This document shows positions 1 through 64,000 of a DNA stretch of 64,000 bases, one piece after another. The position numbers and the translations under genes were made by a program. Numbering within the stretch: the stretch's first letter is position 1; each line of letters begins with the position of its first letter. The notes beneath the pieces were generated by a model, which did not search any database, was not told where the DNA came from, and saw only the letters and a program-made list of their open reading frames with translations. The stretch spans positions 50,034,001 to 50,098,000 of the forward strand of contig NC_134468.1 in assembly GCF_964194025.1 (NCBI RefSeq), written 5' to 3'. Origin of the DNA: Convolutriloba macropyga (taxonomy: Eukaryota).

Positions 1-3000
1 GTGAAGTTTGATCCATTGTCAGAATTGATTAATTCGGGATATCCTTGTCGCGATACAAATCTTCTGATAGCTAGTAGGCAACTGTCTGTGTCCAATGTCT
101 GACAAACCTCCAGATGCACAGCTCTAGTGACAAGACAGGCGAAAAGACATACATATTGTTTTTCCAATTTGCGATTTCGGTGCTGTATGTAAAAGGGTCC
201 GAAAAAGTCTAACCCAACATTTAGAAAAGGATATTGTTTTTCTGCTTCTGCGAACCGGAAACTGGGGAGGTCGGCCGTTTGGGGTGTAAAATTTTGTGCT
301 CTCCATCGTCGGCAAACGAAACACCTTTTGCTTAGTTCTTTCAAAAATTGTCTTAGTCATATAATGATGAAATCTTGCAACATGTGTGCTCGGACGAACT
401 CTATTCCAAGATGTCTGCAGTCGTTGTGGGCTTGCTTAATGATTAGTTTAGTAATATAATTCTTAATATCAAGAATAATTGGATGTTTCTGGCTGTAGGG
501 TTTATTATCGTGCCTTAATCTGCCTCTTGCTCGTATTAAACCATCTTTGTCCAGGAAGGGAGTGATCTGTAGTAACTTGTCCTTTTTGTGTAGTTCATTT
601 TCCCATTCAAGGTTTCTTATGCTTTCAGAAATATTTTATGCTGTGATTGTCTCAATAGAAGATTTCGTGCGTCTTCATAACTGTTTGTGACTGGTCGTTT
701 TCGGAAGATATTGACTGTTTACATTACTGTTTCGGTTCGTCGCAAAAGTTTTTTCCAACTGAAGAAATCGTTAATGTGTAAAACTGTATCTGCAGTTTCT
801 GCACGTAAAATGTTTGTCGCTGTAAATTGCTGATCACTTTGAAAACTTGGAACAGGATTTTCTAGTAGAAATTTTGGCGCTAAAAGCCATTTTTCTTTCA
901 ATTCTGTTAAGAATAGTCGTCTTGTTCCGAGATCTGCAGGGTTGATTTTACCAGGTAAAAAATTTTATTGTTCTGACGGAGAGTTTGCTAAAATTTTTGC
1001 CATTCTATTTTTTACAAATTTTTCGGTGCTTTGTCGATTTAATCCAACCTAAAGTGGCCATACTGTCTGTTTAGAATTGCATTTTGTCAAATTGCACTGT
1101 TATTTCGCTTCCAACACAGGAAGCAAGTTCTGCTTCCATAGCTGCTGCTTCAAGTTCTAACTTCGGGATGGTTGTTGTTTTAATGGGTGTAGCTCTTTCT
1201 TTGCTAAGAACATATTGAGTTGTTATTTCTTCTGCGCTGCTTGATCTAATGTACATTGTCGCTGCTATTGCTTTACTGGATGCATCTCAAAACATGTGAA
1301 GTTCTTGCTTAGCATCTGAAATGGGGATCAGACATCTGATGAAAGAAAATTCTGGCATCCGTTCATATTCGTCTACCCACAAATCGTGTTGGAAATCTCT
1401 CGGCATCTGTTTATTCCAATTCTTGGTTTGTTTTACTATCGATTGAAGAATGCGTCGTACTCTAATAGAAAACGACGTGATGATTCCAAGTCGAACAATG
1501 AAGCGGCGGCTGACAGCAATTGACGTTTTTGCATGCGTTTGACTTCCAGTTTCAAGTCTGATCTTTTGAAGATGAAAATTTCTTCGTTTGCATTCCACAT
1601 TTGTCGTAAAATACGTTGCTCTTTCACTGTGTCTGCATTTTCTCTAGTTTTTTTCATGACCTTGCTTAGGTCGTTACTAAAAAACTTTGCAAGCCTAAAG
1701 CCACCTTTCTGTAACGTATCCTTTAGCTCTGTTTTTGTGATTGCTGCGTTTTCGGTTGTCCTGAAACTTTGAAGGTAATCATCCATGTAGAAATTGTTTA
1801 TTATGACTGCGTAGGATATGGGATTGCCTGATTTATTATTTTCTGCACATCTGTGGAGTTTATACATACTGCACATGAAGGGTAACAAGTTGCACCGAAT
1901 ATTAGTCTCTTGTACTTGAAAATTTTGTCTTCTTCATCTTTGTTGCACAAAAACCTGAGTGCGTCTTGGTCCTGTGATCGTATGGCAACTTGCATAAACA
2001 TCGCTTCGATATCACCGGTTACTGCAATTTTGTACTGTCGAAATCTCAGAAGAAGTCCAACAAGTCTGCATAGTAGATCCGGTCCGGTCAAAAGAGCTTT
2101 GCTAAGTGAATGTCCTTTGTATACCGAAGCTGCATTTGTGACTCGTTTTACCTTTTTCTTCAGTTTAAGTTCAACAGGGTGGTGTGAGAGATACCAAAGT
2201 TGTGAATTCATGAAATTGGGTTGACGTTGTGTCTCTTCAACAAATCTTTTTTCGATGTCTGCTTCGATGGTCTGGTTGTAACGACAAACTAAGTCTGGTT
2301 CCTGTTGAAATCGGTTTTCAAGCGGTTGTAATTGTGCTTTGACCAGAAAGTAGTTGTTCGGTAGTTTAGTGTCATCTTTCCAAGGTACTCCGATCTCATA
2401 ACGAGAATCGTTGTGTCTTGTCGTCCTTTTTAGTGGTTCAAGAGCTTTCCTGCCATGTGCTGTCAACGTCTTTTTTCCGCTCAATATTTTTTCCCTCCAT
2501 TGTCCAAAACATTTGAAGCGTTTCGTTCTCTATTTCCTGTTCCGGGTTTTTTATTCTGTTGTAAAGCGTGATGTTGTAATTGATCTCCTATTTTTTACTG
2601 GTTGACCTGTATTTCTGTGGTATTGGTGCTGTAACGGTCCATCCAGGCTGTGTCACGACTCCGTATGGCGTTCCTGGTGGCCCTGTTGCGAATATGAGTG
2701 ATTCCGTTGCTAAGAAGGCATCCGCTGCTATTAGAACTCCTATTCTGCTATCTCGTATTTTGGGAAATGTGATGTTATTAAGATGATTGTATTTGGCGCG
2801 GATAGAGTTCAACATCTCAACGGGTACATTCGGCAAGTAAAAATCAGATGCTGAAGTGGCGTACACCGGTAGATTGAAAAGAGGTCGGGTGCTGTTGAGT
2901 GATCCAATTTCCAGATGGACTTTAGTTTATGTTTTGATATGTTCTCCGTAAAGTGAAGAAATTGGTACTGCAATGTGATCTGTGTTTTTTATTCCAAGTC

Positions 3001-4235
3001 CTTTTGCCATTGAGTTTATGCTTTGTGTGTTGTTGCTCCCGCTATTCAAAAGAGCATATGTTTCTATCGATACATCATCTGTGTAAAGATTAACCGGAAT
3101 GGCTTGAAGTTGAATTTGAGATTGTATCCAGGAACTGATTTGGTTGTTGCTGCATGTGTGATTTTGTGGTCGTGGGTTGCTGTTCTTTTTGTTAAAATTT
3201 TGTTGCCTTTGGCTTTGATTTTGTGTGTCTGTTTGATTATGCGAATTTCCGTCGTTCTGTTGTCTCGAATTTGTATTTAGCATAAAATTGTTCGGGTTGC
3301 TATAATTTCAATTCAAGGTGCTTCCATTGTTGTTGTCGAGATTGTAATTCTGATTCAAACGGTTGGTGTTATTGTTATGGCTACAGGCATTACGTGTGTT
3401 GTTGTTATGATTGTAACCAACCACTCTTCTATAGTTGAATCCATGTGGATGAAACTGTGATCTGTTTGCGGTTATCTGTGTTTGGTATCCGATGTTCTGT
3501 TGACCACGATTGTTGTGACAATAGTTTGCAAAATGGTTTTGAACATGGTTGTTTGTTTGTTGTTGATGTTGTTGCTGTTGGTTCCTTTGCTGTTGCTGAG
3601 TTGGTGGAAATGATTGTGAACTGTTCAAGTTGTTTCTGTGAATTGTTGAGTGATGAAATCCGTTGCAGTTTTAGATGCGACATCGGTAATGACTGTTACA
3701 CTGTCCTTTTCGGTGTTCGGCCAGGCAGTTTAGGCAAATTTTTGGTTGTCTTACTGTTTGTTGTCTTTCGTTAATATCTTTATTGAGGAATTGGTAGCAT
3801 TTTCCTAAGTTGTGACTGTATCCACATAGAGGGCATCTTTTGTAACTTTGCTGTTGGAAGAGTCTGTTAGATCATATGTTGTTTTGCGTCCATTTTTTGT
3901 TCTTTTTGTGGTATTATTACTTAGTTGCTTTATTGACAGTTCGTCATAGAATATTTTTTGACACTATGTGTTTAACAAAATATTGGAGAGGATGTTGGCA
4001 AAATTATTTTCAGTTCTGCCGTTTTCAATTGATCTTTTTCTTGACTCACTACTCTAGTCTCAATAACAAAATTTAATATTGTTTTTTAATGAGGTGGAGC
4101 TGTTTAAAGTTTTGAGTTTACAGGTAATGGCTTTTTAACTTTGACAATTATCCTGTATAGAAAACATTTTGAATTTTACCTGCACTAGTTGACGTCTTTT
4201 GGCTTTCAATCTTAATAATTTAGTTTGTTCGATTT
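1..4235 (-). mobile_element. Degenerate BEL/Pao LTR retrotransposon (gag-protease-RT-RNaseH-integrase), runs off the left window edge
   Basis: Minus-strand fragments: gag zinc knuckle RCPLCGYSHNLGKC (~3790-3840), protease ALLNSGSNNT (2927-3283), RT WYLSHHPV / LLTGPDLL / DIEAMFMQV / FYMDD (1436-2484), RNaseH IPKLELEAA (1071-1256), integrase region near 1-400. Many frameshifts and stops. Right boundary approximate. Confidence 0.9.
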
Positions 4236-4355
4236 GTTAACGCTTTGTCCTGCTATTTTTTGTTATCATTACAGTTATATATTCCGGTATTGCATGGTAA
4301 ACATATAGGATACCACAATTTACTTCGTATAGAGCCGTAGATGTAATTTTTTCAG

Positions 4356-4441
4356 GTGCACAGGAGCTCCAAGAGACCCTGAGAGATGGTGTGTATCTGT
4401 GCAATCTGATCAACTGCATACAAGATGGATCTGTCAAAAAG
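4356..4441 (+). CDS. Host calponin/transgelin-family gene, internal coding exon (CH domain)
   Basis: tttttcAG acceptor ending at 4355. Phase-1 exon reads (x)AQELQETLRDGVYLCNLINCIQDGSVKK, the CH-domain L(K/R)DG.xLC.L.N motif. GT donor at 4442 (phase 0) matches the exon at 30211. Not in the ORF track. Confidence 0.85.
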
Positions 4442-7199
4442 GTATTCACCACTGAAGTTCGACTTATCATCGTTTAATCTGACGACAGAATTACATGTCT
4501 AAACAAGGCCTCATTATCACGGGAGGCTCGGTAATGTTTGTTGGCACATAATGTTCCGACCCAGTTCATCCAAATTTGTTTTCAAAGAGAATAACATATT
4601 TAAAGCAGTAATGTTAAAAGCAGTGAAGTTACTTTTTTAAATAAGACTGAACAAAAGCGAAACTGGTCAAAACGTTTGATTCAAAAAATGAAATCAACCC
4701 CAATAAAATTTTCATTAAAAAACCTATTTTGTCGAGGAAACACTTGATTTTGCCAGCACAAAATACGCAGCACCAACGCAGCACCAAAATAAAGCTACTG
4801 AGTGGTAGAAGACGCCAAAAAAGTTACTTTGATTTATGCGCGCATTATCAAAATGTAACAGCACGAATCTGAAGGGACGACAGAAAACAGCAGGCAAAGT
4901 ACTGAATTACAATCCGATGAAATGAATTCTATAAGGAATTGACAATCAACATCTTACTGGCAACATCGAACTATGAAAGTCAACAAAGCTCATTTGCTCA
5001 AAAATAAACAAACACAAACAAATCTGTAAAAATGTTTTAAAAACTTTATCTTAAAATTAGAAATGTCAAAAAATGGATACGAACAAAACTTGATCTCATT
5101 ATTGTTATTAAGCGTCCATACACAACACAACACAACAAATTAGTTGAAAATGAAAAAAAGGTTAATGGAAAAAGGGGAAACACTGAGAAATTTCGCAAAA
5201 ATGAGAACTTTTTAAAAATCAGGTGGCGTCAAAATCACAGAAAAAATATCGTGTGCTAAAGTCCTGAACCACAGCATAAAATACAAATTTAGATGGCATC
5301 AACCAACCATTAGCAGTTCACTTTGGTGAAAACGAGACAACAGAACAACAAATGAAGGCGAGATTCAGAAATCCACCAGAAACATTTGAAAAACAAATTG
5401 TACCTAAATTATTGAACGGGGCAGTTAAAAATGAAAGCCGATAACTTGATTAACCTTACTACACGGTGAATGAGAATTATCGTTTTTGAGAAAAATACAA
5501 AACTGTAAAAACCAAAAAAAAATCAATAGGAACTCAAAAAACAACTAATTTATTTTGTATGAAGTAGAGTGAAAGTCAAAAAGTCACCATAATGAAATCG
5601 TATCATTAATAAGCTTCATCGGAGTAGAATTCTTACTTATAAGACAATTCTTAAGACAATAAAATAACATTGAAAAAGGGGGCAAAACTCACAAATTTGC
5701 TTGTTTTTCAAAACAGGTTGCTTCAAAATTCTAGAACGCGTTGGCTATGGGTTGAAACGGATGGGTTGTATACTTAGGCGTCATTACCAAACGATAATTA
5801 ATCTGATGATTAATCAGATTGATCGATGCCGCAACAAAAATAACAACAAAAAGACACACAAATCGAAGACTAGGAGTTTTGAAAACAGATGAAAAAAGTA
5901 ATGAAAAACACTATGAACTCAAACACTTACTTACATTTAGTTATGCGTCAATGTAAAGAGAACTGTTATAAACGACATTACATGATACGACAGCAAAAAG
6001 AAAACTACATAACTTTGCGAGACTCAGAAGCTCACTGATATTTTTTGAGAACAAGTTGCGAGTAGTAAAAATTTTTATATATCGATTTTTACGTTTTAGT
6101 AGAGAACCAATGAGACCAGTTTTTAGTGAGAATAACAAAAAGGACGACAAAAAATAATTACAGAAACGGTCAAATTAGAAATCACAGGTATATGTTTTTT
6201 AGAAAACAATTTTCAAGTCACATAAACATTAATAGCCAATACAAAAAAATACAACGCTAAGGATACTATTTCTGAGGAAAAACACAAAAAGCACATTCTG
6301 AAAGACATAAAAAGCATGACCTATTATACAGAAATATCTATAGAAATATCCAAAGGCTGATTTAGAAATTTATTGACACCAATCAATAATGAAGTTAATT
6401 TACAAGAAAACAAAAGACAGCCAACCAAGACAATTTTGTGATAAACAAAAAAAAGTTGTTGTGAAATTCAGAAAAAAGTTACAAACTCAATTGATGGGTT
6501 CAAACTAAAAACAAATTGGAAAACTTAGAACATATGTTTGAACTTCGGAATAATTCTGAAAAGATTTGAGAAAAAGTACAGAGAAAAAAGAGCGAAATCG
6601 GTAGTCAAATTGTCGCTCGCAATTTGGTATTGTCTCAAAAAATGGAAAATTGCTTACAACAGTTTCACTTTCAAAGCCTTGTCAGTGAATTTGAGATTTC
6701 AAAATTGTTTTCTTCTCCCTCCATTGTTACAGCATGACTAAGTTTATAACTCCAAATTGATTTTTCATTGAAATAAAACAATAAAAAAGCGTAATTCGAT
6801 ATTAAACAAAACATAGCAAAACAAGTTCTGAAAAACTTTTCAAATAAAAAATACAAATTCTTGAGTAGACAAAATAAAAAGAAAAACCATCGTATATTTC
6901 GAGCAAGGTGGACAGAAATATAACTCACTCAGTTCAGAAATTTATCAACAAAAATGACTCATTTTTGGATAAAAAATCTAGACAAAGTAGAAAAGAGACA
7001 AGGATCGTTAGGCCATGCTTTCACGCAGTCTGTAATCATGCTGAAAATCGAGTTAAAGCTGATATTTGATTTTGCCCCCCCCCCCCTCACTAAGTCAGTC
7101 TCAGCTTCCAAACCGAGTCAGCCACTGAATCCGTCCGTCCCCATAAAATTAAGTAAAGTTTTTCTCAACTGAGTTACGGTAAACTCAAATTTGGGTACC

Positions 7200-7620
7200 T
7201 TAAGACAACATTTAGCTCAATTAAAGCATAACTGACTAGCATCCGGCAAACTGCTCTCAAAGGGAGGGCAAAAGCGGGGTGGGGTGCAACATTGAGAGGG
7301 GGTAACAGCGGGGGCAACAGTGGGGGGGGGGGCAACGGTTGGAGTGGGGTCAACTTCTAAGAACCGCCCTTCACACCATAAGTATAAGTCTCCAAAACAG
7401 TTCCTGTGAATCGCATATTCGGAGACTTGGGAGCTGAAGGGATCTAAGAGCTTTTAATGACCGCTGGGCGCTACATTTTCATCCGTTTTTGAGGACGAAA
7501 AATCAAATAGGTAAGACGAAAAATAAATCAAGCGGAAAATCGCATTAGAAAAGACCGACAGGACTAATATGAATACAAATTTTGTTTGAGAGCGATTAAA
7601 AAGAGCCGAGCAATGATCTA
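7200..7620. repeat. Unclassified dispersed repeat with G-rich core (related copies at ~61500-62030)
   Basis: Shared blocks agaaccgcccttcacaccata, tctccaaaacag and ccgtttttgaggacg recur at ~61560 and ~61820-61990. Confidence 0.6.
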
Positions 7621-7799
7621 TGAATAAAACCAAAAACCTTATATGAATCTGATGCAAAGTTTCTGTATTGGTGAAGTAGAAGACTACAGTATTCTCTCTC
7701 CGATCAAAAGTATTCATTACTGTTGGCTTTTTCATCTCTAATACGTAACTTATTGCTACCTTTCATTTTAATTAAAAGTCAATTTACTTCCTTTTGCCC

Positions 7800-8208
7800 T
7801 CTAAAAGTTTCTTCCATGAAACGCCAAAGCTCTGCTGAAGTTAGGGTTTCTATAACGAGATAAGGGTTGCGACTGTTGATGATTCTCTCTACCGTTCCAA
7901 TGCTAAGGTATATAATTGATACCGTTATTCGATCCGCTTGGTTCTATGGTTAATAGTTAGATGTTTCCAACTTCTAATAATTGTTGTTGGTAGCAATTTT
8001 CTGAGTTCATTTTAAGTTGCGCAGTTTGAGCTAGTTTTTCTCGTTATGATTGTGCTGAAGATCCTTGAATAGTGTCTTCGTAGATAGGTTGCGTGGCAAT
8101 TGAACTTTTTCAGGTCGAGGGCCGAGTATTGTATCGAGACTGATGTTCTCTTAGACCAAGAGTTACAGCCTTATTTGAGTTTGTCATTTCACACACTTCA
8201 GAGGAGGG
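7800..8208 (-). pseudogene. Second Gypsy gag fragment abutting an LTR
   Basis: Diverged copy of 11940-12356 (aaaagtttcttc.atgaaacgcca, gttaggg, tgtgctgaagatccttgaatagtgtc, gaggaggg). Confidence 0.75.
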
Positions 8209-8598
8209 TGTCGTACACTACTTGCAGTGTGCGCTGTACATCCCTTGCGCGTTCGCTTAGCAATTAACAATATAGTGATTCGCTTAGCAATTCAATTTAT
8301 TATTTCTGTTTCGCGATATCTGAGAATGAAGACGGTTGTCAAAGTTAATTGTTGGATTGAGCAACTGTACACGAGAAGCAAAAATGAAGAGAATGATTTT
8401 AACAGGTACTTGAAACACATGAAGAAATAACAGCTCCCCATGCGGGAAGTTTAATGCAAGATTTATACGTGAAAAAAGAACTGGTCAAGTTTATTAGTGA
8501 ACTGAACTTAACTTCTTAAAACAAGATTTTCAATAAATTAGGTACATTGTATTAAAGTTTACTGCACTAGATTAAGAATAAGGATATCAGGTATGACA
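8209..8598 (-). repeat. Gypsy 3' LTR
   Basis: TG...CA ends with short inverted termini; adjacent PPT; similar to 12426-12837. Confidence 0.8.
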
Positions 8599-11500
8599 AT
8601 TCCCCTTTGTTAACAAATTTTAAATTGCACAAATTTCACCGGTTAAATAAAACTAACCATTTACGTACTGGATATGAATAGCTAGTGTTGGTAAAAATTT
8701 AGGGAGTTCAATAGTTTGTAGCTTATTGTTTACTTTTATAATATTTCTTCGTCGAGATTCATATTGATTGCATCTGGGCTTTGATCTGCTGGGCGAATCC
8801 TTGTGTCTGCTGAAGAAACGATCCTGATGACCGAAAAAGCGATCGGATTTCGAATAGTTTCCAATTGAGTAGCGATGTCGACAATCAATTGAATCACACT
8901 TGGTTGATGTGATTCATTGTCTACTGCTTGCTTCTGACTTCTGTGGTATTTGACGCTAGTTGGGCAAGAATTCGTAGATTTGCCTGAAGAGTCGTCTTTC
9001 TCAAAGCCATAGAATTAAACCACTTATTCCCTTAAGTACCGCGTGTTCACTTGTGAGGGATGCATTAAGTGATTTAAAAAAGATTCTCCCCACTTTATCA
9101 AATGAGAGATATTGGGGGCTATCAGTGACCAGAGTGCTAATATTTCAGTTGGAGGGTGATCTGCGGGGAATGTTGGCTATCGTGTCAGTCGTAATTGATA
9201 CGCGGGGCGAAGCTCGTGTTGAAGAGGTGTGGAATTTGCCTCTCAAGAATGATGTTTTATCCATATTTGATGAATTTTAAGATGTTTGAATAGATTCGGG
9301 CGTTGTAGTGATTGAATTGCTGAGCAAGTGATGTTCAGCGTTAGAATGGTCAAAAAGCAGCTTTTATATTTTTACCAATTAAGCACGTGAAATAATTGAG
9401 TTAAATAAGGTACTAGCACTATTAGGAATGTGCTGTGCGGGTGTTATTGACAAGTTGTCAATACAACATTTTAAAAAAAGTAGTGGGTTTGTAGAAGCGA
9501 CAGACGCAAATTCATTGTTTTGCGGCGCAGAATGGGGTAATAATTTACTTTTTTCATTACGGAGTAATTTGTACCTGTTATTTGAGCTATGTCTGGATTG
9601 GTATTTGAATGCAAGTGTACGCGCGATGCGCGAGTGGTGTTTAAAATACAGGGATTAAATGAGTTTGAATTGGATATAGTGATTTGCGTGACGGGCATAA
9701 ATTTGTTTTGAAGCAAAAGAACACACGGTGAATGATCTGTAATCTGAATTCGGGAATTATATCAGGCTATTTTTCTAGTCGTGCTTTGACCGACAATGGA
9801 AAGTTGTGCGTACAGGCGATGCGCAATCAATGTAAGAAAATGTGGAATTCTCAATGAGTGAATTTCTTGTTGTATTTGGCTCTGTAAATGTTTTTTGCAA
9901 AAAAAGGTTATTAAATGAGTGGTTGAAATAAATTTTGAATTTTGTATAGTTTCACCATTAATATTTGACAATGTTGCGATTAAAAATTCCTCGTCGTGAG
10001 CTTTTTGCTGGTTGTTGTGGATTGCGGGATGTGTAATCCTATAAACCCATTTTAGCGCCGGGAAGATATTATATTTTAAAATGAAATGGTAAAAAAGCGG
10101 TCCACCCAACGTGACAAACGACTATTGTATGATTTGTTATAGTGGTGTTCTTTGGGTATAGATAGAAGTGTCCGATGATCAGTAATGATTGAAGCGCGAG
10201 CGAGAGGCATCACATTTGACAGGTGTTTCGAAATGAGGGTTAAAAACGTTTTCAGTGTGATCTGTGATGCGAATTTTAATGGCATTAAAGTGGGTAGTAT
10301 GTAGATCTGCACAGATGAATTTTTCTGATTTTCTAAGAATGGCTTGTAACTGATGACACAAATGGGCTAGGTTAGGTATAAATTTGCTAAGATAATGTAT
10401 AGAACCAAGAAATGACCTAAGTTCTTTTTAAGTATCTTTTGTGATTTAAGTGCACGAATGGCTGATTTGTTAGACTTTAGAGGCAAGAAACTTCATTGAG
10501 TTATATTATATCCGAGCCATAAGACTTAAGACTTTGCGAAAAGATACTTTGTTAAATTTTTTTTGAGGTTATCTGAAAAAAATTGTGTAAGACAGTCGAC
10601 CAATTTAAAGTGCTCATCCTCAGAACCTTCCTTTACTATCAAAAAATTGTAATAACTTATATAAATAAACTATCAAAAAATATAGAGTCTATTAATTTGT
10701 TTATGTTAGGCATTTGGTTTTTATTTTTTTGAAAAGATTTATCAAAAATATTCTAAATCAATTGTTACCTTTATGGTTTGATCTCGGTGAATGTTATGGA
10801 AGTTCGGTGAAATTTAGATTTCACAATATCTATTTTTTAGCAGCCAAGGAGGATATATAATTTAGGAAAATGTTCTGGTATTCGAAGCTCAATTTGCCAT
10901 TGTGTGGTAATGTGGTTGACAATAATACTTTCGGTGAAATTTAAAGTTTGATTGATAGAGATGCCAAGAGCGTCGAGGAGGTCTCGACCTATAAGTGGTT
11001 TTAGTCCATCAAGTACCACCACAAAACTGCGTCCTCTATTCGCCAACTATTACTGGATACTGGAGTTTCTATGATTCCTATTAGAGGAATTAGTTCATTG
11101 GAAAAAGTTTTGAAGTCCTTAGCATGTACTGTTTTTAACCATCGTGCAAGAGGGGAATTGTTCTCTATTTAAGTGACTACAGACTCATTCAGAATGCTGC
11201 ACACGCTTCCCGATTCAATGAAAAGTCCGATATATATGTTGCTTACTGTGAGTGTTGTGTTTAGAGGTTCAATTTGTAGAGACGAGCTTGCGATGCTGGC
11301 AACCATGTCATCTTCTGAGCTATCATAATCTGATTCGATTTAATGATTCTACTTGTTATCAATGATGGCGTTTACTGTATTGTCGGAATTAAACGTACTC
11401 TCTAAATTCTCTATTGCATTTACAGTAGAACCAGTATTTCGTTGGGAATAAGATTCTGCTCTGCGACTCGCACAAAGTGATTCTGTAGACCGCAATTATT

Positions 11501-12425
11501 GCAAGTTTCTGACGTTCGTGACACATTTATCCTTGAGATTTAAGGACCAAAGAAAGCCAACATTGCGATTGTTTTGTTTCTTGGTTTCAAATTGCGGTTG
11601 AAAATTTTGTCGTGCTTTGGCGTTGCGAACTGGGAGTTGAATTGTTATGGCATTGGCTTGCCGGGCGGATTGGCTGTTGGAGATTTGCGGCTAATTGCGA
11701 TTACAGAGTTCCATGTTGATGTCCAATCATAGGGCTTGGGCGCGGTCTAGAGTTCTCATTCAATTTATTTATCTTGTATGTTTGCGATAAATGGATCTCG
11801 TTTCGAAGTATTTTCTTGATTGCCCAACACACAATACTCTGACAATTCTTTTATTATTCCACAAATGCGCTATGCGCTCTCCTTTATCCTAAATCGTCTT
11901 GAGCAAAACGTAACAATCAGAAGCTGTATTTCGGGGCCGTATAAAAGTTTCTTCAATGAAACGCCATAAGCTCTGCTCAAGTTAGGGTATCTATCACGAG
12001 ATGCGGGTTGAGACTGTTGTTGATTCGTCGTCTCCCTTCTGTTCCAATGCTAAGATATATCATTGATACCGTTTTTCGATCCCCTTGGTTCCATGGTTTA
12101 TCCTCACACATAATTCCAATTTCTATTTGTCGTTGGCAGAGGTTTTCCCCGTTCTTTTCGGGGTGCGTATTTCGAGCTTTTCTTTCCCATTCTGATTGTG
12201 CTGAAGATCCTTGAATAGTGTCGTCGTAGATAGGTTTGCGTGGCAATTGGACATTTTCAGTTTGAAGGCCTACTAGTGTATGGAGAGTGATGTTCTCTTT
12301 TACCAAGAGGGCTAGCTTTAGTTGAGTTCGCCATTTCTCCCACTTGAGAGGAGGGTCTGAGCTTGGCTTCTCGTAGAAAAACTCGATGACTAAAGGGGTC
12401 CGCTTGTGAAAAGCTGGCTGCACCG

Positions 12426-12837
12426 CGTCGTACAGTAATCGAATTGTGTACTGTATATCCCTTGTGTGTTCGCTTAACAATTAAAAATATATTAATTTGC
12501 TTAGCAAATCAACTTACTAATTCTGTTTCGCGATATCTGAGAGTGGATACGGTTGTCAAAGTTAAATGTTGAATTGGGCAACTGTACACGAGAAGCAAGA
12601 TGAACAGAATGAGTTTAGTAGGTACTTGAACACCAATTGAACAAATACTTTAACAGGTACTTGAACAAATAACAGTTGCCAGTGAGGGAAGTTTATTGGT
12701 TGACATACACTTGAAACAATAACTGGTGAAGGGTGTTCGTGAACTGAACTTAACATCTTAAAATATGACCAATAAATTAAGTTCATTGTTATAAATTTTA
12801 CTGAACTAGGCTAGGAATATGGTTATCATGTATGACA
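12426..12837 (-). repeat. Gypsy 5' LTR
   Basis: Similar to 8209-8598; followed on the minus strand by PBS-like (C)GGTGCAGCCAGC and gag. Confidence 0.8.
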
Positions 12838-13510
12838 GGAACCAATCATTAAATACGCAGTGACTGTGTTGAATTTTTCTAAGACTTACAAGCTTTTGGC
12901 GGTATATGCAGTGAAAAAATTTTAGAGTTAAAGATGCATATTTGACCGCTTCTAACTTTCGATTTAATTGGTTTATAAAAAAGGGTAATAAATGCGTTGG
13001 CAGAACTGAACAAAATATTGCATTATCGGTATTCATCACAATTGACAGAATTATTTCTTACATAGGGGTTTTGTTTCTAACCACTGTAAACGCAAACAAT
13101 TGCTCCTTCTCGTTCACTTTTTGTCATACACCCCCTGATATTCCTAGTATTGTGTGCTGGTCATCACTTGACTAGTTCCACTGGGACCTATCGCGATGAC
13201 ATGTCAAGTTGTTTGTTTTTCTTCTGAGTGGCATAACTATTAATTGATTATTTTGAATCAACATGGGTTCTAAAAGCCTTCAGGGTATTCCTTGAAACAT
13301 ATCACTTTTGAGCCTTCCAGTCGTTACGGCGCAGCTAAGTTGTGTATAGAAAAAGATTAACCGTTATCGTAACAATGTATTTATTGTGGTAGCTGACAAG
13401 TAACAAAAAACTCATGTCACGATGTTATCCAATACATGTTTTTCACTATATTGTTTTCACATTCATTGCCAACGCAAGCCTTACAAAAATTCTAATCGGT
13501 AAAGGATGTC

Positions 13511-13633
13511 AGTAGTAAGATAATAGGGTACTAAGATAGGGGGGGTTATCCTTCGAATTAATACGTGTGATAATAGGGGGTTATCCTTGGCGGCGCTACA
13601 TGTAAAACAACGGCCGTGCGTGATACATGTAAA
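13511..13633 (+). repeat. Left terminal inverted repeat (123 bp)
   Basis: Reverse complement of 29941-30065 except a G7 vs G9 run. Internal repeats ATAGGGGG(GG)TTATCCTT x2 and TACATGTAAA x2. Confidence 0.97.
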
Positions 13634-13699
13634 TTGGCATGTAGGTTGTGCGGAAAAGCCTGACTAGAGTCATTTTTGAGTGAGCGTTCATAAAATCAT

Positions 13700-14113
13700 A
13701 TGGCTACAATTGCTACAGTTGATTTGAAGAGTATTCACAAAACTTATAAGGAAATCGAAAAAGAATATTCACAATACGGTGAACGGTTTTTATACTTTTT
13801 AGCTACTTGTCTTCATTTGGATCCTGAGATTGATTTAGATATAGCTTTGAAACTACGACCCTATGGTGGTTTGATTGGCATCGACAATTCAGCCCTCGAC
13901 AAATATTTTAAATCGTTCAAAGTTTTGAGACTGCATGCGATACTTCACGACGCTTCCGGTTTTGTATATGAATATAGTGAAAAGGGTCCAGGCTATTCCT
14001 ACGTATTACCTTGTTCAGTCACAAATGAGTACCTTGGTCATGTGACTGGAATTGCTTTTTGTTTATACGTAAAATCCTTCAAAAATAGTTTATTCAATTT
14101 GCTGGAATGTTGA
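13700..14113 (+). CDS. Polinton accessory protein with HxxxHD motif (possible PLA2/DUF1353-like fold), 137 aa
   Basis: Intact ATG ORF, first gene after the TIR; PYGGLIG...LRLHAILHDASGFVY...GPGYSY. Function is inference. Confidence 0.7.
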   Translation: MATIATVDLKSIHKTYKEIEKEYSQYGERFLYFLATCLHLDPEIDLDIALKLRPYGGLIGIDNSALDKYFKSFKVLRLHAILHDASGFVYEYSEKGPGYSYVLPCSVTNEYLGHVTGIAFCLYVKSFKNSLFNLLEC

Positions 14114-14691
14114 AATCTGGAGCAGTTGTTCTTGATTTTGAAGGCTTTAGAAGTAAAAAATCTGGATTTATAATAAAAGAACTTGCGGTATCTACCAAAA
14201 ATTACAACGATACAATTTCGTTTTTACCTCCAAACTCATTTAACATACTTTCTTCGAGTGAGCAAAGATCTTTCCTGTGGGTATCTAAATTTCTTCATGG
14301 TCTCTCGTGGGAGACAGGAGAGTACCCTTATCATTATTTGCAACAGATTTTTCAAAGTATAGTTCTTCGATTTCCCTTTTCTGATTTTTACGCAAAAGGA
14401 TTAGAAAAAACGGAAACTTTACGGCAGCTGTTACAGAGGAACGTTATCAACTTGGAAACTTTGTTTTGCCCAAAAATTGAACACTTGAAATTATATCGGG
14501 AGACACCAGTTTGTAAGTTACATGCATTGAGTTGCCCAAAACGACAAAGAAGCAAGCATTGTGCCAATAAGAAGGCAAAACTTTTTTACCAGTGGCTGAC
14601 GAATGAATCGTCGGTTGGAGAAACCAGCTCCGTCTCTACTTCAAGTGAATTTGTCTCCAAATTTGACAGTTTACAGTTGCATAACGCCTGA
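14107..14691 (+). CDS. DEDD/DnaQ-family nuclease, Maelstrom/arenavirus-NP-like, 194 aa
   Basis: VVLDFEGF...IKELAV ExoI-like motif; CxxH (CKLH) and HCA near the C-terminus. Confidence 0.75.
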   Translation: MLKSGAVVLDFEGFRSKKSGFIIKELAVSTKNYNDTISFLPPNSFNILSSSEQRSFLWVSKFLHGLSWETGEYPYHYLQQIFQSIVLRFPFSDFYAKGLEKTETLRQLLQRNVINLETLFCPKIEHLKLYRETPVCKLHALSCPKRQRSKHCANKKAKLFYQWLTNESSVGETSSVSTSSEFVSKFDSLQLHNA

Positions 14692-14932
14692 AAATCAGTT
14701 AACGGTTACTCTTATCAAGGAAGAAAAAATTGACACAAGAGGGCAAACAGTTTTAAGAAAACAGCAGATCGTGTGTGCTGGTGCTGAAATAGAAGCTTTC
14801 AAGAAGTATCTTTCTCTACTGGAGTACTTTCAATTGTACCATGTCTTTACAAGAGAAAATGAAAAGGTTGAAACTAACCCCTTTACCTACGCCCAAGCGT
14901 GCAGTGCCAATTCTGATGTCTCTGGACGATGA
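14603..14932 (+). CDS. Polinton hypothetical protein, 109 aa
   Basis: ATG ORF overlapping both neighbours in a compact same-strand block; no motif recognised. Confidence 0.5.
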   Translation: MNRRLEKPAPSLLQVNLSPNLTVYSCITPENQLTVTLIKEEKIDTRGQTVLRKQQIVCAGAEIEAFKKYLSLLEYFQLYHVFTRENEKVETNPFTYAQACSANSDVSGR

Positions 14933-15095
14933 GACTCTTCCCGATGAAATCAAGCAGCTGATTAAAGAGAACAATGTAGAGTCAATTGTTTTTAGAGATA
15001 AACAAGATTCGATGAATGCAAACTATACAATCACTTACAAACAAGGAGACAACGACTCTGGATATGTTTTGTATGAATTTTTTATTGTTGAATAA
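14841..15095 (+). CDS. Polinton hypothetical protein, ~84 aa
   Basis: ATG ORF whose TAA stop lies inside an AATAAA (15091-15096). Confidence 0.55.
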   Translation: MSLQEKMKRLKLTPLPTPKRAVPILMSLDDETLPDEIKQLIKENNVESIVFRDKQDSMNANYTITYKQGDNDSGYVLYEFFIVE

Positions 15096-15147
15096 ATATG
15101 TAACATTCTTGAAAAGCAATTCATTTTTTGAATAATTTTGTTTCAAA

Positions 15148-15423
15148 ATGAGTCAAACCGAAGATCAACTAGATTCGGGCGGAGGCATAACTGACATGGT
15201 TTTTGACGCTGACCACCAAGAAAGACGATCTTGGAGGTTTTGCAATTCGAGATTGCCTCGATCAGAGGTTGTATACTTTACACAAATCTTAATAATAATT
15301 TTTCTTATAACTGTGTCTCTCGCCAAGTTGGTTTTTTTCAGTCTCGACTGTGAAGAATCCACATTTTGGTTTTCACTTCTCTCTTGTACAGTTGGATACG
15401 CTCTTCCAAATCCAAAGTTATGA
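15148..15423 (+). CDS. Small membrane protein upstream of the ATPase, 91 aa
   Basis: Two hydrophobic segments (VVYFTQILIIIFLITVSLAKL; FWFSLLSCTVGYALPNP); stop overlaps the ATPase start (ATGA). Confidence 0.8.
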   Translation: MSQTEDQLDSGGGITDMVFDADHQERRSWRFCNSRLPRSEVVYFTQILIIIFLITVSLAKLVFFSLDCEESTFWFSLLSCTVGYALPNPKL

Positions 15424-16160
15424 ATAAAATTATTTCCACCTCTGACCGGTTGTTCATGGCTGTTTGCGGGCCATCTTGTTGCGGGAAAACTGAGCTCATT
15501 TTCAAAATGTTATTAGTTGGCACTTTTTTCCCAGAATTTCAAACAATTTATTATTTTTATCAGCACGATCAGCCCAAATTCCAATCGTTAGAGAAGAAAC
15601 TGAACATACATTTTAAAAAATTCTCTAATTTTGAACTCATTTCAGAGTTAGACAACTGCCTCCTTGTGTTCGATGACTCATGTGAAGAAATTTTTAATGA
15701 CAAAGAATTTTCAAAATTAGCAACCGCAGGGCGACACAGAAACATCAGTGTAATTTATGTTAAACACAATTTGTTCCAGCAAAGCAGATGGTCCAGAACA
15801 ATTGATCTAAATACAACACATATCATATTGTTTAAATCACCGCGTGACACACAACAGATTACTTTTATTGGTAGACAGTTGAATAACTCTCAATTTTTAA
15901 AAGAAAGCTATGAGCTGGCAACTAAAGAACCGTTTGGTCATTTATTAATTGATTTGGATCCCAAAACATCAGACGTCTTGCGCTACTGTTCAAATATTGT
16001 TCCTCCAGGACCATCAATTTTTTATCTGCCATCAGCTAAAGCCGTTATTACAAGTTTAAGCGATGAGAGAGAAAGAAGTTTGTATGCTGGGGCAGCTGCT
16101 AAACTTATCGGACACAAAACTAAAAGAGAAGATAGAGAGAGCTCCAAATCATTTCATTAA
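15420..16160 (+). CDS. A32/FtsK-HerA-like DNA packaging ATPase
   Basis: Walker A GPSCCGKT, Walker B LLVFDD, GRHRNISVIYVKHNLF. First ATG is at 15420 (the track used TTG at 15366). Confidence 0.95.
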   Translation: MNKIISTSDRLFMAVCGPSCCGKTELIFKMLLVGTFFPEFQTIYYFYQHDQPKFQSLEKKLNIHFKKFSNFELISELDNCLLVFDDSCEEIFNDKEFSKLATAGRHRNISVIYVKHNLFQQSRWSRTIDLNTTHIILFKSPRDTQQITFIGRQLNNSQFLKESYELATKEPFGHLLIDLDPKTSDVLRYCSNIVPPGPSIFYLPSAKAVITSLSDERERSLYAGAAAKLIGHKTKREDRESSKSFH

Positions 16161-16362
16161 ATTCCTTTGCGAATGTTTGCTCAACATTGTCAATGGTAAT
16201 GTTCCAATACGAAAAAGTTTTGTCCAAGGCTATGAAAAATCATTCAGAAAACTATTGTCTAAACAAACAAGTTTGAAAGAAAAGAGGCAACTTTTTGCTA
16301 GAGAAACAGATTTGGTCAAAACTGTTGGTTTCGCTTGTTATCGTTATTTGACAAAATCGTAA
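16063..16362 (+). CDS. Small basic Polinton protein (CECxLNxxxGNVP type), ~99 aa
   Basis: FLCECLLNIVNGNVPI motif of the kind seen in the gene after the ATPase in animal Polintons; TAATG coupling to the next gene. Confidence 0.8.
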   Translation: MREKEVCMLGQLLNLSDTKLKEKIERAPNHFIKFLCECLLNIVNGNVPIRKSFVQGYEKSFRKLLSKQTSLKEKRQLFARETDLVKTVGFACYRYLTKS

Positions 16363-17108
16363 TGCACACCGAAGAATTCATTTTAATTCCAAAACGAATG
16401 TTTGCTTCACATCAACCGGTAAAAAAAGAAGTTTTGGACAATCCCCTTTACAAACAGAAAGCTGCACAGCTGTCTCTTTTGCAAAGAAACCAGTCGAATT
16501 CAATGGAAAAACCAGAGAGAGCAGTTGAACCAGTTGAGACTGCAGACAAAATGATTGAAACAGCAGAAGAGGAAAAAACAGAACCCATGAGCGAAGACAG
16601 CGAGATTGAACCAGTAGTGAAAAAACAAAGAAAAAGCGAAGATTTCGACTCCATATTGTTAGAGCTAGATTTTATGAATAAAAACCAAATCAAAAGATCA
16701 AAAATCATACTTGACTTGATTAACCAATCTGAAACAGTAACTGTAGAGTCGAACGACGTTCTTCACGTAAATAAAGAAAGACTGGGCATTAAAGCTTCAA
16801 CATTTCTGTACAATCTGCAGCAACCAACTAAAAAAATTGACATTGAAAAATACTCCAAAATTTTAATTGCTCTTAATATCTCACCTCATCTTGTTGCAAA
16901 TACACATGCCAAGCAAATCTTGGAAGCCTCGTCTGAAAGTGAACAAGAGTTTTTCCCAAGTAGAGAACAACCCAGTCGGCAAGAGCTCTTCTCTAGTAGA
17001 GAACAACACAGTGGCTCAAAACCAACCCAAAAAAGATATAAAGAAGAACCGGACCAAACGACAGACGAAGAAGAGACCAGTCAGAAGATGTGGTCTTTCT
17101 TTTCCTGA
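16362..17108 (+). CDS. Polinton hypothetical protein, 248 aa
   Basis: ATG at 16362 overlaps the upstream TAA; acidic low-complexity segments; 36-nt internal tandem duplication (QEFFPSREQPSR/QELFSSREQHSG). Confidence 0.8.
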   Translation: MHTEEFILIPKRMFASHQPVKKEVLDNPLYKQKAAQLSLLQRNQSNSMEKPERAVEPVETADKMIETAEEEKTEPMSEDSEIEPVVKKQRKSEDFDSILLELDFMNKNQIKRSKIILDLINQSETVTVESNDVLHVNKERLGIKASTFLYNLQQPTKKIDIEKYSKILIALNISPHLVANTHAKQILEASSESEQEFFPSREQPSRQELFSSREQHSGSKPTQKRYKEEPDQTTDEEETSQKMWSFFS

Positions 17109-18011
17109 AGTAAAAAAATTGGATCAGTTTTATTTAAAAGGACCAGCATCGTATGGAAGCATAAAGCGGTTACAGACGCAAAGCAAGCTCCCTCTAGGTA
17201 AAATTCAGTCCTATTTGGAGACAAAGCCGTCTTTCACAAAGTACCGTTCAATTCGATTTTTCCCAGGCTTAAAGTTTTTGTAAAAGACATCAACGAAATT
17301 TGGTCTCTGGATTTGGCACACGTTGATAAACTGGCAAAGTATAACCGCAATATAAAGTATCTTCTAGTAGCGGTTGATTGTTTGTCAAGATATTTACGAG
17401 TGGAACCAATGAAAACAAAGTACGCAACCGAAGCAGCTGAAGCATTCAAAAAGATGATCAAAAACAAACAACCCGAAAAAGTATGGGTTGACGATGGTAC
17501 AGAATTTCTTGGAGCATTCAAACAATTGTGTACCAAACGTGGAATTCATTTATATAATACCTTTAGCGAAAAAAAGTCAGCTTTTGCAGAGAGGAACATT
17601 AGATCTCTCAAAAAGATAATTCATCGGTATCTTGAAGAAAAGTGGACCTATAGCTACATTGACCAATTAGACCAATTTGTGAAAACAATCAATTCAAGAG
17701 TCAATCGAATAACAAAAACTGCTCCTAACAAAGTTACAAAAACGGATGTGCCACGACTAGTGTCATTGGCAGCACAAACAAGCTCAACCCAGAAGCCCAA
17801 GTTTTACATTGGAGACTTTGTGAGAGTAGTTAAAAAAGATAAAGCTTTCAGGAAAAGTTATATGCAATCATTCACAGACGAAGTCTTTGAAATAACGGGA
17901 ATACCGACATTAAGCCCACCAACATACACCTTAGCCGACGCAAACAAGGAACCAATTCAAGGAAAATTTTACCAACCAGAATTACAACTTGTCAGGCTCC
18001 CTCTTGTTTAA
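16906..18011 (+). pseudogene. Retroviral-type (RVE, DDE) integrase with a frameshift near 17257
   Basis: N-terminal part LDQFYLKGPASYGSIKRL...TKYRSIR is in one frame. FPRLKVFVKDINEIWSLDLAH...VWVDDGTEF...AFAERNIRSLK...GKFYQPELQLV is in the -1 frame. The only upstream in-frame ATG is 16906, so the start is uncertain. Confidence 0.9.
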
Positions 18012-18012
18012 A

Positions 18013-18897
18013 ATGTCCACCAACCGGTTTGAAGACGAGTTTACAGTTCACGTTGTTTCATCAGCTTCAATGGAAATATTTGATACAAATACACTTGCAT
18101 CATTTCGGAATTTTTTCAGTGATGAAATTCAACTTGCAGGTGATTGGAGAGTGGCGCTAAGTGAAATCATATTCCCAACCAAAATAGAAAACATAGTAAA
18201 CGGAAATCTAATTGCGTACAACTTAAAAGACTTTGAAGATTCCCAAAAGATTTCTTCGGGAGCCAATGTTATTTCTAGACCTTATAGTGGACAACAATTT
18301 AGTTTTATGCCAGGAACCTTTGATACAGTGGCTCAACTTCTTGCTACAATTAAGCGCACAATTGGCCTGCCCCATTTTTCATTCAGAGAGTTGAAGAGCT
18401 CTGGGAAATATGAAATTTTATTTGGCAAGTATGAGGGAATTACGTTTCCCAGCGAAGAAATTCCCAGCATTATTGGATTTAAGGGTATTCCTGACGGCAA
18501 TGGAATACACATTGGGTACAAAATGATTCCCAATGCGAACAGGTTTATGAAAAGTGATGATACGAAAGCTTTTTATGGGGAGTTCCCAGCTGACCTTTGT
18601 GCTGGAAAACATCTAATTTTCATATACACCAACATAATTGAATACCAATACGTCGGTGACACTAAGGCTCCTCTTTTGCGAGTCATTGATTCAAAACAAC
18701 GTCTGAAAAACGGTAGTGTTTGTGAGCTTGAACCCACTCATAGGATAGTTTTTACAAATTTAGACTATAAGAAGCTCCTAACTAACACAATTCAATCGAT
18801 TTCAATCGAACTGAGAACGGAAACAGGACAATTAGTTCCCTTTTCGGGAACTGGAAAAGTTATTCTAACACTACAATTCAAAAAATTTTCCCCTTAA
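18013..18897 (+). CDS. Minor capsid protein (penton, single jelly roll)
   Basis: FTVHVVSSASMEIFDTNTLASFRN...WRVALSEI and FIYTNIIEYQYVGDTKAPLLRVI are typical of Polinton minor capsid proteins; ATG at 18013. Confidence 0.9.
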   Translation: MSTNRFEDEFTVHVVSSASMEIFDTNTLASFRNFFSDEIQLAGDWRVALSEIIFPTKIENIVNGNLIAYNLKDFEDSQKISSGANVISRPYSGQQFSFMPGTFDTVAQLLATIKRTIGLPHFSFRELKSSGKYEILFGKYEGITFPSEEIPSIIGFKGIPDGNGIHIGYKMIPNANRFMKSDDTKAFYGEFPADLCAGKHLIFIYTNIIEYQYVGDTKAPLLRVIDSKQRLKNGSVCELEPTHRIVFTNLDYKKLLTNTIQSISIELRTETGQLVPFSGTGKVILTLQFKKFSP

Positions 18898-19320
18898 ATG
18901 GATTCTTATTATGCCAATCAAGCAACGTCTTTGCCTCACTTCTCTGGACATTATCGTCAAAGAGGAAGTGGTTTTGGAGCTCTAGCTGCAGGCATTGGAC
19001 GTGTTGCGCTACCTTTAGCACGTCGTTTCATTTTGCCTACAGCGAAGCGTATCGGGAAAGAGCTATTGAAACAAAGTGTTCCAGAGATTTTGGATGTAGT
19101 CGGAAGCAAAAAATCTCCTAAACAGGCGTTTAAAAATACAATCTCAAAAACTGTCAAAAAACAGACAGGAGGATCTCGCCGAAATACTTCACGTCGGAGG
19201 AATTCAATACGAGTCAAGCCACAGAAAGCAATCAACAAACGCAAAAAAACCATTTCAACGCACAGAGCTCCAAAAAGAAGTCGGTCAGATTTTTTTGCCA
19301 GAGTGAACGATGATCGCTAA
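18898..19320 (+). CDS. Basic virion core / membrane-active precursor protein, 140 aa
   Basis: YYANQA...QRGSGFG followed by an amphipathic helix; QTGG then an Arg/Lys-rich tail; lies between the two capsid genes. Confidence 0.85.
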   Translation: MDSYYANQATSLPHFSGHYRQRGSGFGALAAGIGRVALPLARRFILPTAKRIGKELLKQSVPEILDVVGSKKSPKQAFKNTISKTVKKQTGGSRRNTSRRRNSIRVKPQKAINKRKKTISTHRAPKRSRSDFFARVNDDR

Positions 19321-20620
19321 TTTGTTACCATCAGAGGCAACTCACAGTTCTTTGGATTTGTTCGAAAAACCTTCTCTCTTAGTAACTTTCGATGGTAGTT
19401 TTTGTCAAAAGGTGGGCCCAGTCTACAGTCCAAATGGACCCATGTTAGAATTTGAAGTCGCCGGTGACCGAAATAATTTTATTGACTTACAGAAAATTTT
19501 CTTGGAAGTGAAATGTAAAATTGTCCAGTTATCAGAAGCTGATTTGAGATATGACGCAGGAGCAGCAACAGATGTTACGAAGACAGATGCTCCCTATTTT
19601 TGCAATAATGTTTTACATTCACTCTTCTCTGACTGTACAGTGTCTGCTAATGGACTAAAAATTTCAAACGCTAACGGAAACTATGCTCATAAAAGTTTTA
19701 TTGAAACAGAATTTTCACATAACAAAGATGCAAAAAACACCTGGTTGGCATGTCAGGGCTATTCCTACGAAGAAAATCCAGGAGCGTTGTCAACTGTAGA
19801 AGTGAACAGAAGGAAAGCCCTAGTGAGGCAATCGGCTGAGTGCACATTTTACGGTAAAGTTGCAGTTGACTTTTTCACTTGTGACAGACATTTGCTAAGT
19901 GGTGTGACACTTCGCATTGCGTTTAGACGGTCAATAGATGATTTTGTTATAATGTCTGACGATGCAGCCAAGCACTACAAAGTAAAAATTGTCGAAGCTA
20001 ATTTATATGTGCGCAAAATGACATTGAACGATGATGTCGTATCGGCTATAGAAAAGACTTTGTTAAAAAGTCCAGCTTCGTATCCCTACTTGGAGACTCT
20101 AACAAAAACATTTCTGGCATCAACGGGTCTCCACAGTTGGAAACAAGAAGATATTTTTGCCAGAGAACCGATTCGTAGACTAGCAATTTGTCTGAACACT
20201 AACGAAGCGTTTCTTGGTAACAACAGACAAAATCCATTTAATTTCCGCAAATTCGACCTTGAGCAGATTTATATTTACCGAAACGGTTTACCTGTGGCAG
20301 ACAGTCCAATATCAACAAGTGATGACAAACGTCTCTACTTTAATACAATATCGGATTTAGCTTACATCGACAATGGTCATGGAATAAGTTTGACAGATTA
20401 CCCGAACCATTTCATAATGGTTTTTGATTTGACCAGTACCCAACAAGCATCCCATGATTTTATTCACCCTGAGCTTACAAATTCGTCAATTTCTATTGAG
20501 TTGAAATTTTCTGCGGCCCTACCGAACAATATAGAGATTTTCATTATTGGCGAAAAAGCGAGCACAATTTTTGTTGATAGTGCAAGAAGAGTATCAAAGA
20601 ATCACATTCTGACAAATTAA
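19310..20620 (+). CDS. Major capsid protein (double jelly roll), 436 aa
   Basis: SSLDLF, NNVLHSLFS, NPFNF, FDLT motifs; size and position typical of Polinton MCP; intact. Confidence 0.93.
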   Translation: MIANLLPSEATHSSLDLFEKPSLLVTFDGSFCQKVGPVYSPNGPMLEFEVAGDRNNFIDLQKIFLEVKCKIVQLSEADLRYDAGAATDVTKTDAPYFCNNVLHSLFSDCTVSANGLKISNANGNYAHKSFIETEFSHNKDAKNTWLACQGYSYEENPGALSTVEVNRRKALVRQSAECTFYGKVAVDFFTCDRHLLSGVTLRIAFRRSIDDFVIMSDDAAKHYKVKIVEANLYVRKMTLNDDVVSAIEKTLLKSPASYPYLETLTKTFLASTGLHSWKQEDIFAREPIRRLAICLNTNEAFLGNNRQNPFNFRKFDLEQIYIYRNGLPVADSPISTSDDKRLYFNTISDLAYIDNGHGISLTDYPNHFIMVFDLTSTQQASHDFIHPELTNSSISIELKFSAALPNNIEIFIIGEKASTIFVDSARRVSKNHILTN

Positions 20621-21054
20621 TGATGGATGAAGATGATATTAATGATTTAATACAAGGCTGCAAAACTCTTAAATACAAATTTCATGGCGTGTTTGCGGCC
20701 AACAACTTTCCGGAAAAAATGAACAGAAACAGCTTCCTTATTGTTAATGCAGCAACTGCTGAAAATATTGGCACCCACTGGTTACTTTTATGCAGAAAGA
20801 ACAATCAACTTCTGTTTGCCGATCCCCTTGGTCGGTCCATTTCATCGTACAAACACCTATATCAAAGAATCATTTCTGTTGGCAACAATCATAATATCTA
20901 TCAACTCTTGGAGAATCAACCAATTCAAAGTGCAAACTCTAAACTTTGTGGACTGTTTTGTATTTATATTGCTCATTTTGTTTTCAATGCTCAAAAACTT
21001 GTAAATATTAGCGATAATGAATTGATTCGTTTTGCTTTTCATATGATGTTCTAA
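20620..21054 (+). CDS. Adenain-like cysteine maturation protease, 144 aa
   Basis: GTHW (His), ADPLG (Asp), Q...CGLFC (oxyanion Gln and catalytic Cys). Confidence 0.95.
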   Translation: MMDEDDINDLIQGCKTLKYKFHGVFAANNFPEKMNRNSFLIVNAATAENIGTHWLLLCRKNNQLLFADPLGRSISSYKHLYQRIISVGNNHNIYQLLENQPIQSANSKLCGLFCIYIAHFVFNAQKLVNISDNELIRFAFHMMF

Positions 21055-21085
21055 CCTTACTAACTTGAAAAATTTATTTTTTTTT

Positions 21086-21781
21086 TCAAAACTTTACTTT
21101 TTCTTCATACACAAAGCGAACACTCAATAAATCAGAATCAATATTCAATTTTCCATATCCACTCAAAAAAATATCCATAATTTGACAAAAAGCACCAGAA
21201 TGAGGACCATACAAAATTGTTTCAACTCTGCGTAAAGTTTCACTATTGACAAAATCAGTTTGAATTTGTTTTGATGGAGGCCGGCAATTGTAGATAGTCT
21301 TTTGGGTAACTACTGGCATCTTGGCACTCGTTTTGGGATTGACATTTGTTTGTTTTGCAGAGCTGCTTTTCGATAAATTGTTGTTGTTGTTAGCAAAAGC
21401 TGGTAGTCGTTTGCGCACTGACTGCGAATCAATTTTTTCTGCAGAACTGTTGAAATCGATTGCTAATTTAAGCTTTGAAAACACATCTCCATTAGTCTCC
21501 AAATTTGGTGCAGTCCAAAACAGGAACTTAAAAGCTGTATAAACACAAGGCACAGGAAAGCTTTGAAATCGTTTCAATGTTTCGTTTTCAAAAGTAGTTG
21601 TATCAATCAAAACGTGATAATGGCTATTTACTAAATTGCAAAATTCGGAATCAAAATGTGCACACACTGCATAACAATTTCCAATTGAAAAGGTAGGTTT
21701 CTCTTCCACAATGAGAAATTTGAACTGTTTCTGAAATTGTTTAAAGTAATTTGGAGAACGCTCAAACATCGCTTCAACCAT
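21086..21781 (-). CDS. Polinton accessory protein with HUH-like motif (HYHVLI), ~231 aa
   Basis: ATG at 21781 overlaps the stop of the PC4-like gene; CYAVCAH...SHYHVLIDT...VYTAFKFL; minus-strand AATAAA at 21073-21078. Confidence 0.75.
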   Translation of the reverse strand: MVEAMFERSPNYFKQFQKQFKFLIVEEKPTFSIGNCYAVCAHFDSEFCNLVNSHYHVLIDTTTFENETLKRFQSFPVPCVYTAFKFLFWTAPNLETNGDVFSKLKLAIDFNSSAEKIDSQSVRKRLPAFANNNNNLSKSSSAKQTNVNPKTSAKMPVVTQKTIYNCRPPSKQIQTDFVNSETLRRVETILYGPHSGAFCQIMDIFLSGYGKLNIDSDLLSVRFVYEEKVKF

Positions 21782-22091
21782 CGTTGTTGACAACTTCTTT
21801 TTGAATTTTTGGTTTCTTCGCTGGTGGTGGTTTTGGCGATGACTGCTGATCAGCCACTGAGTTCTTTATTTTGCTAGCTGAACTGACCAAATTTTCAAAT
21901 TCTCCAAGAGTTAACGAAATTCTCTGTTCAAACTCGTAATCGTCTGTTGCTTTTTTGAACAATTTCAGAAATACATATGTCCCTGTCCTTTCATAGGTTT
22001 TCAGCGTTGCCCTGATTAAGCGCTTATCAGTTTTGGAAATATCGAAATAACAATCTCCAAACTCAGTGTCTTTAGTGGACGTGAAAGGCAT
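21774..22091 (-). CDS. PC4/Sub1-like ssDNA-binding protein with C-terminal NLS, ~105 aa
   Basis: Beta-rich core ending ISLTLGEFENL, resembling the PC4 GISL..EW..L signature; PPAKKPK NLS-like motif; first ATG at 22091. Confidence 0.75.
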   Translation of the reverse strand: MPFTSTKDTEFGDCYFDISKTDKRLIRATLKTYERTGTYVFLKLFKKATDDYEFEQRISLTLGEFENLVSSASKIKNSVADQQSSPKPPPAKKPKIQKEVVNNDG

Positions 22092-22311
22092 AGTGTGCAA
22101 CTTGTTTTATTACTTTCAAGTGTTATAATGTGTAAAAAGTACAATTCAATGGGAGCGGCAAGTTGGGATTAAACAAGTGTCGTCAAACTGCCTAATTAAA
22201 TCCAAATGATTTGTGAATACAGTCTCAAGTACGCCTATGGCGTACTTGAGTCTGTCTGTTGTTCAAGTATTGTATAATTAATTTCAGCTGTGACCTTAGA
22301 TAAGACAAAAA

Positions 22312-22690
22312 AACATATGTGACGCTAGGTGTGTACTTGAACCAGCAGTGCAGTGTACACTGTTTATTATATGTGGACCATATGTTTATAATTTGGAACA
22401 CATGTGACCCTAGTGTGTACTTGGACCAACGGTGCAGTGTACACTGTTTATTGGAATTGTCCATATGTTTATAACTTGGAACACATGTGACCCTAGGTGT
22501 GTACTTGGACCAACGGTGCAGTGTACACTGTTTATTGGAATTGTCCATATGTTTATAACTTGGAACACATGTGACCCTAGGTGTGTATTTGACGTCATTG
22601 TAGTGTACATTGGTTATTGGAATTGACCATATGTTGAACAGATGTGACCCTAGGTGTGTATTAAAATTAGAAACACATGTGAACCTACAG
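22312..22690. repeat. ~84-bp tandem repeat array rich in palindromes (about 4.5 units)
   Basis: GTGAC(C)CTAG anchors at ~22319, 22404, 22487, 22571, 22644. Core units contain CAGTGTACACTG, CACATGTG, CCTAGG, CATATG and TTATAA. Confidence 0.9.
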
Positions 22691-23056
22691 CAGTAGGGAA
22701 ATTTTGATAAGATTAAACATGTACCAGTGTACAATGAAATGCTGATAATAAAATGCGTTCTAGATAAGAATTGAGTTAGTACACACAATAGACTGTATCA
22801 ACCCATGTATAATAACTTAGAGCATATAACAGAGCATATACACTACCAAAAACAAAACCAAATTTGACCCCACACATAAATTGTCGAATTACACGTTGTA
22901 TAATACAACTTTAGAACTAGGTATTCATTTTCTTTAAACCTTGCGTTCAGTGCACTTTGCTTTCTTTCAAGAGTTCGTTACTAGACAAACATTATTTTTC
23001 AACCGTCTTTTATCAAATTGGTTTTAGTTTCTTTCTTAAAATTTGTGCAAAAAATT

Positions 23057-23752
23057 ATGTCAGTTCAAATACTTGCTGAATCTGTTATTTCTTTCGAGCG
23101 AACATTGGTTTATCAGACAGTGTTCGAAAACTTTGTTGTGCTGATTCAACAGAAGAGACAAGGTGATGTTTGGCAAACTTACCAGCACTGTTTGATACCT
23201 AAGCTTTTTATTAACGCAATTGCTTCTTTACCAGAGAAGACAGAACCAGCAGAATGCAGTGTTATTACATCAGGGGGACATTTACCTCCAAAAGCGTTGC
23301 CAAAATTTCAACATCTTGAAATGGAGTCATTACAAGACGACGTTAAACGAGTTTTGTTTCGTTACGATTGCGACTGTGTGCCTCTGTTTGAAAACCAGCT
23401 AGGGGCTTATCAAGCTTGCGAAAATTTAGGTGACATGTGGGGCATAAAGTCATCACCTTACTCCCCAGAGAACCAATCGCAATTGGATTCAGTCAGCTTG
23501 CCAGTAACACCAGCAGTTGATCCGAGTCCCAGTTTGACACCGACATCTAGTCCATCTCTCTTTGCTGGAATTCACAAGAACAATTCTACCGCTCTGCTCA
23601 GTGAAAACCAGTTTGATACAGCGTTACTTTCAGCTACACAATTTCAAAAACCAGAACCAGCACGTGTTTTTGGCGTTACAGACACGCCAAAGATTTGCAA
23701 TGCACCAAAGAAACGGCTACCTGAGAATTCTTTAATGGACTTATTTGATTGA
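23057..23752 (+). CDS. Polinton hypothetical protein with Ser/Pro-rich C-terminal half, 231 aa
   Basis: ATG at 23057 (the track used TTG at 23018); AATAAA at 23816. Confidence 0.7.
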   Translation: MSVQILAESVISFERTLVYQTVFENFVVLIQQKRQGDVWQTYQHCLIPKLFINAIASLPEKTEPAECSVITSGGHLPPKALPKFQHLEMESLQDDVKRVLFRYDCDCVPLFENQLGAYQACENLGDMWGIKSSPYSPENQSQLDSVSLPVTPAVDPSPSLTPTSSPSLFAGIHKNNSTALLSENQFDTALLSATQFQKPEPARVFGVTDTPKICNAPKKRLPENSLMDLFD

Positions 23753-25421
23753 CTTGAAAAACTTTGATGAATCACCACCATTTTATATTGTGAGACGCTA
23801 ACTTGATTTTGTTTCAATAAAGTGTGATGTCAACTTTTTGAATTTAACTTTTAATATCTGTTTTGTAGATTTAAATCTGCTGAGCCAAAGAAATTATAAT
23901 TTCTCTACTGATCAAGTTCGAACATGTTCAGAAGGGGTTTTAATTATGACGTAAACATTCGTTTCCTAACAAACCCTCAATTATTGCAACTACTGTGACG
24001 TGGTGTGAGAATTATATCCATAAATACTTTTCTCAATCTACGAAATTTTTGTTAGCATTATATTAAAAATGAAATTTAAGAGATATAGCCATAGGTTAGA
24101 GTAAGCGGTATTGACGCTAATGACATGCTAACTTCATACCACAGCTGTAGCATGGACTGAATTCCAATTTCAATTCATAAGTTGAAGAAATGTTGAAAAA
24201 AAAAGAAAAACAATCAAAGAAAATTTTCGAAAAAATACCTTTCAAACGTCAATTTTTGAAACTTATCTCAAAAGATGCGCTCTCCAGCTTACACTAGAAT
24301 CACCTCCCATTTGTTACTTGGGAATCAAGTGAAAGAAAAAGAGCATGTTTGTTAAAAAAAATCAAAAAAAAGTCAATAAAAAAATTTTTTTTTGACACAT
24401 GACCTCTGACATTTGACCCTAAAAAAGAGGGCTCCAAAAAATACTTGGGATGAAACTGATTGTTTAGTAAGCCTCAGCATACTCTAAAGTACAAAACATC
24501 TCATCACACTCGTCAAATTTTACTCATCCGTTATGGAGATAATTAGCCCCTAATTAGCGACTAATTAAGGGTTAATTAACCTAATTACTAATTACTGAAA
24601 AAAAAATTTCAAATTTTTGCAACGGATTTTTTATCACCGCTTGATGCCTGACATAATTGCTCATAAGCATCATCATCAAAAAATGGCTCCTTCACCGATT
24701 TTCAAAACATCTGGCAATCAATGTCACATTAACATCTGGCATTAATTAGCATATGAAGTACCCTAAGGAAAGATGTTAGATCGGCTTTCTTCACATTTTT
24801 GGACTTGATGGATCCTCAGTGCAAATTTATCTCATAACAGCTGTCATCAAAAAAGGCCTCAGAAAAAAGACACATGTTTATGTCATGTAATTGTCATGTA
24901 ATTGTTAATTAATGACTTGATTGACAGAAAAATAAACTTTTTTTCTGTTTATTTTTGAGCAATTTTTTCATATGGGTCCTATGTTTTTCGGCACGGGGAG
25001 CATTTTTGCTCATCACACTTAAGAACGTAGGACAACTCTAACCACCCGTAATTGAAAATGCATAAAATAGCGCATTTTATTACAATTTTAAAAATTATCA
25101 TGTTTTTCCAGCTTCTCCAAAAACGTTTTTTGAAAAAAAAAATGACCAGCAATACTCTGTAGGGCTCCTTATGGTGATATATTCTGGCATAGGATTGCAA
25201 TGGAGATTTGAAAACACATCTTTTTTCTCTCATAACTAACAAAATTTCGAAATAAAGGTAACCGCCAAAACCGACCAATCAGATTGCAGCATTTTGAAAT
25301 TTTGAATTTCGCGCACAGAAATTACATTCGTGTTTCAGTTTTGGTGAGCTTAGTCATTTCCGAGTTATTTACTTGTTATCAAAGTTCTGTTAGAATTTGA
25401 AATTCATCAAAACTATTAGAA

Positions 25422-28400
25422 ATGGTCTATTCATGCAACTTCTGTGACGCTACGTTTAGCACTCGTGGGAACCGTTCAAGACATCAACATAAATTCCATC
25501 CAGACGATGTTGGCCTTCCTGTTTACAACTGCTCCCTATGTGTGTTCAATTCACGGAAACTGTCTGAATTGGAACAGCATATGCGAACTTGCCACTCGAA
25601 GTTTACAAACTGCTGCCGATCGTGCTTCATGGGATTCAATGATGCGCACTTGTTTGCGCAGCATATGAACTCCCTTCACTCGCTGCCGGTATTTGGACCT
25701 GAATACCAACCGAAAGAGGCTACAGCGGAGACAGCCTTCAACGGTGTGTTACAAACTTATGAAATTGTCAATAACACAGCTGACAGAGATCTTGAGAGCT
25801 TCATGCTCAATCAAAGATCTGCAATTGCAACGCTAATTGAGCAAAGGCTGAGCCAAGGACCACAGAAAGTACAATTTGCGGTAAAAGTACAGTTATTGAA
25901 GCTGCATCAAGATGAAAACGCAACCGAAACGGAGGAGCGCATTGAAATTTATGCCAACTCCCTCATGACGCCCATTTACGTAGAGGGTCTCACAAACGAG
26001 TTGTACTGGAGCATGGTGGAGAAAATGATGGCTGTCTTGTCTACGTTTGCTTCATCTGGAAGTGGTTGAGTTGTTGAAAAAATAATCAAACTTGACATCA
26101 AATTTGCCCGCTACCGACCAATTCGCGGCTCATCCTATCTTGCCTTACCCCATAAGCTCGCAAACTGTCGCGGATTACTCAACATTCGAAACCACGACGA
26201 TGCCAATTGTTTCAACTATTGCTTCGTGGCAGCGTATCATGCGCATCATGGAATCAGTCTTGATAGAGATGACAGGAACTATCATATTGACAAAACATCC
26301 CCAGCAACATATCAGCAAGAGAACATTCACCAACCTGTAGGCGAATTTGAAATGCCAATGGCATTTGAGCAAATGAAAGCCTTTGAAACCCTCAATGATG
26401 TGGCAATCAACGTCTTTGGTTACGATAAAGGACAACTTTACCCTCTACGAGTCTCCTCTTTTGAATCAGATTTTGTTATGGATCTTTTACTTCTTTATGA
26501 TGCCGACATTTATCACTATGTTCTCATTACTGACCTTGTGAAAGTCGTTTGTAAAGTTAGAGACCTGAAATTCAGATTTGGTTATCGCATTTGTCGTAAT
26601 TGTTTCTGGTTGTGTCGTGATGGACTGGAAAGCTATAATATTCATACTGAAAATTGTTATCTAAATGCCCCTGCAGTTATTCAAATGCCATCACCAGATA
26701 AAAATGAATACAAGTTCTCAAATTTTTCAGCTACGTGGTTTGTTCCTCTGGTCATTTATTTTGACTTTGAATCTTTTCTCATACCCGTCGCTGGATGTGA
26801 TGCAGCAACTGACCAATCATCAACACGCGTGATTGAAAAGCACGAGCCATGTGGATTTGCTTTGGCAGTTGTTGATCATCACTCGAACGTTCCCTATTTT
26901 CATCATGTGGACAGCTCAGAAGATTGTATGGGCAACTTTGTTCGAATGCTGCATTCGTTAGCAAGGGACATACATGAACGCAAAAAACAGTTTCCTTTCT
27001 ACAACGGAAGTCGGAGAAGCTTGGACAAAAAGAGCGCTACACACTGTTGGATATGCGAAGAACCATTTGACAGCGATCTTGACCCCGAAGAGAGCATAGA
27101 TTTAGACCATTGTCATTTTAGTGGCCAATTCTTGGGCTGGGCACACGAAAAGTGTAATCGAGCGAGACGGTATGTCAATTTTACGCCTGTGGTCGGTCAT
27201 AACATACAAAACTATGACTTACATCATATTTGTCTTGCTCTGAACAACTGTGAGTCTACCACAACAATAAAAATCATTCCGTCAACAGATGAGAAATACA
27301 TATCAATGACATTCGGAGTTCTGATTGATACTATTACAACTCAAGAAGGAAGAACACAAAAAATTTACGAGTATTTAAGATTCATCGATTCGTACAAAAT
27401 GATGAACAGTTCGCTGGAAAAACTTGTAGAAATTTTACCTGACACACATTTCGATATCATGAAAGCAATGTTCCCGTCGGTTTCCGAATCAAACGCACAC
27501 TTACTCAAACAAAAAGGATATTATCCTTATACTTATGTATGTGATCGTACAAAGTTTTCTGAGCAATCTCTACCACCCCTCTCAGAATGGCGCAATACAT
27601 TAGAAGGCGGAAAATTGGCTGTTAGTGAAGAAAATTTAGGTCATGCTAACCAAATGTGGACGTTATTGGGGTGCAAAACTTTACAAGACTATCATGACGC
27701 ATACCTTAAACTTGACTGCGCACTATTAGCTTGTGTATGTGAGTTTCACCGTGAACTTAGCTTTCGAACATACAAACTCGACTGCATGCATTTCTACACT
27801 CTCCCCAATATGGCAAAAGAAGCGTCACTAAAGATATGCAGGGCAAACATTGAGCTGATGACAGAGCGAGAACATTTGGACATGATTGAACCGGCAATAC
27901 GAGGAGGAGTAACATCTGTTTACGAGGAGCGTCATTTTGTTGCAAATAATAAGTATTTATCGGATTACCGGCCCTCTGAGGAGTCAACTTTTGCGCTCTG
28001 TGTAGACGCAAATAATCTCTATGGAGGTGTCATGCAAATGGACATGCTACCAGTGGGGGAATTCGCCTTCAACGTAGAAATTACCCTTAACGAAATCCTC
28101 AATACCCCTAACGACGCTTCAGTTGGTTATTTTCTTGAAGTAGACTTAAATTACCCTGTCCACTTACACGATGACCACCGAGACTTTCCGCTTGCCCCTA
28201 CCAAAGAAATTGTTCAAGATGATTGGTTGGGCGAATATCAACTTGAGCTAAAAGAACAACACAGATTACCCAGCTCGAATGTTAAAAAGTTGCTTCAAAC
28301 GCTATTCGACAAAAAGAACTATGTATTGCATTACAAACTGCTCAAATTATACGTTAGTCTTGGATTAATTGTTGCCAAAGTACACCGTGTCCTACAGTTC

Positions 28401-29771
28401 AAACAAGCGAATTGGTTAGCGCCCTATATAACACTCAACAGTAATAAACGTCAAGCCGCCAGCAATAAATTCGAAGAGAACTTTTATAAGCTCATGAACA
28501 ATGCAGTATATGGTAAGAATTGCGAATCGAAACGCAGACGAAGTAAGCTTACCATTGCACGAGATGCTGATCAAGTTCTGAGTTCCATTTCAAAGTTTGA
28601 GTTTGATCGGTTCATGATATTCGGAGATAACCTGGCCGCATTGTCATTCCGCGCTAGAAAGATTTATTGGAATACCCCAACAATAATTGGAGCAACTATA
28701 CTTGATCTGGCCAAGTATCAAATGTACAGTTTCCATTACTTCATAATGCGCGCTCATTTTGATTGTCGTTTGTTATATAGTGACACGGATAGTTTACTAT
28801 ATAAAATCAGGAGTACAGACTTTTATGAGGAATTAGCAAGAAAGCCCGCTTCAGTTGTTAGTGAATTCGATTTCTCCAATTATCCGAATGATCACTATTT
28901 ATACAGTACGGAAAATAAACGGGTAGTCCTCAAGTTTAAGGACGAATTTGCAGGAGATTTTATTACGGAGTTTGTGTGTTTAAAGCCGAAACTATACTCA
29001 ATACTCTCAAAAAGTAAGTATTCTTTGTCTTTTCTAATGCATGTTAGTTCTATCTTTAAATTACAAAGGTTGTTAGTAGGCTCCTGAATGGTATTAGTTT
29101 TATTATTATATACATAGGGGTTAGTAAACATATAAAGACTTGATTAAAGGCTTTTTTTCTCTTTAGGTTGTCGAAAACTTTCGGCTAAAGGAGTAACAAA
29201 GGCCGCTCAACAACGTCTCCGGCATGATGATTTCTTGAGCACACTGACAACAGGGAACGTGTTTCGCACTGAAAACACAAGAATAATGTCCGATCATCAT
29301 GTATTGGAAACTGTTACTACCAACAAAATATGCCTTTCAGCGTTCGACAACAAAAGGTTTATTCTACCCTGCGGAACAAAAACTCTACCCTTTGGACATT
29401 ATGAGACCGTTGATTGTGGTGTGGATGAAATTGATTGGGGTAGTGATGATATTCAGTGGGATAATGACAGTTACTCAAACTTACTTCTCAGCTCTAGTCC
29501 AGAATGGGATAATGACTTTGTAGTGTCCCAAACTTCCTCAACAGCCGCTCTCTCAGTGCCAGACTCCACCACCAGCTCTTGGGAGACTCCCGACCCAGGA
29601 TTAGTAGTAACTGAGCAGATAACTGAATCTGATATTGATACTGACGATATTGCAGATATTGACGCCAGTTCCAGTGAAAGCTCCTCTCCTGACAACCCCT
29701 TCATAAACTTTGAAGCTGAAGAAGCAAGCAGCAGCGAAGAAGAACCAGCACGCAAAATAAGACGGCGCTAA
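25422..29771 (+). pseudogene. polB: Protein-primed family B DNA polymerase; two exons (25422-29013, 29167-29771) and one premature TGA at 26067-26069
   Basis: Three C2H2 fingers, then GSG*VVEK continuing in the same frame. OTU-like NCF...HYVLI segment, ExoI YFDFES, EndoVII-like CWIC...DHCH...CN, ExoII HNIQNYD, PolA DANNLYG, PolB KLMNNAVYGK, PolC YSDTDS. After splicing: SAKGV...DNKR...TLPFGHY. Confidence 0.95.
29014..29166 (+). other. Spliceosomal GT-AG intron in pPolB (153 bp, phase 1)
   Basis: GTAAGT donor; CTTTTTTTCTCTTTAG acceptor; in-frame stop inside. Removal gives KPKLYSILSKSCRKLSAKGV. Confidence 0.9.
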
Positions 29772-29940
29772 TGCCAATTTAATTGCATGCAATTTTGGTG
29801 AAACTGCGTGTAGTAATACACAGTGTAAATATTTAATTTGTTTGGAGTGTTTAGTTTGGTTTCAATTCAATCTTTTCTTACAAATCTAACAAACCGGAGA
29901 AAGGCGCAAAGGGAAAGGAATAAAAGCGGAAGAAAGCTAG

Positions 29941-30065
29941 TTTACATGTATCACGCACGGCCGTTGTTTTACATGTAGCGCCGCCAAGGATAACCCCCTA
30001 TTATCACACGTATTAATTCGAAGGATAACCCCCCCCCTATCTTAGTACCCTATTATCTTACTACT
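29941..30065 (-). repeat. Right terminal inverted repeat (125 bp)
   Basis: Reverse complement of 13511-13633; followed by the GATGTC TSD. Confidence 0.97.
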
Positions 30066-30210
30066 GATGTCAGAATTTTGATGCAGTTTGGTTATCGGTG
30101 GTGAAATTTGTTTTCACCGCAAGTTAGTTGCACTAAAAAATTTGGTGCTAGTTTTTGCCCATGAAAAGAGTGCAGCATCACTTTGTTTTTGGATGATGTT
30201 ATTTTCACAG

Positions 30211-30370
30211 ATAAACAAGTCCAAGATGCCCTTCAAGCAAATGGAGAACATCGGAAACTTCCTGGATGCATGTGCGAAATTTGGGGTGAAGCAGCACGAT
30301 ATGTTTCAGACAGTAGATCTTTACGAGGGCCAGAACATGTCACAAGTAGTCAATGGCATTTACGCTCTAG
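30211..30370 (+). CDS. Host calponin/transgelin-family gene, coding exon (C-terminal half of CH domain)
   Basis: ttttcacAG acceptor; INKSKMPFKQMENIGNFLDACAKFGV...DMFQTVDLYEGQNMSQVVNGIYAL(G). The donor appears to be GC at 30371. Confidence 0.92.
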
Positions 30371-30579
30371 GCTAGCTATTAATTTGGATTCAGTAAGCTC
30401 CCAATTGCACTAAAACTGATTTTTGTTAGTCAATGGCTTAACTATACATGACGGAGCACTAATGCTGTCTGTACTATCCTTCTATGCAAAATTTTGAATT
30501 AGCGTGGAAACTAAATTAAATTAGAAACTAGGTTAAGTAAATTTTGATGGTAACAAATACATAAAACTCAACAAGGAGG

Positions 30580-31010
30580 CTGAGTTTGCACATAAGGTTG
30601 CGACCCCCGCTCATCCATATTCTTCACATAATTGGCTAACAAATGATGAAGAGATACAAAAATTTCAAAAACGTACATATCGCTCAACGAACAACTAATG
30701 AAAAAAATAATATAGGGCCGCTGAAACTTCTTGTTAAAAGGACTACTAGAAAAGACAGTCATAAAATGAAATAACAAATATTAATTACGACCAAAACTCG
30801 ATTTCCATATTTAAAAATATAACGAAACCAAACTCGCGTCAGATAGAACCTAGACAAAACAGATAAACCTATACTTCATTAGAAAAGATCTCGGACATGT
30901 CCTTCTTCAATGCTACTGGGTAACAAAGTCAATAAAATCATTATATGTTAACTGAAATGTTCTTTTATATCTAAAGAAGAAGTAATTGAGGCATTTCATT
31001 ATCCAGTACA
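30580..31010. repeat. Dispersed repeat; diverged copy at ~37500-37950
   Basis: Shared blocks cgacccccgctcatcca, cttgttaa.aggactac, attaattacgac, tacttcattagaaaag, ctgggtaaca. Confidence 0.6.
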
Positions 31011-32519
31011 CAACATACGACTACAAAAATAAGGAAAAATGGGTCTGCGAGATTTTGAAAAATTAATTGTCCCCGTACGCTCATGAAACATTAAAATGAC
31101 AAAAAAAAATGAAAAACCTTCAATGTTCATATCAGATTTTACTGTGCAGTTTACGATTGCGAGAAGAAGCGAACACGTAGTTTTCCAGAAAGAACAATGA
31201 AGCCATACATAAACGCTGACGAATTTTGAGTAATGATTACATGCCAAAAGGAAAATTAAAAAAAAATTGTGAGGTTTGTATTATGTGCTTGTGTGTGTTT
31301 AAGTCTGTGCGTGCGCTTGTGTGGGTGTATTCATTGATGTGCGTTTCTAATGTGTGTGGCTTTTGTATTGGAGAGAGGGAGAAAGGGACAGTTTGTGTGG
31401 GAGAGATAGTTAATTCAAGATAGTTAATTCAAGTTTGTGCTAGACACAAATAAAGAAGAGCGCAAAAACTGAGATAGAAAAATTAGAAAAACTAACTAAT
31501 ATTTGCTACAAATGGCTGCTTCAAATGTGTCCAATACCAAAACTGATAACACTCTCTAATAAAACTGCTGCAAGATTTTGAACATTTATTTGTCACATTG
31601 CGCTCATGAACTACGAAAATTGAAAAAATTTCCAAAAAATTGAGAAAGTTTTGTTTCAAGAATTAGTGTCAAGATTACAGTTACCGATACAATTGCCTCA
31701 AAAAGTCCACACCATAGAAAAAACAAAGAGGACCTATATCAACAGTGACGATTCTTGTGTAGTGACCAATTGACGAAAACAAAATGTTAAAATTGTATTT
31801 TTCTTGTGCTGGGCTTTGTGTTTGTGTGTTGGTGTTTGTTTGTGTAGTGTGTGCTTTTTTGTGTCTTCCTAGTGTATTAAACTTGTCTTTTGACAGTTTG
31901 TTCTTCTGAAAAAAGACGGAATATTTCTTGGTTCAAGAAGTACAAGTAAACTTTCTCTAATGCATATAAGTTCCTTTCGGACACTCCCAACGGTTTCTCT
32001 GGCAGAATTTATTGCTACCATGACAGGTGTGTTGAAAAATTCTGTGATACGCACAGACTCGCACGAGCCGTTACGTTTAATCTAAGCATTGATTACCTGT
32101 ATGAGGATATTGATGTTAGAATGATGCTCATTCTGTATGCAGATATATTTTTTGCAATCGAAACAATACCACGAATACAGCAAAATATTGGAAATAAACA
32201 ATTTCGAGATATATTTTCATATCGCATGAGTTAAGCAACGCTTCTAAAAGGGAACTGAAAACGTTGAGCAGCGAAGTGTCTATATAAGCCTATGTTACAG
32301 CGGACAGTAGTACTATCCAGTAGCCTGATAAAATGGAATACTTGGACGTCCACATAGAACGAATACTTAGGTTTCAAACAGAACGAAAATCCCCCAAATG
32401 ACACATAGAAAAGATGAAGTTATTTCTTTTCAGCTCTAGTTAGTGATTAATCACCATTATCAGGTCAATATTAACCCAAATCAATTGAAGTGGGCGTAAA
32501 GGCGTTTTACTTAAGAACA

Positions 32520-35500
32520 AAAATAAATTAGTTCTCGAGTTTATTCCATTGTTTGCATTTATATATTTACAAACAACAAAACAAAACTCGAAAGGACATC
32601 AAAAGGTCACTAGACCTGTCAAGTGATGCCTTTCACTTCTTCTCAAAGACAACTTATTTGGTAAAATTCAAACCCTCTCAAATCACAGTTTAACCTGGTA
32701 AAACCCTTTTCTAAATAAATCTTTAGAAAATATCTAATAAGACCAATTTTACAAAAAAAAAATGCAGCTCGATAAACATTCAAGTAAAAGCATTAGCCCT
32801 AGAACCTTACTCCTTGCCAAAAAAGGTTAACAAAAAATCTGTAATCTATAATAAACAAGTCTCTAAAACAGTGTAAGAAATTTGTTAAATCCTGTGCATT
32901 AAATGAGTCGAGTTTTTGAACAAAAATTTCAGCCATTTTAGTTAATACATTATATATGCGTCTTAATCTATTTATGAGTGACTTGTTTCATTGCTTCGTT
33001 TGCAAAAATTTTGTTTTGACTTTGTGAGTTCTTTCATTTATTTGGATATTCTTTTCAATTATTTCAGGAAATGAGTTGTTTAATAACTTGCTTGGATGTT
33101 CAAGGCGGAGAACTCTTGACAGTAATTTGATCATTTCAAATATGTGTAACTCTTTAACAGAAAACAATTTGTGTTTACATCGCAGTTCGTCAATGCTTTG
33201 CAATCTCTTATCTGAAAATAACAATTGAAAAATTCTGCTTTGCTGCCGCTCTAATTTTTAAAGATCGCTTTTATTGGCCACTCCATACAACAAAACCCCG
33301 TACTGTAAATTGGCTGAACGAACACTTTGTATAATCGGATTAGTTTGTGTCTTTTGAAAAAGTTTTTATACTGATAGATGGCCGCTGTTAACGAATTCAT
33401 CCGACTAACTATTTTCCCAATGTGTGATTTGAAGCTCAGTTTACTATCTATGAATACACCCAATTACTTAATGTTGTCAAAAATTCAATATTGTAACCAT
33501 CAATTTTTATTTCAGATGTCTCATTAGTACCTCCGAAACTTATAGTCTTGCATTTATCTTTTTTTACTGCTAACTTATTTGATTCCATAAAAACTGAAAG
33601 TTCTTCTATTGTGTCATTAATTCCATCATCCACCGTTTCGTAAATATTTGTATCATCAGCAAACACATGACATAACAGTTTGTACAAAAAGCAGGTAAAT
33701 CATTTACATAAATCAAGAACAGAAGTGGCCCTAAAACAGAACCCTTCGGTACACAGCAAAAAATGCTTTCAAAGAATGATCACTGCTTGCTAACTGAAAC
33801 ACATTGTTGTCTGTTGGTCAAATATGAATTAAGGATATCATAAATTTCCTCCTCGAACCATACGCAAAACATTTTTGGAGCAAAATTTCATGACTCACAG
33901 TATCAAAAGCTTTCGATAAATCAATGAACACCCAATAGTAATTTTCTTTCGAGCACATAAATTTCTTATGGTTTCATCAGCTTCCGACACAGCATCAATT
34001 GTGTTTTTCTTTGCCTGATATCCAAACTGTTCCTTGTTTATTACTGAGTACTTGGATAAAAAAGGAATCAGCCTTTTCTGTAGACATTTCTCAACAGTTT
34101 TTGAAGTAACTGGGAGCAGTGATATTGGTCTATAATTACCAAATTCATTTTCGTCACCACTTTTGTACAGAGGTATAAAACTGGCAATTTTCAGAGTTCT
34201 AGGGAACTGGCCCTTATCAAAGCAACGATTAACTAACAACGATTAACTAACTGGCCCTTATCAAAGCAACGATTAAAGTAACGATTAGCCAATGTTTCAC
34301 AAACGCTTGGATTAACGAACTTAATCAGTTGATTTGAAATGCTGTACAGATCGAGAGGAAGATTTTTTGAGCATTTGCTTGATATTGTCGAAAGCTTCTT
34401 TGGCTGTGACGTTAGTTAAGAACATGGATTTTTCTAACCTTCCGACCCGGCTGAGATTTGACGACAGATTACAATTTTCTGATAGTTTCTTTCCTATTTC
34501 AACAAAATACTTATTGATTTCATCAGTATTTAGGTTATCAATGTTCTTTCTCTTTTTTGTTCCCTCAATATCGTTTATTATTGAAAATGAATTTTTATTT
34601 TTGTTTGCTTTTTCTTCAATTTTTTTTTCATAGAATTCTGTTTTTGCTTCTCTTGTTAGGTTTTTTAGCGTCTACGCAGCTTATTATAATTTTCTCTTTT
34701 TTAAGCAAACTGTTGGTTCTTCAATTTTTGTAAGGCTTCAAGCTTTTTAAGACTGATTTTTGATCTGGTTATCCAACCAAGACTTATGAACCTGTTTGGT
34801 TTTTTCGTTAGTGCGCTTTTTGAACTCTTGCAAGGGTACATGAAAATCCAGCTCCTCGTTTGCCACCCTCGTTAAATCTGTAAAACTGAAATCTAAATCG
34901 GAAGACAATTAAAGCCTATAGCTTATATAGCCAAATATTTATCGTTCCCAGTCCTTTTGCAATACTGTAATTTAAATCTAACTTGAGTTCCTTATTTTGA
35001 AGTTTTTAGGGGCCTAAAATGAGACTTTTTGTTTGATTTTCCCGGTTCAACTCTTGTTTCCTTGCAGCACAAATCTACTCCTTTGTGGCCAGAGATCATT
35101 GTATCCTTCAAATTTACGGAGGCTTCAAAATTCGCGAAAAAATATCAATGCATGTTGCCGTACAAGAAGTGACTCTTGTCGGCTCCGATCTATTCTTTAT
35201 TTGCAGTCCGGTACCGGATAAAAAATTTAAAACCTTATCAATTTTGGTCGTTTGTTCAATCACATTTAAATTGACTTCCCCACAAAAAAATTTGCAAACT
35301 CTGCGGTTTGATAGTGAATTTTTTAATGTTTTCTTGACAAACGTTTATGGACTCATCTATACCATAATTTGGAGTTTTATAACCAACAAGTATCACTTTT
35401 TCATTTTGATATCCCAACAACGCCACTGTCAAAAACTATGCGTGTTCATTTTTTGTTATTGCTTTAATTTGAAGTATAATGCCTTTCCTAATGAAAAATT

Positions 35501-35760
35501 CTACACCTCCATATCTTTTTTCCCTATCACTCCTCAACAAATGGCCATATCCATCCCACTGGAAAGCTTTTTGGAAAGTATACTGATTGCATCAGGTTTC
35601 TGTTAATGCAATTACATCAAGTTTTGACTTCTCTTGGTTTCTGAACTGATCTAGCTCATTAAAGTTCTATGAATTGATCTTAAGTTTTGAAGTAAGATTC
35701 TAAAAGTCAAAGGTCCAAGAAGTATTCTGTGACAAAGTTGCAGCCATACAACCATTTTTT
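32520..35760 (-). mobile_element. Degenerate CR1/L2-like LINE (APE endonuclease + RT)
   Basis: NYRPISLLPVTSKTVEK and QFGY (33895-34239), GSVLGPLLFLIYVND-like region (~33700-33750), VFADDT (33448-33687), APE-like remnants ~35100-35700. Frameshifted; boundaries approximate. Confidence 0.85.
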
Positions 35761-38700
35761 CTCCGTTTTCTTTTCTGTTTTTTTTCTTTTTGGTTTTTAT
35801 TGCTACCGCGGAATCGCAGTGCAGAACAGAAAAGCATTTATTGCGTCAAATGTTATGTTGCGGAAAAAAAGATAAAAAGTTCAGAGGATTAAAAGAGGAC
35901 TTACAAGAGACTGACGCAGCGTAAATCGGTGTACTTCAGACTATTGTTTTTCTGATCCAATGTTCTATTAGTGACACAACAAATTTTTAAAGTTCACTCA
36001 GCTTGCAACAAGTCGCAGAAATCGTAGTGCCTGATGCAAGTTTTATATTTATGAAAAAATAAAATGATAAACATATTTAGACAATATATGATAAGCATGC
36101 CTGAAGCAGCAATAATCGCAGATCCTCATGCCAAAACAACAACCAAACACACCAAAAGCTTAAACAGATAAAAAAGAACCAAATGAAAAAGTTAAGAACA
36201 TTTTGGATAAAAATTGACTTTAATTTTTCATCTCTTTTTTTTCAACTTCGAGAAGTGAGCTTATATGAAACTTGTATCCAAAAACAAAAATCATATTGCA
36301 TAAAATTTTTGTACCTTCAATACTTTAGACGTTAACAAAAAGTTTTAATGGGTTATAATCTCAATTTGAACTTTTTCCAGCACTTTAATTTACTTTTCCA
36401 ATTTCAAAAAGACAGATTTCTTTTGTTCTGGAGAGGTTGATGCAAATAGCCGATCAGCACGTTATTATCAGTCAATTGAAGTGGTCACTTTGGTTTACGG
36501 AAACCAGTAATTTGATCTGGTCTACGATTCTGCTTTTACTTTTACAAGTTTTTTTCTCCCATTTCCTTGATCACACAAAACGGACACAGTACAGTTAATA
36601 GTGCTTGTTATGAGTCCCTTGCCCTCCTCTCGTTTCTCGATATAAGCATCCACTGCAGGTAATCTTTCTCGTACATAAATATTATTTTGATTGATTATAC
36701 CTTCCATTCGCATATATCTGGTTTTATCACAGAAATACAACAACTTGACGATCACAAAGCCATTAGACCTTTTTCTTCCACACAACCAGGTAAATTAATG
36801 AACGCTTTGATTTTACTCGGTTCCAATTCAGAGCGCAAAAACTTTTTAATGAAAAAAAGAATCCGTTTTAATAAAGCATCATTATCAACGTATGGGTCGA
36901 ATGGTTGATTATCAACGAAACGATGATAGAGTCCCTACTCGTGTATCATTCTTGTTCCGTACACGCTTTTTTAATTCGGAATAAAAATCCTCAATTTTTT
37001 TGAATTACACACTAACCTCGCTTTGAGTTTTTTAACTCGCTTATAATGGTACCCACCACCTGCTTCGTATTCTCATCCTGGATAGTCTCCACTAATTGTA
37101 CCAACTTGGCATCCATCCGAACAAAATAATCTGGAAGTAAAGTAGTAATCGAGACCAAAAAATTATGAATTACAGTGTAAGTTACGACTATTTTTTTGAA
37201 TGGTGTAAATCTGCCAGAATATAATACCTAGGCCTTCATACGAGTTCTAAATTTAATTAAAAAATAGCTGCTATAATCTGTAACTTTTAAACTTAAACGG
37301 AAAAGAAACGGTTTGAATGTTTAAATGTTGAAGTCTGCTTTAAAAGATCAATGAGAAGTGTCTTTTTTTGCTGTAAACGTGCAAAAGTTGAAGCAAGAAA
37401 GCTAAAAAACAACCAACTGTTTGCTATGAACGCGCTTCAGCTTTTGTTTTATGACAATATTATGACGAGACTTGATACAATCACAGACAAGAAGCCTGGT
37501 AGCGTGCATTCGCACAAAATTTTCCGACCCCCGCTCATCCAACCTCTTGACTTATTTAGGTATTAAATGAGGAAGAGATAGAAAACTTTAAGGACTTACA
37601 TATTGTTCAAAAATGGAGAAAAAAAAGCCACGTTGTTGAAAAAAGAAACTTGTTAATAGGACTACCAGAAAAAAAATCATTAAAAAAACACATTAATTAC
37701 GACTAGAACTCGATGTCTATTTTAAAAAATTATATATGAAATCAAACTCGTACTTCATTAGAAAAGGTCTGTGACCTGTCCTTAATGCGACTGGGTAACA
37801 GTGCAACAAAAAGTGGTCAAAAAGTTCAAAAACATCCATCCTTTTTAAAAAATAATGATTAGTTTCAAAGTCAATAAATCATTAGAGGTTAACTGAAATC
37901 AGCAAAATGCTCATTAATTGCAATTGACACATGTCATTATCCAGTGTATGTCTATAAAAAGAAGTACAATTACCGGCAAAAATAAAAGGTTCAATAACTT
38001 TTTGCGCAAAACGGCAGTGAGGCCGTTAAACCGCAGCAAAGCCATTAAACCGCAGTGAACGAAAAATGAAAAAAAAAACAATTTGGAAAACTAGTAGTAT
38101 CAAAACCAAAAAGCACTAGTTAAACATAAAAACGTTACAGACAATAATTTATAACATAAAGGAATGGGATTCGGACTGTTTTTAATGAGACTACGCCGGA
38201 AGTTGAGAGAAATAAGATAAATTAGTGGCCAAGATAAAAAAACCGACATTTTTTTCAAAAATATATTCAAAGTCTTAAGAGACGTTAGATAATAAAGCAT
38301 TTTCTAGATTCACTTGAAGCTCTTAAAGAAGCCAATTCAATCTTTGATTGGGGAGACTAAATCATTGCTCTACAAAAAGTATACCAAGTGAAAGCAAAAC
38401 GTAAGGCCATAGAAATTTAGGTGAACAATTGCTCAAAGCCATAAAAACCAAGAGCTCTGAAAGAAAACTATATGTTTGTTGGGCCGTGTCGTTAATTAAC
38501 ACGCCGAAACATTTTGAAAAGTCTGCACCCCATAAGAGTCTTCAATTTTTTCATTGTAAGGATCCATTTTGATATCAATATCAACCCTGATATTGCTGGG
38601 CGACTAGGAAACACTGAATTGTAGAATTAATTGCGAAATACATAAGTTTTTAAACAATATTGTTCAAGTATATCAAAAATAGATAATGCGTTCTCTATAA

Positions 38701-39743
38701 TAAACGAGTTTAATTTTGCGAAAAACTGGCAAAGTTATAATTCCAGAAGACTCTTGAAGCAAGCGGGAGTACAACTAGCTCTCATTTGGAGCTTACGAAG
38801 AATATATCTAGCTTTTAGGTGTCTACTTCCTGCAACTTTAGAGAATGTTGCTAAAAATTATATTTGGTTCCATTTTTAACGATAAAAGTCCGAATTTTGA
38901 AAAATATAGCATAAATTCTAGCCAAAAAACTCTGATCAAACAAATCAGCAGCCCTCCTCTAGCTTTAAAAATAGAACCAATAACACTACTGTTAACAATT
39001 CGGTCGAATGTTTACAAAACTTAAAACCTCGATACCCTGTAAAAGACGAAATTCAAAAATTCTTTTCAATTCCATATTCTACGCTGGACGGGATTTCTAA
39101 TGGAACCACTCAAAACTTTACGATGATTACATCGATCGGTCAAAATGACTGATCAAAAAACCCATTTGAGTATATAGTTCCTCCCCCCACTAAAAAGGGT
39201 CGGAACAATTAAAATATATTGAACTCAATTAATCGACCAATAAGGAATGTGCGTAGATACATTCCAAAAAATTAATTAACGTAGTTTAATGTGTTTTTCG
39301 ATTTTCTGGTTTGTTCCTGGGGCCAGGTGCCTTTTTATCCAAAATTTACCCAATACAAAATAAGCCACAGAAACTACGGAAATCGATCTCTGTCTGATCT
39401 TTGAGTTCAATAGTCCGACTGAAATTAATAATCTGAATCAAATTGGCATTTTCGTGAGCGGCAGTCATAGTGTGGATGTTTAATTTATTTGACCGTGATC
39501 GCGTTTTAGTCATTTGTCTACTCAGCTGTCCATTTCTATACAATTGGAATAGTTTGATTTCATTTGAAAGACACCTTTTGCATAGTAAGTATAACTCTTC
39601 TCGGGAAAAAAGTATTCGCTAGAACTTTTTCCCTATAAAGTTGATTCTAGAGACTGAAGCAACTCTGTACTGTCAGAGAACTAAAAATGGAAATGTGCCT
39701 GGTTGTCTTGACAATAATGGACAAGATTCTTTCGCGTTTACAG

Positions 39744-39928
39744 GACGAAGAGCTCAGAAGGTTGGCATGCCAGGCATTGGTCCGAAAGAGGCAGAGGAGA
39801 ACAAGAGAGAGTTCACCGATGAACAAATGAGAGCTGGCGATGGACTGATTGGACTGCAAATGGGTTCAAACAAAGGCGCCACTCAGGCCGGTCAGAATTT
39901 TGGAAAGACCAGGGCTGTCATTGATTAG
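39744..39928 (+). CDS. Host calponin/transgelin-family gene, last coding exon (calponin/CLIK repeat)
   Basis: tttacAG acceptor ending at 39743; (G)RRAQKVGMPGIGPKEAEENKREFTDEQMRAGDGLIGLQMGSNKGATQAGQNFGKTRAVID-stop, with a single calponin repeat. Confidence 0.93.
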
Positions 39929-40399
39929 ATGCCGATACAACTTTGATACAACCGAAAATAACTCGAATGCTCTAAATATTGTATTATATGTGTAGAATAA
40001 TAATAGTGAATTCAACCATACGTGGTTTCCCATGGATACTTTGGATACTTTATTAGCAAGTTTTCAAATGGGAAATTTTCAAAACTATATATTACTTGGT
40101 TTATTGCTGACATGGTCCTCATTTCAATCAACAGTCTACTAATTGAGTTTACCGTCTCCTTCTTTTTGCGTTTATTCAGGCAATTTTTTCAACACCCCTC
40201 TTATTGGGTGAGTCGAGAAGAATCAATTACTATATAAATTCCCCTCCCATTGGGTGACATAATAGTTCAGCTTCAAAATTGAAGTAATTGTTCTGCGATA
40301 TTATCACTCGATTTATTCGCCTTCTGTATATCTCCCCTCTTTTTGAGCGAGCTTTTATTAATGTTTGGCGCTATCCCACACCCGTTGGGCGGTAAGAGA

Positions 40400-43330
40400 T
40401 CATGGCAGCTTCTGGTTAAATTAGTAGTCATTCTTCAAGATTGCGCCATCTTCGAACAAGAACGATCGCCTTTGGCATCTCGCACCTCTTATACTAAGAT
40501 TTGATGCTCTAAGTATGGTAAAACAAATTCCTGTTTGGACCCAGCTCATAATTGTGGCATAAGGATTTTCCCATTTTGACGACAACCTATCTCCTAGTCT
40601 TTTGAAGAAGATTGTGCTTTCTCGGGCCATCATGTCGTCAACCCTGAAAACAAGTGGAGTAAAAGAGATAATAGTCTGACACGCATCACAACTGGTTCTA
40701 TCGTTCTTCATCATCGCTGCTGTTCTCTAATACGTCTACCGGATTTCTGCTGTAGTAAAATTTTGCCTGCGTGTCAGTGACACGGATATCAAACTAGGCA
40801 GTTTTTTGAGGACTCCATACTCCCCTCACCAAAAGATTGGCGCTTACAGCTGGCTTTTTCTCTGACTGCTCACTAATGGCAGTTTTATTTTGGGTGTAGG
40901 CCACGTGCCAGTCAATTCCCCTACCAAATCTCTTATTTCATAATGCCTCTGCGTAAAAAGGCTACCTTTTCACCGATGAGCGCATGCTGAAAATTGAATT
41001 GTTTGCCACAGCCATAACATATTCTTGGAAAAATTTTTAATTGAAGGTCAAAGCGCTGACCAATTGAGTCAAAAATCTCAATTTGGACAGACAAATTTAT
41101 CTCTTAGAAATTTTTTGAAATCAGCCACCACGAATTACCACTTTTGAAGTTTCGTTCATGCCACTTTTTCTCAGATTTGGTTAGCTGCTCAGACAGTTCA
41201 GGGTATTTCTGATATTGATCAGCTTCCCTTTTTTGCACAAATTCCAGGCTTGTTCTATGGAAGTGTGATATGTGTTTCTCAGCGTTTAACTCAGTTGCTT
41301 TCACGATTGAATCCGCTATCAAAATTGATGACTCTTTGGAGACATCGAAATGTTCTTCGGCTTTGCAAGTAGGGTTCGTTATTACCAAACCACCGTGCTT
41401 TGCTGATCAGCTGAATATCCTACGCATCACGTCACGCACATTGCTAACATTTGAAACAGCTGGTAAAAATGTGCTTTTTATTGAGTCCTCTAAGGGTTGC
41501 AAGAATTCTTCACTGTTGTATTCAGTTTTCTTCATAAAGTTCTTTTCTGCGTGGACTGATTTTGTGAACGCTGAGAAAGCTTCGTGAGGACAGTAGTCTA
41601 AGGCTTTACACAGAATCAGAATTTTTCTTTCCATTTCTTAATTTTATGTCTGACAAAGTCTTCCAAAATGTTATTGTTGCCAATAAAACCCCTTAAGTAC
41701 TCTTTCCCGTAACAACTTTTAACCAAATTTATCAAAACAGCATTGAGCTTCAGCAAAGTGATTTTGGTTGACAATCAGGTAACTCTTGCTAGTCTCTGGG
41801 TAGCAGACAGATTTTCTCCCTGTTTCGATATTTTTTAACCCATTTCTTTAAGTTTTCAGAGTCAGCGCATGCATCAGCATCATCTGCCCAGAAACATAGA
41901 ATATGTTTTTGAGACTAGGTAAAGTTTTAATCAGTGGCATCAAGGCAGCTCCATAAAATAACATGGAAAGTGGGTCCCCTTGATTTGTACTTTCATCAGT
42001 TTACATGATCACATCTGTGTTGCTGAACACGGGCTTAGACCTTGCTTGATAACTGTTGAAAAAAGTCGAGGCTCGTGACCATTGTTTTTTGACGTTAAAA
42101 AGAAGAGCAGCACTGCGATTGATTGAATTGGGGGCATTTTTTGCACAAATTTTATTTTTTTTCTGATAGTTGTCTAAGTCCACGTATAGACCCTTCACCA
42201 CCCGGACGCCCTCCTGCTAACTGCTCAAAGGACCAGAAAATTGAGCTAAATCTTCTCCGGATAAATCAGCTACTGCCTTTGCAAGTAAACGCCTCAATGT
42301 CTCTCCAGTGCCAATGGGTCACATTCCTGTATTTTTGTCCAGTGCAAAGAGTCAACAGAAGAAAATGGCTTTTAGCTTGCGCCACCGAAAAACTGCGTTT
42401 GCAAGCACATTGCACATTTTAGTAACTTAATCTCTAAATTTGCGCTCTCGCATCCAATTCTAATGAGTGCATCAAGACAATGGCTAGCATCCAATCACTG
42501 CACTCGTGAGCTACAAAAGTATCCGACACTGGTTCTCAGTAATGCCAATGGTAATTATCAGTTTCTCTATTGAAGGGGACTCAAATCGAACGTTCCGTGA
42601 GAGTTGGGGGCTTTGGCTGTTTTCTTGAAGAATTGCGTCAACTGTCTTGCCCTCTATCATGTCTAGAGGCTTCAGCACTTCACAGATCCTTTATCTACAA
42701 AAAAACTTTGTAGACCACTTCACATATCCCTCTAACGTTTTGCAGACGATCGAATTTTAACCTCATTTTTAACTTTTTGATTGCCAAATGCTTTGTTTAA
42801 GGGTTGGGTGAATCGTCTGTATGATTGAATTAATGACGGGAAAATTTCTGCTGTCTCATTGTGCAATCTATTTTCAATCGTTACCTTAACATACCTTGAG
42901 TGCTTTACTATGATGTCTTGTGAAAAATTAATGCTGAGAATACAAAACACTAAACGTTCTGATGGGATATTTGTCTTTAAAACGTTTCCCCTTCTCCGGT
43001 CAATAGCTCAACATAATTTTCCCTATTTGTCCAGTAGGCAATAAAACAGATCTACGCTTGAAAATAGTACTCCAACTCCATTCCCCAAAAAATTCTTTTT
43101 TTATGGAGCAAACACTAAATTGAATATGTTAGCGGAAACACTTCTTTCATAAACAGATCCTTTTGGCAGATCCAGAGCACTTCGAAACTTACGATTGCTT
43201 ATTTTCTATATTTACAAATAGTATTTTCTCTATTTTACTTAAAGCCCCGTTGCTACGTCTGAAGTGCTTTGGTTAATTATTTGATGCACACACGTTTTTA
43301 AAAATGATCCAGCCTATGCGACATCTTATG
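40400..43330 (-). mobile_element. Degenerate CRE-like non-LTR retrotransposon (RT + restriction-like endonuclease)
   Basis: Minus strand: QGDPLSMLFYG (~41950-41990), WADDA (~41880), ADLLVRGVW RLE motif (~40820), FTPLVF...RLSSKW...ILRASNLSIRGAR C-terminus (40421-40714). Boundaries approximate. Confidence 0.8.
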
Positions 43331-43439
43331 CTTAAACTTTGCTCATCTCAATGCAACTCAGTACTGCCTTTATATTCAGACACGTACTTGGAAAACCAGG
43401 GTTATTTGGTCTCAATTTCCTTAAAAAGTGTACTAAATA

Positions 43440-43588
43440 TGTTGCAAATGTTATTGCAACCTTCAAGAATATGATGATTCAGAAAAACCGCCAAAATTGC
43501 AACAGCAACTTTGACTCTTTTGTCCAGCAACTTGAAACTTAGACATGCTCTGATAATAACAGAATTGACAAGAAAATGATTGAAAACA
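43440..43588 (+). repeat. BEL 5' LTR (149 bp)
   Basis: Highly similar to 57215-57361; TG...CA ends. Confidence 0.9.
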
Positions 43589-44109
43589 TGTTTTGGCGAC
43601 AATCCGCCGTAATAAAAAGGACATAAGAAAAACCTTCTGAATTTAATTTTTTAATTTAATTTAGTTTAAAACAGGAGGGGGCGTGAGCACACCCCAAGAC
43701 TAAAAACCAAGACTACGACGGCATCACCCCTGCAGGGAAATCATCACGACAAGCAAATCCAGACGATTTTGGATCTTTTCCACGCAACCCCCTCCCCCAG
43801 AGGAGGAATTTTTCGACCACAGACGTCACCAAAGACGAGAAGATTTTTTTCGAGGGTTTCAGACGTCACCCGACCAAGAAGACCTGACAATTTTTTGTTC
43901 CAGACGTCGCCAGCAGAAGTTCGCTCGAGGTTTCAGACGTCACCTCTGAGGTCCCATTCCCGGTTAGACTTGTCCAAAAAAATGCAGATTTTTCTCGACA
44001 AAAAAGTTTGTCCCCCAGCACAATTTTTTTCGAAAATTTTTTGGGTTATTTAGGATTGCAATTTGCAATCACAGGTAGAGCTTAGTAAAAAGAGGGCATT
44101 AAAGGGCAC

Positions 44110-44790
44110 ACAATCCAAAAAAAACGCAAAAACCTTTTCTGAATTGAAAAATTCAAAAAACGTTTTCCGACGTTCGACACAAAAATTTATTGACTTACAT
44201 ATCGACCCCCTAATTAAGCTCGTCCAGTTTTAAAAAACGCATCCAATTTTTTTTTCACCTTTTTGTCACAACTGGTTCTTGAAAAGCAAAAAAAACGCAA
44301 AAAACGTTTTCTGAATTGAAAAATTCAAAAAACTTTTTCCAACTTTCGACAAAAAAATTTATTGGCTTACAAATCCGACGCTCCAATTAAGCTTGTCCAG
44401 TTGTATAAAATAACGCATCCAATTTTTTCCACGCTTTTGTCAAAACGTTTTCTAAATTGATAAATTCGAAAAGCGTTTTCCGACTTTCGACACAAAAAAT
44501 TTTTTGACTTATAAATCTGAACCTCTATTTAAGCTTGTACAGTTGTAACAAAAAACGCATTCAATTATTTCCACGAATTTGTCACAACTGGTTTTGGAAA
44601 AGCAGAAAAACGCAAAAAACGTGTTCTAATTTAACAAATTCAAAAAACGTTTTCTGACTGTCGGCAAAGAAAAATCTATAGACTTACAAGTTTGACCCTT
44701 TAACTGCGCTTGTCTAGTTGTAAAACAAGTCAATCATTTGGTTTCTACATTTTAGTTACAACTACATTTTGAAAAGCAGAAAAACGCGAA
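44110..44790. repeat. ~175-bp tandem repeats in the BEL leader (copy 1)
   Basis: Unit AAAACGCAAAAAACGTTTTCT...CGACACAAAAAATTTATTGACTTAC...GCTTGTCCAGTTGT...GAAAAGCAG repeated about 4 times, one unit partly deleted. Confidence 0.85.
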
Positions 44791-47700
44791 AAAAAATATT
44801 AGATTAGTACTTTCAAAAACTGTTTCAGATTTTTCGTTTTTCTGTCGGACTTCTCGGCTTAATATCAAATTATACATTCAGTTCTCTTGTTGGACGACGC
44901 GCATTAAGGGGCAGTAAAAAACTATTTTGTGAAATTAAATTCTTTTCTTGCATTTACAGCAAAAAATTCCAAGAAAATTTCCACAGTAAAAAATGATGTT
45001 TCAACTCCTTGAAATGTTGACAGAATTACAAAAACTTGCAAATTGTCTCAATAATTTGCCCATTTGAAAGTAACTCATAGTATTGATTTGTGATAAAAGC
45101 AGAACAGTGTCTCAAAAATAAGAAAAATTTGCAAAAGTTCCTAAAACAGTGAAAAAAAAATAATTAAAACAGTTTTTAATCTTTTTTTTCTTTGAAAACA
45201 CAGCCCAGACACAAAAATCTGACATTTCATCTTAAACAAAACGCTTCCACGAAGCAGAGTAAACATCTGTTTTAAACAATAGTTATAGCAAAAACAAGAA
45301 GAAAATTTCCAAGAGCAGTTTTTGAACAGAAAACAGACAAAACAAGAGGAAAAGGACTGTTTTTCGCAAAAGCAAGAGAAGGACAAATCGCTCAAAACTC
45401 TCCCGTGAATTATTTTGTGAATTATTCGCTGTCCAGAGCTGTTCTAAACGCTGTCAAAACAAAAGTTTTTTTCAATTAAGTCCGCGGTCTCAGAAGTTGC
45501 CGAAAGAAGTCCCTTTCCCCTTTCGGTCTCAGTAGTCACCAATTGAAGGGAAGTGTGTTCTGTTGGGTCTCAGGAGTCACCAAAGTGAAGATAAGCAAAT
45601 AATAGGTAGCAGACGTTACCAAAGTAATTAAAAAACAAACAGGAGCAATTTATTGGCAGCAGTCTTCAATTTCAAAAGAATTGTAAAGAAACAGACAATT
45701 TTGGAAAAAAAGATTCAAACTAGCGCCAGCTCTTAAACAACCAGTTTTCTCTGCGCGTCTGTAGCTCACGTTGTCTAGTCGCACCACAATTCGAAATCCC
45801 ATTTTGTTTCCCAATTTTTTTTTGGGTTTTTGTTTGTTCTGAAGATTCAACAAAAAAGAAAGAGACCCACTTAATTTTAATTGTTTCGGTACATTTATTG
45901 CGATTAAAAAAATTATTGTTTCTAGAATAACGATTCAGAAACCATATATGTAATAATAAAACGAAACTTCAAAAAAAATTGAAAGCAATTATTTGGTCTT
46001 GCTCAACAAATCAACGGTACACACGCGCGAACGCTTTTTTTTAAAGCAAATTTTTAGCTAGATTTAGCACCACAAAAAACTCATTTAGGTCACCTGTTTT
46101 TGTGAAAAGTTGCGTCGTTATTTTTGAACGAAAAAAGCTAGACTGATTAGACTACATAAACATAAGAGATTTTTTAGTTAACAAAAAAGTCGCCGCTCCG
46201 TAAAGCTCCAGCCGTTTTTTATCTTTAGTTTACAGAACACTTACGAGTCGACTGCAACCTTTTCATCACGATGACAAAAGAAAACAGCCAGAACATACAA
46301 AACGCGCTCAACAAATTCAAAATGACCGAGCTCAAAGTGAAAATCAGCTAGATCTATTACAGGCTTCCGTTGAGCAGAGAAAAAACTTCCACACTCCTTC
46401 TTTATTGATCAACAAAATCAACGAGAGCGTTGAAGAGCAGAAAACAAATCTCAATGGCATTATGATGGAAAAATTAGGCTCTAGTAGCATAAACTCAGTC
46501 ATAAAACGTCACTCGAATTTGATCTCTCGTCTGGAGAAGTTGGAACTAGAAGTCAACAAACTCAACAATGATGGTCAATTGAGCCAATCATCAAATCGAG
46601 CACGCGATGACATTAGCTGCGTCTACCAATACCGGCGATGCCATCGTTTTTCCTTCCGCAAGGAGAAAATAAACCCAAGCTCCTCTCAAAGTTCCTTTAG
46701 AGCAACAGACAATTTGCGCAGCATACTAGAGAATTGACTGAGGAATCAGTAAAAAATTTTACGACGGTTGAACACATAAATCAATCAATGTCTTTGTTAG
46801 CAGCCCCAACACCAGCATCAACCCTATTATCCAGAGCAAACATTTAGGAGAGATTTGTCTTGAGTAATCCTTAATCCCCAGCACACAACGTTATTCTCAG
46901 AGAACAAGAGAAAACTTTCAACCAGTTTGCTTCAATTCAACAACCCTCCATTCCATTGAATCAAACTGCAGTCTTATTTCCTGTTGAATCTATTGATAAA
47001 CAGTCGGAAGAAATTCACCCATCAATTGGAGAATTGAACCAGTTCTCTAGTTCAAAGTTGATGACATTGCCCGATATGCCAATGAAACAACCAGCAGCAA
47101 GTGCCACAGTTAGACAAAAAGAAAAGTCTTCTGCTCCCTTAAACAACAAAAGAGACAATCAAAGCATACAACGTCTTGCAGTAGCTTTACAAAACTCATT
47201 TCAACATGTAGCGAAAACAAAAACCCACATTACCCAACTGGAGTTCATTTCAGCAATGGAAATCGGACGGAAGAACCAAACGATGGAACTTTTCCCCTTC
47301 CAATACATCACTCAACAACCAAGGTACCAACCTTGTTTGCTGTACATTATCACAGCCACTTAATGTTCCGCTGCCTTCGGAAAATCCATTTACAAACTAC
47401 CAAACAGTCATTCAGCCCCATTGCTCAACATATTAGCCAACTCGGGAAACAGGAAACAAATTCCAAATAGGTCTATTCCTTGAAAGCAACTGTTTCCGCC
47501 ACGAACTGAAAGACAAACAGAAAGAATCCCATTTGAAAACAATTTTAAGCACACCCCAAGACTAAAAACCAAGACTACGACGGCATCACCCCTGCAGGGA
47601 AACCATCACGACAAGCAGTTCTAGACGATTTTGGATATTTTCCACGCAATCCCCCTCCACCCACAGGAGAAATTTTTCGACTGCAGACGTCACCAAAGAC

Positions 47701-47979
47701 GAGGAGATTTTTTCAAGGGTTTCAGACGGCACCTGACCAAGAAGAACTGAAAATATTTTGGCTCCAGACGTCACCAGCAGAATTTCGCCCGAGGTTTTAG
47801 ACGTCACCTTTGAAGTTTCTTTCCCGGTTAGACTTGTCCAAAAAAATGCAGATTTTTCTCGACAAAAAATCTCAAAAACAAAAAATTTGTCCCCCAACAC
47901 AATTTTTGGGTTATTTAGGATACCAATTTGCAGTCACAGGTAGAGCTTAGTAAAAAGAGGGCATTAAAAGGCACATATA

Positions 47980-48800
47980 ACAAAAAAACGCAAAAAACGT
48001 TTTCTGAATCAAAAAATTCAAAAAACCTTTTCCGACGTGCGACGCAAAAAATTTATTGACTTACAAATCCGACGCTCTAATTCAGCTTGTCCAGTTGTAA
48101 CAAAAAACGCATCCAATTTTTTCCACGTTTTTGTCTCAACTGGTTCTCGAAAAGCAGAAGAACGCAAAAAAACGTTTTCTCGTTTGAAAAATTCAAAAAA
48201 CCCTTTTTCGACTTTCGACACAAAAAATTTATTGACTTACAAATCCCACGCTCTAATTCAACTTGTCCAGTTGTAACAAAAAACCCATCCAATTTTGTCC
48301 ACGCTTTTTTCACAACTGGCTCTCGAAAAGCAGAAAAACGCAAAAAAACGTTTTCTAAATTGATAAATTCGAAAAACGTTTTCCGACTTTCGACACAAAA
48401 AAAATTATTGACTTATAAATCTGAACCTCTATTTAAGCTTGTACAGTTGTAACAAAAAACGCATTCAATTATTTCCTCGATTTTGTCACAACTAGTTTTG
48501 GAAAAGCAGAAAAACGCAGAAAACGTGTTCTAAATTGCTAAATTCGAAAAACGTTTTCTGACTTTCGACAAAGAAAAATTTATGGACTTACAAGTTTGAC
48601 CCTCTAACTGGGCTTGTCTAGTTGTAAAACAAGTCGTTCATTATGTTTCTAAATTTTAGTTCTACATTATGTTTCTAAATTTTCTAAATTTTATGTTTCT
48701 AAATTCATTATTCTTCTAAATTTTATGTTTCTAAATTCAAGTCGTTCATTATGTTTCTAAATTTTAGTTCTACCTTTTGAAAAGCAGAAAAACGCGAAAA
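47980..48800. repeat. ~175-bp tandem repeats in the BEL leader (copy 2)
   Basis: Unit anchors at ~47989, 48163, 48339, 48515; extra TATGTTTCTAAATT micro-repeats at 48640-48770. Confidence 0.85.
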
Positions 48801-51800
48801 AAATTCTTTAGATTAGTACTTTCAAAAACTGTTTTTTATTTCTGATTTTTCTGATGGACTTCTCGACTTGATATCAAATTATCCTTTCAGTTCCCTTGTT
48901 GAACACACATTAAGGGGCAGTAAAAAACTATTTTGCGAAACTAAATTTTTCTCTTGCATTTTCAGCAAAAAATTCCAGGAAACGTTTCCAGAGTTAAAAA
49001 AAATGATTTTTCAGCTCTTTGAAAAAATGTTGACAGAATTACAAAAACTTGCAAATTGTCTCAATAATTTGCTTAATTGAAAATAACTCATATTATTGAC
49101 TTGTGGTATTAGCAGAACAGTGTCTCAAAAACAAGAAAAATTTGCAAAAGTTCCTAAAACAGTGAAAAAAAAATTAATTTAAACAGTTTTTAATTTTTTT
49201 TTCTTTGAAAACACAGCCCAGACACAAAAATCTGATATCTCATCTTTAAACAAAACGCTTCCACGAAGCAGAGTAAACATCTGTTTTAAACAATAGTTAT
49301 AGCAAAAACAAGAAAAATTCCAAGAGCAGTTTTTGAACAGAAAACAGACAAAACAATAGAAAAAGGACTGTTTTTCGCATAAGCAAGAGAAGGACAAATC
49401 GTTCACAACTCTTCCGTGAATTATTCGCTATCCAGAGCTGTTCTAAACGCTGTCAAAACAAAACTTTTTTCAATTAAGTCCGCGGTCTCAGAAGTCGCCG
49501 AAAGAAGTCCCTTTCCCCTTTCGGTCTCAGTAGTCACCAATTGAAGAGAAGTGTGTTCTCTTGGGTCTCAGTAGTCACCAAAGTGAAGATGAGCAAATCA
49601 TAGGTAGCAGACGATACCAAAGTGAATAAAAAACAAACAGGAGCAAATTAATGGTAGCAGTCTTCAACTTCAAAAGTAAAGAAACAGACACTTTTGGAAA
49701 AGATTCAAACTAGCGCCAGCTCTTAAACAACCAGTCTTCTCTGCGTGTCTGTACTTCACGTTACCTAGTCGCACCGCAATTTGAATTGCCATTTCGTTTC
49801 CACATACGTTGCAAATTGGACATAATTTTAATGCTTTTTGGGTTTTTGTTTGTTCTTAAGACTTAACAAAAAAGAAAGAGACCCACTTAATTTTAATTGT
49901 TTCGGTACATTTCTTGCGATTAGAAATAAATTATTGTTTCTAGAATAACGATTCAGAAACCATATATGTAATAATAAAACGAAACTTCAAAAAATATTGA
50001 AATCAATTATTTGGTCTTGTTCAACAAATCAACGGTACACACGCGCGAAAGCTTAGTATTTCCTTTTTTTTGCAGTTTTAGCTAGATTTAGCACCGCAAA
50101 AAATTCTTTTACGACTCTTGTTTTCGTAAAAAGTTGCGTCCTTATTTTTGAACGAAAAACGCTAGGCTGATTAGAGATTTTTTGATTAGAGGCATAAACA
50201 TAAGAGATTTTTTAATTAACAAAAAAGTCGTCGCTCCGTTAGGCTCCAGCCGTTTTTTACCTTTACTTTACATAAGACAGAACACTTACGAGTCAACTGC
50301 AACCTTTTCATGACAAAGATGAGAAAAGAAAAATGCCAGAAGTTACAATACGCGTTCAACAAATTCAAAATGACTGAGCTCAACGTGAAAAATCAGATAG
50401 ATGTCTTACAGGCTTCCGTTGAGCAGGGAAAAGCTTCCACACTCTTTCTTTATTGATCAACAAAATCAAAGAGAGCGTTGAAGAGCAGAAGACAAACCTC
50501 GATGGCATCATGATGGAAAAATTAGGCTCTAGTAGCAAAAACTAGTCATGAAACGTCACTCGAATTTGATCTTTCGTCTGGAGAAGTTGGAACTAGAAGT
50601 CAACAGTCTCGACGAAGATGGTCAATTGAGCCAATCATTAACTCGAGTACGCGATGACATCAGCTGCGGCTCAAAGGCATCACGAGGAAAACTCGAGTCG
50701 CAGCGATGACACCGGTTTCCCAAAACTCAGAGCAAAACAACATGACAGTAAAGAACCCTGCCAACTCCAGTGCCCCCAAGACCGGCGAAAGCATCGTTTT
50801 TCCTTCTGCAAGGAGAAAATAAACCCAAGCTCCTCTCAAAGTTCCTTTAGAGCAACAGACAATTTGCGCAGCATACTAGAGAATTGACTGAGGAATCAGT
50901 AAAAAATTTTACGACGGTTGAACACATAAATCAATCAATGTCTTTGTTAGCAGCCCCAACACCAGCATCAACCCTATTATCCAAAGCAAACATTTAGGAC
51001 AGATTTGTCTTGAGTAATCCTTAATCCCCAGCACACAACGTTATTCTCAGAGAACAAGAGAAAACTTTCAACCAGTTTGCTTCAATTCAACAACCCTCCA
51101 TTCCATTGAATCAAACTGCAGTCTTATTTCCTGTTGAATCTATTGATAAACAGTCGGAAAAAATTCACCCATCAATTGGAGAATTGAACCAGTTCTCTAG
51201 TTCAAAGTTGATGACATTGCCCGATATGCCAATGAAACAACCAGCAGCAAGTGCCACAGTTAGACAAAAGAAAAGTCTTCTGCTCCCTTGAACAACAAAA
51301 GAGACAATCAAAGCATACAACGTCTTGCATTAGATTTACAGAACTCATTTCAACAAAAATGCTCAGTTGAAAAAACCAATACATACCAAACTTCAAGTTC
51401 TAGCAATTTAAATGAGCAAATGCTTCAGTGTCAATTTCATTCAGAAAAAAAAACAAATAGAGTGACAAATGAAACCACGCCAATTCCATATTGCTACGAA
51501 AACAGTCGTCACAACCCCCAGCATTTTGACAACAATCAAATTTCAACTGCTCAAACCGTTTCAAACAACAATTTGCAGCTGTTTAAATAAGTGAAAACCA
51601 GAACAGCGGGATTTTGGCGTCAGCAATGTCGTTACCAACAGTAGCGCAAACAAATGTTTCCCAACAGTTTCAGAACCCACATTAACCAACCGGAGTTCAT
51701 TTTAGCAATGGAAATCGAACGAAAGAACCAAACGATAGAATTTTTCCCCCTCCAATACAACACTAAACAACCAAGGTACCAACCTTGTTTGCTGTACATT

Positions 51801-54800
51801 ACCACAGCCACTTAATTTTCCGCTTACGTTGGAAAATCCGTTTAGAAACAACCAAACAGCCATTCATCCCCCCATTGCTCAACTTATTAGCCAACCAAAC
51901 GTTTCGGGAAACTCGAAACAAATTCCAAATTGGTCTTATCCTGGAAAGCAACTGTTTCAGCCACGAACTGAAATACAAACAGAATCAATCACGTTTGAAA
52001 ATAAATTTAATTTACAAACCACAAACAAAAATTCCATTAAACTTCCACCAATAACAGAATCAAAGTTCAATGGAAACCCACTGAAATACCATGAGTGCAT
52101 GAACAATTGTTTCAATCTAGTCCACAATACTACTAGCCTTACGGATACACACCGTATAACATACTTACAGAACTCGGTCGTAGGAAGAGCGTAGGAAATA
52201 ATCCAAGCTTACTCGTGTGACACAGCTTACAACGCGATTGCTTTTAAAGAGCTTATGGATCACTTTGGAGATCCCAGCATTGTTGTGAATGCTTTCACCA
52301 ATCAACTGGAAGCCTGGCCTCCGAACAATGATTACAACAAACAGAATTTTGAATCTTTTACTTCTTTTCTCAAACGGTTAGTGCAAGCTTTTGAATATTT
52401 AGCTTCAAAGCTGACTTGCAAATTTCAACATGGATGAAAAAGGCAAAAGAAAACAATTCCACATAATATTTTAGATAAAATAGACAGAGTATACAATAAC
52501 ATCAATTGGTAATCAACCAACGGTCTCTGATTTTCAAAAGCGGCTTGAAGTACAGGCCCAAATGTACGACAAAATCAACAGGTAAAAAGTTCATAAACCT
52601 TTTAATAATCATAAAAATTTCGGACATCAAAAATAACATTAGCAGAACTAACAACAACACTGATAATAGGAACAAAAAGAACACGAATCAATTTTCTACT
52701 GATGCCTTAAACAATTGGAAACCAAATTCGTTGAACTCAATTCGCCATGCAAACCAAAATAGTCAACCGTCTTTTCCTCCGCGTAAAGACACTAATCAAC
52801 CTAACAGATCTTGCGAGAAATGCAAAGGAAGTCACATACTCGCTACATGCCTTGAATATCAGAAATGGAACGACCAGCGGTATTAAATTGTGAGCAAGAA
52901 CAATCTTTGCTCGAGCTGCTCAAGTAACAAACATTTTAAGCAGTCCTGTCCGTCCACATAAAGATGCCAAACATGTCAAGGTTTTCACCACATAGTTGTG
53001 CTTGATCCTTCAAAACAAATTAAGCGGCCAACAGCTGATTTCTCAACAAGCAACCCCAATCAGCAGACCCAAAATCCGACCAGCCAGCAAACCCAGTCAC
53101 TTGTTCAACAACAAAATCCTGAAACCAAAAGTACTGAAACTACCAACAGTAAAAAGAGGCAACAAACAAGATATGGTCAATCGTTTCTGCTAAGCAACAA
53201 TCGCTACAAAAGTACTGAAACAGCCAACAGTAAAAAGAGGCAGCAAACAGGATATGGTCAATCGTTTTCTGCTAAGCAACAATCGCAACAACAAAATATT
53301 CAACCTTCTCAATTGAATTCTATATCGACCAAAAATTAATCAAAACAAAATTCCTCCTCCTGAATGGTATGAACAACTACAATTTTTACCAGTTTCGTTT
53401 GTAAATGGTAGTAAAGTGTTCGATACTTATGCCTTGATTGATCCCGGCAGCCAGTTCACCTTCATGCTTGATAATTACCAGCTTTCTTGAACTTCCATGC
53501 GAAGCACAAGCAACAACAACACTGCAGTACCTCAAAACTGAACGTGAAACGCAACTAAGTAAGTGAAACAGTGACAGTAACACCGTTTGACAAAATCAAC
53601 CAAAAATTCAGTATTGCAAGATCATATAGCAGGCCATTTCTCAACGTATCACCCACTAACACTCTTGAACTCAACCAGTTATGCGACGCCTTCAAGGAAC
53701 TTAGTCAAGTTTATTTCCCTGACATAGCCAACGGTGCAATAGCCTCAGCGACAACCGTTCGTTTACCATGTCTGCCTTAAAGACATTGAAGAAGAATCAT
53801 TGGACCAATTAGTTCAAAGATTCTGGAAAATAGAAACTGAGGGTACATTACCCGAACAAAATGAAGACAACTCAGCAGACAAAAAAGCAGTGCATGCACT
53901 GGAAAACTCAATCTGTCACCACGGTGAAAGATATCAAATCCACCTTCCTTGGAAGCTTGAGAGGAAACTCGAGAACAACTACTTTTTAGCAGTGGGCCAA
54001 CTCAAATGCCCATATAAACGTCTATAAAAAGATCCAATTCTCAATCAGAAATACAACCAGACACTCCAAACAGATTTGGATAAGAATTTTGTCAAGCCAG
54101 TCGAAATGCAGGAACCATCTCCGCAGTCAATTTGATACTTACCTCATCATCCTGTCACTAATCCAAACAAACCAGAAAAATTGAGAAGAGTTGCGAACGC
54201 AGCATCAAAGTTTCGTGGTGAATCACTGAACTCAAATCTCCTATCAGGTCCTGATTTGCTCAATAACTTAGTTGGAGTTCAGTCGAGATTCAGAGAACAT
54301 CCGGTTGCTGTTTTGTCAGACATCGAAGGAATATTTATGCAGATTGCCGTGAGACAAAAAGACCAGTCTGCTCTTTGTTTCCTTTGGATGATAGACAACT
54401 CCATCCGACAATTCCAATTCACTAGATTATTCTTCGGCGCAACATGTTCACCAATTTGCGCAATTTATGTGCTCAATAAATGTGCAGAAGACAGAAAAAG
54501 TAAATTTTCAGCCACCTTGAACGCAATTAAACACCACTTTCGTATGGATGACTACATCCAGTCCCTGCCAACAATTTCAGAAGCCAAAGAAGTACAGACT
54601 GTTGTACAATACAAAAAGTTGCCTGAAAAATAGTGGCTTCTGGTTGACAAAAATTGTTTCAAACGAACCAGATGTAGTCTTCACGACAGAGACGAATCAT
54701 AAGAGTCCTTGGTCAAAAATGGAACATAACAAATGACGATTTTGTCAAGTTTCCCCTACAACAATTTCCTAAAGATGCAACAGTGTACACACAAAGAAAA

Positions 54801-57214
54801 TTATTCAGTTTGGTATCTTCAATCTTCGATATCTTCAGTCTGTTGTCTCTGACAATTAGAATCAAAATGGTTTTGCATCAGATTTGGAAAGTTGGCAGAA
54901 AATAGGATGATTTGATACCACAAGAACTACACAATGCCCACCAGAAAGTTATAAACAGCTACTTTGCCATGCCCGAAATCCGAATACCAAGAACTGTTCA
55001 CAATTTCAGCAAAATCACAAGCAGCCAACTTCATATAATTGTAGATGTCTTAATGGCAGCAATGGCAGTCGTCGCTTACCTCCCTACAACCAATAGTCAA
55101 ACCAGTCCACCACAAGCAAGTTTTCTCATGGGAAAATGAAAAGTTGCTCCCAAATAAGTGTGCCGAAAATGGAATAAGCCGCCGTTATAGGAGTGCGCCT
55201 TCTAAACTGATCCAAAAGTAAATGACAATGACATTCAGTCAAATTTTTCTTTGGTCCGACAGCCAAGTAGTGTTTGACTGGATAGCCTGAAAAAAGAAGC
55301 AAAATGTTTTTGTTTCAAACAGATTGCAAGAAATACAGAAAGTTTCCTCGCCTAAGCAATGGCATCACATCTCTACTTGTCTCAATCCTGTGGATCACGG
55401 CACTCGCGATCTTGAGACTAAAAACATTCAACAGAAATGGTTAAAGCCACCTCAATTTCTCCGCGAAAATGAGTCGTCATGGAATGAGATGAACAAACCA
55501 CGAGCAACTTGTGCTTTAGCGACAAGAAGCTCCAAGACGCTTGAACCTGTCGTCGATTCGAGCAAATTTTCCACATGGAACAAAATTCTGACAGTTTCAA
55601 CAGTGCTCAATTTTCCATATCGCGCAAATAAAATGCGAAAGAACAATCAACAGTACACAACTGAAGACATTCAATCATCAAGAAACTATCTCCTAAAATT
55701 GTCTGAGGACAATTTTTTCCACTCGGCAATTCATTGCTTACAAAGCGGAATGAAACTCGATTTCAAGTGCAAAATACGATGCCTAAATTGTTGGATGAGA
55801 ACGAATTACTCCGACCCTGTGGTCGACTGCAGTATGCACCAAAAAAACTGGATTTGGAAAAAAAACGTCCGATCAACTTGCACGCCAAGGACTAAATTTT
55901 TCGTTTGTACTTGGAACCTGCCCATCAGGTATGTATTCATCAATTCACGGAACCAACAAGAGCCTTCATACAACAACGTTACCATGTGATTGGCCTTCGC
56001 AAAGCGTTAGCAAGCATACGATTTCATTGTTTCTTATGTCGACGCTTTGACAAAAAAAACATTCAACCAATTATAGCGCCACTACCCAGTTATCGACTTC
56101 CAACAACAGCAACACATTACCCCTTTGCTAATTCTGGAGTAGATTTCTTTGGACCTTTCTACGTCAAAGGCGTTGTAGAAAAACACTATGGTCTGATCTT
56201 TACATGCATGGTGACGCGTGCAGTTCACTTAGAAACGTGTCCAGACCTAAATACAGATACGTTTCTCAATGCCTTCGGAAGATATTGCAGTCGTCGATGC
56301 CAGCCCCAACTTCTCTACAGTGACAACGGGAAAACTTTCGTTGGCGCCTCTGAAGAACTTAAGAAAACTGTTAAAGCATGGAACAATGATAGGATCTACA
56401 AAGCTTTAGCAGTAGCCAATACAACGTGGAAATTCAACCCCCCCCCATATGGCCCCCATTTTGGCGGCGTCTGGGAGCGTTTGATCCACATTGCCAAACG
56501 AACGCTTCTTCTCATTCTAGGATCCAGAAGACTCTCTTTTGACACTTTCCTAACAATGATGTTGGAAACAGAATCAATCATCAACTCCAGACCACTGGCC
56601 AACGTTGCTGAGCAGCCCGACGAGGAACCCTTGACTCCAAACCACTTTCTCATCCAGAGTACCTTCAATAGCTTGCCACCCGGACAGTTTGGAGACCAGC
56701 AACCTGCAAGCTTGAAGACTTGAAAAAATACGCAGAAGCTTATGAACCATGTATGTCGAGGCTTGGTGAAAGAATATCTGCCCACTCTTAGCACACGATC
56801 AAAATTGCCAGAGAGCAACGATCGGCCCCTCAAAGTGAACGACATGGTTTGGGTGTTTAAAGACCAAAAACCAAGAGGCATCTGGCCACTGGGAAGAGTC
56901 ATGGAAATGGAAACAACACCTGGACGAGATGGAGAAACAATAGTCGTAAAGGTAAAAACGGCTTACGGCACGTACGTTCTGGCCCCGTTTCGGGTCTCGC
57001 ACGCGTTTTTTCTCCGTAGTTTTATTTAATCGATTTTTCTCGCTCCCGTTTTAGGCAACGTGAGTTACCCCCCTTTTCCCGCAATATGAGGTATTGATGA
57101 TATTGACCAAATTACAGCTTAAAGTTTTCAGGGACATTTTTTACAAAGATGACAAAAGATTTCAACCAACTGTTGCCTCAGAAAGTCCTTGATGCCCCTT
57201 TGTGCCTTGCAGCA

Positions 57215-57361
57215 TGTTGCCAATGTTATTGCTACCTTCAAGAATATGATGATTCAGAAAAACCGCCAAAATTGCAACAACTTTGATTCTTTTGTCCAGC
57301 AACTTGAAAATTAGACGTGCTCTGATAATAAGAGAATTGACTAGAAAAATGTTTTAAAACA
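57215..57361 (+). repeat. BEL 3' LTR (147 bp)
   Basis: Matches 43440-43588; followed by the AAATA TSD. Confidence 0.9.
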
Positions 57362-59186
57362 AAATACAACAGTGTCCTTCTTGAATAGCATTAACATTGT
57401 TTGTTCAATCATTAAGATACAAACAGTCGTTAATGAGTTTGCCAATTGAAATTATATTTTTGCACATTGAAATTATTTTTGCCAATTGAAATTATATTTT
57501 TGCCATGTTGATTTTCAGTTTTGTTCAGGCACGCATCCTTAAAATGACTTTTTTTCAGATTACATGATATCATTTCGATTGCAGCTCCTAACACGTTTAT
57601 TTTTTTTACTTTTCTCAAATATATTCCTTAGTTCGACATCCCCTTGAAAATCTTCGTTAATGGTAAAGTTCTCTGCAGTTCAAATCACAAAGAACACAAA
57701 TAATCTATTCGGACAAATTTTGATTGTGCAGCCCCGTGGTATAGTTATTAAGTACAATTGCGCTTCTCAATTGATTCAACTTCTGAAATTATTTTATCTT
57801 CAAGATGACAGACCAAAGAATTTTAACTTCAGTTCTTCAATTGTAAAAAAACTAGAATACCAATACCCTCTTTGAGTGCTAAAAACCAGCTGGGCTAAAA
57901 TAATTGCTAAAAACTTGTTTAGATCAATTAAAAATTTAGGATTGATTATTCATTCAAAAAATGCATATAGGCTGGCAATTTCTTCATTTTACTTTATGCC
58001 CCGTCCCTACGTCTCCGTTTATTTTCCCTTTGCAGTGATTGACGTCTCGCCGCGACTTAATTTTGCTGCCATACTAAGATGCCCGGTTCTGGGTTCAGCA
58101 AAATTTTGTGATGCGTCAGTTTCGGTACCATTTTCAGCCGGAATTTCTGCACGGCTCAGCAGCTGAAAATCCTGGATGCGACAATTCAATCAAAATCAAG
58201 AAAATTCTCAAGAAAGAAGTCACCAAAAAGAGGCCAAATCGATCGACAAAATAGATCCATATGACCCAAAAATTTGTTAGTTTGTTTGAAAGCATTTAAA
58301 GCAGTGCAATAACAAAATTAAATTTCTACAGGATATTATATATCTTGTCACATCTAATTGATCATTACTAGTTTCTTTACAATAAATCATCCCAATATCC
58401 TCTTTGGAGAAGTATCTTCTAAGTATACATTTGATTGATTGGTTAACTGACAAAGAATTGTGCTATTAAGTTGGCAATTCCGATCACACAGATAGAGCCA
58501 TTGAGAAGGACAGACCACACTGTGAGCTTGCCCTGACTCCTCTGTCTCTGCATGATTCCCAAACACGGCAGTATTGAGACATACACGGCTCCCGAAATTG
58601 CTCCTGAGAACCTGTAACACACTTAGTGGTTTTTAAATCATGCTAAGGATCCGAGTTCGTCGCCTCACATGATCTCCACTTGGATCAATTAAAATAGTCA
58701 AATCAACTCTGATAAACATATTGCAACTGCGCTACTGCAGTTGCAATTAAAACGGCTGGAATAATAAGAAGCATGATTTAATTCATTATACGAATGCACA
58801 TCGGGATTGAACCAGAAGAAGAGATATATTTTTTTCAGAGTCAAAAAAATTCTAATTTGGCGCGCAGTTTCAGTTGGATTCTAACACTATACTTAATTCG
58901 GCTTCTAAAATGAAACCTAATCAGCTGGAGACCAATGTCAGGTAGCAAATACTCTAACGAACTTTGATAACCTAATTCTCAGTGACTTAATGACCGGGCT
59001 TTATCCCGTCTCCTTTGATTTGGATCGTTTGACTTTGACAGTATTCACCACATTGTGTAATTGAACGCGTGAAAGAATTTAAAATCCAATCAGTTGAAAC
59101 AGTGAGTGAAGTAAGGCAGAAGTCAAACGTGTATCGTCACTTATGTAAAACGAAAAACGTGACCGAAAGGTAAAGCAAATTAAAAA

Positions 59187-59708
59187 CATAGCCGGCAGAT
59201 TGCCGGAATAGCTGCGAAAGAATAGACCTGCATGCCATATAATAGAGATAGAAACAGATACAGATCTAAATTGAAAAAAAAATCGACGCCGCTCAAAAAA
59301 CTAGGCTAAAAAACATTCGGCGATAAATCAATAAAGCTTGTTAAAATTCATTCCACAGAAGCCTCTTATTAGGGACCTTTACTGCACATATGAGTTCCTT
59401 TGACCTTAAACAAATTCAAATTAAACCTAAGTTTTAAAGTGCAAAAGTCATTTTATTGAGTGAGGTAAGTCACGTATGATCAAAATCTAATCACGCAAAT
59501 AACCTAAAAACTTTCGCTAAAGCGAGTTAGAAATGACGTCACGCGCGCAAATGCCGTTAGTGAGAGGAAGAAGTCAATCAAAAAATTTGACTTTTTCAGC
59601 TTCGCTGTGTGAACAAATGTAAAACGAAAAAAGAGCGTCAGACGACGAAACAAAAAAACCAAGAGCACCGCAATATAGCTACGCTCAGCTTACAGCTTCG
59701 CAGCTATA
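59187..59708 (-). mobile_element. Non-autonomous HINE/DINE-1-like (Helentron-associated) element, copy 1
   Basis: Subterminal inverted repeats ATAGCTGCGAA (59208-59218) / TTCGCAGCTAT (59697-59707), terminal hairpin CCGGCAGATTGCCGG, A/T-run flanks; direct-repeat copy at 62941-63456. Confidence 0.65.
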
Positions 59709-60284
59709 AAAAAACATATCAGGACAAGTCCTGACGTTAAATTCAAACAATTTTCATTGAATAGACAAAAACTAGATCTAGAATGGACTATGAGTGAATT
59801 GGGAAAACCATTTCTAAGACAATTAGATCAAAAAAATTAAAAATTAAAAAAAAACAGAAAATCAATGTGAAAATGCCGCATGCGAACAAAAAACCACTAG
59901 AGAGAAATGGAAATTTGATTCAAACGAAACACTAGGCCTAGAATGAATGAATCGGGAAAACTATTTGGAAAAAAATGCGATCCAAAAAATGGAAAAAACA
60001 GCAAAAAATCAAAGTGAAATTGGCTTGCCGCATGTGAACAAAAACCATTAGCGAGAAAGCGAATTGTTGTTCAAACACCGTTTTCTCACTCTACATTAAA
60101 ATTAGAGCAAAAAAATGCACGCCGCACAACCACTCGCTTTTACGCTCCACTTCCTGTTTCGGCGTGACCAAAATCACTACTCCAATTTGACTTCAAAGGT
60201 CATGAAAATGTGTGAACAGATCTTAAAAAAAGACAGCGCCCCAATACAATTCAAATTTTTTGAAATGTAAAAAAGCGAGCGCCT

Positions 60285-60499
60285 AAATAATAGTCGTTGA
60301 GAGGCTGACGGCGATTATTAAACATAAACCGACTAGTGTCGGAAGGATTGCTCTCGTCCGACAAGCGATACAATCTAATTCAGGGGCTGTAGCTTAGATA
60401 AATTTTTCTTTATGAGTAGAAGAACAGTTGACTCCGGGATACGAACCACGGACCTAACTATCCCTAATCAGAAGCACTGCCCACTCGGCTATCGGTCCC
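60285..60499 (-). mobile_element. tRNA-derived SINE (Pol III A and B boxes in the head)
   Basis: Minus strand GGGACCGA-TAGCCGAGTGG (A box)...GGTTCGTATCC (B box). No paired acceptor stem, so not a tRNA gene. 3' end approximate. Confidence 0.6.
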
Positions 60500-61499
60500 A
60501 ACTTATGGCTATGCGGCACTCGTTTTTCTTTTCTCAACAAGCTTTACTTCGGAATGAGAACAATAATCGGAGTGATATCAGTCAAAAATGAAGAATGAAA
60601 ACGTGGAAAAGTCACTTGAGCAGTCAAAAAAAATGTTTTAGGAGAAAAGCATAAAAACGGTCAAGCGAAAAAATTTCCTTAAAAAGACTAACACGTTTAC
60701 AATAAATGCCATGAGCTTCATTCAAGAGCAATTAATGAACTTCGTTCAAGAGCAATTAAATGTAGCAGCCACAAAGTCTTTACACTCCGGTAGCCATAAA
60801 CATCAAAATTTTGGAGGATTGAAAGTCCTATCGAACAAAATATGAATGCATTGGTAAGTGTACTATTGCATGCTCAATACTCTTTCTCACCACGGATAGC
60901 AAGTTCAATTACAAGCTGTGTACGCATTAGCCGCTAATATGTTTTGAAAGGGAATATGAAAGGCAAAGATCTCTCATTAGAACTTCATTTCTGAATTGTG
61001 GCAAATAATCAATGTATTGTATTGAAAATGAAGCAATAAAGGACAAACAAACTTGTGCATAGAAACACCATTTTACCTCAATGTTTTCCTTTTGAGAAGG
61101 CTTTTGTCAGGTAAATAAAATAGAGTTAGAATGATTGATACCTTGTGACCGTTCCAATGTTGGGTATGATGAAGGCGACAATAGAGCACAGAAAGATTGA
61201 GGCCAGGTTGAGAGAAATTATCTGTGGATAGCTGAAACATTAATTCGAGAGAGTTCTCTGACATTTCTTTCGTTACTCGCGTAGAATAAGTATAACGTAT
61301 GCTTTATTCAGTCTTTCACTGATTGAAACAGTACTAGATAGGATAAATTGTTGCGATGGAACCAACCCTACATACAATTACTTTACTCAATACTCACAAA
61401 TCACAACAGAATACCTGATAAGTATCTGACGCTTATACAAACAATCGACTATCACCGCGCGCATTGTTCTCAAACGACTGGGGAGCCGTTGGCTTTGTC

Positions 61500-62935
61500 A
61501 GTAGCTAAGTGCCACTTAGGTAGGCTAACATAAGCTTAATTGAATGGCGGAAATTCTCAAGAACCGCCCTTCATACCATAAATTTATGCATCCTCAACAG
61601 TTTCTGTGAATTGCACAGTTAGACTAAAAATGCGTAAGGCTCTTAGAGAGCGGCTTAGCTACTTACTGCCCTCGGGGCTATAACTGACGGGGCAACGGTG
61701 GGAGGTCTTTGGCTTCTCGGGTCCACGCCCTTACGGCCTGAACGATGTGCAGGGGGATTGGGGGAGGAGTGAAGTAGGGGGGGGGGGGGGGGGGGGGTGA
61801 AGGTTTCATTCAAACCCAAAGAACCAACCTTCATACCATACCTATATGTCTCCAAAACAGCTTCTTTGAATAGCATACTCGGAGCCTATTGAGCTAAAAG
61901 GCTCTAAGAGAGCGTAATGCCGTCTGGGCTACCTGTTTATCCCGTTTTTGAGGACGGAAAGTCAAATGGGTCAGACAAAAAATCAGTCAAGCGAAAAATT
62001 GCATAAAACATGGCCAGTAGAATATCGGAAAGGAATCGAAGAGCCGTGCAATAAAAACTTTCAATAAATCCCCCTATTTCTGAAATATCATAAGAAATAC
62101 AAACAATGCAATATATTGTTGGAAAGAACCAACTTTAAGTTAAGAATGTGGGTCGGTGGCGGGGGAGGGGGCGTAGGTAGGTGGGGGTAGCAGTAGGTGC
62201 CGGGATAGGTGGGGGTGGGTGAGGGGTAGATCAGATAGCTAGGGGATCCACTTATATGGGATCAAAAATTCTTGGAGTGACATTTTCACATTTAATATTA
62301 AGAGCAGTTCCAAATTACTGTATATTACAAAAAAACGACTATTAGAGTACAACGTTATAAAACAGAAGTCAATGCTCAAAAATAAAAGTCAAAAGTTCAA
62401 GTCATGAGCAAACTTGCGTCCGCTAAGAAAAACCGGTAGAATCTCAACACTCCTCTTCGAGTCGCAAAAAACACCAACACGTTTACAATAACTGCTTAGA
62501 ATACCGGAAACGACTCAAAGAGCCGTGCATTAAAAACTAATCCTACCTAATTCAAAAATATCAAACAAATCATACCTATTTCAGAAATACCAAAAAAGGA
62601 AACATATATAATTAGAAACAACCAATTTTTAGTTAGGAATGTGGTCAGGTGTATTTGTGGGCGTTCAGGTAGGTGGGGGAGTAGATAAGAGGAGGGGGAT
62701 TAGGTAGGTAAGGTAGGTGTTACATAGGTTCCCAGGGGGTTGGTAAGGGGTAAGCGTGTGCGGCCGGGAGATGGGGGTTAGGGTTAGGCGTAGGGTTTAT
62801 TGTGGGTAAATAGTTGAAGGGGGGTGGCTGGGATATGTAGGGGATCCCTTAGGGGATCAAATTCTCAAAATGTCCTCAATATTACAGAGAATGCTAATTA
62901 CTATACATTACAAACTAAGCTACTGTTATATATAC
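61500..62935. repeat. G-rich composite repeat region (7.2-kb-family copies plus two ~480-bp units starting AGAGCCGTGCA)
   Basis: agagccgtgca.taaaaact at ~62040 and ~62520, each followed by a G-tract-rich core; long poly-G run near 61780-61797. Confidence 0.55.
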
Positions 62936-62940
62936 ATAAA

Positions 62941-63456
62941 CATAGCCGGCAGATTACTGGAATAGCTGCGAAAGAACAAAGACTTGCGTGCCGTATAGTT
63001 GAGATAGACACAGATAGAGATATAAATTGAAAAAAATGACGCCTCTCAAAAGACTAGGTAAAAAAACATTCATCGATAAATTAATAAAGCTTGATAAAAT
63101 TCATTCAGCAGAAACCTTTTCTTAGGGACATTTACTGCATATATGAATTCCTTTGACCCTAAACTAACTCAAATTAAACTTAAGTTTTAAAGTACAAAAT
63201 TCAATTTAGTGAGGTAAGTCACGTATGATCTAAATCTAATCACGCAAATGAATTTAAAATCTTTGCTAGAGAGAGAATGAGAAATGACGTCACGCGCACA
63301 AACGCTGTTAGTGAGAGAAAGAAGTCATTCAGAAATATTTTTTAGCTTTTCAGCTTTGCTGTGTGAACAAATGTAAAATGAAAGAGAGCGTCAGATGATG
63401 AAACAAAAAAAAACCAAGAGCACTGCAATATAGCTCCGCTCAGCTTCGCAGCTATA
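62941..63456 (-). mobile_element. HINE/DINE-1-like element, copy 2
   Basis: Diverged direct copy of 59187-59708 with the same subterminal repeats and hairpin. Confidence 0.65.
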
Positions 63457-64000
63457 ACTACTAAGTTAAGTCCAATGTTCTAAAGGAGAAGACAATGTTC
63501 GAAAACAAAAATCAAAAGTACAAGTCATGAAGAAAATTACGTCAGCTAAATAAAACAATTTTCCTCTTTCAGTCGTAAAAAGACTACAGGACTAATATAA
63601 ATGCTACAAAGTTCGTTTGAGAGAAATTAGCAATGACTAGAAATGACCAGCAATTGATTCTAAAAAGTCTTTAAAAAATTATGCTTCAAAATCGAAATGA
63701 AAAAACTTCACGCCGCAAAACCTCTCGCGTGTTCGCATCACATTCCTATTTCAGCGTAATTTGACATCGAAATTCATTAAAATATGTAGAAAATTGATTG
63801 AATTGTAAAAAAACCAAGATAATGTCAATATAGCAAAGCCCAACTTACAAAATGGCAGCCAAAAAATTAAGATAAAACATACCCTGCAGATTGCCGGAAA
63901 ATAGCCGCCGTTGATTCCAATAAGCATGATTGGGATTGGAAGAATAAAAAATATTGAAAAAAAAAAGATTTTTGTACAAAAAAATTTTGTAAGTCCGATT

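Follow-up and report, generated by a model that had tools for sequence, protein, structure and literature searches.

Elements of the Polinton, Maverick and adintovirus group (Polintoviricetes) share a target-site duplication (TSD) of 5-8 bp (usually 6 bp), a size of 13-25 kb and terminal inverted repeats (TIRs) with a short repeated end motif, described for Mavericks in PMC8097293. They encode a protein-primed family B DNA polymerase (pPolB; Exo I-III, Pol A-C and KxY motifs), an rve integrase, a double jelly-roll major capsid protein (MCP) with a penton close upstream, an A32/FtsK packaging ATPase and an adenain-like protease. Intact vertebrate Mavericks, defined by core ORFs that are all open, have intronless core genes (PMC8097293), and those of a Caenorhabditis element are likewise described as intronless (bioRxiv 2022.07.12.499685). 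Dinoflagellate maverick-polinton-like proviruses contain introners, which are mobile and mostly inserted secondarily (bioRxiv 2025.03.18.643946). Animal genomes commonly hold full-length Polintons with light damage, and the present finding, as first stated in a preliminary description of this DNA, is therefore ordinary.

The window, the whole 64,000-nt stretch of Convolutriloba macropyga DNA that was analysed, contains a full-length Polinton/Maverick element of 16,555 bp at 13511-30065. Its ends are:

13505..13510, unstranded: left target-site duplication, GATGTC
13511..13633, unstranded: left TIR, 123 bp, starting with (AGT)2
29941..30065, unstranded: right TIR, 125 bp
30066..30071, unstranded: right target-site duplication, GATGTC

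The perfect 6-bp TSD noted in the preliminary description was confirmed on both sides, and identical hexamers at these two fixed positions have a chance probability of 3.7e-4. Equally, the TIRs agree over 123 aligned bases and differ solely in the length of a G-run (7 versus 9), as had been claimed; they are the only inverted repeat of at least 40 nt within the window. The termini read AGTAGT...ACTACT, i.e. (AGT)2//(ACT)2. Together with the six core genes, all of which were identified (pPolB, rve integrase, A32-like ATPase, adenain-like protease, double jelly-roll MCP and penton), the TSD, TIRs and end motif support the claim of a complete Polinton. The element is of a known kind, its modest novelty being a predicted intron in pPolB. 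At 16.6 kb it is close to the vertebrate mean of 16.9 kb (PMC8097293), whereas its core genes all lie on one strand and most vertebrate Polintons have a two-module layout. With two lesions and one intron, it falls outside the definition of an intact Maverick given above. No other pieces of the element were found in the window flanks, a window scan found no tRNAs and a search for bacterial promoters at the left end, irrelevant here, was empty. A GTDB scan for related DNA returned 1 locus out of 38 pattern matches, at an uninformative 27% identity.

The preliminary description recognised a TSD-flanked element but overlooked the surrounding gene. The element sits in a 9.2-kb intron of a host gene from the calponin/transgelin family, on the same strand, and the host exons join in phase across it:

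4356..4441, + strand: host exon 5' of the element (Pfam CH, profile 25-44, E 6.5e-4, below the cut-off alone)
30211..30370, + strand: host exon 3' of the element (Pfam CH, profile 51-102, E 1.9e-9; PDB transgelin, E 9.7e-12)
39744..39928, + strand: last coding exon of the host gene, calponin repeat (Pfam Calponin, E 6.1e-11)

The downstream exon begins 145 nt past the element end and is followed by a GC donor. A same-strand intronic insertion 145 nt from a splice acceptor makes the effect of a 16.6-kb element on its host gene testable.

The virion genes, reported earlier as open ORFs, are indeed uninterrupted in the ORF list:

15420..16160, + strand: A32/FtsK-like packaging ATPase, 246 aa (Pfam Pox_A32, PF04665, E 4.7e-5; Walker A/B-type motifs)
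18013..18897, + strand: penton / minor capsid protein, 294 aa (AF2 pLDDT 94.0; Foldseek)
18898..19320, + strand: putative genome-condensing core protein, 140 aa, basic (24% K+R, two Gly-rich motifs)
19310..20620, + strand: double jelly-roll MCP, 436 aa (AF2 pLDDT 85.8; Foldseek)
20620..21054, + strand: adenain-like maturation protease, 144 aa (Pfam Peptidase_C5, PF00770, E 1.5e-7; His/Asp/Gln/Cys motifs)

Sequence searches of the MCP and the pPolB core against the PDB gave nothing significant, and a fold search was needed. Foldseek matched the predicted MCP model to the Sputnik MCP (E 1.7e-16) and also to PBCV-1, iridovirus and mavirus MCPs, and the penton model to the mavirus penton (E 7.7e-10), with adenovirus penton bases next; the penton gene lies one gene upstream of the MCP gene. 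The Pox_A32 match scores 23.4 bits against a cut-off of 22.8. The core gene set proposed earlier stands for the six core genes, but its 'core protein' label lacks database support: the 140-aa protein had no match in Pfam, NCBIfam or PHROG and is a putative core protein by position and composition.

The remaining features of the element, with sister counts taken among the matches listed, are:

13700..14113, + strand: 137-aa ORF (13/14 sisters of the same length)
14107..14691, + strand: 194-aa ORF (14/14 sisters of the same length)
14603..14932, + strand: 109-aa conserved ORF (11/14 sisters of the same length)
14841..15095, + strand: 84-aa conserved ORF (identical protein on 14 contigs)
15148..15423, + strand: 91-aa ORF with two hydrophobic stretches, ahead of the ATPase (identical protein on 13 contigs)
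16063..16362, + strand: 99-aa ORF (matched by sister P0346)
16362..17108, + strand: 248-aa conserved ORF that overlaps the 5' region of the integrase
21086..21781, - strand: 231-aa accessory ORF
21774..22091, - strand: 105-aa accessory ORF (identical protein on 8 contigs)
22312..22635, unstranded: 3.9 copies of an 84-bp tandem repeat, flanked by divergent accessory genes
23057..23752, + strand: 231-aa accessory ORF

The accessory ORFs received no assignment from Atlas, Pfam, NCBIfam, PHROG or PDB; these five gave no significant match for the 137-aa ORF, Pfam, Atlas and other database searches none for the 194-aa ORF, and Pfam and Atlas none for the 248-aa ORF. The 91-aa ORF probably encodes a small membrane protein. 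We take the His-Asp motif of the 137-aa ORF to be reminiscent of the phospholipase-like accessory genes of adintoviruses, and the N-terminal acidic motif of the 194-aa ORF presumably resembles that of DEDD nucleases. Alpha adintoviruses have PLA2X as a hallmark and a virion module of the Mayetiola class, as opposed to Terrapene; the 137-aa ORF gives no match. A frameshift between the ORFs at 14603 and 14841 was considered as an extra lesion and rejected, since sisters have the same two ORFs. Among the matches listed, 201 of 209 family proteins (16 of which come from the window itself) align to the window in one stop-free HSP over at least 90% of their length, and the eight exceptions are single sequences, each broken at a different place.

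The genes for integration and replication are both interrupted:

16906..18011, + strand: rve integrase, frameshifted near 17257-17259 (Pfam rve, PF00665, E 2.5e-9)
25422..29013, + strand: pPolB exon 1 (Pfam DNA_pol_B_2, E 4.1e-8; PHROG; motif scan)
29014..29166, + strand: predicted phase-1 GT-AG intron, 153 nt (GTAAGT donor, pyrimidine tract, AG; in-frame stop inside)
29167..29771, + strand: pPolB exon 2, conserved C-terminal polymerase region and acidic tail (homology)

A motif scan ordered exon 1 as C2H2 fingers, a putative terminal-protein region, the stop, vOTU-type motifs, an exonuclease with an HNH insert, motifs A-C and KxY. The vOTU-type Cys and His motifs were seen by pattern in a region without a Pfam match, and an Endonuclease_7 match (E 0.005) is below the Pfam cut-off. 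The domain order of pPolB is given as TP-vOTU-EXO-PALM in bioRxiv 2024.03.18.585575. Alpha PolB is defined by an OTU-type region plus PF03175 (Starrett 2021, PMC8502044); the element's pPolB shares the PF03175 match, its N-terminal OTU-type region being seen by motif only.

The in-frame stop of pPolB occupies 26067-26069. Fifteen sisters from a cluster of 132 are among the matches listed, and all five that span the site read through it; in wider homologs the position is a sense codon in 22/28, and the remaining six begin downstream. An alternative genetic code was rejected because the same codon terminates six further ORFs of the element; the standard Trp codon is used 13 times in the pPolB exons. 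In the integrase, the nearest in-frame ATG is at 16906 and the DDE motifs lie downstream of the frame break. The break is absent from 12/12 spanning sisters (15 among the matches listed), and at this site the window is shorter than its sisters by more than one base. Loss of function of both enzymes is predicted from these changes, and with a nonsense codon in pPolB and a frameshift in the integrase the element probably cannot copy or re-insert itself, in line with the non-autonomy proposed earlier. The contrast drawn earlier, with the virion module intact and the enzymes broken, proved uninformative. Replication genes make up 5,120 of 13,532 coding bases; weighted by length, two random lesions would both fall in them with P=0.14 and would leave the virion genes untouched with P=0.52, and the pattern is no more than chance.

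The family is high-copy, with 367 MCP sequences at 90%, and identical proteins of the element occur on up to 14 contigs. The TIRs carry 0 substitutions in 123 bases (95% bound 2.4%), the closest sisters among the matches listed are 97-99% identical, and no departure at a conserved column is private to this copy in the MCP, penton, integrase or pPolB. The TIRs, the close sisters and the identical proteins support a recently inserted copy, as the preliminary description had suggested. We consider it highly probable that a complete Polinton/Maverick (Polintoviricetes) provirus integrated recently at this locus, that its family expanded strongly in an invertebrate genome, and that its two lesions are later or inherited. 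The rve integrase would have put the linear genome into the 9.2-kb calponin/transgelin intron, generating the 6-bp TSD, and the copy would have acquired, or inherited from a parent copy, the pPolB nonsense codon and the integrase frameshift; the length-weighted test suggests that the capsid genes may still be open because too little time has elapsed. In an active lineage, the host spliceosome would have to splice the pPolB mRNA to append the last ~200 residues, pointing to nuclear Pol II transcription. By the established model for the class, replication would be protein-primed from the TIR ends and the ATPase would package the genome into MCP/penton capsids, which the protease would then mature.

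Alternatively, the copy could be fully autonomous and both lesions sequencing or assembly errors. Many sisters are fragmented (7/14 MCP and 11/14 ATPase sisters among the matches listed are not full length) and an A-run is the point of fusion in two of them; the source data may therefore contain indel errors, and the unequal G-runs of the TIRs fit this. We nevertheless regard this as very unlikely, as errors at both sites would be required, and one lesion is a substitution while the other lacks more than one base, neither being a typical one-base homopolymer slip. The pPolB stop might instead be a natural split between terminal protein and polymerase, of the kind described for adenoviruses and a coral polinton (bioRxiv 2024.03.18.585575), and it does lie 38 codons ahead of the vOTU-type motif. 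The read-through in spanning sisters and wider homologs makes such a split extremely unlikely, as does the position of the next ATG (26352), beyond the putative catalytic Cys.

Both lesions could also be shared by a non-autonomous subfamily that intact relatives spread or package in trans; the preliminary description had proposed particle formation or mobilisation in trans for this copy. The ends and virion genes are intact, full-length integrase sisters exist, whole pPolB exon 1 is present in related families (clusters P0241 and P0246), and the 18 members of cluster P0148 start at the same downstream ATG as the window's integrase piece, so the frameshift may be common to other copies. Against this, none of the 15 pPolB sisters among the matches listed starts or ends at the stop, and none of these pieces, from the element's own cluster of 132, contains the whole of exon 1 (the longest is 762 aa, versus 1,197 codons). 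Silencing is also plausible, since Polintons are piRNA targets in planarians (PMC8532177), and on balance spread in trans seems unlikely. That the capsid module was retained by selection, through domestication for the host, is barely credible: the five virion ORFs are all open with no private change at a conserved column, but two random lesions would spare them about half the time, the TIRs and accessory genes are just as intact, and hundreds of related MCP sequences exist. Selective retention was accordingly not supported by the length-weighted test or by the intact TIRs and accessory genes. The preferred reading remains a recent provirus with two lesions.

The preliminary description counted only two lesions; the stop and the frameshift are real in the sequence, but it overlooked the pPolB interruption at 29014-29166, which looks like a host-type intron and not a lesion. 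It has GT-AG ends, a pyrimidine tract and a phase-compatible join that restores homology, as expected of a spliceosomal intron, and its GC content is 27% versus 37-44% in the flanking exons. It is placed just past KxY, where uninterrupted relatives align in exact register, and its removal leaves 8 residues from KxY to the next motif, the same as in uninterrupted P0249 and P0255. Exon 2 is 55% identical to the C-terminus of the RefSeq model XP_075239384.1 and 33-36% to uninterrupted relatives, and its conserved region is probably the thumb. RefSeq model P0403 is joined at the intron site; this model also omits ~50 residues in the exonuclease region and is therefore a prediction, not independent proof of splicing. 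Splicing is predicted from the sequence features. A group I/II intron was rejected, with no Rfam match in the window, and the intron is unstructured (z +1.7; it folds worse than 193/200 shuffles). An interruption recurs at the site in 6/10 related families. A single origin of the intron is no more than possible: the trees need two changes, and one clade of intron-bearing families was not rejected (p-AU 0.121).

The predicted GT-AG intron sets this pPolB apart from the intronless core genes of vertebrate (PMC8097293) and Caenorhabditis (bioRxiv 2022.07.12.499685) elements. Dinoflagellate proviruses also carry spliceosomal-type introns (bioRxiv 2025.03.18.643946), but unlike their introners the pPolB intron occupies one fixed site across families with pPolBs 43-73% identical to that of the element. 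The open-access literature covered mentioned neither a conserved pPolB intron nor Polintons of acoels; older records could already hold such an intron. It is a speculative and rather doubtful idea that a lineage of animal Polintons has placed its polymerase under host splicing control. If so, unspliced RNA would yield a polymerase without the C-terminal ~200 residues, and cell-type-specific splicing (e.g. in germline or stem cells), for which the third intron of the P-element offers an analogy, could act as a gate on genome replication, leaving the intronless capsid operon to be expressed independently. Screens demanding intronless ORFs would class intron-bearing Polintons as broken, and the intron is a simple RT-PCR or RNA-seq marker of real nuclear Polinton polymerase expression.

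The annotated Polinton families of the acoel Convolutriloba macropyga (such as XP_075239384.1; 'F54H12.2-like' MCPs) include the nearest named relatives and differ from that of the element, with MCPs 62-83% and pPolB clusters about 68-73% identical to its own, and share its pPolB interruption site. The genome note (PMC13650328) has no mention of Polinton or Maverick. With its very high copy number in an animal lineage that has received little study, the family offers a setting in which activity could be tested. The annotated families are recorded merely as uncharacterised proteins.

The boundaries in the preliminary description hold: a GATGTC TSD (13505-13510 and 30066-30071) encloses a 16,555 bp element (13511-30065) with AGTAGT/ACTACT termini, and its TIRs (123 and 125 bp) are near-identical as claimed, differing solely in a G-run of 7 versus 9. 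Its (AGT)2 end motif, 6-bp TSD and size are like those that PMC8097293 describes for vertebrate Mavericks, and all three fall within the Polinton ranges given in bioRxiv 2023.08.22.554363. All six core Polinton genes were identified. Pfam searches assigned an A32-like ATPase (E 4.7e-5), an rve integrase (E 2.5e-9), an adenain-like protease (E 1.5e-7) and a protein-primed PolB (pPolB; E 4.1e-8). The predicted fold of a 436-aa ORF (pLDDT 85.8, from 72 aligned sequences) matches the major capsid proteins (MCPs) of Sputnik, PBCV-1, iridovirus and mavirus (best E 1.7e-16), and that of a 294-aa ORF (pLDDT 94.0) matches the mavirus penton (E 7.7e-10) as well as adenovirus penton bases; MCP and penton are given as capsid hallmarks of Polintons in PMC4028283. 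A 140-aa basic ORF is a putative 'core protein', judging from its position and 24% Lys+Arg content. Ten further ORFs are conserved among sisters (members of the element's own family clusters), and searches of Pfam, NCBIfam, PHROG, PDB and Atlas gave these no assignment. The element is a real, complete, young, non-autonomous Polinton of a class already known. Its closest named relatives by MCP are proteins of the acoel C. macropyga (83%, 64% and 62% identical), which makes an acoel the probable host; the genome note for this species makes zero mentions of Polintons.

The integration footprint, gene set, predicted folds, lesions and intron-like sequence were observed directly. Under the established class model, a TP-vOTU-EXO-PALM polymerase would carry out protein-primed replication from the TIRs, the integrase would mediate insertion, the ATPase would package the genome and the protease would mature the particle. 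Planarian Polintons are reported in PMC8532177 to be silenced by piRNA. Inside the element, an 84-bp tandem repeat (3.9 copies, 22312-22635) lies between divergently oriented accessory genes and is possibly a regulatory region. The 1.67 kb upstream of pPolB (23753-25421) lacks a convincing ORF, has TAATTA-rich palindromes near 24518-24600 and may be a promoter region or a decayed insert.

The young age proposed earlier is supported by TIR divergence (95% bound 2.4%), by sisters up to 97-99% identical and by the occurrence of identical proteins on up to 14 contigs. The family is large: the MCP cluster at 90% holds 367 distinct protein sequences and the penton cluster 142 (fragments included; these are not counts of loci). 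Damage is widespread in sisters, a full-length MCP being present in 7 of the 14 matches listed. None of the 15 listed pPolB pieces of the own cluster covers exon 1, so no helper with a whole polymerase was seen in that cluster among these matches; whole exon 1 is present in related families.

Both reported lesions are present, as an in-frame pPolB stop at 26067-26069 and an integrase frame change near 17257-17259. Among the matches listed for the own pPolB cluster (132 members), 5 of 15 span the stop site and all five read through; in the wider set of 28 homologs, 22 encode an amino acid at this position and the other six start downstream. Twelve of the 15 listed integrase-cluster matches span the break site in one ORF and three represent the upstream gene only, while both frames are matched within a single protein by 107 of 162 homologs. 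For the remaining genes, 201 of 209 proteins among the matches listed (16 of them from the window itself) align in a single stop-free HSP with at least 90% coverage, and the eight exceptions break at differing places. Checking the capsid genes against sisters for further disabling changes gave four conserved-column departures in MCP and three in penton, alongside one in integrase and four in pPolB, all common to most sisters. Together with the stop-free matches, this makes two the right lesion count. The lesions may also occur in other copies and are not claimed as private to this one, because P0148, a cluster of 18 related proteins, begins at the same downstream ATG as the window's integrase piece; they could also be assembly errors. 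The pPolB stop lies 38 codons ahead of a vOTU-type motif, whereas translation could next restart at an ATG only beyond the putative catalytic Cys. Transcripts in which an early stop precedes an intron would generally be expected to undergo nonsense-mediated decay. Judged from its sequence, this copy would be unable to replicate or re-integrate.

The headline contrast between an intact virion module and broken enzymes is ordinary. Of the 13,532 coding bases, replication genes account for 5,120 and virion genes for 3,795. If lesions strike at random in proportion to gene length, a pair of them would hit replication genes twice with P=0.14 and leave every virion gene untouched with P=0.52. The contrast is uninformative; a young copy shows such a pattern by default. 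The conserved integrase region starts without an ATG, the nearest in-frame one lying ~200 nt within the preceding ORF (16906-17120); this overlap also occurs in relatives, with in-frame fusion to the upstream gene in 5 of 162 homologs. An HNH/endonuclease VII-like motif is inserted in the pPolB exonuclease domain (27105-27160), and HNH-type inserts are reported from other Polinton pPolBs.

The earlier reading of pPolB was right about the lone nonsense codon as a lesion but overlooked an intron-type interruption at 29014-29166. Beyond the KxY motif the frame enters 153 AT-rich bases with a stop, after which homology returns. The first bases of the segment are GTAAGT, a pyrimidine tract followed by AG closes it, and both ends are in phase 1; it is unstructured and matched no Rfam family. 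Once excised, the KxY Tyr lies 8 residues from the next conserved motif, as in the uninterrupted pPolB families P0249 and P0255 (9 in P0250). We infer that the segment is a spliced intron. The motif is present in 52 of the 143 pPolB-like proteins examined, which represent the window's family and ten others. Six of these ten (P0241/P0242/P0244, P0245, P0246, P0247, P0248 and P0253; identity to the window 43-73%) terminate 11-26 residues past the motif with GT-donor-compatible residues at the same codon, and four (P0249, P0250, P0255, P0267) read through; the protein sequences of the six thus suggest an intron. The RefSeq model XP_075239384.1 (Convolutriloba macropyga) is joined at the intron site, and its cluster includes two ORFs called from genomic sequence that end 17 residues past the join; this backing is weak, because the model also omits about 50 residues elsewhere. 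A fully supported clade unites the window with five of the six interrupted families, leaving P0253 outside; a single origin is not rejected (p-AU 0.121), nor is it shown by these sequences. The related pPolBs P0256 and P0257 diverge at one common position upstream of motif C (~28740-28757); their residues there would fit a GT donor, and a sister clade may have a second intron at this point.

Intact vertebrate Mavericks are described as intronless in PMC8097293, citing Kapitonov and Jurka 2006, and bioRxiv 2022.07.12.499685 describes a nematode Maverick with intronless core genes and introns in cargo genes. Dinoflagellate polinton-like proviruses are described as containing introners, and cryptophyte PLVs as containing group I introns. 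Our search of part of the open-access literature turned up no description of a conserved intron in pPolB, so its novelty is provisional. This lineage-wide intron is the part worth following.

The element itself was correctly placed in the first account of the locus, but the host gene around it was overlooked: a member of the calponin/transgelin family, with three exons on the + strand that surround the element.

Host gene exons flanking the element
4356-4441, + strand, host exon, CH positions 25-44
30211-30370, + strand, host exon, CH 51-102; PDB transgelin E 9.7e-12
39744-39928, + strand, host exon, calponin repeat

The first two exons, compatible in phase 0, are separated by an intron of 25,769 nt, or 9,208 nt minus the element and one TSD; a 5' exon of this gene was not found. 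Because the host acceptor lies 145 nt past its end and it is co-oriented with the gene, with 16 AATAAA on that strand, the element could disturb host transcripts. The middle exon has a GC donor (GCTAGC, 30370-30376), not GT, and an in-frame stop follows directly; either a GC-AG intron is used here or the gene is damaged. A direct repeat pair in the same intron (7796-8598 and 11936-12837, 76-80% identical) may be the LTRs of an old retrotransposon.

Elsewhere, a distant pPolB-like match (27% identity) at L001:3001-4743, a locus in a bacterial MAG contig, may reflect contamination from a eukaryote or virus. Remnants of decayed reverse transcriptases (Pfam RVT_1) lie at 33895-34242 (-) and 54136-54633 (+), and ORF pieces at 1287-3670 (-) and 51739-56723 (+) resemble what we take to be BEL/Pao retrotransposon remains. 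A ~4-kb tandem duplication at 43686-52010 has blocks 85-98% identical, with 142-176-bp satellite arrays.

Follow-up and report, generated by a model that had tools for sequence, protein, structure and literature searches.

An intact 194-residue open reading frame (ORF) in a Polinton of Convolutriloba macropyga encodes a protein of predicted DnaQ/DEDD fold that very probably carries a zinc site of the Maelstrom/arenavirus type, with zinc binding read from the residue pattern. This pattern (ECHC) is given in the accessible text of PMC7968707 as common to Maelstrom and the arenavirus nucleoprotein (NP). The gene is, with high confidence, the accessory gene labelled 'MAEL' on maps of animal Polintons/adintoviruses, a link to the label that rests on position and host. 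The likeness to Maelstrom is already noted by virologists, and our additions are an active-site analysis, the recognition of two subfamilies and a set of truncated ichnovirus relatives. Since the likeness has been present as a map label since 2021, the value of this work lies in the active-site analysis and a testable hypothesis, not in discovery.

The Polinton and its genes

The window, by which we mean the whole analysed stretch of 64,000 nucleotides, contains a complete Polinton/Maverick (adintovirus) of 16,555 bp (16.6 kb) at 13511-30065, and the MAEL-like ORF (14107-14691) lies inside it together with a virus-like gene set:

13505..13510 (+), left copy of the target-site duplication, GATGTC, 6 bp
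13511..13638, left terminal inverted repeat, starting AGTAGT; its arms match over 100 nt at 98% and over 37 nt at 100%
13700..14113 (+), 137-aa ORF with an H-D motif, overlapping the start of the MAEL-like gene by 7 nt
14107..14691 (+), MAEL-like gene, 194 aa, intact; DnaQ/DEDD fold over about residues 5-170, then a low-confidence tail
15420..16160 (+), A32-type packaging ATPase (Pfam Pox_A32, above cut-off)
16867-17283, likely N-terminal part of the integrase, in a different frame
17313..18011 (+), retrovirus-like integrase (weak rve match; 34% to the integrase of metagenomic locus L017, which passes the rve cut-off)
19310..20620 (+), probable major capsid protein, 436 aa, from size and position
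20620..21054 (+), adenain-type maturation protease (Pfam Peptidase_C5, E 1.5e-7, above cut-off)
26352..29087 (+), pPolB (Pfam DNA_pol_B_2, E 4e-8, above cut-off)
29936..30065, right terminal inverted repeat
30066..30071 (+), right copy of the target-site duplication, 6 bp

The terminal inverted repeats are of the AG type and a perfect 6-bp target-site duplication lies outside them. Since the repeats are 98-100% matched and the duplication is perfect, the insertion is young. The capsid candidate shares 25% identity across 435 aa with the ORF that occupies this slot in another metagenomic locus (L018), and neither of these two ORFs matched Pfam. The coding regions of the integrase (16867-18011) and of the polymerase (26352-29771) consist of two ORFs each. 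The ORF at 13700..14113, which we take from its H-D motif to be PLA2-like (phospholipase-A2-like), matched neither Pfam PLA2 nor the PLA2X of L017. A basic core-like ORF at 18898-19320 is separate from it; Alpha adintoviruses have been described with both fused as PLA2X. Between its two divergent blocks of genes the element has a tandem array of about 84-nt units in 4-5 copies (22311-22687). On the minus strand at 21774-22091 there is a 105-aa ORF with no library match of note, which we presume to resemble a PC4-type ssDNA-binding protein.

The Polinton and some retroelement fragments are situated within introns of a host calponin/myophilin-type gene (window positions 4330-39925), of which we found CH-domain pieces near 4380 and at 30208-30372 and a calponin repeat at 39623-39925. 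Many diverged copies of the element were present in four sequencing runs of one study. At the left boundary the flank contigs of three of the four runs listed stop at 13512, and summed contig depth rises sharply at the element boundary, a depth sum that is not to be read as a copy number. None of the sequencing runs listed as holders is an RNA run, and they are uninformative on expression.

The sequence-only reading had described the gene as viral and as early. The virus in question is an integrated Polinton/Maverick; the label 'early' is unsupported, as relatives usually lie directly after the capsid gene. The MAEL-like gene is co-oriented with the packaging and capsid genes. It lies near the left repeat behind the PLA2-like ORF, unlike the post-capsid slot usual in its relatives.

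In Supplementary Fig. S2 of Starrett et al. 2021 (PMC8502044), the label 'MAEL' stands on adintovirus maps four times in the extracted figure text, once in the gene order Penton, Hexon, MAEL, and Ladona is among the hosts mapped there. We found a relative in Ladona fulva, and insect-clade relatives, which match the MAEL-like protein with a profile probability of 100%, are located directly after hexon, in the slot labelled MAEL. By term search the available main text of the same paper does not mention MAEL. In the available text of a 2026 Pannagram preprint (10.1101/2025.02.07.637071) 'mael' serves as a Polinton marker; in insects the gene is linked to one capsid-module type. The function of MAEL is not discussed in the accessible portions of either source, and a term search of the available text of 10.1101/2024.03.25.586562 and other polinton/virus papers returned no mention of MAEL or maelstrom. 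In the literature searched, mostly papers outside subscription, we found no functional or structural study of Polinton MAEL. Additional background was drawn from the accessible parts of PMC2628886, PMC8363768, PMC4553618, PMC10025437, PMC11131425, PMC11296320, PMC13269885 and PMC13618286.

Fold, zinc pattern and pocket residues

Sequence searches of Pfam, PHROGs, PDB sequences (phmmer and profile) and phage records gave no match for the MAEL-like protein. Its predicted model (mean pLDDT 92) has a DnaQ topology (RNase H-like), in agreement with the DEDD fold that had been proposed from the sequence. We compared the model with 48,161 PDB representatives and treated Z differences below 1 as ties. 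The exonuclease domain of DinG was first (Z 12.8, rmsd 3.1, 151 residues aligned), in a tie with Bombyx Maelstrom (Z 12.4, rmsd 3.3, 154 aligned), and Drosophila Maelstrom (12.0, 3.5, 155), 3'hExo (Z 11.5), ExoX (11.4) and Lassa NP (10.9, and 11.8 in a second comparison) were further down. When the model of an insect-clade relative was used, DnaQ epsilon came first (Z 13.1), with Maelstrom at rank 5 (11.8) and NP at 11.4. Ordinary DNA exonucleases are thus on top in both cases, tied with Maelstrom in the first and ahead of it in the second. Foldseek placed REXO2 and ExoX on top by E-value, whereas by TM-score the NP and Maelstrom chains were highest (up to 0.55) and other chains among the matches listed reached 0.50 or less. 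In the ESM Atlas the nearest named family was Maelstrom (0.89), with NP at 0.77, values that we use as leads only. The fold search, carried out on predicted models, places the protein in the DEDD superfamily and does not alone single out Maelstrom. The likeness to Maelstrom rests on the zinc pattern, with the ESM features as a lead, and not on the fold scores.

The ORF and its motifs are all where the sequence-only reading had put them. The protein contains D10-F-E12-G, E25 (in IKELA), C136-x2-H139 and H151-C152-A, the last of these within HCANKK; D10, E12, E100/K101, H151 and K156 are the pocket residues, and E25, C136, H139 and C152 make up the zinc-site pattern. Shuffling the protein 100,000 times never produced a loose form of the motif pattern, which was defined after the sequence was seen.

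We read the structural register from the end-points of the alignments, which assumes that there are no gaps near the ends. When model residues 3-173 are set against Bombyx Maelstrom 115-323, D10 corresponds to D122, E12 to N124, E25 to E137, C152 to C302 and K156 to R306; the 5AF0 row is shifted by one at its N-terminal end. The ECHC pattern is therefore in register with E137 and C302 of Maelstrom. Against Lassa NP 381-544 (model 2-167; numbering of D389, E391, H528 and D533 as in PMC3429428), D10 falls on D389, E12 on E391, G13 on G392, H151 on H528 and K156 on D533, and against DnaQ epsilon 7-180 (model 5-169) K156 falls on D167. In this register the fourth acid is replaced by Lys, as it is by Arg in Bombyx Maelstrom, which bears out the suspicion from the sequence that the last acid is lost in the manner of Maelstrom. 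According to the accessible text of PMC4408791, R306 of Bombyx Maelstrom is in contact with D122, and RNA is bound but not cleaved by this protein.

With K156 at the fourth DEDD position, D10, E12 and H151 are present and the full set of four acids and a histidine of an active DEDDh enzyme is absent. By motif reading we take the third DEDD position to be K101, the alternative being E100. Since the fourth ligand is Lys (or Asn) and the third is probably replaced too, an ordinary two-metal exonuclease is unlikely. Judged from these residues, the protein probably does not perform canonical two-metal DEDD catalysis. This weakens the earlier proposal that it degrades dsRNA.

The MAEL domain of Maelstrom (PF13017; 5AF0, 4YBG, 9NHC) and the MAEL-like protein have in common the DnaQ fold (Z 12.0-12.4, rmsd 3.3-3.5 Å, 154-155 residues aligned), the ECHC pattern, a D-to-E spacing of 15, the first Asp and a basic residue at the fourth DEDD position. 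They differ in that identity is only 13-14%, and the MAEL-like protein has neither HMG box nor linker helix (its fold begins at residue 6), falls about 40 residues short of the matched range and keeps E12 and H151. Maelstrom is also encoded by the host, whereas the MAEL-like protein is encoded by a mobile element. With the Lassa NP exoribonuclease (4G9Z, 3R3L) it shares the fold (144-146 residues aligned with Z of 10.9-11.8 and rmsd of 3.1-3.5 Å), a D-x-E-G motif, an ECHC-type zinc finger and the His that precedes the last Cys of the zinc site. However, NP has D389, E391, D466, D533 and H528 and digests dsRNA, while the MAEL-like protein has Lys at the position of D533; the NP domain is part of an RNA-virus nucleocapsid protein, and the MAEL-like protein stands alone in a DNA element. 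Ordinary DnaQ exonucleases (Pol III epsilon, S. aureus DinG, ExoX, ISG20) have the same core fold with equal or higher scores (Z 11-13) but possess four acids and no ECHC site. Our data indicate that the MAEL-like protein is closer to Maelstrom than to an active NP-type exonuclease, yet lies outside the Maelstrom family by profile and architecture.

Conservation, clades and ichnovirus relatives

A phmmer search of representatives clustered at 50% identity found 1,373 relatives with E<=0.001, and the best 150 of these 1,373 matches were taken further; a word search gave 93. A first alignment was reduced from 239 proteins to 130 covering the core and to 95 after an 85% redundancy filter, and these 95 together with 22 distant matches and nine ORFs from loci form an alignment of 126 rows. 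Across the 126 rows the zinc-site residues are well conserved (E25 in 124, C136 in 124, H139 in 107 and C152 in 124), as are D10 (122), K24 (120), H64 (119), K97 (123), E100 (107) and K101 (119). Position 156 is Lys in 75 rows, Asn in 44 and acidic in one, and position 101 is acidic in none. The full E-C-H-C set is found in 73 of the 95 proteins, the His being missing from one subclade. Because the Cys and His residues are conserved in homologs, the reading of the protein as Maelstrom/NP-type stands, even with ordinary exonucleases at the head of the structural matches. None of the 95 members matched the Pfam Maelstrom or arenavirus profile at E<=0.1.

The tree of the family has a single split. 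One clade of 72 rows, which includes the MAEL-like protein, has E12 and carries K156 in 71 rows and D10, E12 and H151 together in 65. The other, of 51 rows, has Q12; its named members are from insects, it carries N156 in 44 rows and H151 in two, and it retains the fold and the zinc pattern. The MAEL-like protein resembles the adintovirus MAEL in being a small accessory ORF of Polintons and differs in that this copy belongs to the clade keeping E12 and H151. We rejected co-evolution of positions 12 and 156: E12/K156 versus Q12/N156 amounts to one event on the tree, with one independent pair, and so gives no evidence of it.

These comparisons indicate that the gene is under constraint at the sequence level. 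Conservation of the pocket and zinc residues extends to relatives at about 26% identity, and three divergent pairs of relatives gave pN of 0.19-0.26 versus pS of 0.63-0.84, a fourth pair being near-identical and uninformative. All four variants listed within 14107-14691 are synonymous, and 204 further variants are spread over the stretch. The closest protein cluster has 44 members; of 15 near-identical copies compared from it, 12 are unchanged at all 14 key sites.

Longer forms were represented by five proteins, none of them a Maelstrom, which is weak evidence. Those inspected or annotated look like gene models merged with neighbouring Polinton genes or like duplications. A BIR (apoptosis-inhibitor) domain occupies the C-terminal end of one relative (P0206). 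In one locus (L015, 5838-6362) the MAEL-like gene is adjoined by an IAP gene in opposite orientation.

Scanning metagenomes, we obtained 20 loci, 15 of which contain one or more Polinton genes; the other five are contigs of 1.2-2.5 kb. In 11 of the 20, two of which look like one element, a capsid-like gene is directly upstream on the same strand, and three of these capsid-like genes are double jelly-roll by Pfam. Two loci carry two MAEL-like paralogues each (L016, 2-541 and 1153-1737; L018, 399-1295 and 2151-2492), and in the paralogue adjoining the capsid gene the pocket has diverged strongly. Scans of IMG/VR returned no locus with the protein query, one with a second alignment (A2) and none with a third (A3). 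The single locus (L001, 4018-4413) is a 4.8-kb viral contig whose lone relative, 131 aa long like GfV-D6-ORF1, stops short of the zinc-binding Cys/His segment.

In a viral structure library both models matched best to ORFs from two ichnoviruses, one ORF from Drosophila-associated adintovirus 2 and two entries without a name. In this structural comparison the adintovirus 2 ORF and GfV-D6-ORF1, GfV-B38-ORF1, AsIV-cont00151-ORF1 and AsIV-cont00163-ORF1 gave E-values of 1e-6 to 1e-13 at 20-39% identity, and AsIV-cont00150-ORF1 gave only 2.7e-3. The ichnovirus ORFs are 106-166 aa long and have no functional name in that library. As they are top structural matches in the viral library, they probably belong to the same family. 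This suggests, at the level of predicted models, that a polydnavirus gene family derived from Polinton MAEL genes; the ichnovirus copies may be relics.

Possible functions of the MAEL-like protein

We propose that the protein is a stand-alone DnaQ/DEDD domain, stabilised by zinc and probably dead as a nuclease, that would accommodate the end of an RNA, or an RNA duplex, in a pocket made basic by the conserved K24, K97, K101 and K156. Element transcripts or dsRNA might in this way be shielded from the piRNA/siRNA machinery or from dsRNA sensors; alternatively, the protein might compete with host Maelstrom. A counter-defence role of this kind against host RNA-based defence, argued from analogy, is a serious possibility that we put forward tentatively. 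Against a dead pocket, the E12 clade keeps D10, E12, E100 and H151, more than an inactive site requires, and the usual position of the gene within the virion-gene block speaks against counter-defence.

In the accessible parts of reviews, Maelstrom is described as an RNA-binding part of the target-engaged PIWI complex with GTSF1 that contacts target positions 23-25. Because Maelstrom assembles with PIWI and GTSF1 at the target RNA, a shorter version that lacks the HMG box could act as its competitor. Such a mimic would replace host Maelstrom in the PIWI-GTSF1 complex or cap the piRNA-target duplex, without recruiting effectors. By analogy this version is conceivable, and we consider it unlikely. 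If it were true, a DNA virus that integrates into the germline would be disarming the very pathway by which it is silenced, and pieces of this gene would have been taken up by the ichnoviruses of wasps.

The protein could instead bind nucleic acid within the virus life cycle, in the virion core, in protection of genome ends or in handling of late transcripts, and have no anti-silencing role. Its place directly after a capsid-like gene in just over half of the loci is consistent with this, as are the overlap with the PLA2-like gene, the direction shared with the packaging and capsid genes, the basic core (pI 9.5) and the tie to one capsid-module type in insects. However, MAEL is not shown in many adintovirus maps, with four labels in the available figure text, and is therefore probably not essential. 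The different position in the Polinton described here and the stand-alone relatives on ichnovirus segments also count against a purely internal role, which we regard as rather unlikely but a genuine competitor.

It is also improbable that the protein is an active RNase of atypical kind, with Lys standing in for one metal in the E12 clade, that would trim the ends of dsRNA or small RNAs, much as dsRNA is destroyed by arenavirus NP to avoid sensing; this is the earlier proposal of dsRNA degradation. Retention of D10, E12 and H151 in most E12-bearing relatives, the frequent E100 and the presence of G13 at the position of Lassa G392 would fit such an enzyme, and Drosophila MAEL reportedly cuts ssRNA without the DEDD residues. 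Against it, an acid is found in none of the 126 rows at position 101 and in one at position 156, and Bombyx Maelstrom, which is basic at the fourth position, is inactive. Moreover, the Q12 clade lacks E12 and nearly always H151, yet has kept the fold and the zinc pattern. The remaining idea, that the gene is a captured nuclease in decay and has no present function, draws on the lost catalytic acids and the many truncated relatives, but it is largely refuted by the conservation of the pocket and zinc residues, the excess of synonymous over replacement change and the near-identical copies intact at the key sites, and we consider it very improbable.

For the tentative counter-defence proposal, the setting is of interest. 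Large Polintons that integrate into the germline keep spreading in spite of piRNA control, and a conserved Maelstrom-like gene borne by the element itself is an obvious candidate for a counter-measure. The protein is small, about 170 residues, and easily expressed. After Maelstrom and arenavirus NP, its family is the third to have the ECHC-type DEDD fold, in this case in a DNA virus, and such a fold in a DNA virus bears on the origin of the arenavirus domain.

What the first reader, a model, noticed from the sequence alone, without database searches (positions are those of the whole stretch)
21086..22690. Reverse-strand module: PC4-like SSB + HUH-motif protein + adjacent palindromic repeat array
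Seen: two coupled genes (ATGGTTGA overlap) on the opposite strand to all other element genes, directly downstream of the ~84-bp array. One looks like a PC4-family ssDNA-binding protein with an NLS. The other has H-Y-H-V-L-I followed by YTAFKFL. Established: HUH plus a downstream Tyr is the signature of Rep/NS1 nickases, and polyoma/papillomavirus origin-binding domains are inactivated HUH folds. Inference: a captured origin-binding/nicking and ssDNA-binding module acting on the neighbouring repeats, meaning a second internal origin or transcriptional switch in an element that otherwise replicates by terminal protein priming. This is my best candidate for an undescribed system here.
Basis: inference. 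Interest (0 to 1): 0.85.

Follow-up and report, generated by a model that had tools for sequence, protein, structure and literature searches.

The report
Polinton virus with disarmed nickase gene

Summary

The nickase reading fails. The RepB active-site Tyr aligns with F86, which is Tyr in 13 of 85 intact-site rows.

The array units do not fold.

Best reading: a nick-dead, metal-binding DNA-binding protein plus an SSB, in a divergent early control region. Binding to the array is untested. Ten literature searches gave no report of this pair.

The parts
13511..30065 (+). Polinton/Maverick element, 16,555 bp, flanked by the 6-bp target-site duplication GATGTC
   Evidence: TIR arms 13509-13638 and 29936-30067; ends and TSD; pPolB, A32 ATPase and adenain protease by Pfam, weak rve
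21086..21781 (-). ORF231: HUH/Rep-fold N-domain, disordered linker with LC8 motif, small C-terminal alpha/beta domain
21443..21739 (-). HUH/Rep-fold domain of ORF231 (residues about 15-113)
   Evidence: model pLDDT 85-97 per block over residues 11-110; VIA ranks 1-16 all Rep or origin-binding domains
21614..21658 (-). Conserved putative metal site H42, C48, H54-Y55-H56
   Evidence: H42+H54+H56 in 85 of 106 fully covering rows; with C48 and C79 in 82; aligns with the RepB SPLH...HYH segment
21515..21547 (-). Helix equivalent to Rep motif III (C79-W89); the catalytic-Tyr position is F86, and Y81 is a Tyr/Phe position
21254..21274 (-). LC8/DYNLL-binding-like motif SKQIQTD (residues 170-176) at the end of the disordered linker
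   Evidence: matches the pattern in the abstract of PMC3078936; core motif in 50 of 89 rows vs shuffled mean 2.1; pLDDT <50 at 137-174
21107..21244 (-). C-terminal alpha-alpha-beta-beta domain of ORF231 (residues 180-225), fold not assigned
21073..21078 (-). AATAAA just after the ORF231 stop; likely shared poly(A) signal of the leftward unit (inference)
21774..22091 (-). ORF105: four-strand plus helix PC4/Pur-type fold; candidate ssDNA-binding protein
21807..21824 (-). NLS-like PAKKPK of ORF105
   Evidence: pattern present in 48 of 65 rows of A2; NLS function is inferred
22219..22255 (.). Inverted repeat or hairpin, 17-bp arms (one mismatch), 3-nt loop; strongest local fold of the element
   Evidence: z -8.0 and -8.3, 0 of 200 shuffles as good; best 60-nt window of the element
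22312..22697 (.). 84-bp direct-repeat array with short dyads and clustered CANNTG hexamers, degenerate after 22635
23057..23752 (+). Divergent 231-aa ORF on the other side of the array; Oncoid-like position upstream of pPolB
   Evidence: cluster of 160 members at 90% identity; 10 members aligned; no family match at E<1e-3
20620..21054 (+). Adenain-type protease, last gene of the convergent virion-gene block
   Evidence: Peptidase_C5 E 1.5e-7
25422..29771 (+). Protein-primed DNA polymerase B region, interrupted in this copy (stop at 26067-26069; frame break between 29087 and 29148, not examined)

Best explanation
This Polinton lineage carries a leftward two-gene unit of DNA-binding helpers beside its internal control region. 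(1) ORF105 is a PC4/Pur-fold protein. By analogy with PC4-fold proteins it dimerises, enters the nucleus through its basic tail, and coats the single strand displaced during protein-primed replication; it may also co-activate transcription. The fold is supported; the function is inferred. (2) ORF231 descends from a captured rolling-circle Rep. It keeps the HUH fold and a three-His (plus Cys) metal site but has lost the conserved catalytic Tyr, so it probably binds DNA without nicking. Fold and Tyr loss are supported; DNA binding is inferred. An LC8 motif next to a small C-terminal domain suggests a host-LC8-stabilised dimer (motif shown, binding inferred), which would suit the 17-bp inverted repeat upstream of its own unit. 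The hairpin plus array is then a divergent promoter or enhancer between these genes and the Oncoid-like/pPolB side, not a second replication origin (inferred).
Confidence: 0.55

Rival explanations
1. One reading: ORF231 is an active Y1 nickase that cuts the neighbouring repeats or hairpin and, with the PC4-like SSB, gives the element a second, rolling-circle-type internal origin.
For: HUH fold and His triad conserved. The window has Y81-x3-K85, which fits the Yx2-3K motif III pattern given in PMC11253617. A hairpin with direct repeats about 60-80 bp away resembles the pMV158 nic/bind layout described in PMC9943647.
Against: Y81 is out of register, is Phe in 34 of 85 rows, and occurs with K85 in only 16 of 85. 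The residue changes 17 times on the tree, at least 3-4 of them forced by well-supported branches. The hairpin loop is 3 nt. No helicase gene was seen among the element ORFs.
Confidence: 0.08
2. ORF231 is still an enzyme but with a chemistry that needs no Tyr: the three-His metal site hydrolyses ssDNA or RNA, or uses another nucleophile, for example to process the hairpin, the displaced strand or the termini.
For: H42, C48, H54, H56 and C79 are all kept in 82 of 106 fully covering rows down to about 25% identity. A non-Tyr nucleophile is known in the MobM relaxase (recalled, not checked).
Against: C48 could close the coordination sphere as a structural zinc site (inference). C79 aligns with the N-cap of helix 3, probably far from the metal (inference from recalled topology). 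No direct evidence of activity.
Confidence: 0.12
3. ORF231 no longer binds DNA. The zinc-stabilised HUH domain is a scaffold and the protein acts through host proteins (LC8, trafficking, virion or anti-host role). The array is a host-factor enhancer or an unstable minisatellite unrelated to it.
For: Shrunken recognition helix. The LC8 motif and C-terminal domain are as conserved as the HUH core. The array holds 14 CANNTG hexamers in 441 bp vs 5.8 per kb elsewhere (inflated by the repetition). No significant shared site between hairpin and array.
Against: Tight coupling to a PC4-fold gene. Conserved basic and aromatic N-terminal helix and K-x-L-P motif. Known inactivated HUH folds mostly remain DNA binders (recalled).
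Confidence: 0.18
4. The HUH resemblance is a coincidence of a small ferredoxin-like alpha/beta fold that carries an HxH zinc motif.
Against: Sixteen of the top 16 VIA rows come from several unrelated Rep lineages; three libraries agree; the histidines fall on the same strands as in RepB.
Confidence: 0.07

Closest known systems
pE194/pMV158-family RepB and CRESS-DNA virus Rep endonuclease domains
   Same: Fold and strand order, extra His one strand before HUH, HYHV segment, small C-terminal second domain; origin layout of hairpin plus direct repeats (PMC9943647, passages).
   Different: No conserved motif III Tyr or following His/Lys; helix 1 absent and helix 2 very short; extra N- and C-terminal helices, conserved Cys residues, an LC8 motif; encoded in a protein-primed linear element.
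Inactivated HUH origin-binding domains of papillomavirus E1 and SV40 large T
   Different: Those are fused to an SF3 helicase and lost the metal His residues (recalled). ORF231 stands alone and keeps the His triad.
Mriyavirus HUH endonuclease, and HUH genes of Zora/VC218 PLVs
   Same: HUH gene in a double-jelly-roll dsDNA virus (PMC11253617 and 10.64898/2026.06.19.733378, passages).
   Different: The mriyavirus enzyme is predicted active, in viruses that lack a DNA polymerase. Here the host is a pPolB plus integrase Polinton and the Tyr is not conserved.
Fowl adenovirus ORF12
   Same: Described as an apparently captured parvovirus NS1/Rep gene in an adenovirus (one passage of PMC11071296), a precedent for Rep capture by a protein-primed virus.
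   Different: NS1-derived. ORF231 is closest in fold to nanovirus, circovirus and RepB domains, has no helicase part, and is paired with a PC4-fold gene. I found no paper on ORF12 function.
PC4/Sub1, phage T5 PC4 homolog, Pur-alpha, AcrIIA22
   Same: Four-strand meander plus C-terminal helix, conserved aromatic and basic strand residues.
   Different: No PF02229 match in 65 members; 11-20% identity; the fold cannot separate PC4 from Pur; carries an NLS-like tail.
SSBs of protein-primed viruses (PRD1 P12, phi29 SSB, adenovirus DBP)
   Same: The proposed job, stabilising the displaced strand (abstract and passages of PMC11886824).
   Different: P12 is OB-like; ORF105 has a PC4/Pur fold. That paper does not mention polintons or PC4 (0 occurrences).

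Membership tests
Polinton/Maverick (Polintoviricetes) | TIRs and 6-bp TSD | tested here: met
Polinton/Maverick (Polintoviricetes) | pPolB, packaging ATPase, adenain protease, rve integrase | tested here: met
   Pfam E 4e-8, 4.7e-5, 1.5e-7; rve only E 0.15 on a frameshifted gene
Polinton/Maverick (Polintoviricetes) | Major and minor jelly-roll capsid proteins | tested here: inconclusive
   19310-20620 and 18013-18897 named from position and recall; no Pfam or PHROG match; not folded
Active Y1 HUH Rep endonuclease | Rep fold with motifs on strands 1 and 3 and helix 3 | tested here: met
Active Y1 HUH Rep endonuclease | Motif II HUH, conserved | tested here: met
   H54 in 98 and H56 in 101 of 113 rows
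Active Y1 HUH Rep endonuclease | Third metal ligand upstream of HUH | tested here: met
   H42 in 107 of 113 rows; one column off the RepB SPLH His in the profile alignments
Active Y1 HUH Rep endonuclease | Motif III: conserved catalytic Tyr on helix 3 (YxxK type) | tested here: not met
   F86 in register; Tyr in 13 of 85, with K/H/R at +3 in 1 of 85; Y81 plus K85 in 16 of 85
Active Y1 HUH Rep endonuclease | Motif I (UUTU) | tested here: inconclusive
   hydrophobic strand 20-25 aligns with RepB strand 1 but has no Thr; the motif is described as less conserved (PMC10288648)
Active Y1 HUH Rep endonuclease | Site-specific ssDNA nicking with covalent adduct | not testable with these tools
   needs a bench assay
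Polyomavirus/papillomavirus origin-binding domain | Inactivated HUH domain fused to an SF3 helicase | tested here: not met
   the window protein is 231 aa with no helicase part; a search for longer relatives found none among 5,734 candidates, which is weak evidence for the family
PC4/Pur/Whirly fold superfamily | Four-strand antiparallel sheet followed by a long helix | tested here: met
PC4 family (PF02229) | Match to the family profile | tested here: not met
   not among the 25 of 35 families shown for 65 members; none for the window protein; the Atlas gives only a lead (score 0.88, cluster 59% PF02229)
PC4/Pur/Whirly fold superfamily | Homodimer that binds ssDNA | not testable with these tools
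   ssDNA binding needs a bench assay; the dimer was not modelled
LC8/DYNLL client | [D/S]K-x-[T/V/I]Q[T/V][D/E] in a disordered segment | tested here: met
   window motif fits exactly; strict pattern in 11, core in 50 of 89 rows
LC8/DYNLL client | Measured binding to LC8 | not testable with these tools
   needs ITC or pull-down
Rolling-circle double-strand origin (pMV158 type) | Hairpin plus direct repeats sharing the initiator's recognition site, nick site in the loop | tested here: inconclusive
   hairpin and repeats present; shared word not above chance; 3-nt loop; conservation in other elements not tested

The most novel reading that the evidence does not exclude
A family of animal Polintons captured a rolling-circle Rep and kept its metal site for a chemistry that needs no Tyr. 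As an LC8-stabilised dimer, helped by a PC4-fold SSB, it recognises and cuts or processes the internal 17-bp hairpin (or the displaced strand or termini). This would give a protein-primed virus-transposon an internal switch for excision, amplification or strand processing, and would be an HUH enzyme working without the canonical Tyr.
Probability: 0.12. Interest if true: 0.85.

Novelty: new variant of a known kind. Interest (0 to 1): 0.55.

Why it matters
How Polintons replicate has, to my recollection, not been shown at the bench, and I found no named Polinton SSB in the searches run. ORF105 is a concrete, small, testable SSB candidate with a fold unlike the OB-like SSB of PRD1. ORF231 would be a further case of a rolling-circle initiator turned into a non-cutting protein. 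Unlike the SV40 and papillomavirus domains it keeps the metal site and adds an LC8 motif. It links ssDNA-virus or plasmid Reps to Polinton gene content across a family with 360 representatives at 50% identity. It does not, on present evidence, show a new replication mode.

Tried and rejected
Sequence-level family searches assigned neither protein: Pfam, PHROGs, PDB sequences (the DnaB match at E 0.45-0.76 is treated as chance). tblastn of ORF231 gave nothing in phages and one E=10 match in plasmids. A scan of bacterial and archaeal genomes found no relative; two alignment queries were too variable to run. The Atlas gave only sub-0.8 unnamed clusters for ORF231. No longer, helicase-fused form was found (weak). 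The ORF231 homodimer prediction returned no answer (score 0.00, alignment not used, fold uncertain) and is not used either way.

Array units as cruciform origins: rejected. GYGTACTTG as a site shared by hairpin and array looked striking (5 of 5 window matches, 0.55 expected), but the pattern was chosen after the fact and a fair control gave 8.6%, so it was dropped to a lead. No Rfam match in 22000-25450. The sigma-70 scan is not meaningful for this element. No second copy of the genes or the array exists in the window. The C-terminal domain of ORF231 was not modelled alone, so its fold is open. The careful tree did not finish; the quick tree on 133 columns was used (101 of 113 rows, 12 dropped for incomplete N-domain or no C79). 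The supplement of PMC8502044 held none of six terms, not even 'Adintoc', so it cannot say whether these genes are among the Adintoc classes. Three plasmid accession look-ups found no record.

Full report
Setting. The finding lies in a Polinton at 13511-30065 with terminal inverted repeats beginning AGTAGTA and a 6-bp target-site duplication GATGTC. Pfam identifies the packaging ATPase, adenain protease and protein-primed PolB, with a weak rve match. The capsid genes are named from position and recall only. The polymerase and integrase are interrupted in this copy. The host looks like an animal from flanking sequence (a calponin-like exon at 30082-30375, recalled resemblance) and was not identified.

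Observation. ORF105 (21774-22091) and ORF231 (21086-21781) are on the minus strand, overlap by ATGGTTGA and are followed by AATAAA at 21073-21078. The 84-bp array (22312-22635, 3.9 copies, 89% matches) is real and fades out near 22697. It is a direct repeat with short dyads, and single units fold no better than shuffles. It has z about -8 with 0 of 200 shuffles as stable and is the best-folding 60-nt window of the element. On the far side of the array a 231-aa ORF (23057-23752) runs the other way, so hairpin and array sit in a divergent intergenic region.

The genes are a conserved pair. ORF231 has 138 and ORF105 197 relatives at E<=1e-3; the 120 listed for each are all unnamed ENA records. 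A profile of ORF231 finds 360 representatives at 50% identity, of which 150 were listed; ten distant ones come from ENA, Logan and JGI records without names. Of 411 stored proteins, 23 are read-through records with the ORF105 part first and the ORF231 part second. The two hit lists share 21 exact contig lengths (118 and 119 distinct values) against 0.08 after jitter. Linkage is therefore shown for close relatives only; none of 12 selected records, mostly distant or extended ones, held an ORF105-like segment. No DNA of related elements was reachable, so conservation of hairpin and array is untested.

ORF231 is probably not a nickase. H42, H54 and H56 are all present in 85 of 106 fully covering rows, and C48 and C79 as well in 82. 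PMC9943647 (passages) places a His triad, Tyr99 and His102 at the RepB active site; that Tyr99 is the nucleophile is recalled, and it is invariant in the 9 RepB-family proteins I aligned. The profile alignment (80 columns, E 0.0015, probability 16.7%) sets this Tyr against F86, His102 against W89, and Y81 against a Glu at the start of the helix, in step with the modelled helix 80-87. Position 86 is Tyr in 13 of 85 intact-site rows. Position 81 is Tyr in 39 and Phe in 34, Y81 with K85 occurs in 16, and no N-domain column exceeds 72% Tyr. On a quick tree of 101 rows the residue at 81 changes 17 times, and the window's Tyr clade is nested in a supported Phe clade. Against this conclusion: the register was not checked on coordinates, and the window itself has Y-x3-K, which fits the mriyavirus motif III pattern (PMC11253617, passages).

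LC8 motif. SKQIQTD (170-176) matches the DYNLL motif quoted in the abstract of PMC3078936 exactly and lies at the end of the disordered linker before a small folded domain, the context that abstract describes. The core [TVI]Q[TV][DE] occurs in 50 of 89 rows that reach the C-domain (shuffled mean 2.1, max 5), including 17 of 38 rows below 40% identity; the strict pattern occurs in 11 of 89. Binding is inferred.

Target DNA. Hairpin plus direct repeats recalls the pMV158 origin (PMC9943647 and PMC10288648, passages). GYGTACTTG occurs five times in the window, all in hairpin and array, but this pattern was picked after the fact, and 8.6% of element 17-mers share as long a word with an array unit. 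The array is rich in CANNTG hexamers (14 in 441 bp), which fits a host-factor enhancer equally well. No link between the proteins and this DNA is shown.

Mechanism. Most likely (0.55): an early leftward unit encodes an SSB or co-activator and a nick-dead, metal-binding, probably dimeric Rep derivative that binds viral DNA, with the inverted repeat upstream of its own unit as the first candidate site; replication stays protein-primed. Rivals: a scaffold acting through host proteins (0.18), a Tyr-independent nuclease (0.12), an active nickase with a second origin (0.08), a chance fold match (0.07).

Known systems and novelty. HUH genes are reported in mriyaviruses (predicted active) and in some PLV clusters. 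Fowl adenovirus ORF12 is described as a captured NS1 (PMC11071296, passage). Bidnaviruses combine pPolB with an NS1 helicase that lost the endonuclease (PMC4061559, passages). Ten library searches (listings and abstract starts) and term searches in PMC8502044 (passages, section 3.2, one supplement held as text), PMC11131425, PMC11296320, PMC11662393, PMC11886824 and 10.64898/2026.06.19.733378 gave no report of a PC4-fold or HUH-derived gene in animal Polintons. No paper was read in full. Verdict: a new variant of a known kind, interest 0.55.

Noticed in passing
window:23723-23752: The divergent 231-aa ORF ends in L-M-D-L-F-D, resembling the Rb-groove (CR1/E2F-type) motif; the resemblance is recalled and is one residue off the pattern in PMC8502044. 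Its position upstream of pPolB fits an Oncoid gene.
   Followed up: partly
hit tables: 19 of 216 distinct contig lengths fall at 14-17 kb, against 0 at 11-14 kb and 1 at 17-20 kb. This is close to the element's length; it could reflect free linear copies, collapsed repeats or read-length artefacts.
   Followed up: no
window:13597-13631 and 29943-29977: Each TIR carries TACATGTA twice around ACGGCCGT. The hexamer ACATGT also occurs five times in the array region, a possible shared binding site that was not tested for significance.
   Followed up: partly
window:23752-25400: A second long non-coding stretch before pPolB, with TAAT/TTAATTAA-rich dyads (24550-24581, 24881-24912) and an A/T hairpin at 24928-24956.
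   Followed up: no
window:13700-14691: Two 5' ORFs resemble a parvovirus-type PLA2 (137 aa) and a DEDD-type exonuclease (194 aa) by recalled motifs; no Pfam or PHROG support.
   Followed up: no
window:16906-18011, 26067-26069, 29087-29148: The integrase is split over two frames and pPolB has an in-frame stop and a later frame break, while ORF105, ORF231 and the virion genes are open and the TIRs are 98-100% matched.
   Followed up: no
window:44116-44626 and 47984-48627: Host-side tandem arrays of 142-176 bp units, related to each other by eye and unrelated to the 84-bp array.
   Followed up: no
window:1801-2211, 11977-12480, 32988-34242: Fragments of retroelement-like reading frames flank the Polinton (RVT_1 E 0.0045 for the first; the others by eye).
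   Followed up: no

What the first reader, a model, noticed from the sequence alone, without database searches (positions are those of the whole stretch)
29014..29166. Spliceosomal intron inside the viral protein-primed DNA polymerase gene
Seen: the PolB ORF appears to end at 29087, short of the conserved KGV and DxKR...LPFGHY motifs, which lie downstream. GTAAGT at 29014 and a pyrimidine tract + AG at 29166 define a 153-nt phase-1 intron whose removal restores ...YSILSKSCRKLSAKGV.... Polinton genes are usually treated as single ORFs. Inference: replication depends on host splicing, and retention would give a truncated polymerase, a possible tissue-specific switch analogous to the P-element germline intron.
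Basis: partly seen in the sequence, partly recalled or inferred. Interest (0 to 1): 0.8.

Follow-up and report, generated by a model that had tools for sequence, protein, structure and literature searches.

The report
Ancient intron in Polinton DNA polymerase
A virus-like jumping element in an animal genome has a host-style intron in its DNA-copying gene, at the same spot as in many distantly related sister families, so it likely needs the host's splicing machinery to make a complete enzyme; nothing found here shows a tissue-specific switch.

Summary
Confirmed. GTAAGT at 29014 and TAG at 29164-29166 bound a 153-nt, phase-1, AT-rich intron in the pPolB gene of a 16,555-bp Polinton/Maverick (13511-30065, 6-bp target duplication). 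It is not a private insertion: 191 of 220 distinct pPolB loci sampled from this genome, in 18 of 25 families down to about 51% protein identity, carry an insert at the same site. Interiors are scrambled to shuffle level and lengths run 89-208 nt in all three frames, yet GT (GC in one family) and AG stay fixed. Six families in the same genome lack it exactly; trees favour one old gain and several precise losses. Exon 2 holds near-invariant residues and likely the thumb. Two sets of RefSeq models use the site, including a host Mx-like gene spliced onto a copy's acceptor. No junction read was obtained. The P-element-like switch is untested, and no conserved silencer, polyA signal or read-through peptide was found. 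The scan has noted intron-split pPolB genes on other DNA (10 findings, at least 4 genomes). Papers read call Maverick core genes intronless. New variant of a known kind; interest 0.55.

The parts
13505..13510 (.). left target-site duplication GATGTC
13511..13638 (+). left terminal inverted repeat, begins AGTAGT
   Evidence: (I1, I2)
15354..16160 (+). packaging ATPase ORF
   Evidence: Pfam Pox_A32 E 5.6e-05
16867..18011 (+). retroviral-type integrase, split by a frameshift near 17250-17260 in this copy
   Evidence: ORFs 16867-17283 and 17202-18011; Pfam rve E 2.5e-09
17935..18897 (+). 320-aa ORF, probably minor capsid protein (inferred from position only)
   Evidence: no Pfam or PHROG hit
19307..20620 (+). 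probable major capsid protein, one uninterrupted ORF
   Evidence: 390 homologues, many full length at about 436 aa, three named 'F54H12.2-like'; capsid identity of that family is recalled
20581..21054 (+). adenovirus-type maturation protease
   Evidence: Pfam Peptidase_C5 E 1.9e-07
25422..29013 (+). pPolB exon 1 (C2H2 fingers, exonuclease, HNH-like insert, polymerase up to KPKLYS); in-frame TGA at 26067-26069 in this copy
29014..29166 (+). 153-nt phase-1 GT-AG spliceosomal-type intron; donor GTAAGT, branch-like TTGAT at 29140, pyrimidine tract, acceptor TAG; 4 in-frame stops
29167..29771 (+). pPolB exon 2: SAKG, DNKR, LPFGHY motifs (likely end of palm plus thumb), then an acidic low-confidence tail
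   Evidence: hhalign prob 99.5 to intronless homologues; conservation; homologue model against phi29
29936..30065 (-). right terminal inverted repeat, ends ACTACT
30066..30071 (.). right target-site duplication GATGTC

Best explanation
The 153-nt stretch is an old GT-AG intron, held at one site across a whole radiation of Polinton polymerases, that the host spliceosome likely removes to give the full-length enzyme. Shown: same position and phase in 18 families; fixed splice dinucleotides around interiors no more alike than shuffles; lengths in all three frames; conserved coding sequence on both sides. Inferred: (1) host RNA polymerase II transcribes pol in the nucleus and the major spliceosome removes the intron; (2) unspliced RNA stops within 1-34 codons and would give an enzyme without the last part of the palm and the thumb, probably inactive, so selection keeps the splice sites; (3) the intron arose once near the base of this pPolB clade and was lost exactly in several lineages, most likely by recombination with a reverse-transcribed spliced RNA made by host retroelements; (4) splicing is probably ordinary housekeeping rather than a switch.
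For: Own genome, duplicates removed: 191 of 220 loci carry an insert at the site; 182 of 191 have GT/GC and 174 of 191 have AG at the fixed offsets (166 both); 21 lack it; 8 unresolved. 18 of 25 families have it, 6 lack it, 1 is unresolved. One family uses a GC donor (25 of 28 loci) behind AAG, the textbook GC-AG variant (recalled). In 17 family representatives: lengths 89-208; length mod 3 = 0/1/2 in 8/5/4; interior identity 0.597 against 0.581 shuffled over 136 pairs. The first 39 codons of exon 2, all upstream of its first Met in the window copy, give pN 0.255 against pS 0.83 (28 pairs of the 8 closest families). Sister copies: 18 indels in 4,573 intron bases against 3 in 25,617 flanking coding bases. 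Database proteins called without splicing end just after the site in 33 of 55 homologues at 46% identity or more, against 4 of 126 below; P0017 and P0043 read through a short in-frame insert there. RefSeq XP_075239384.1 (P0149) is joined at the site while its cluster-mate P0150 runs into the intron. RefSeq Mx-like isoforms X1-X3 end in pol exon 2, joined from a host phase-1 donor about 17.4 kb upstream, skipping the native last exon used by isoform X4. Intronless families span 33 or 36 nt between the flanking motifs, exactly the exon-only spans 13+20 and 16+20. Trees: intronless lineages nest among intron-bearing ones; AU rejects an intron-only clade (p 7e-05) and a single intronless clade (p 4e-09).
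Against: No read or contig joins 29013 to 29167; no RNA holder was listed, so splicing of pol itself is not observed. The RNA support of the RefSeq models could not be seen, and P0149 also lacks another stretch of about 70 residues, so that model may bridge lesions. Many intron indels may lie in the T run and be slippage or assembly error (not checked). A branch-like motif was found in only 8 of the 16 intron-bearing representatives scanned. Loci were picked by targeted searches, so 191 of 220 is not a genome frequency. Deep branches have moderate support, the second AU group was named after seeing the tree, and recombination between pol lineages could mimic losses. Intron states of unnamed database proteins are inferred from truncation, without DNA, and some 'intronless' ones on short contigs could be spliced transcripts.
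Confidence: 0.85

Rival explanations
1. The intron is real and is also a regulated switch: it is removed only in some cells (germline or stem cells) or when silencing fails, and the retained form makes a thumb-less polymerase that restrains the element, as with P-element IVS3.
For: It is the only intron found in pol (colinear elsewhere) and lies near the 3' end, so a retained RNA has no downstream junction and might escape decay (inference). It has lasted across about 50% protein divergence although exact loss is evidently possible. Several families have non-optimal donors (GCAAGT, GTTAGT, GTAAAA, GTAACT). P-element precedent: PMC7776569 (passages).
Against: No conserved pseudo-donor in the 103 nt upstream (3 of 16 intron-bearing representatives, at different places; 2 of 6 intronless ones also have one) and no conserved intronic polyA signal (5 of 16). 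Read-through tails of 1-34 codons. GTTAGT is also used by a host intron of the Mx-like gene. Intronless families are numerous in the same genome.
Confidence: 0.15
2. The site is a hot spot at which introns were gained several times in parallel, and the intronless families keep the ancestral state.
For: Intron-bearing pPolBs are not one clade; interiors of distant families show no similarity above shuffles; many families have an AG|G-like context; the two deepest in-group branches (P0211, P0028) are intronless.
Against: It needs repeated insertion at one nucleotide and nowhere else in a 4.3-kb gene. The 40 best own-genome matches to the intron interior lie at coordinates beside pol matches wherever compared by eye, with no sign of a free mobile copy (40 of 93 candidates scored). 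Related families share interior similarity (F1/F3, F2/F3), as descent predicts. Outside the clade only 4 of 126 homologues end there.
Confidence: 0.1
3. The stretch is an unspliced insertion, or is bypassed by read-through, frameshifting, self-splicing or a separate start for the downstream ORF.
For: No junction read was found. In the window copy both ORFs are in one frame.
Against: Lengths fall in all three frames and stops are many; only the terminal GT/GC and AG are fixed; no Rfam match in 28800-29400 at E 1 and 89-208 nt is short for group I or II introns (recalled); the SAKG motif lies upstream of the first Met of exon 2.
Confidence: 0.02

Closest known systems
Polintons/Mavericks of vertebrates and nematodes (Barreat and Katzourakis, PMC8097293; Widen et al., 10.1101/2022.07.12.499685)
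   Same: About 17 kb, terminal inverted repeats, 6-bp target duplication, pPolB, integrase, ATPase, protease, probable capsid genes.
   Different: Both papers (passages) describe the core genes as intronless, and the vertebrate study counts elements as intact on intronless ORFs; in nematodes introns are noted only in cargo genes. Here the polymerase itself has a conserved intron.
Introner-bearing Maverick-Polinton-like elements of dinoflagellates (Gozashti and Corbett-Detig, 10.1101/2025.03.18.643946)
   Same: Spliceosomal-type introns inside integrated Polinton-like elements.
   Different: There the introns are young mobile introners, mostly gained after integration (passages). Here one site is kept across many families, interiors are unrelated, and no free copies were seen.
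Drosophila P element third intron (IVS3) (PMC7776569)
   Same: A 3' intron of a DNA element's key enzyme gene whose retention would truncate the protein.
   Different: IVS3 has shown tissue-specific splicing, an exonic silencer with pseudo-5' sites and a 66-kDa repressor (passages). None of these is shown here, and no conserved pseudo-donor was found.
phi29-type protein-primed family B DNA polymerase; adenovirus polymerase
   Same: A model of an intronless homologue (P0013) matches phi29 polymerase, Z 24.4, rmsd 3.4, 526 aligned, residues 20-827 against 5-575. Adenovirus pol mRNA is also spliced (recalled).
   Different: In adenovirus the splice adds a tiny 5' coding exon (recalled); here the intron splits the catalytic C-terminus.

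Membership tests
Polinton/Maverick | terminal inverted repeats with AG...CT ends | tested here: met
   about 127-nt TIRs, AGTAGT...ACTACT
Polinton/Maverick | 6-bp target-site duplication | tested here: met
   GATGTC on both sides
Polinton/Maverick | protein-primed family B polymerase | tested here: met
   Pfam DNA_pol_B_2; homologue model matches phi29 polymerase best
Polinton/Maverick | retroviral-type integrase, packaging ATPase, maturation protease | tested here: met
   Pfam rve, Pox_A32, Peptidase_C5
Polinton/Maverick | major and minor jelly-roll capsid proteins | tested here: inconclusive
   no Pfam, PHROG or PDB sequence hit; homologues named F54H12.2-like; fold not predicted
Polinton/Maverick | intronless core genes (a described trait, not part of the definition) | tested here: not met
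   intron in pol in 18 of 25 families
U2-type spliceosomal intron | GT(GC)...AG ends with donor consensus and pyrimidine tract | tested here: met
   pyrimidines 53-94% of the 17 nt before the acceptor
U2-type spliceosomal intron | removal restores colinearity with intronless homologues | tested here: met
U2-type spliceosomal intron | branch point | tested here: inconclusive
   YTRAY in the last 60 nt in 8 of 16 representatives
U2-type spliceosomal intron | spliced RNA observed | tested here: inconclusive
   no bridging contig, no run on record as RNA; RefSeq models use the sites
Introner or other mobile insertion | near-identical copies at unrelated sites | tested here: inconclusive
   top 40 of 93 candidates appear to be pol-associated copies; the other 53 were not scored
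Group I/II self-splicing intron | ribozyme core | tested here: not met
   no Rfam match at E 1; lengths 89-208 nt
P-element-type regulated intron | tissue-specific splicing and a repressor from the retained form | not testable with these tools
   no tissue-resolved RNA available
P-element-type regulated intron | conserved exonic silencer with pseudo-5' splice sites | tested here: not met
   simple motif scan; other kinds of silencer not excluded

The most novel reading that the evidence does not exclude
An entire lineage of animal Polintons gates its own replication through one ancient intron: the host spliceosome decides, cell type by cell type, whether a complete polymerase or a thumb-less inhibitor is made, and the lineages that lost the intron are escapers from that control. 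The same acceptor also acts as an exon trap that gives host genes, such as an Mx-like antiviral-type GTPase, a viral C-terminus.
Probability: 0.15. Interest if true: 0.85.

Novelty: new variant of a known kind. Interest (0 to 1): 0.55.

Why it matters
Polinton core genes are described, and screened for, as intronless ORFs. A clade whose polymerase is split would be scored as broken or truncated: 33 of 55 close database homologues are indeed recorded as cut at this site. An intron kept across about 50% protein divergence argues for long, continuous nuclear transcription by the host machinery. Exact losses in an element that copies DNA to DNA imply traffic through spliced RNA. Intron-bearing and intronless families side by side in one genome make a natural comparison for whether splicing restrains these elements, testable by RNA-seq alone.

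Tried and rejected
RNA evidence: no RNA holder listed. Two runs only guessed to be RNA, from another organism code at about 90-95% identity, gave short contigs on both sides of the site but none bridging it; one contig (29138-29341) includes the intron's last 29 nt, which could be DNA or unspliced RNA. In the two larger runs the 15 joints shown (171 more not shown) did not include 29013/29167. None of this counts for or against. IMG/VR scan: no relative. JGI metagenome scan: 5 loci at 32-43% identity; 3 show short spans of 24-48 nt, 2 had no downstream anchor. Family F20 (4 distinct loci) has a donor-like GGTAG but no downstream anchor within 330 nt; unresolved. L116 looked like an exact loss but keeps the pyrimidine tract and CAG: a deletion remnant, not counted as a loss. 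Sequence search of PDB with the pol alignment reached phi29 only at E 0.83; the fold search settled it. Capsid identity by Pfam, PHROGs and PDB sequence: no hit; the Atlas gave no answer. Kapitonov and Jurka 2006 is not held; its 'no introns' is known here only through PMC8097293. Paper searches gave no report of a conserved spliceosomal intron in an animal Polinton polymerase; subscription journals, Repbase entries and all supplements were not seen and may hold one. No earlier notes on this genome or sequence.

Full report
The observation. The window has GTAAGT at 29014-29019 and a T-rich tract ending in TAG at 29166. The 153 nt between are 27% GC against 38-42% in the coding DNA around them, hold four stops in the pol frame, and interrupt a codon after its first base. 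The ORF before (26070-29087) and the ORF after (29148-29771) are in one frame. The upstream part ends in the KPKLYS motif; the downstream part starts just before SAKG and carries DNKR and LPFGHY. Of 120 database homologues, 34 run straight across the site with exactly one residue between the two exon ends and 11 with two; none matches the peptide read through the insert. Exon 2 aligns to a profile of 85 homologues with probability 99.5.

The element. Inverted repeats at 13511-13638 and 29936-30065, AGTAGT...ACTACT ends and a GATGTC duplication define a 16,555-bp Polinton/Maverick with ATPase, integrase, protease and pPolB (Pfam) and a probable major capsid gene in one unbroken ORF. This copy is damaged: TGA at 26067-26069 closes pol far upstream of the intron (1 of 8 sister loci with a usable anchor had a stop there) and the integrase frame shifts near 17250-17260. 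The rest of pol is colinear with homologues, so this is its only intron. Named homologues in the same 90% clusters come from the acoel Convolutriloba macropyga, so the host is likely that animal or a close relative.

Sister copies. The 30 best DNA matches in the own genome (of 299 candidates, 40 scored; one is the window itself) all carry the insert: 29 of 30 GTAAGT, 30 of 30 TAG, lengths 151-155, 14 of 30 not a multiple of three, with 18 indels in 4,573 intron bases against 3 in 25,617 flanking coding bases (some may be slippage in the T run). Forty more distant loci at 68-92% protein identity all have an insert at the same site.

Depth. Searches with diverged homologues and fetched stretches gave 246 own-genome loci, 220 after removing duplicates, in 25 families at 86% nucleotide linkage. 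191 have an insert at the site, 21 do not, 8 lack a downstream anchor; 182 of the 191 have GT or GC and 174 have AG at fixed offsets (donor 13 nt after the YS codons, or 16 where the family has one more codon; acceptor ending 20 nt before the K of AKG). Eighteen families, down to about 51% identity, carry it; six do not; one is unresolved. One family uses a GC donor in 25 of 28 loci. In 17 representatives the lengths are 89-208 nt, fall in all three frames (8, 5, 4), reach a stop after 1-34 codons, and their interiors are 59.7% alike against 58.1% for shuffles over 136 pairs. The first 39 codons of exon 2 are under purifying selection (pN 0.255, pS 0.83, 28 pairs) and lie upstream of the first Met of the window's exon 2. 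Only spliceosomal removal explains all of this. The sampling was targeted, so these counts are not frequencies.

Beyond this genome. Among 181 database homologues covering the region, 33 of 55 at 46% identity or more end within a few residues of the site, as unspliced gene calls would, against 4 of 126 below that; a few of the 33 (P0014, P0025, P0044) are less clear. P0017 and P0043 read through a short insert whose end translates like a pyrimidine tract. Several of these proteins are near-identical to families of this genome, but P0049 reached only 63% among the 150 scored matches here, so the intron likely extends to other hosts; their DNA could not be fetched.

Annotation that uses the sites. 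RefSeq XP_075239384.1 (P0149) is joined at the site, whereas its cluster-mate P0150 runs into the intron; the model also lacks another stretch, so its RNA support is uncertain. More telling, RefSeq Mx-like isoforms X1-X3 end in pol exon 2. On G000:C11 the host exons lie at 40830123 to about 40798965 on the minus strand, the native last exon of isoform X4 at 40797515-40797312, and a same-orientation copy of this family starts at 40797129. The X1-X3 models join the host phase-1 donor (ACAG|GTCAGC) to the pol acceptor about 17.4 kb away. Alternative isoforms of this kind normally rest on transcript alignments (recalled), so the acceptor is likely used in vivo. Direct proof was not obtained: no run on record as RNA was listed and no contig bridged the site.

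History. In trees built only from sequence upstream of the site (102 rows by FastTree: 25 family representatives, all 55 close homologues, 22 of the distant ones; 48 rows by IQ-TREE quick) all intron-bearing pPolBs lie in one well-supported group of 80 rows, with intronless lineages nested inside; 8 and 5 changes are needed, of which starred branches force 4 and 2. AU tests reject an intron-only clade (p 7e-05) and a single nested intronless clade (p 4e-09; group named after seeing the tree). The intronless families span exactly the exon-only distance, 33 or 36 nt. One gain with several exact losses is the simplest reading; parallel gains and recombination between pol lineages are not excluded. 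Exact loss in an element that replicates DNA to DNA most likely comes from recombination with reverse-transcribed spliced RNA (inference; reverse-transcriptase remnants occur in the window).

What retention would cost. A model of the intronless homologue P0013 (mean pLDDT 85) matches phi29 polymerase from residue 20 to 827 against 5 to 575, Z 24.4. The intron site falls at about residue 769, so exon 2 supplies the C-terminal part that in phi29 ends the palm and forms the thumb (domain limits recalled), with K776, G777, D829, K831, R832 and G845 present in 80-85 of 85 homologues. An unspliced product would likely be inactive.

The switch idea. P-element IVS3 is spliced only in dysgenic germ cells, is silenced through pseudo-5' sites, and yields a repressor when retained (PMC7776569, passages). 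Here nothing of that kind was found: pseudo-donors in 3 of 16 representatives at different places, intronic polyA signals in 5 of 16, no shared read-through tail, and intronless families plentiful in the same genome. It stays possible because the intron is single, near the 3' end and long-lived.

Literature. PMC8097293 (passages) found no introns in intact vertebrate Mavericks; 10.1101/2022.07.12.499685 (passages) calls nematode core genes intronless, with introns in cargo; 10.1101/2023.08.22.554363 (passages) mentions only a group I intron as a source of an HNH domain; 10.1101/2025.03.18.643946 (passages) reports mobile introners in dinoflagellate elements; PMC12220804 (passages) reports group I introns in cryptophyte PLVs; 10.1101/2024.03.25.586562 and 10.64898/2026.07.28.741278 (passages) had nothing relevant. 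Eight searches (listings only, apart from the papers named) gave no report of a conserved intron in an animal Polinton polymerase; Kapitonov and Jurka 2006, Repbase and supplements were not seen. This scan has noted intron-split pPolB genes in at least 4 other genomes (10 findings, 8 shown; unchecked notes).

Verdict. A real, ancient, selected intron in a Polinton polymerase (0.85 for the full account, higher for the intron alone); regulation unproven (0.15). New variant of a known kind, interest 0.55.

Noticed in passing
G000:C11:40780632-40830123 (L253-L257), minus strand: A copy of this family sits 183 bp behind the stop of a host Mx/dynamin-like gene; RefSeq isoforms X1-X3 skip the native last exon and take pol exon 2 as their C-terminus (exon trapping by the intron's acceptor).
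   Followed up: yes
window 30082-30375 +: A calponin-homology exon (Pfam CH) lies about 140 nt right of the element on the same strand as pol, so the element may sit in an intron of a host gene and could trap its splicing too.
   Followed up: partly
window 26067-26069 and about 17250-17260: In-frame stop in pol and frameshift in the integrase: this copy is damaged although its termini and target duplication are perfect.
   Followed up: yes
L197-L226, L242-L251 (family F9): A family with a GC-AG version of the intron (25 of 28 loci), with a few GT-donor members.
   Followed up: partly
L204, L205, L211, L215, L225 (family F20): Donor-like site present but no exon 2 within 330 nt; a longer intron, an insertion or a deletion.
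   Followed up: partly
window 22312-22640: Short internal repeats in the non-coding middle of the element (seen in ORF 22225-22797, and as self-matches); joints in two runs skip part of it.
   Followed up: no
window 13694-15423, 16060-17108, 18898-19320, 21086-22106, 22985-23752: Several accessory ORFs without a meaningful Pfam hit, including an Arg/Lys-rich 140-aa ORF just before the capsid gene and a small hydrophobic ORF at 15136-15423.
   Followed up: no
window 43686-51871: A roughly 4-kb unit present twice (87-98% in blocks) with an internal 175-nt repeat array.
   Followed up: no
window 33898-34242 -, 51739-57029 +: Decayed retroelements: RVT_1 hits at 33898-34242 and 54136-54630, DUF5641 at 56724-57026.
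   Followed up: partly
G000, whole genome: Very many pPolB loci (2,256 to 4,690 first-look candidates per search) in at least 25 families: an unusually rich Polinton load.
   Followed up: partly
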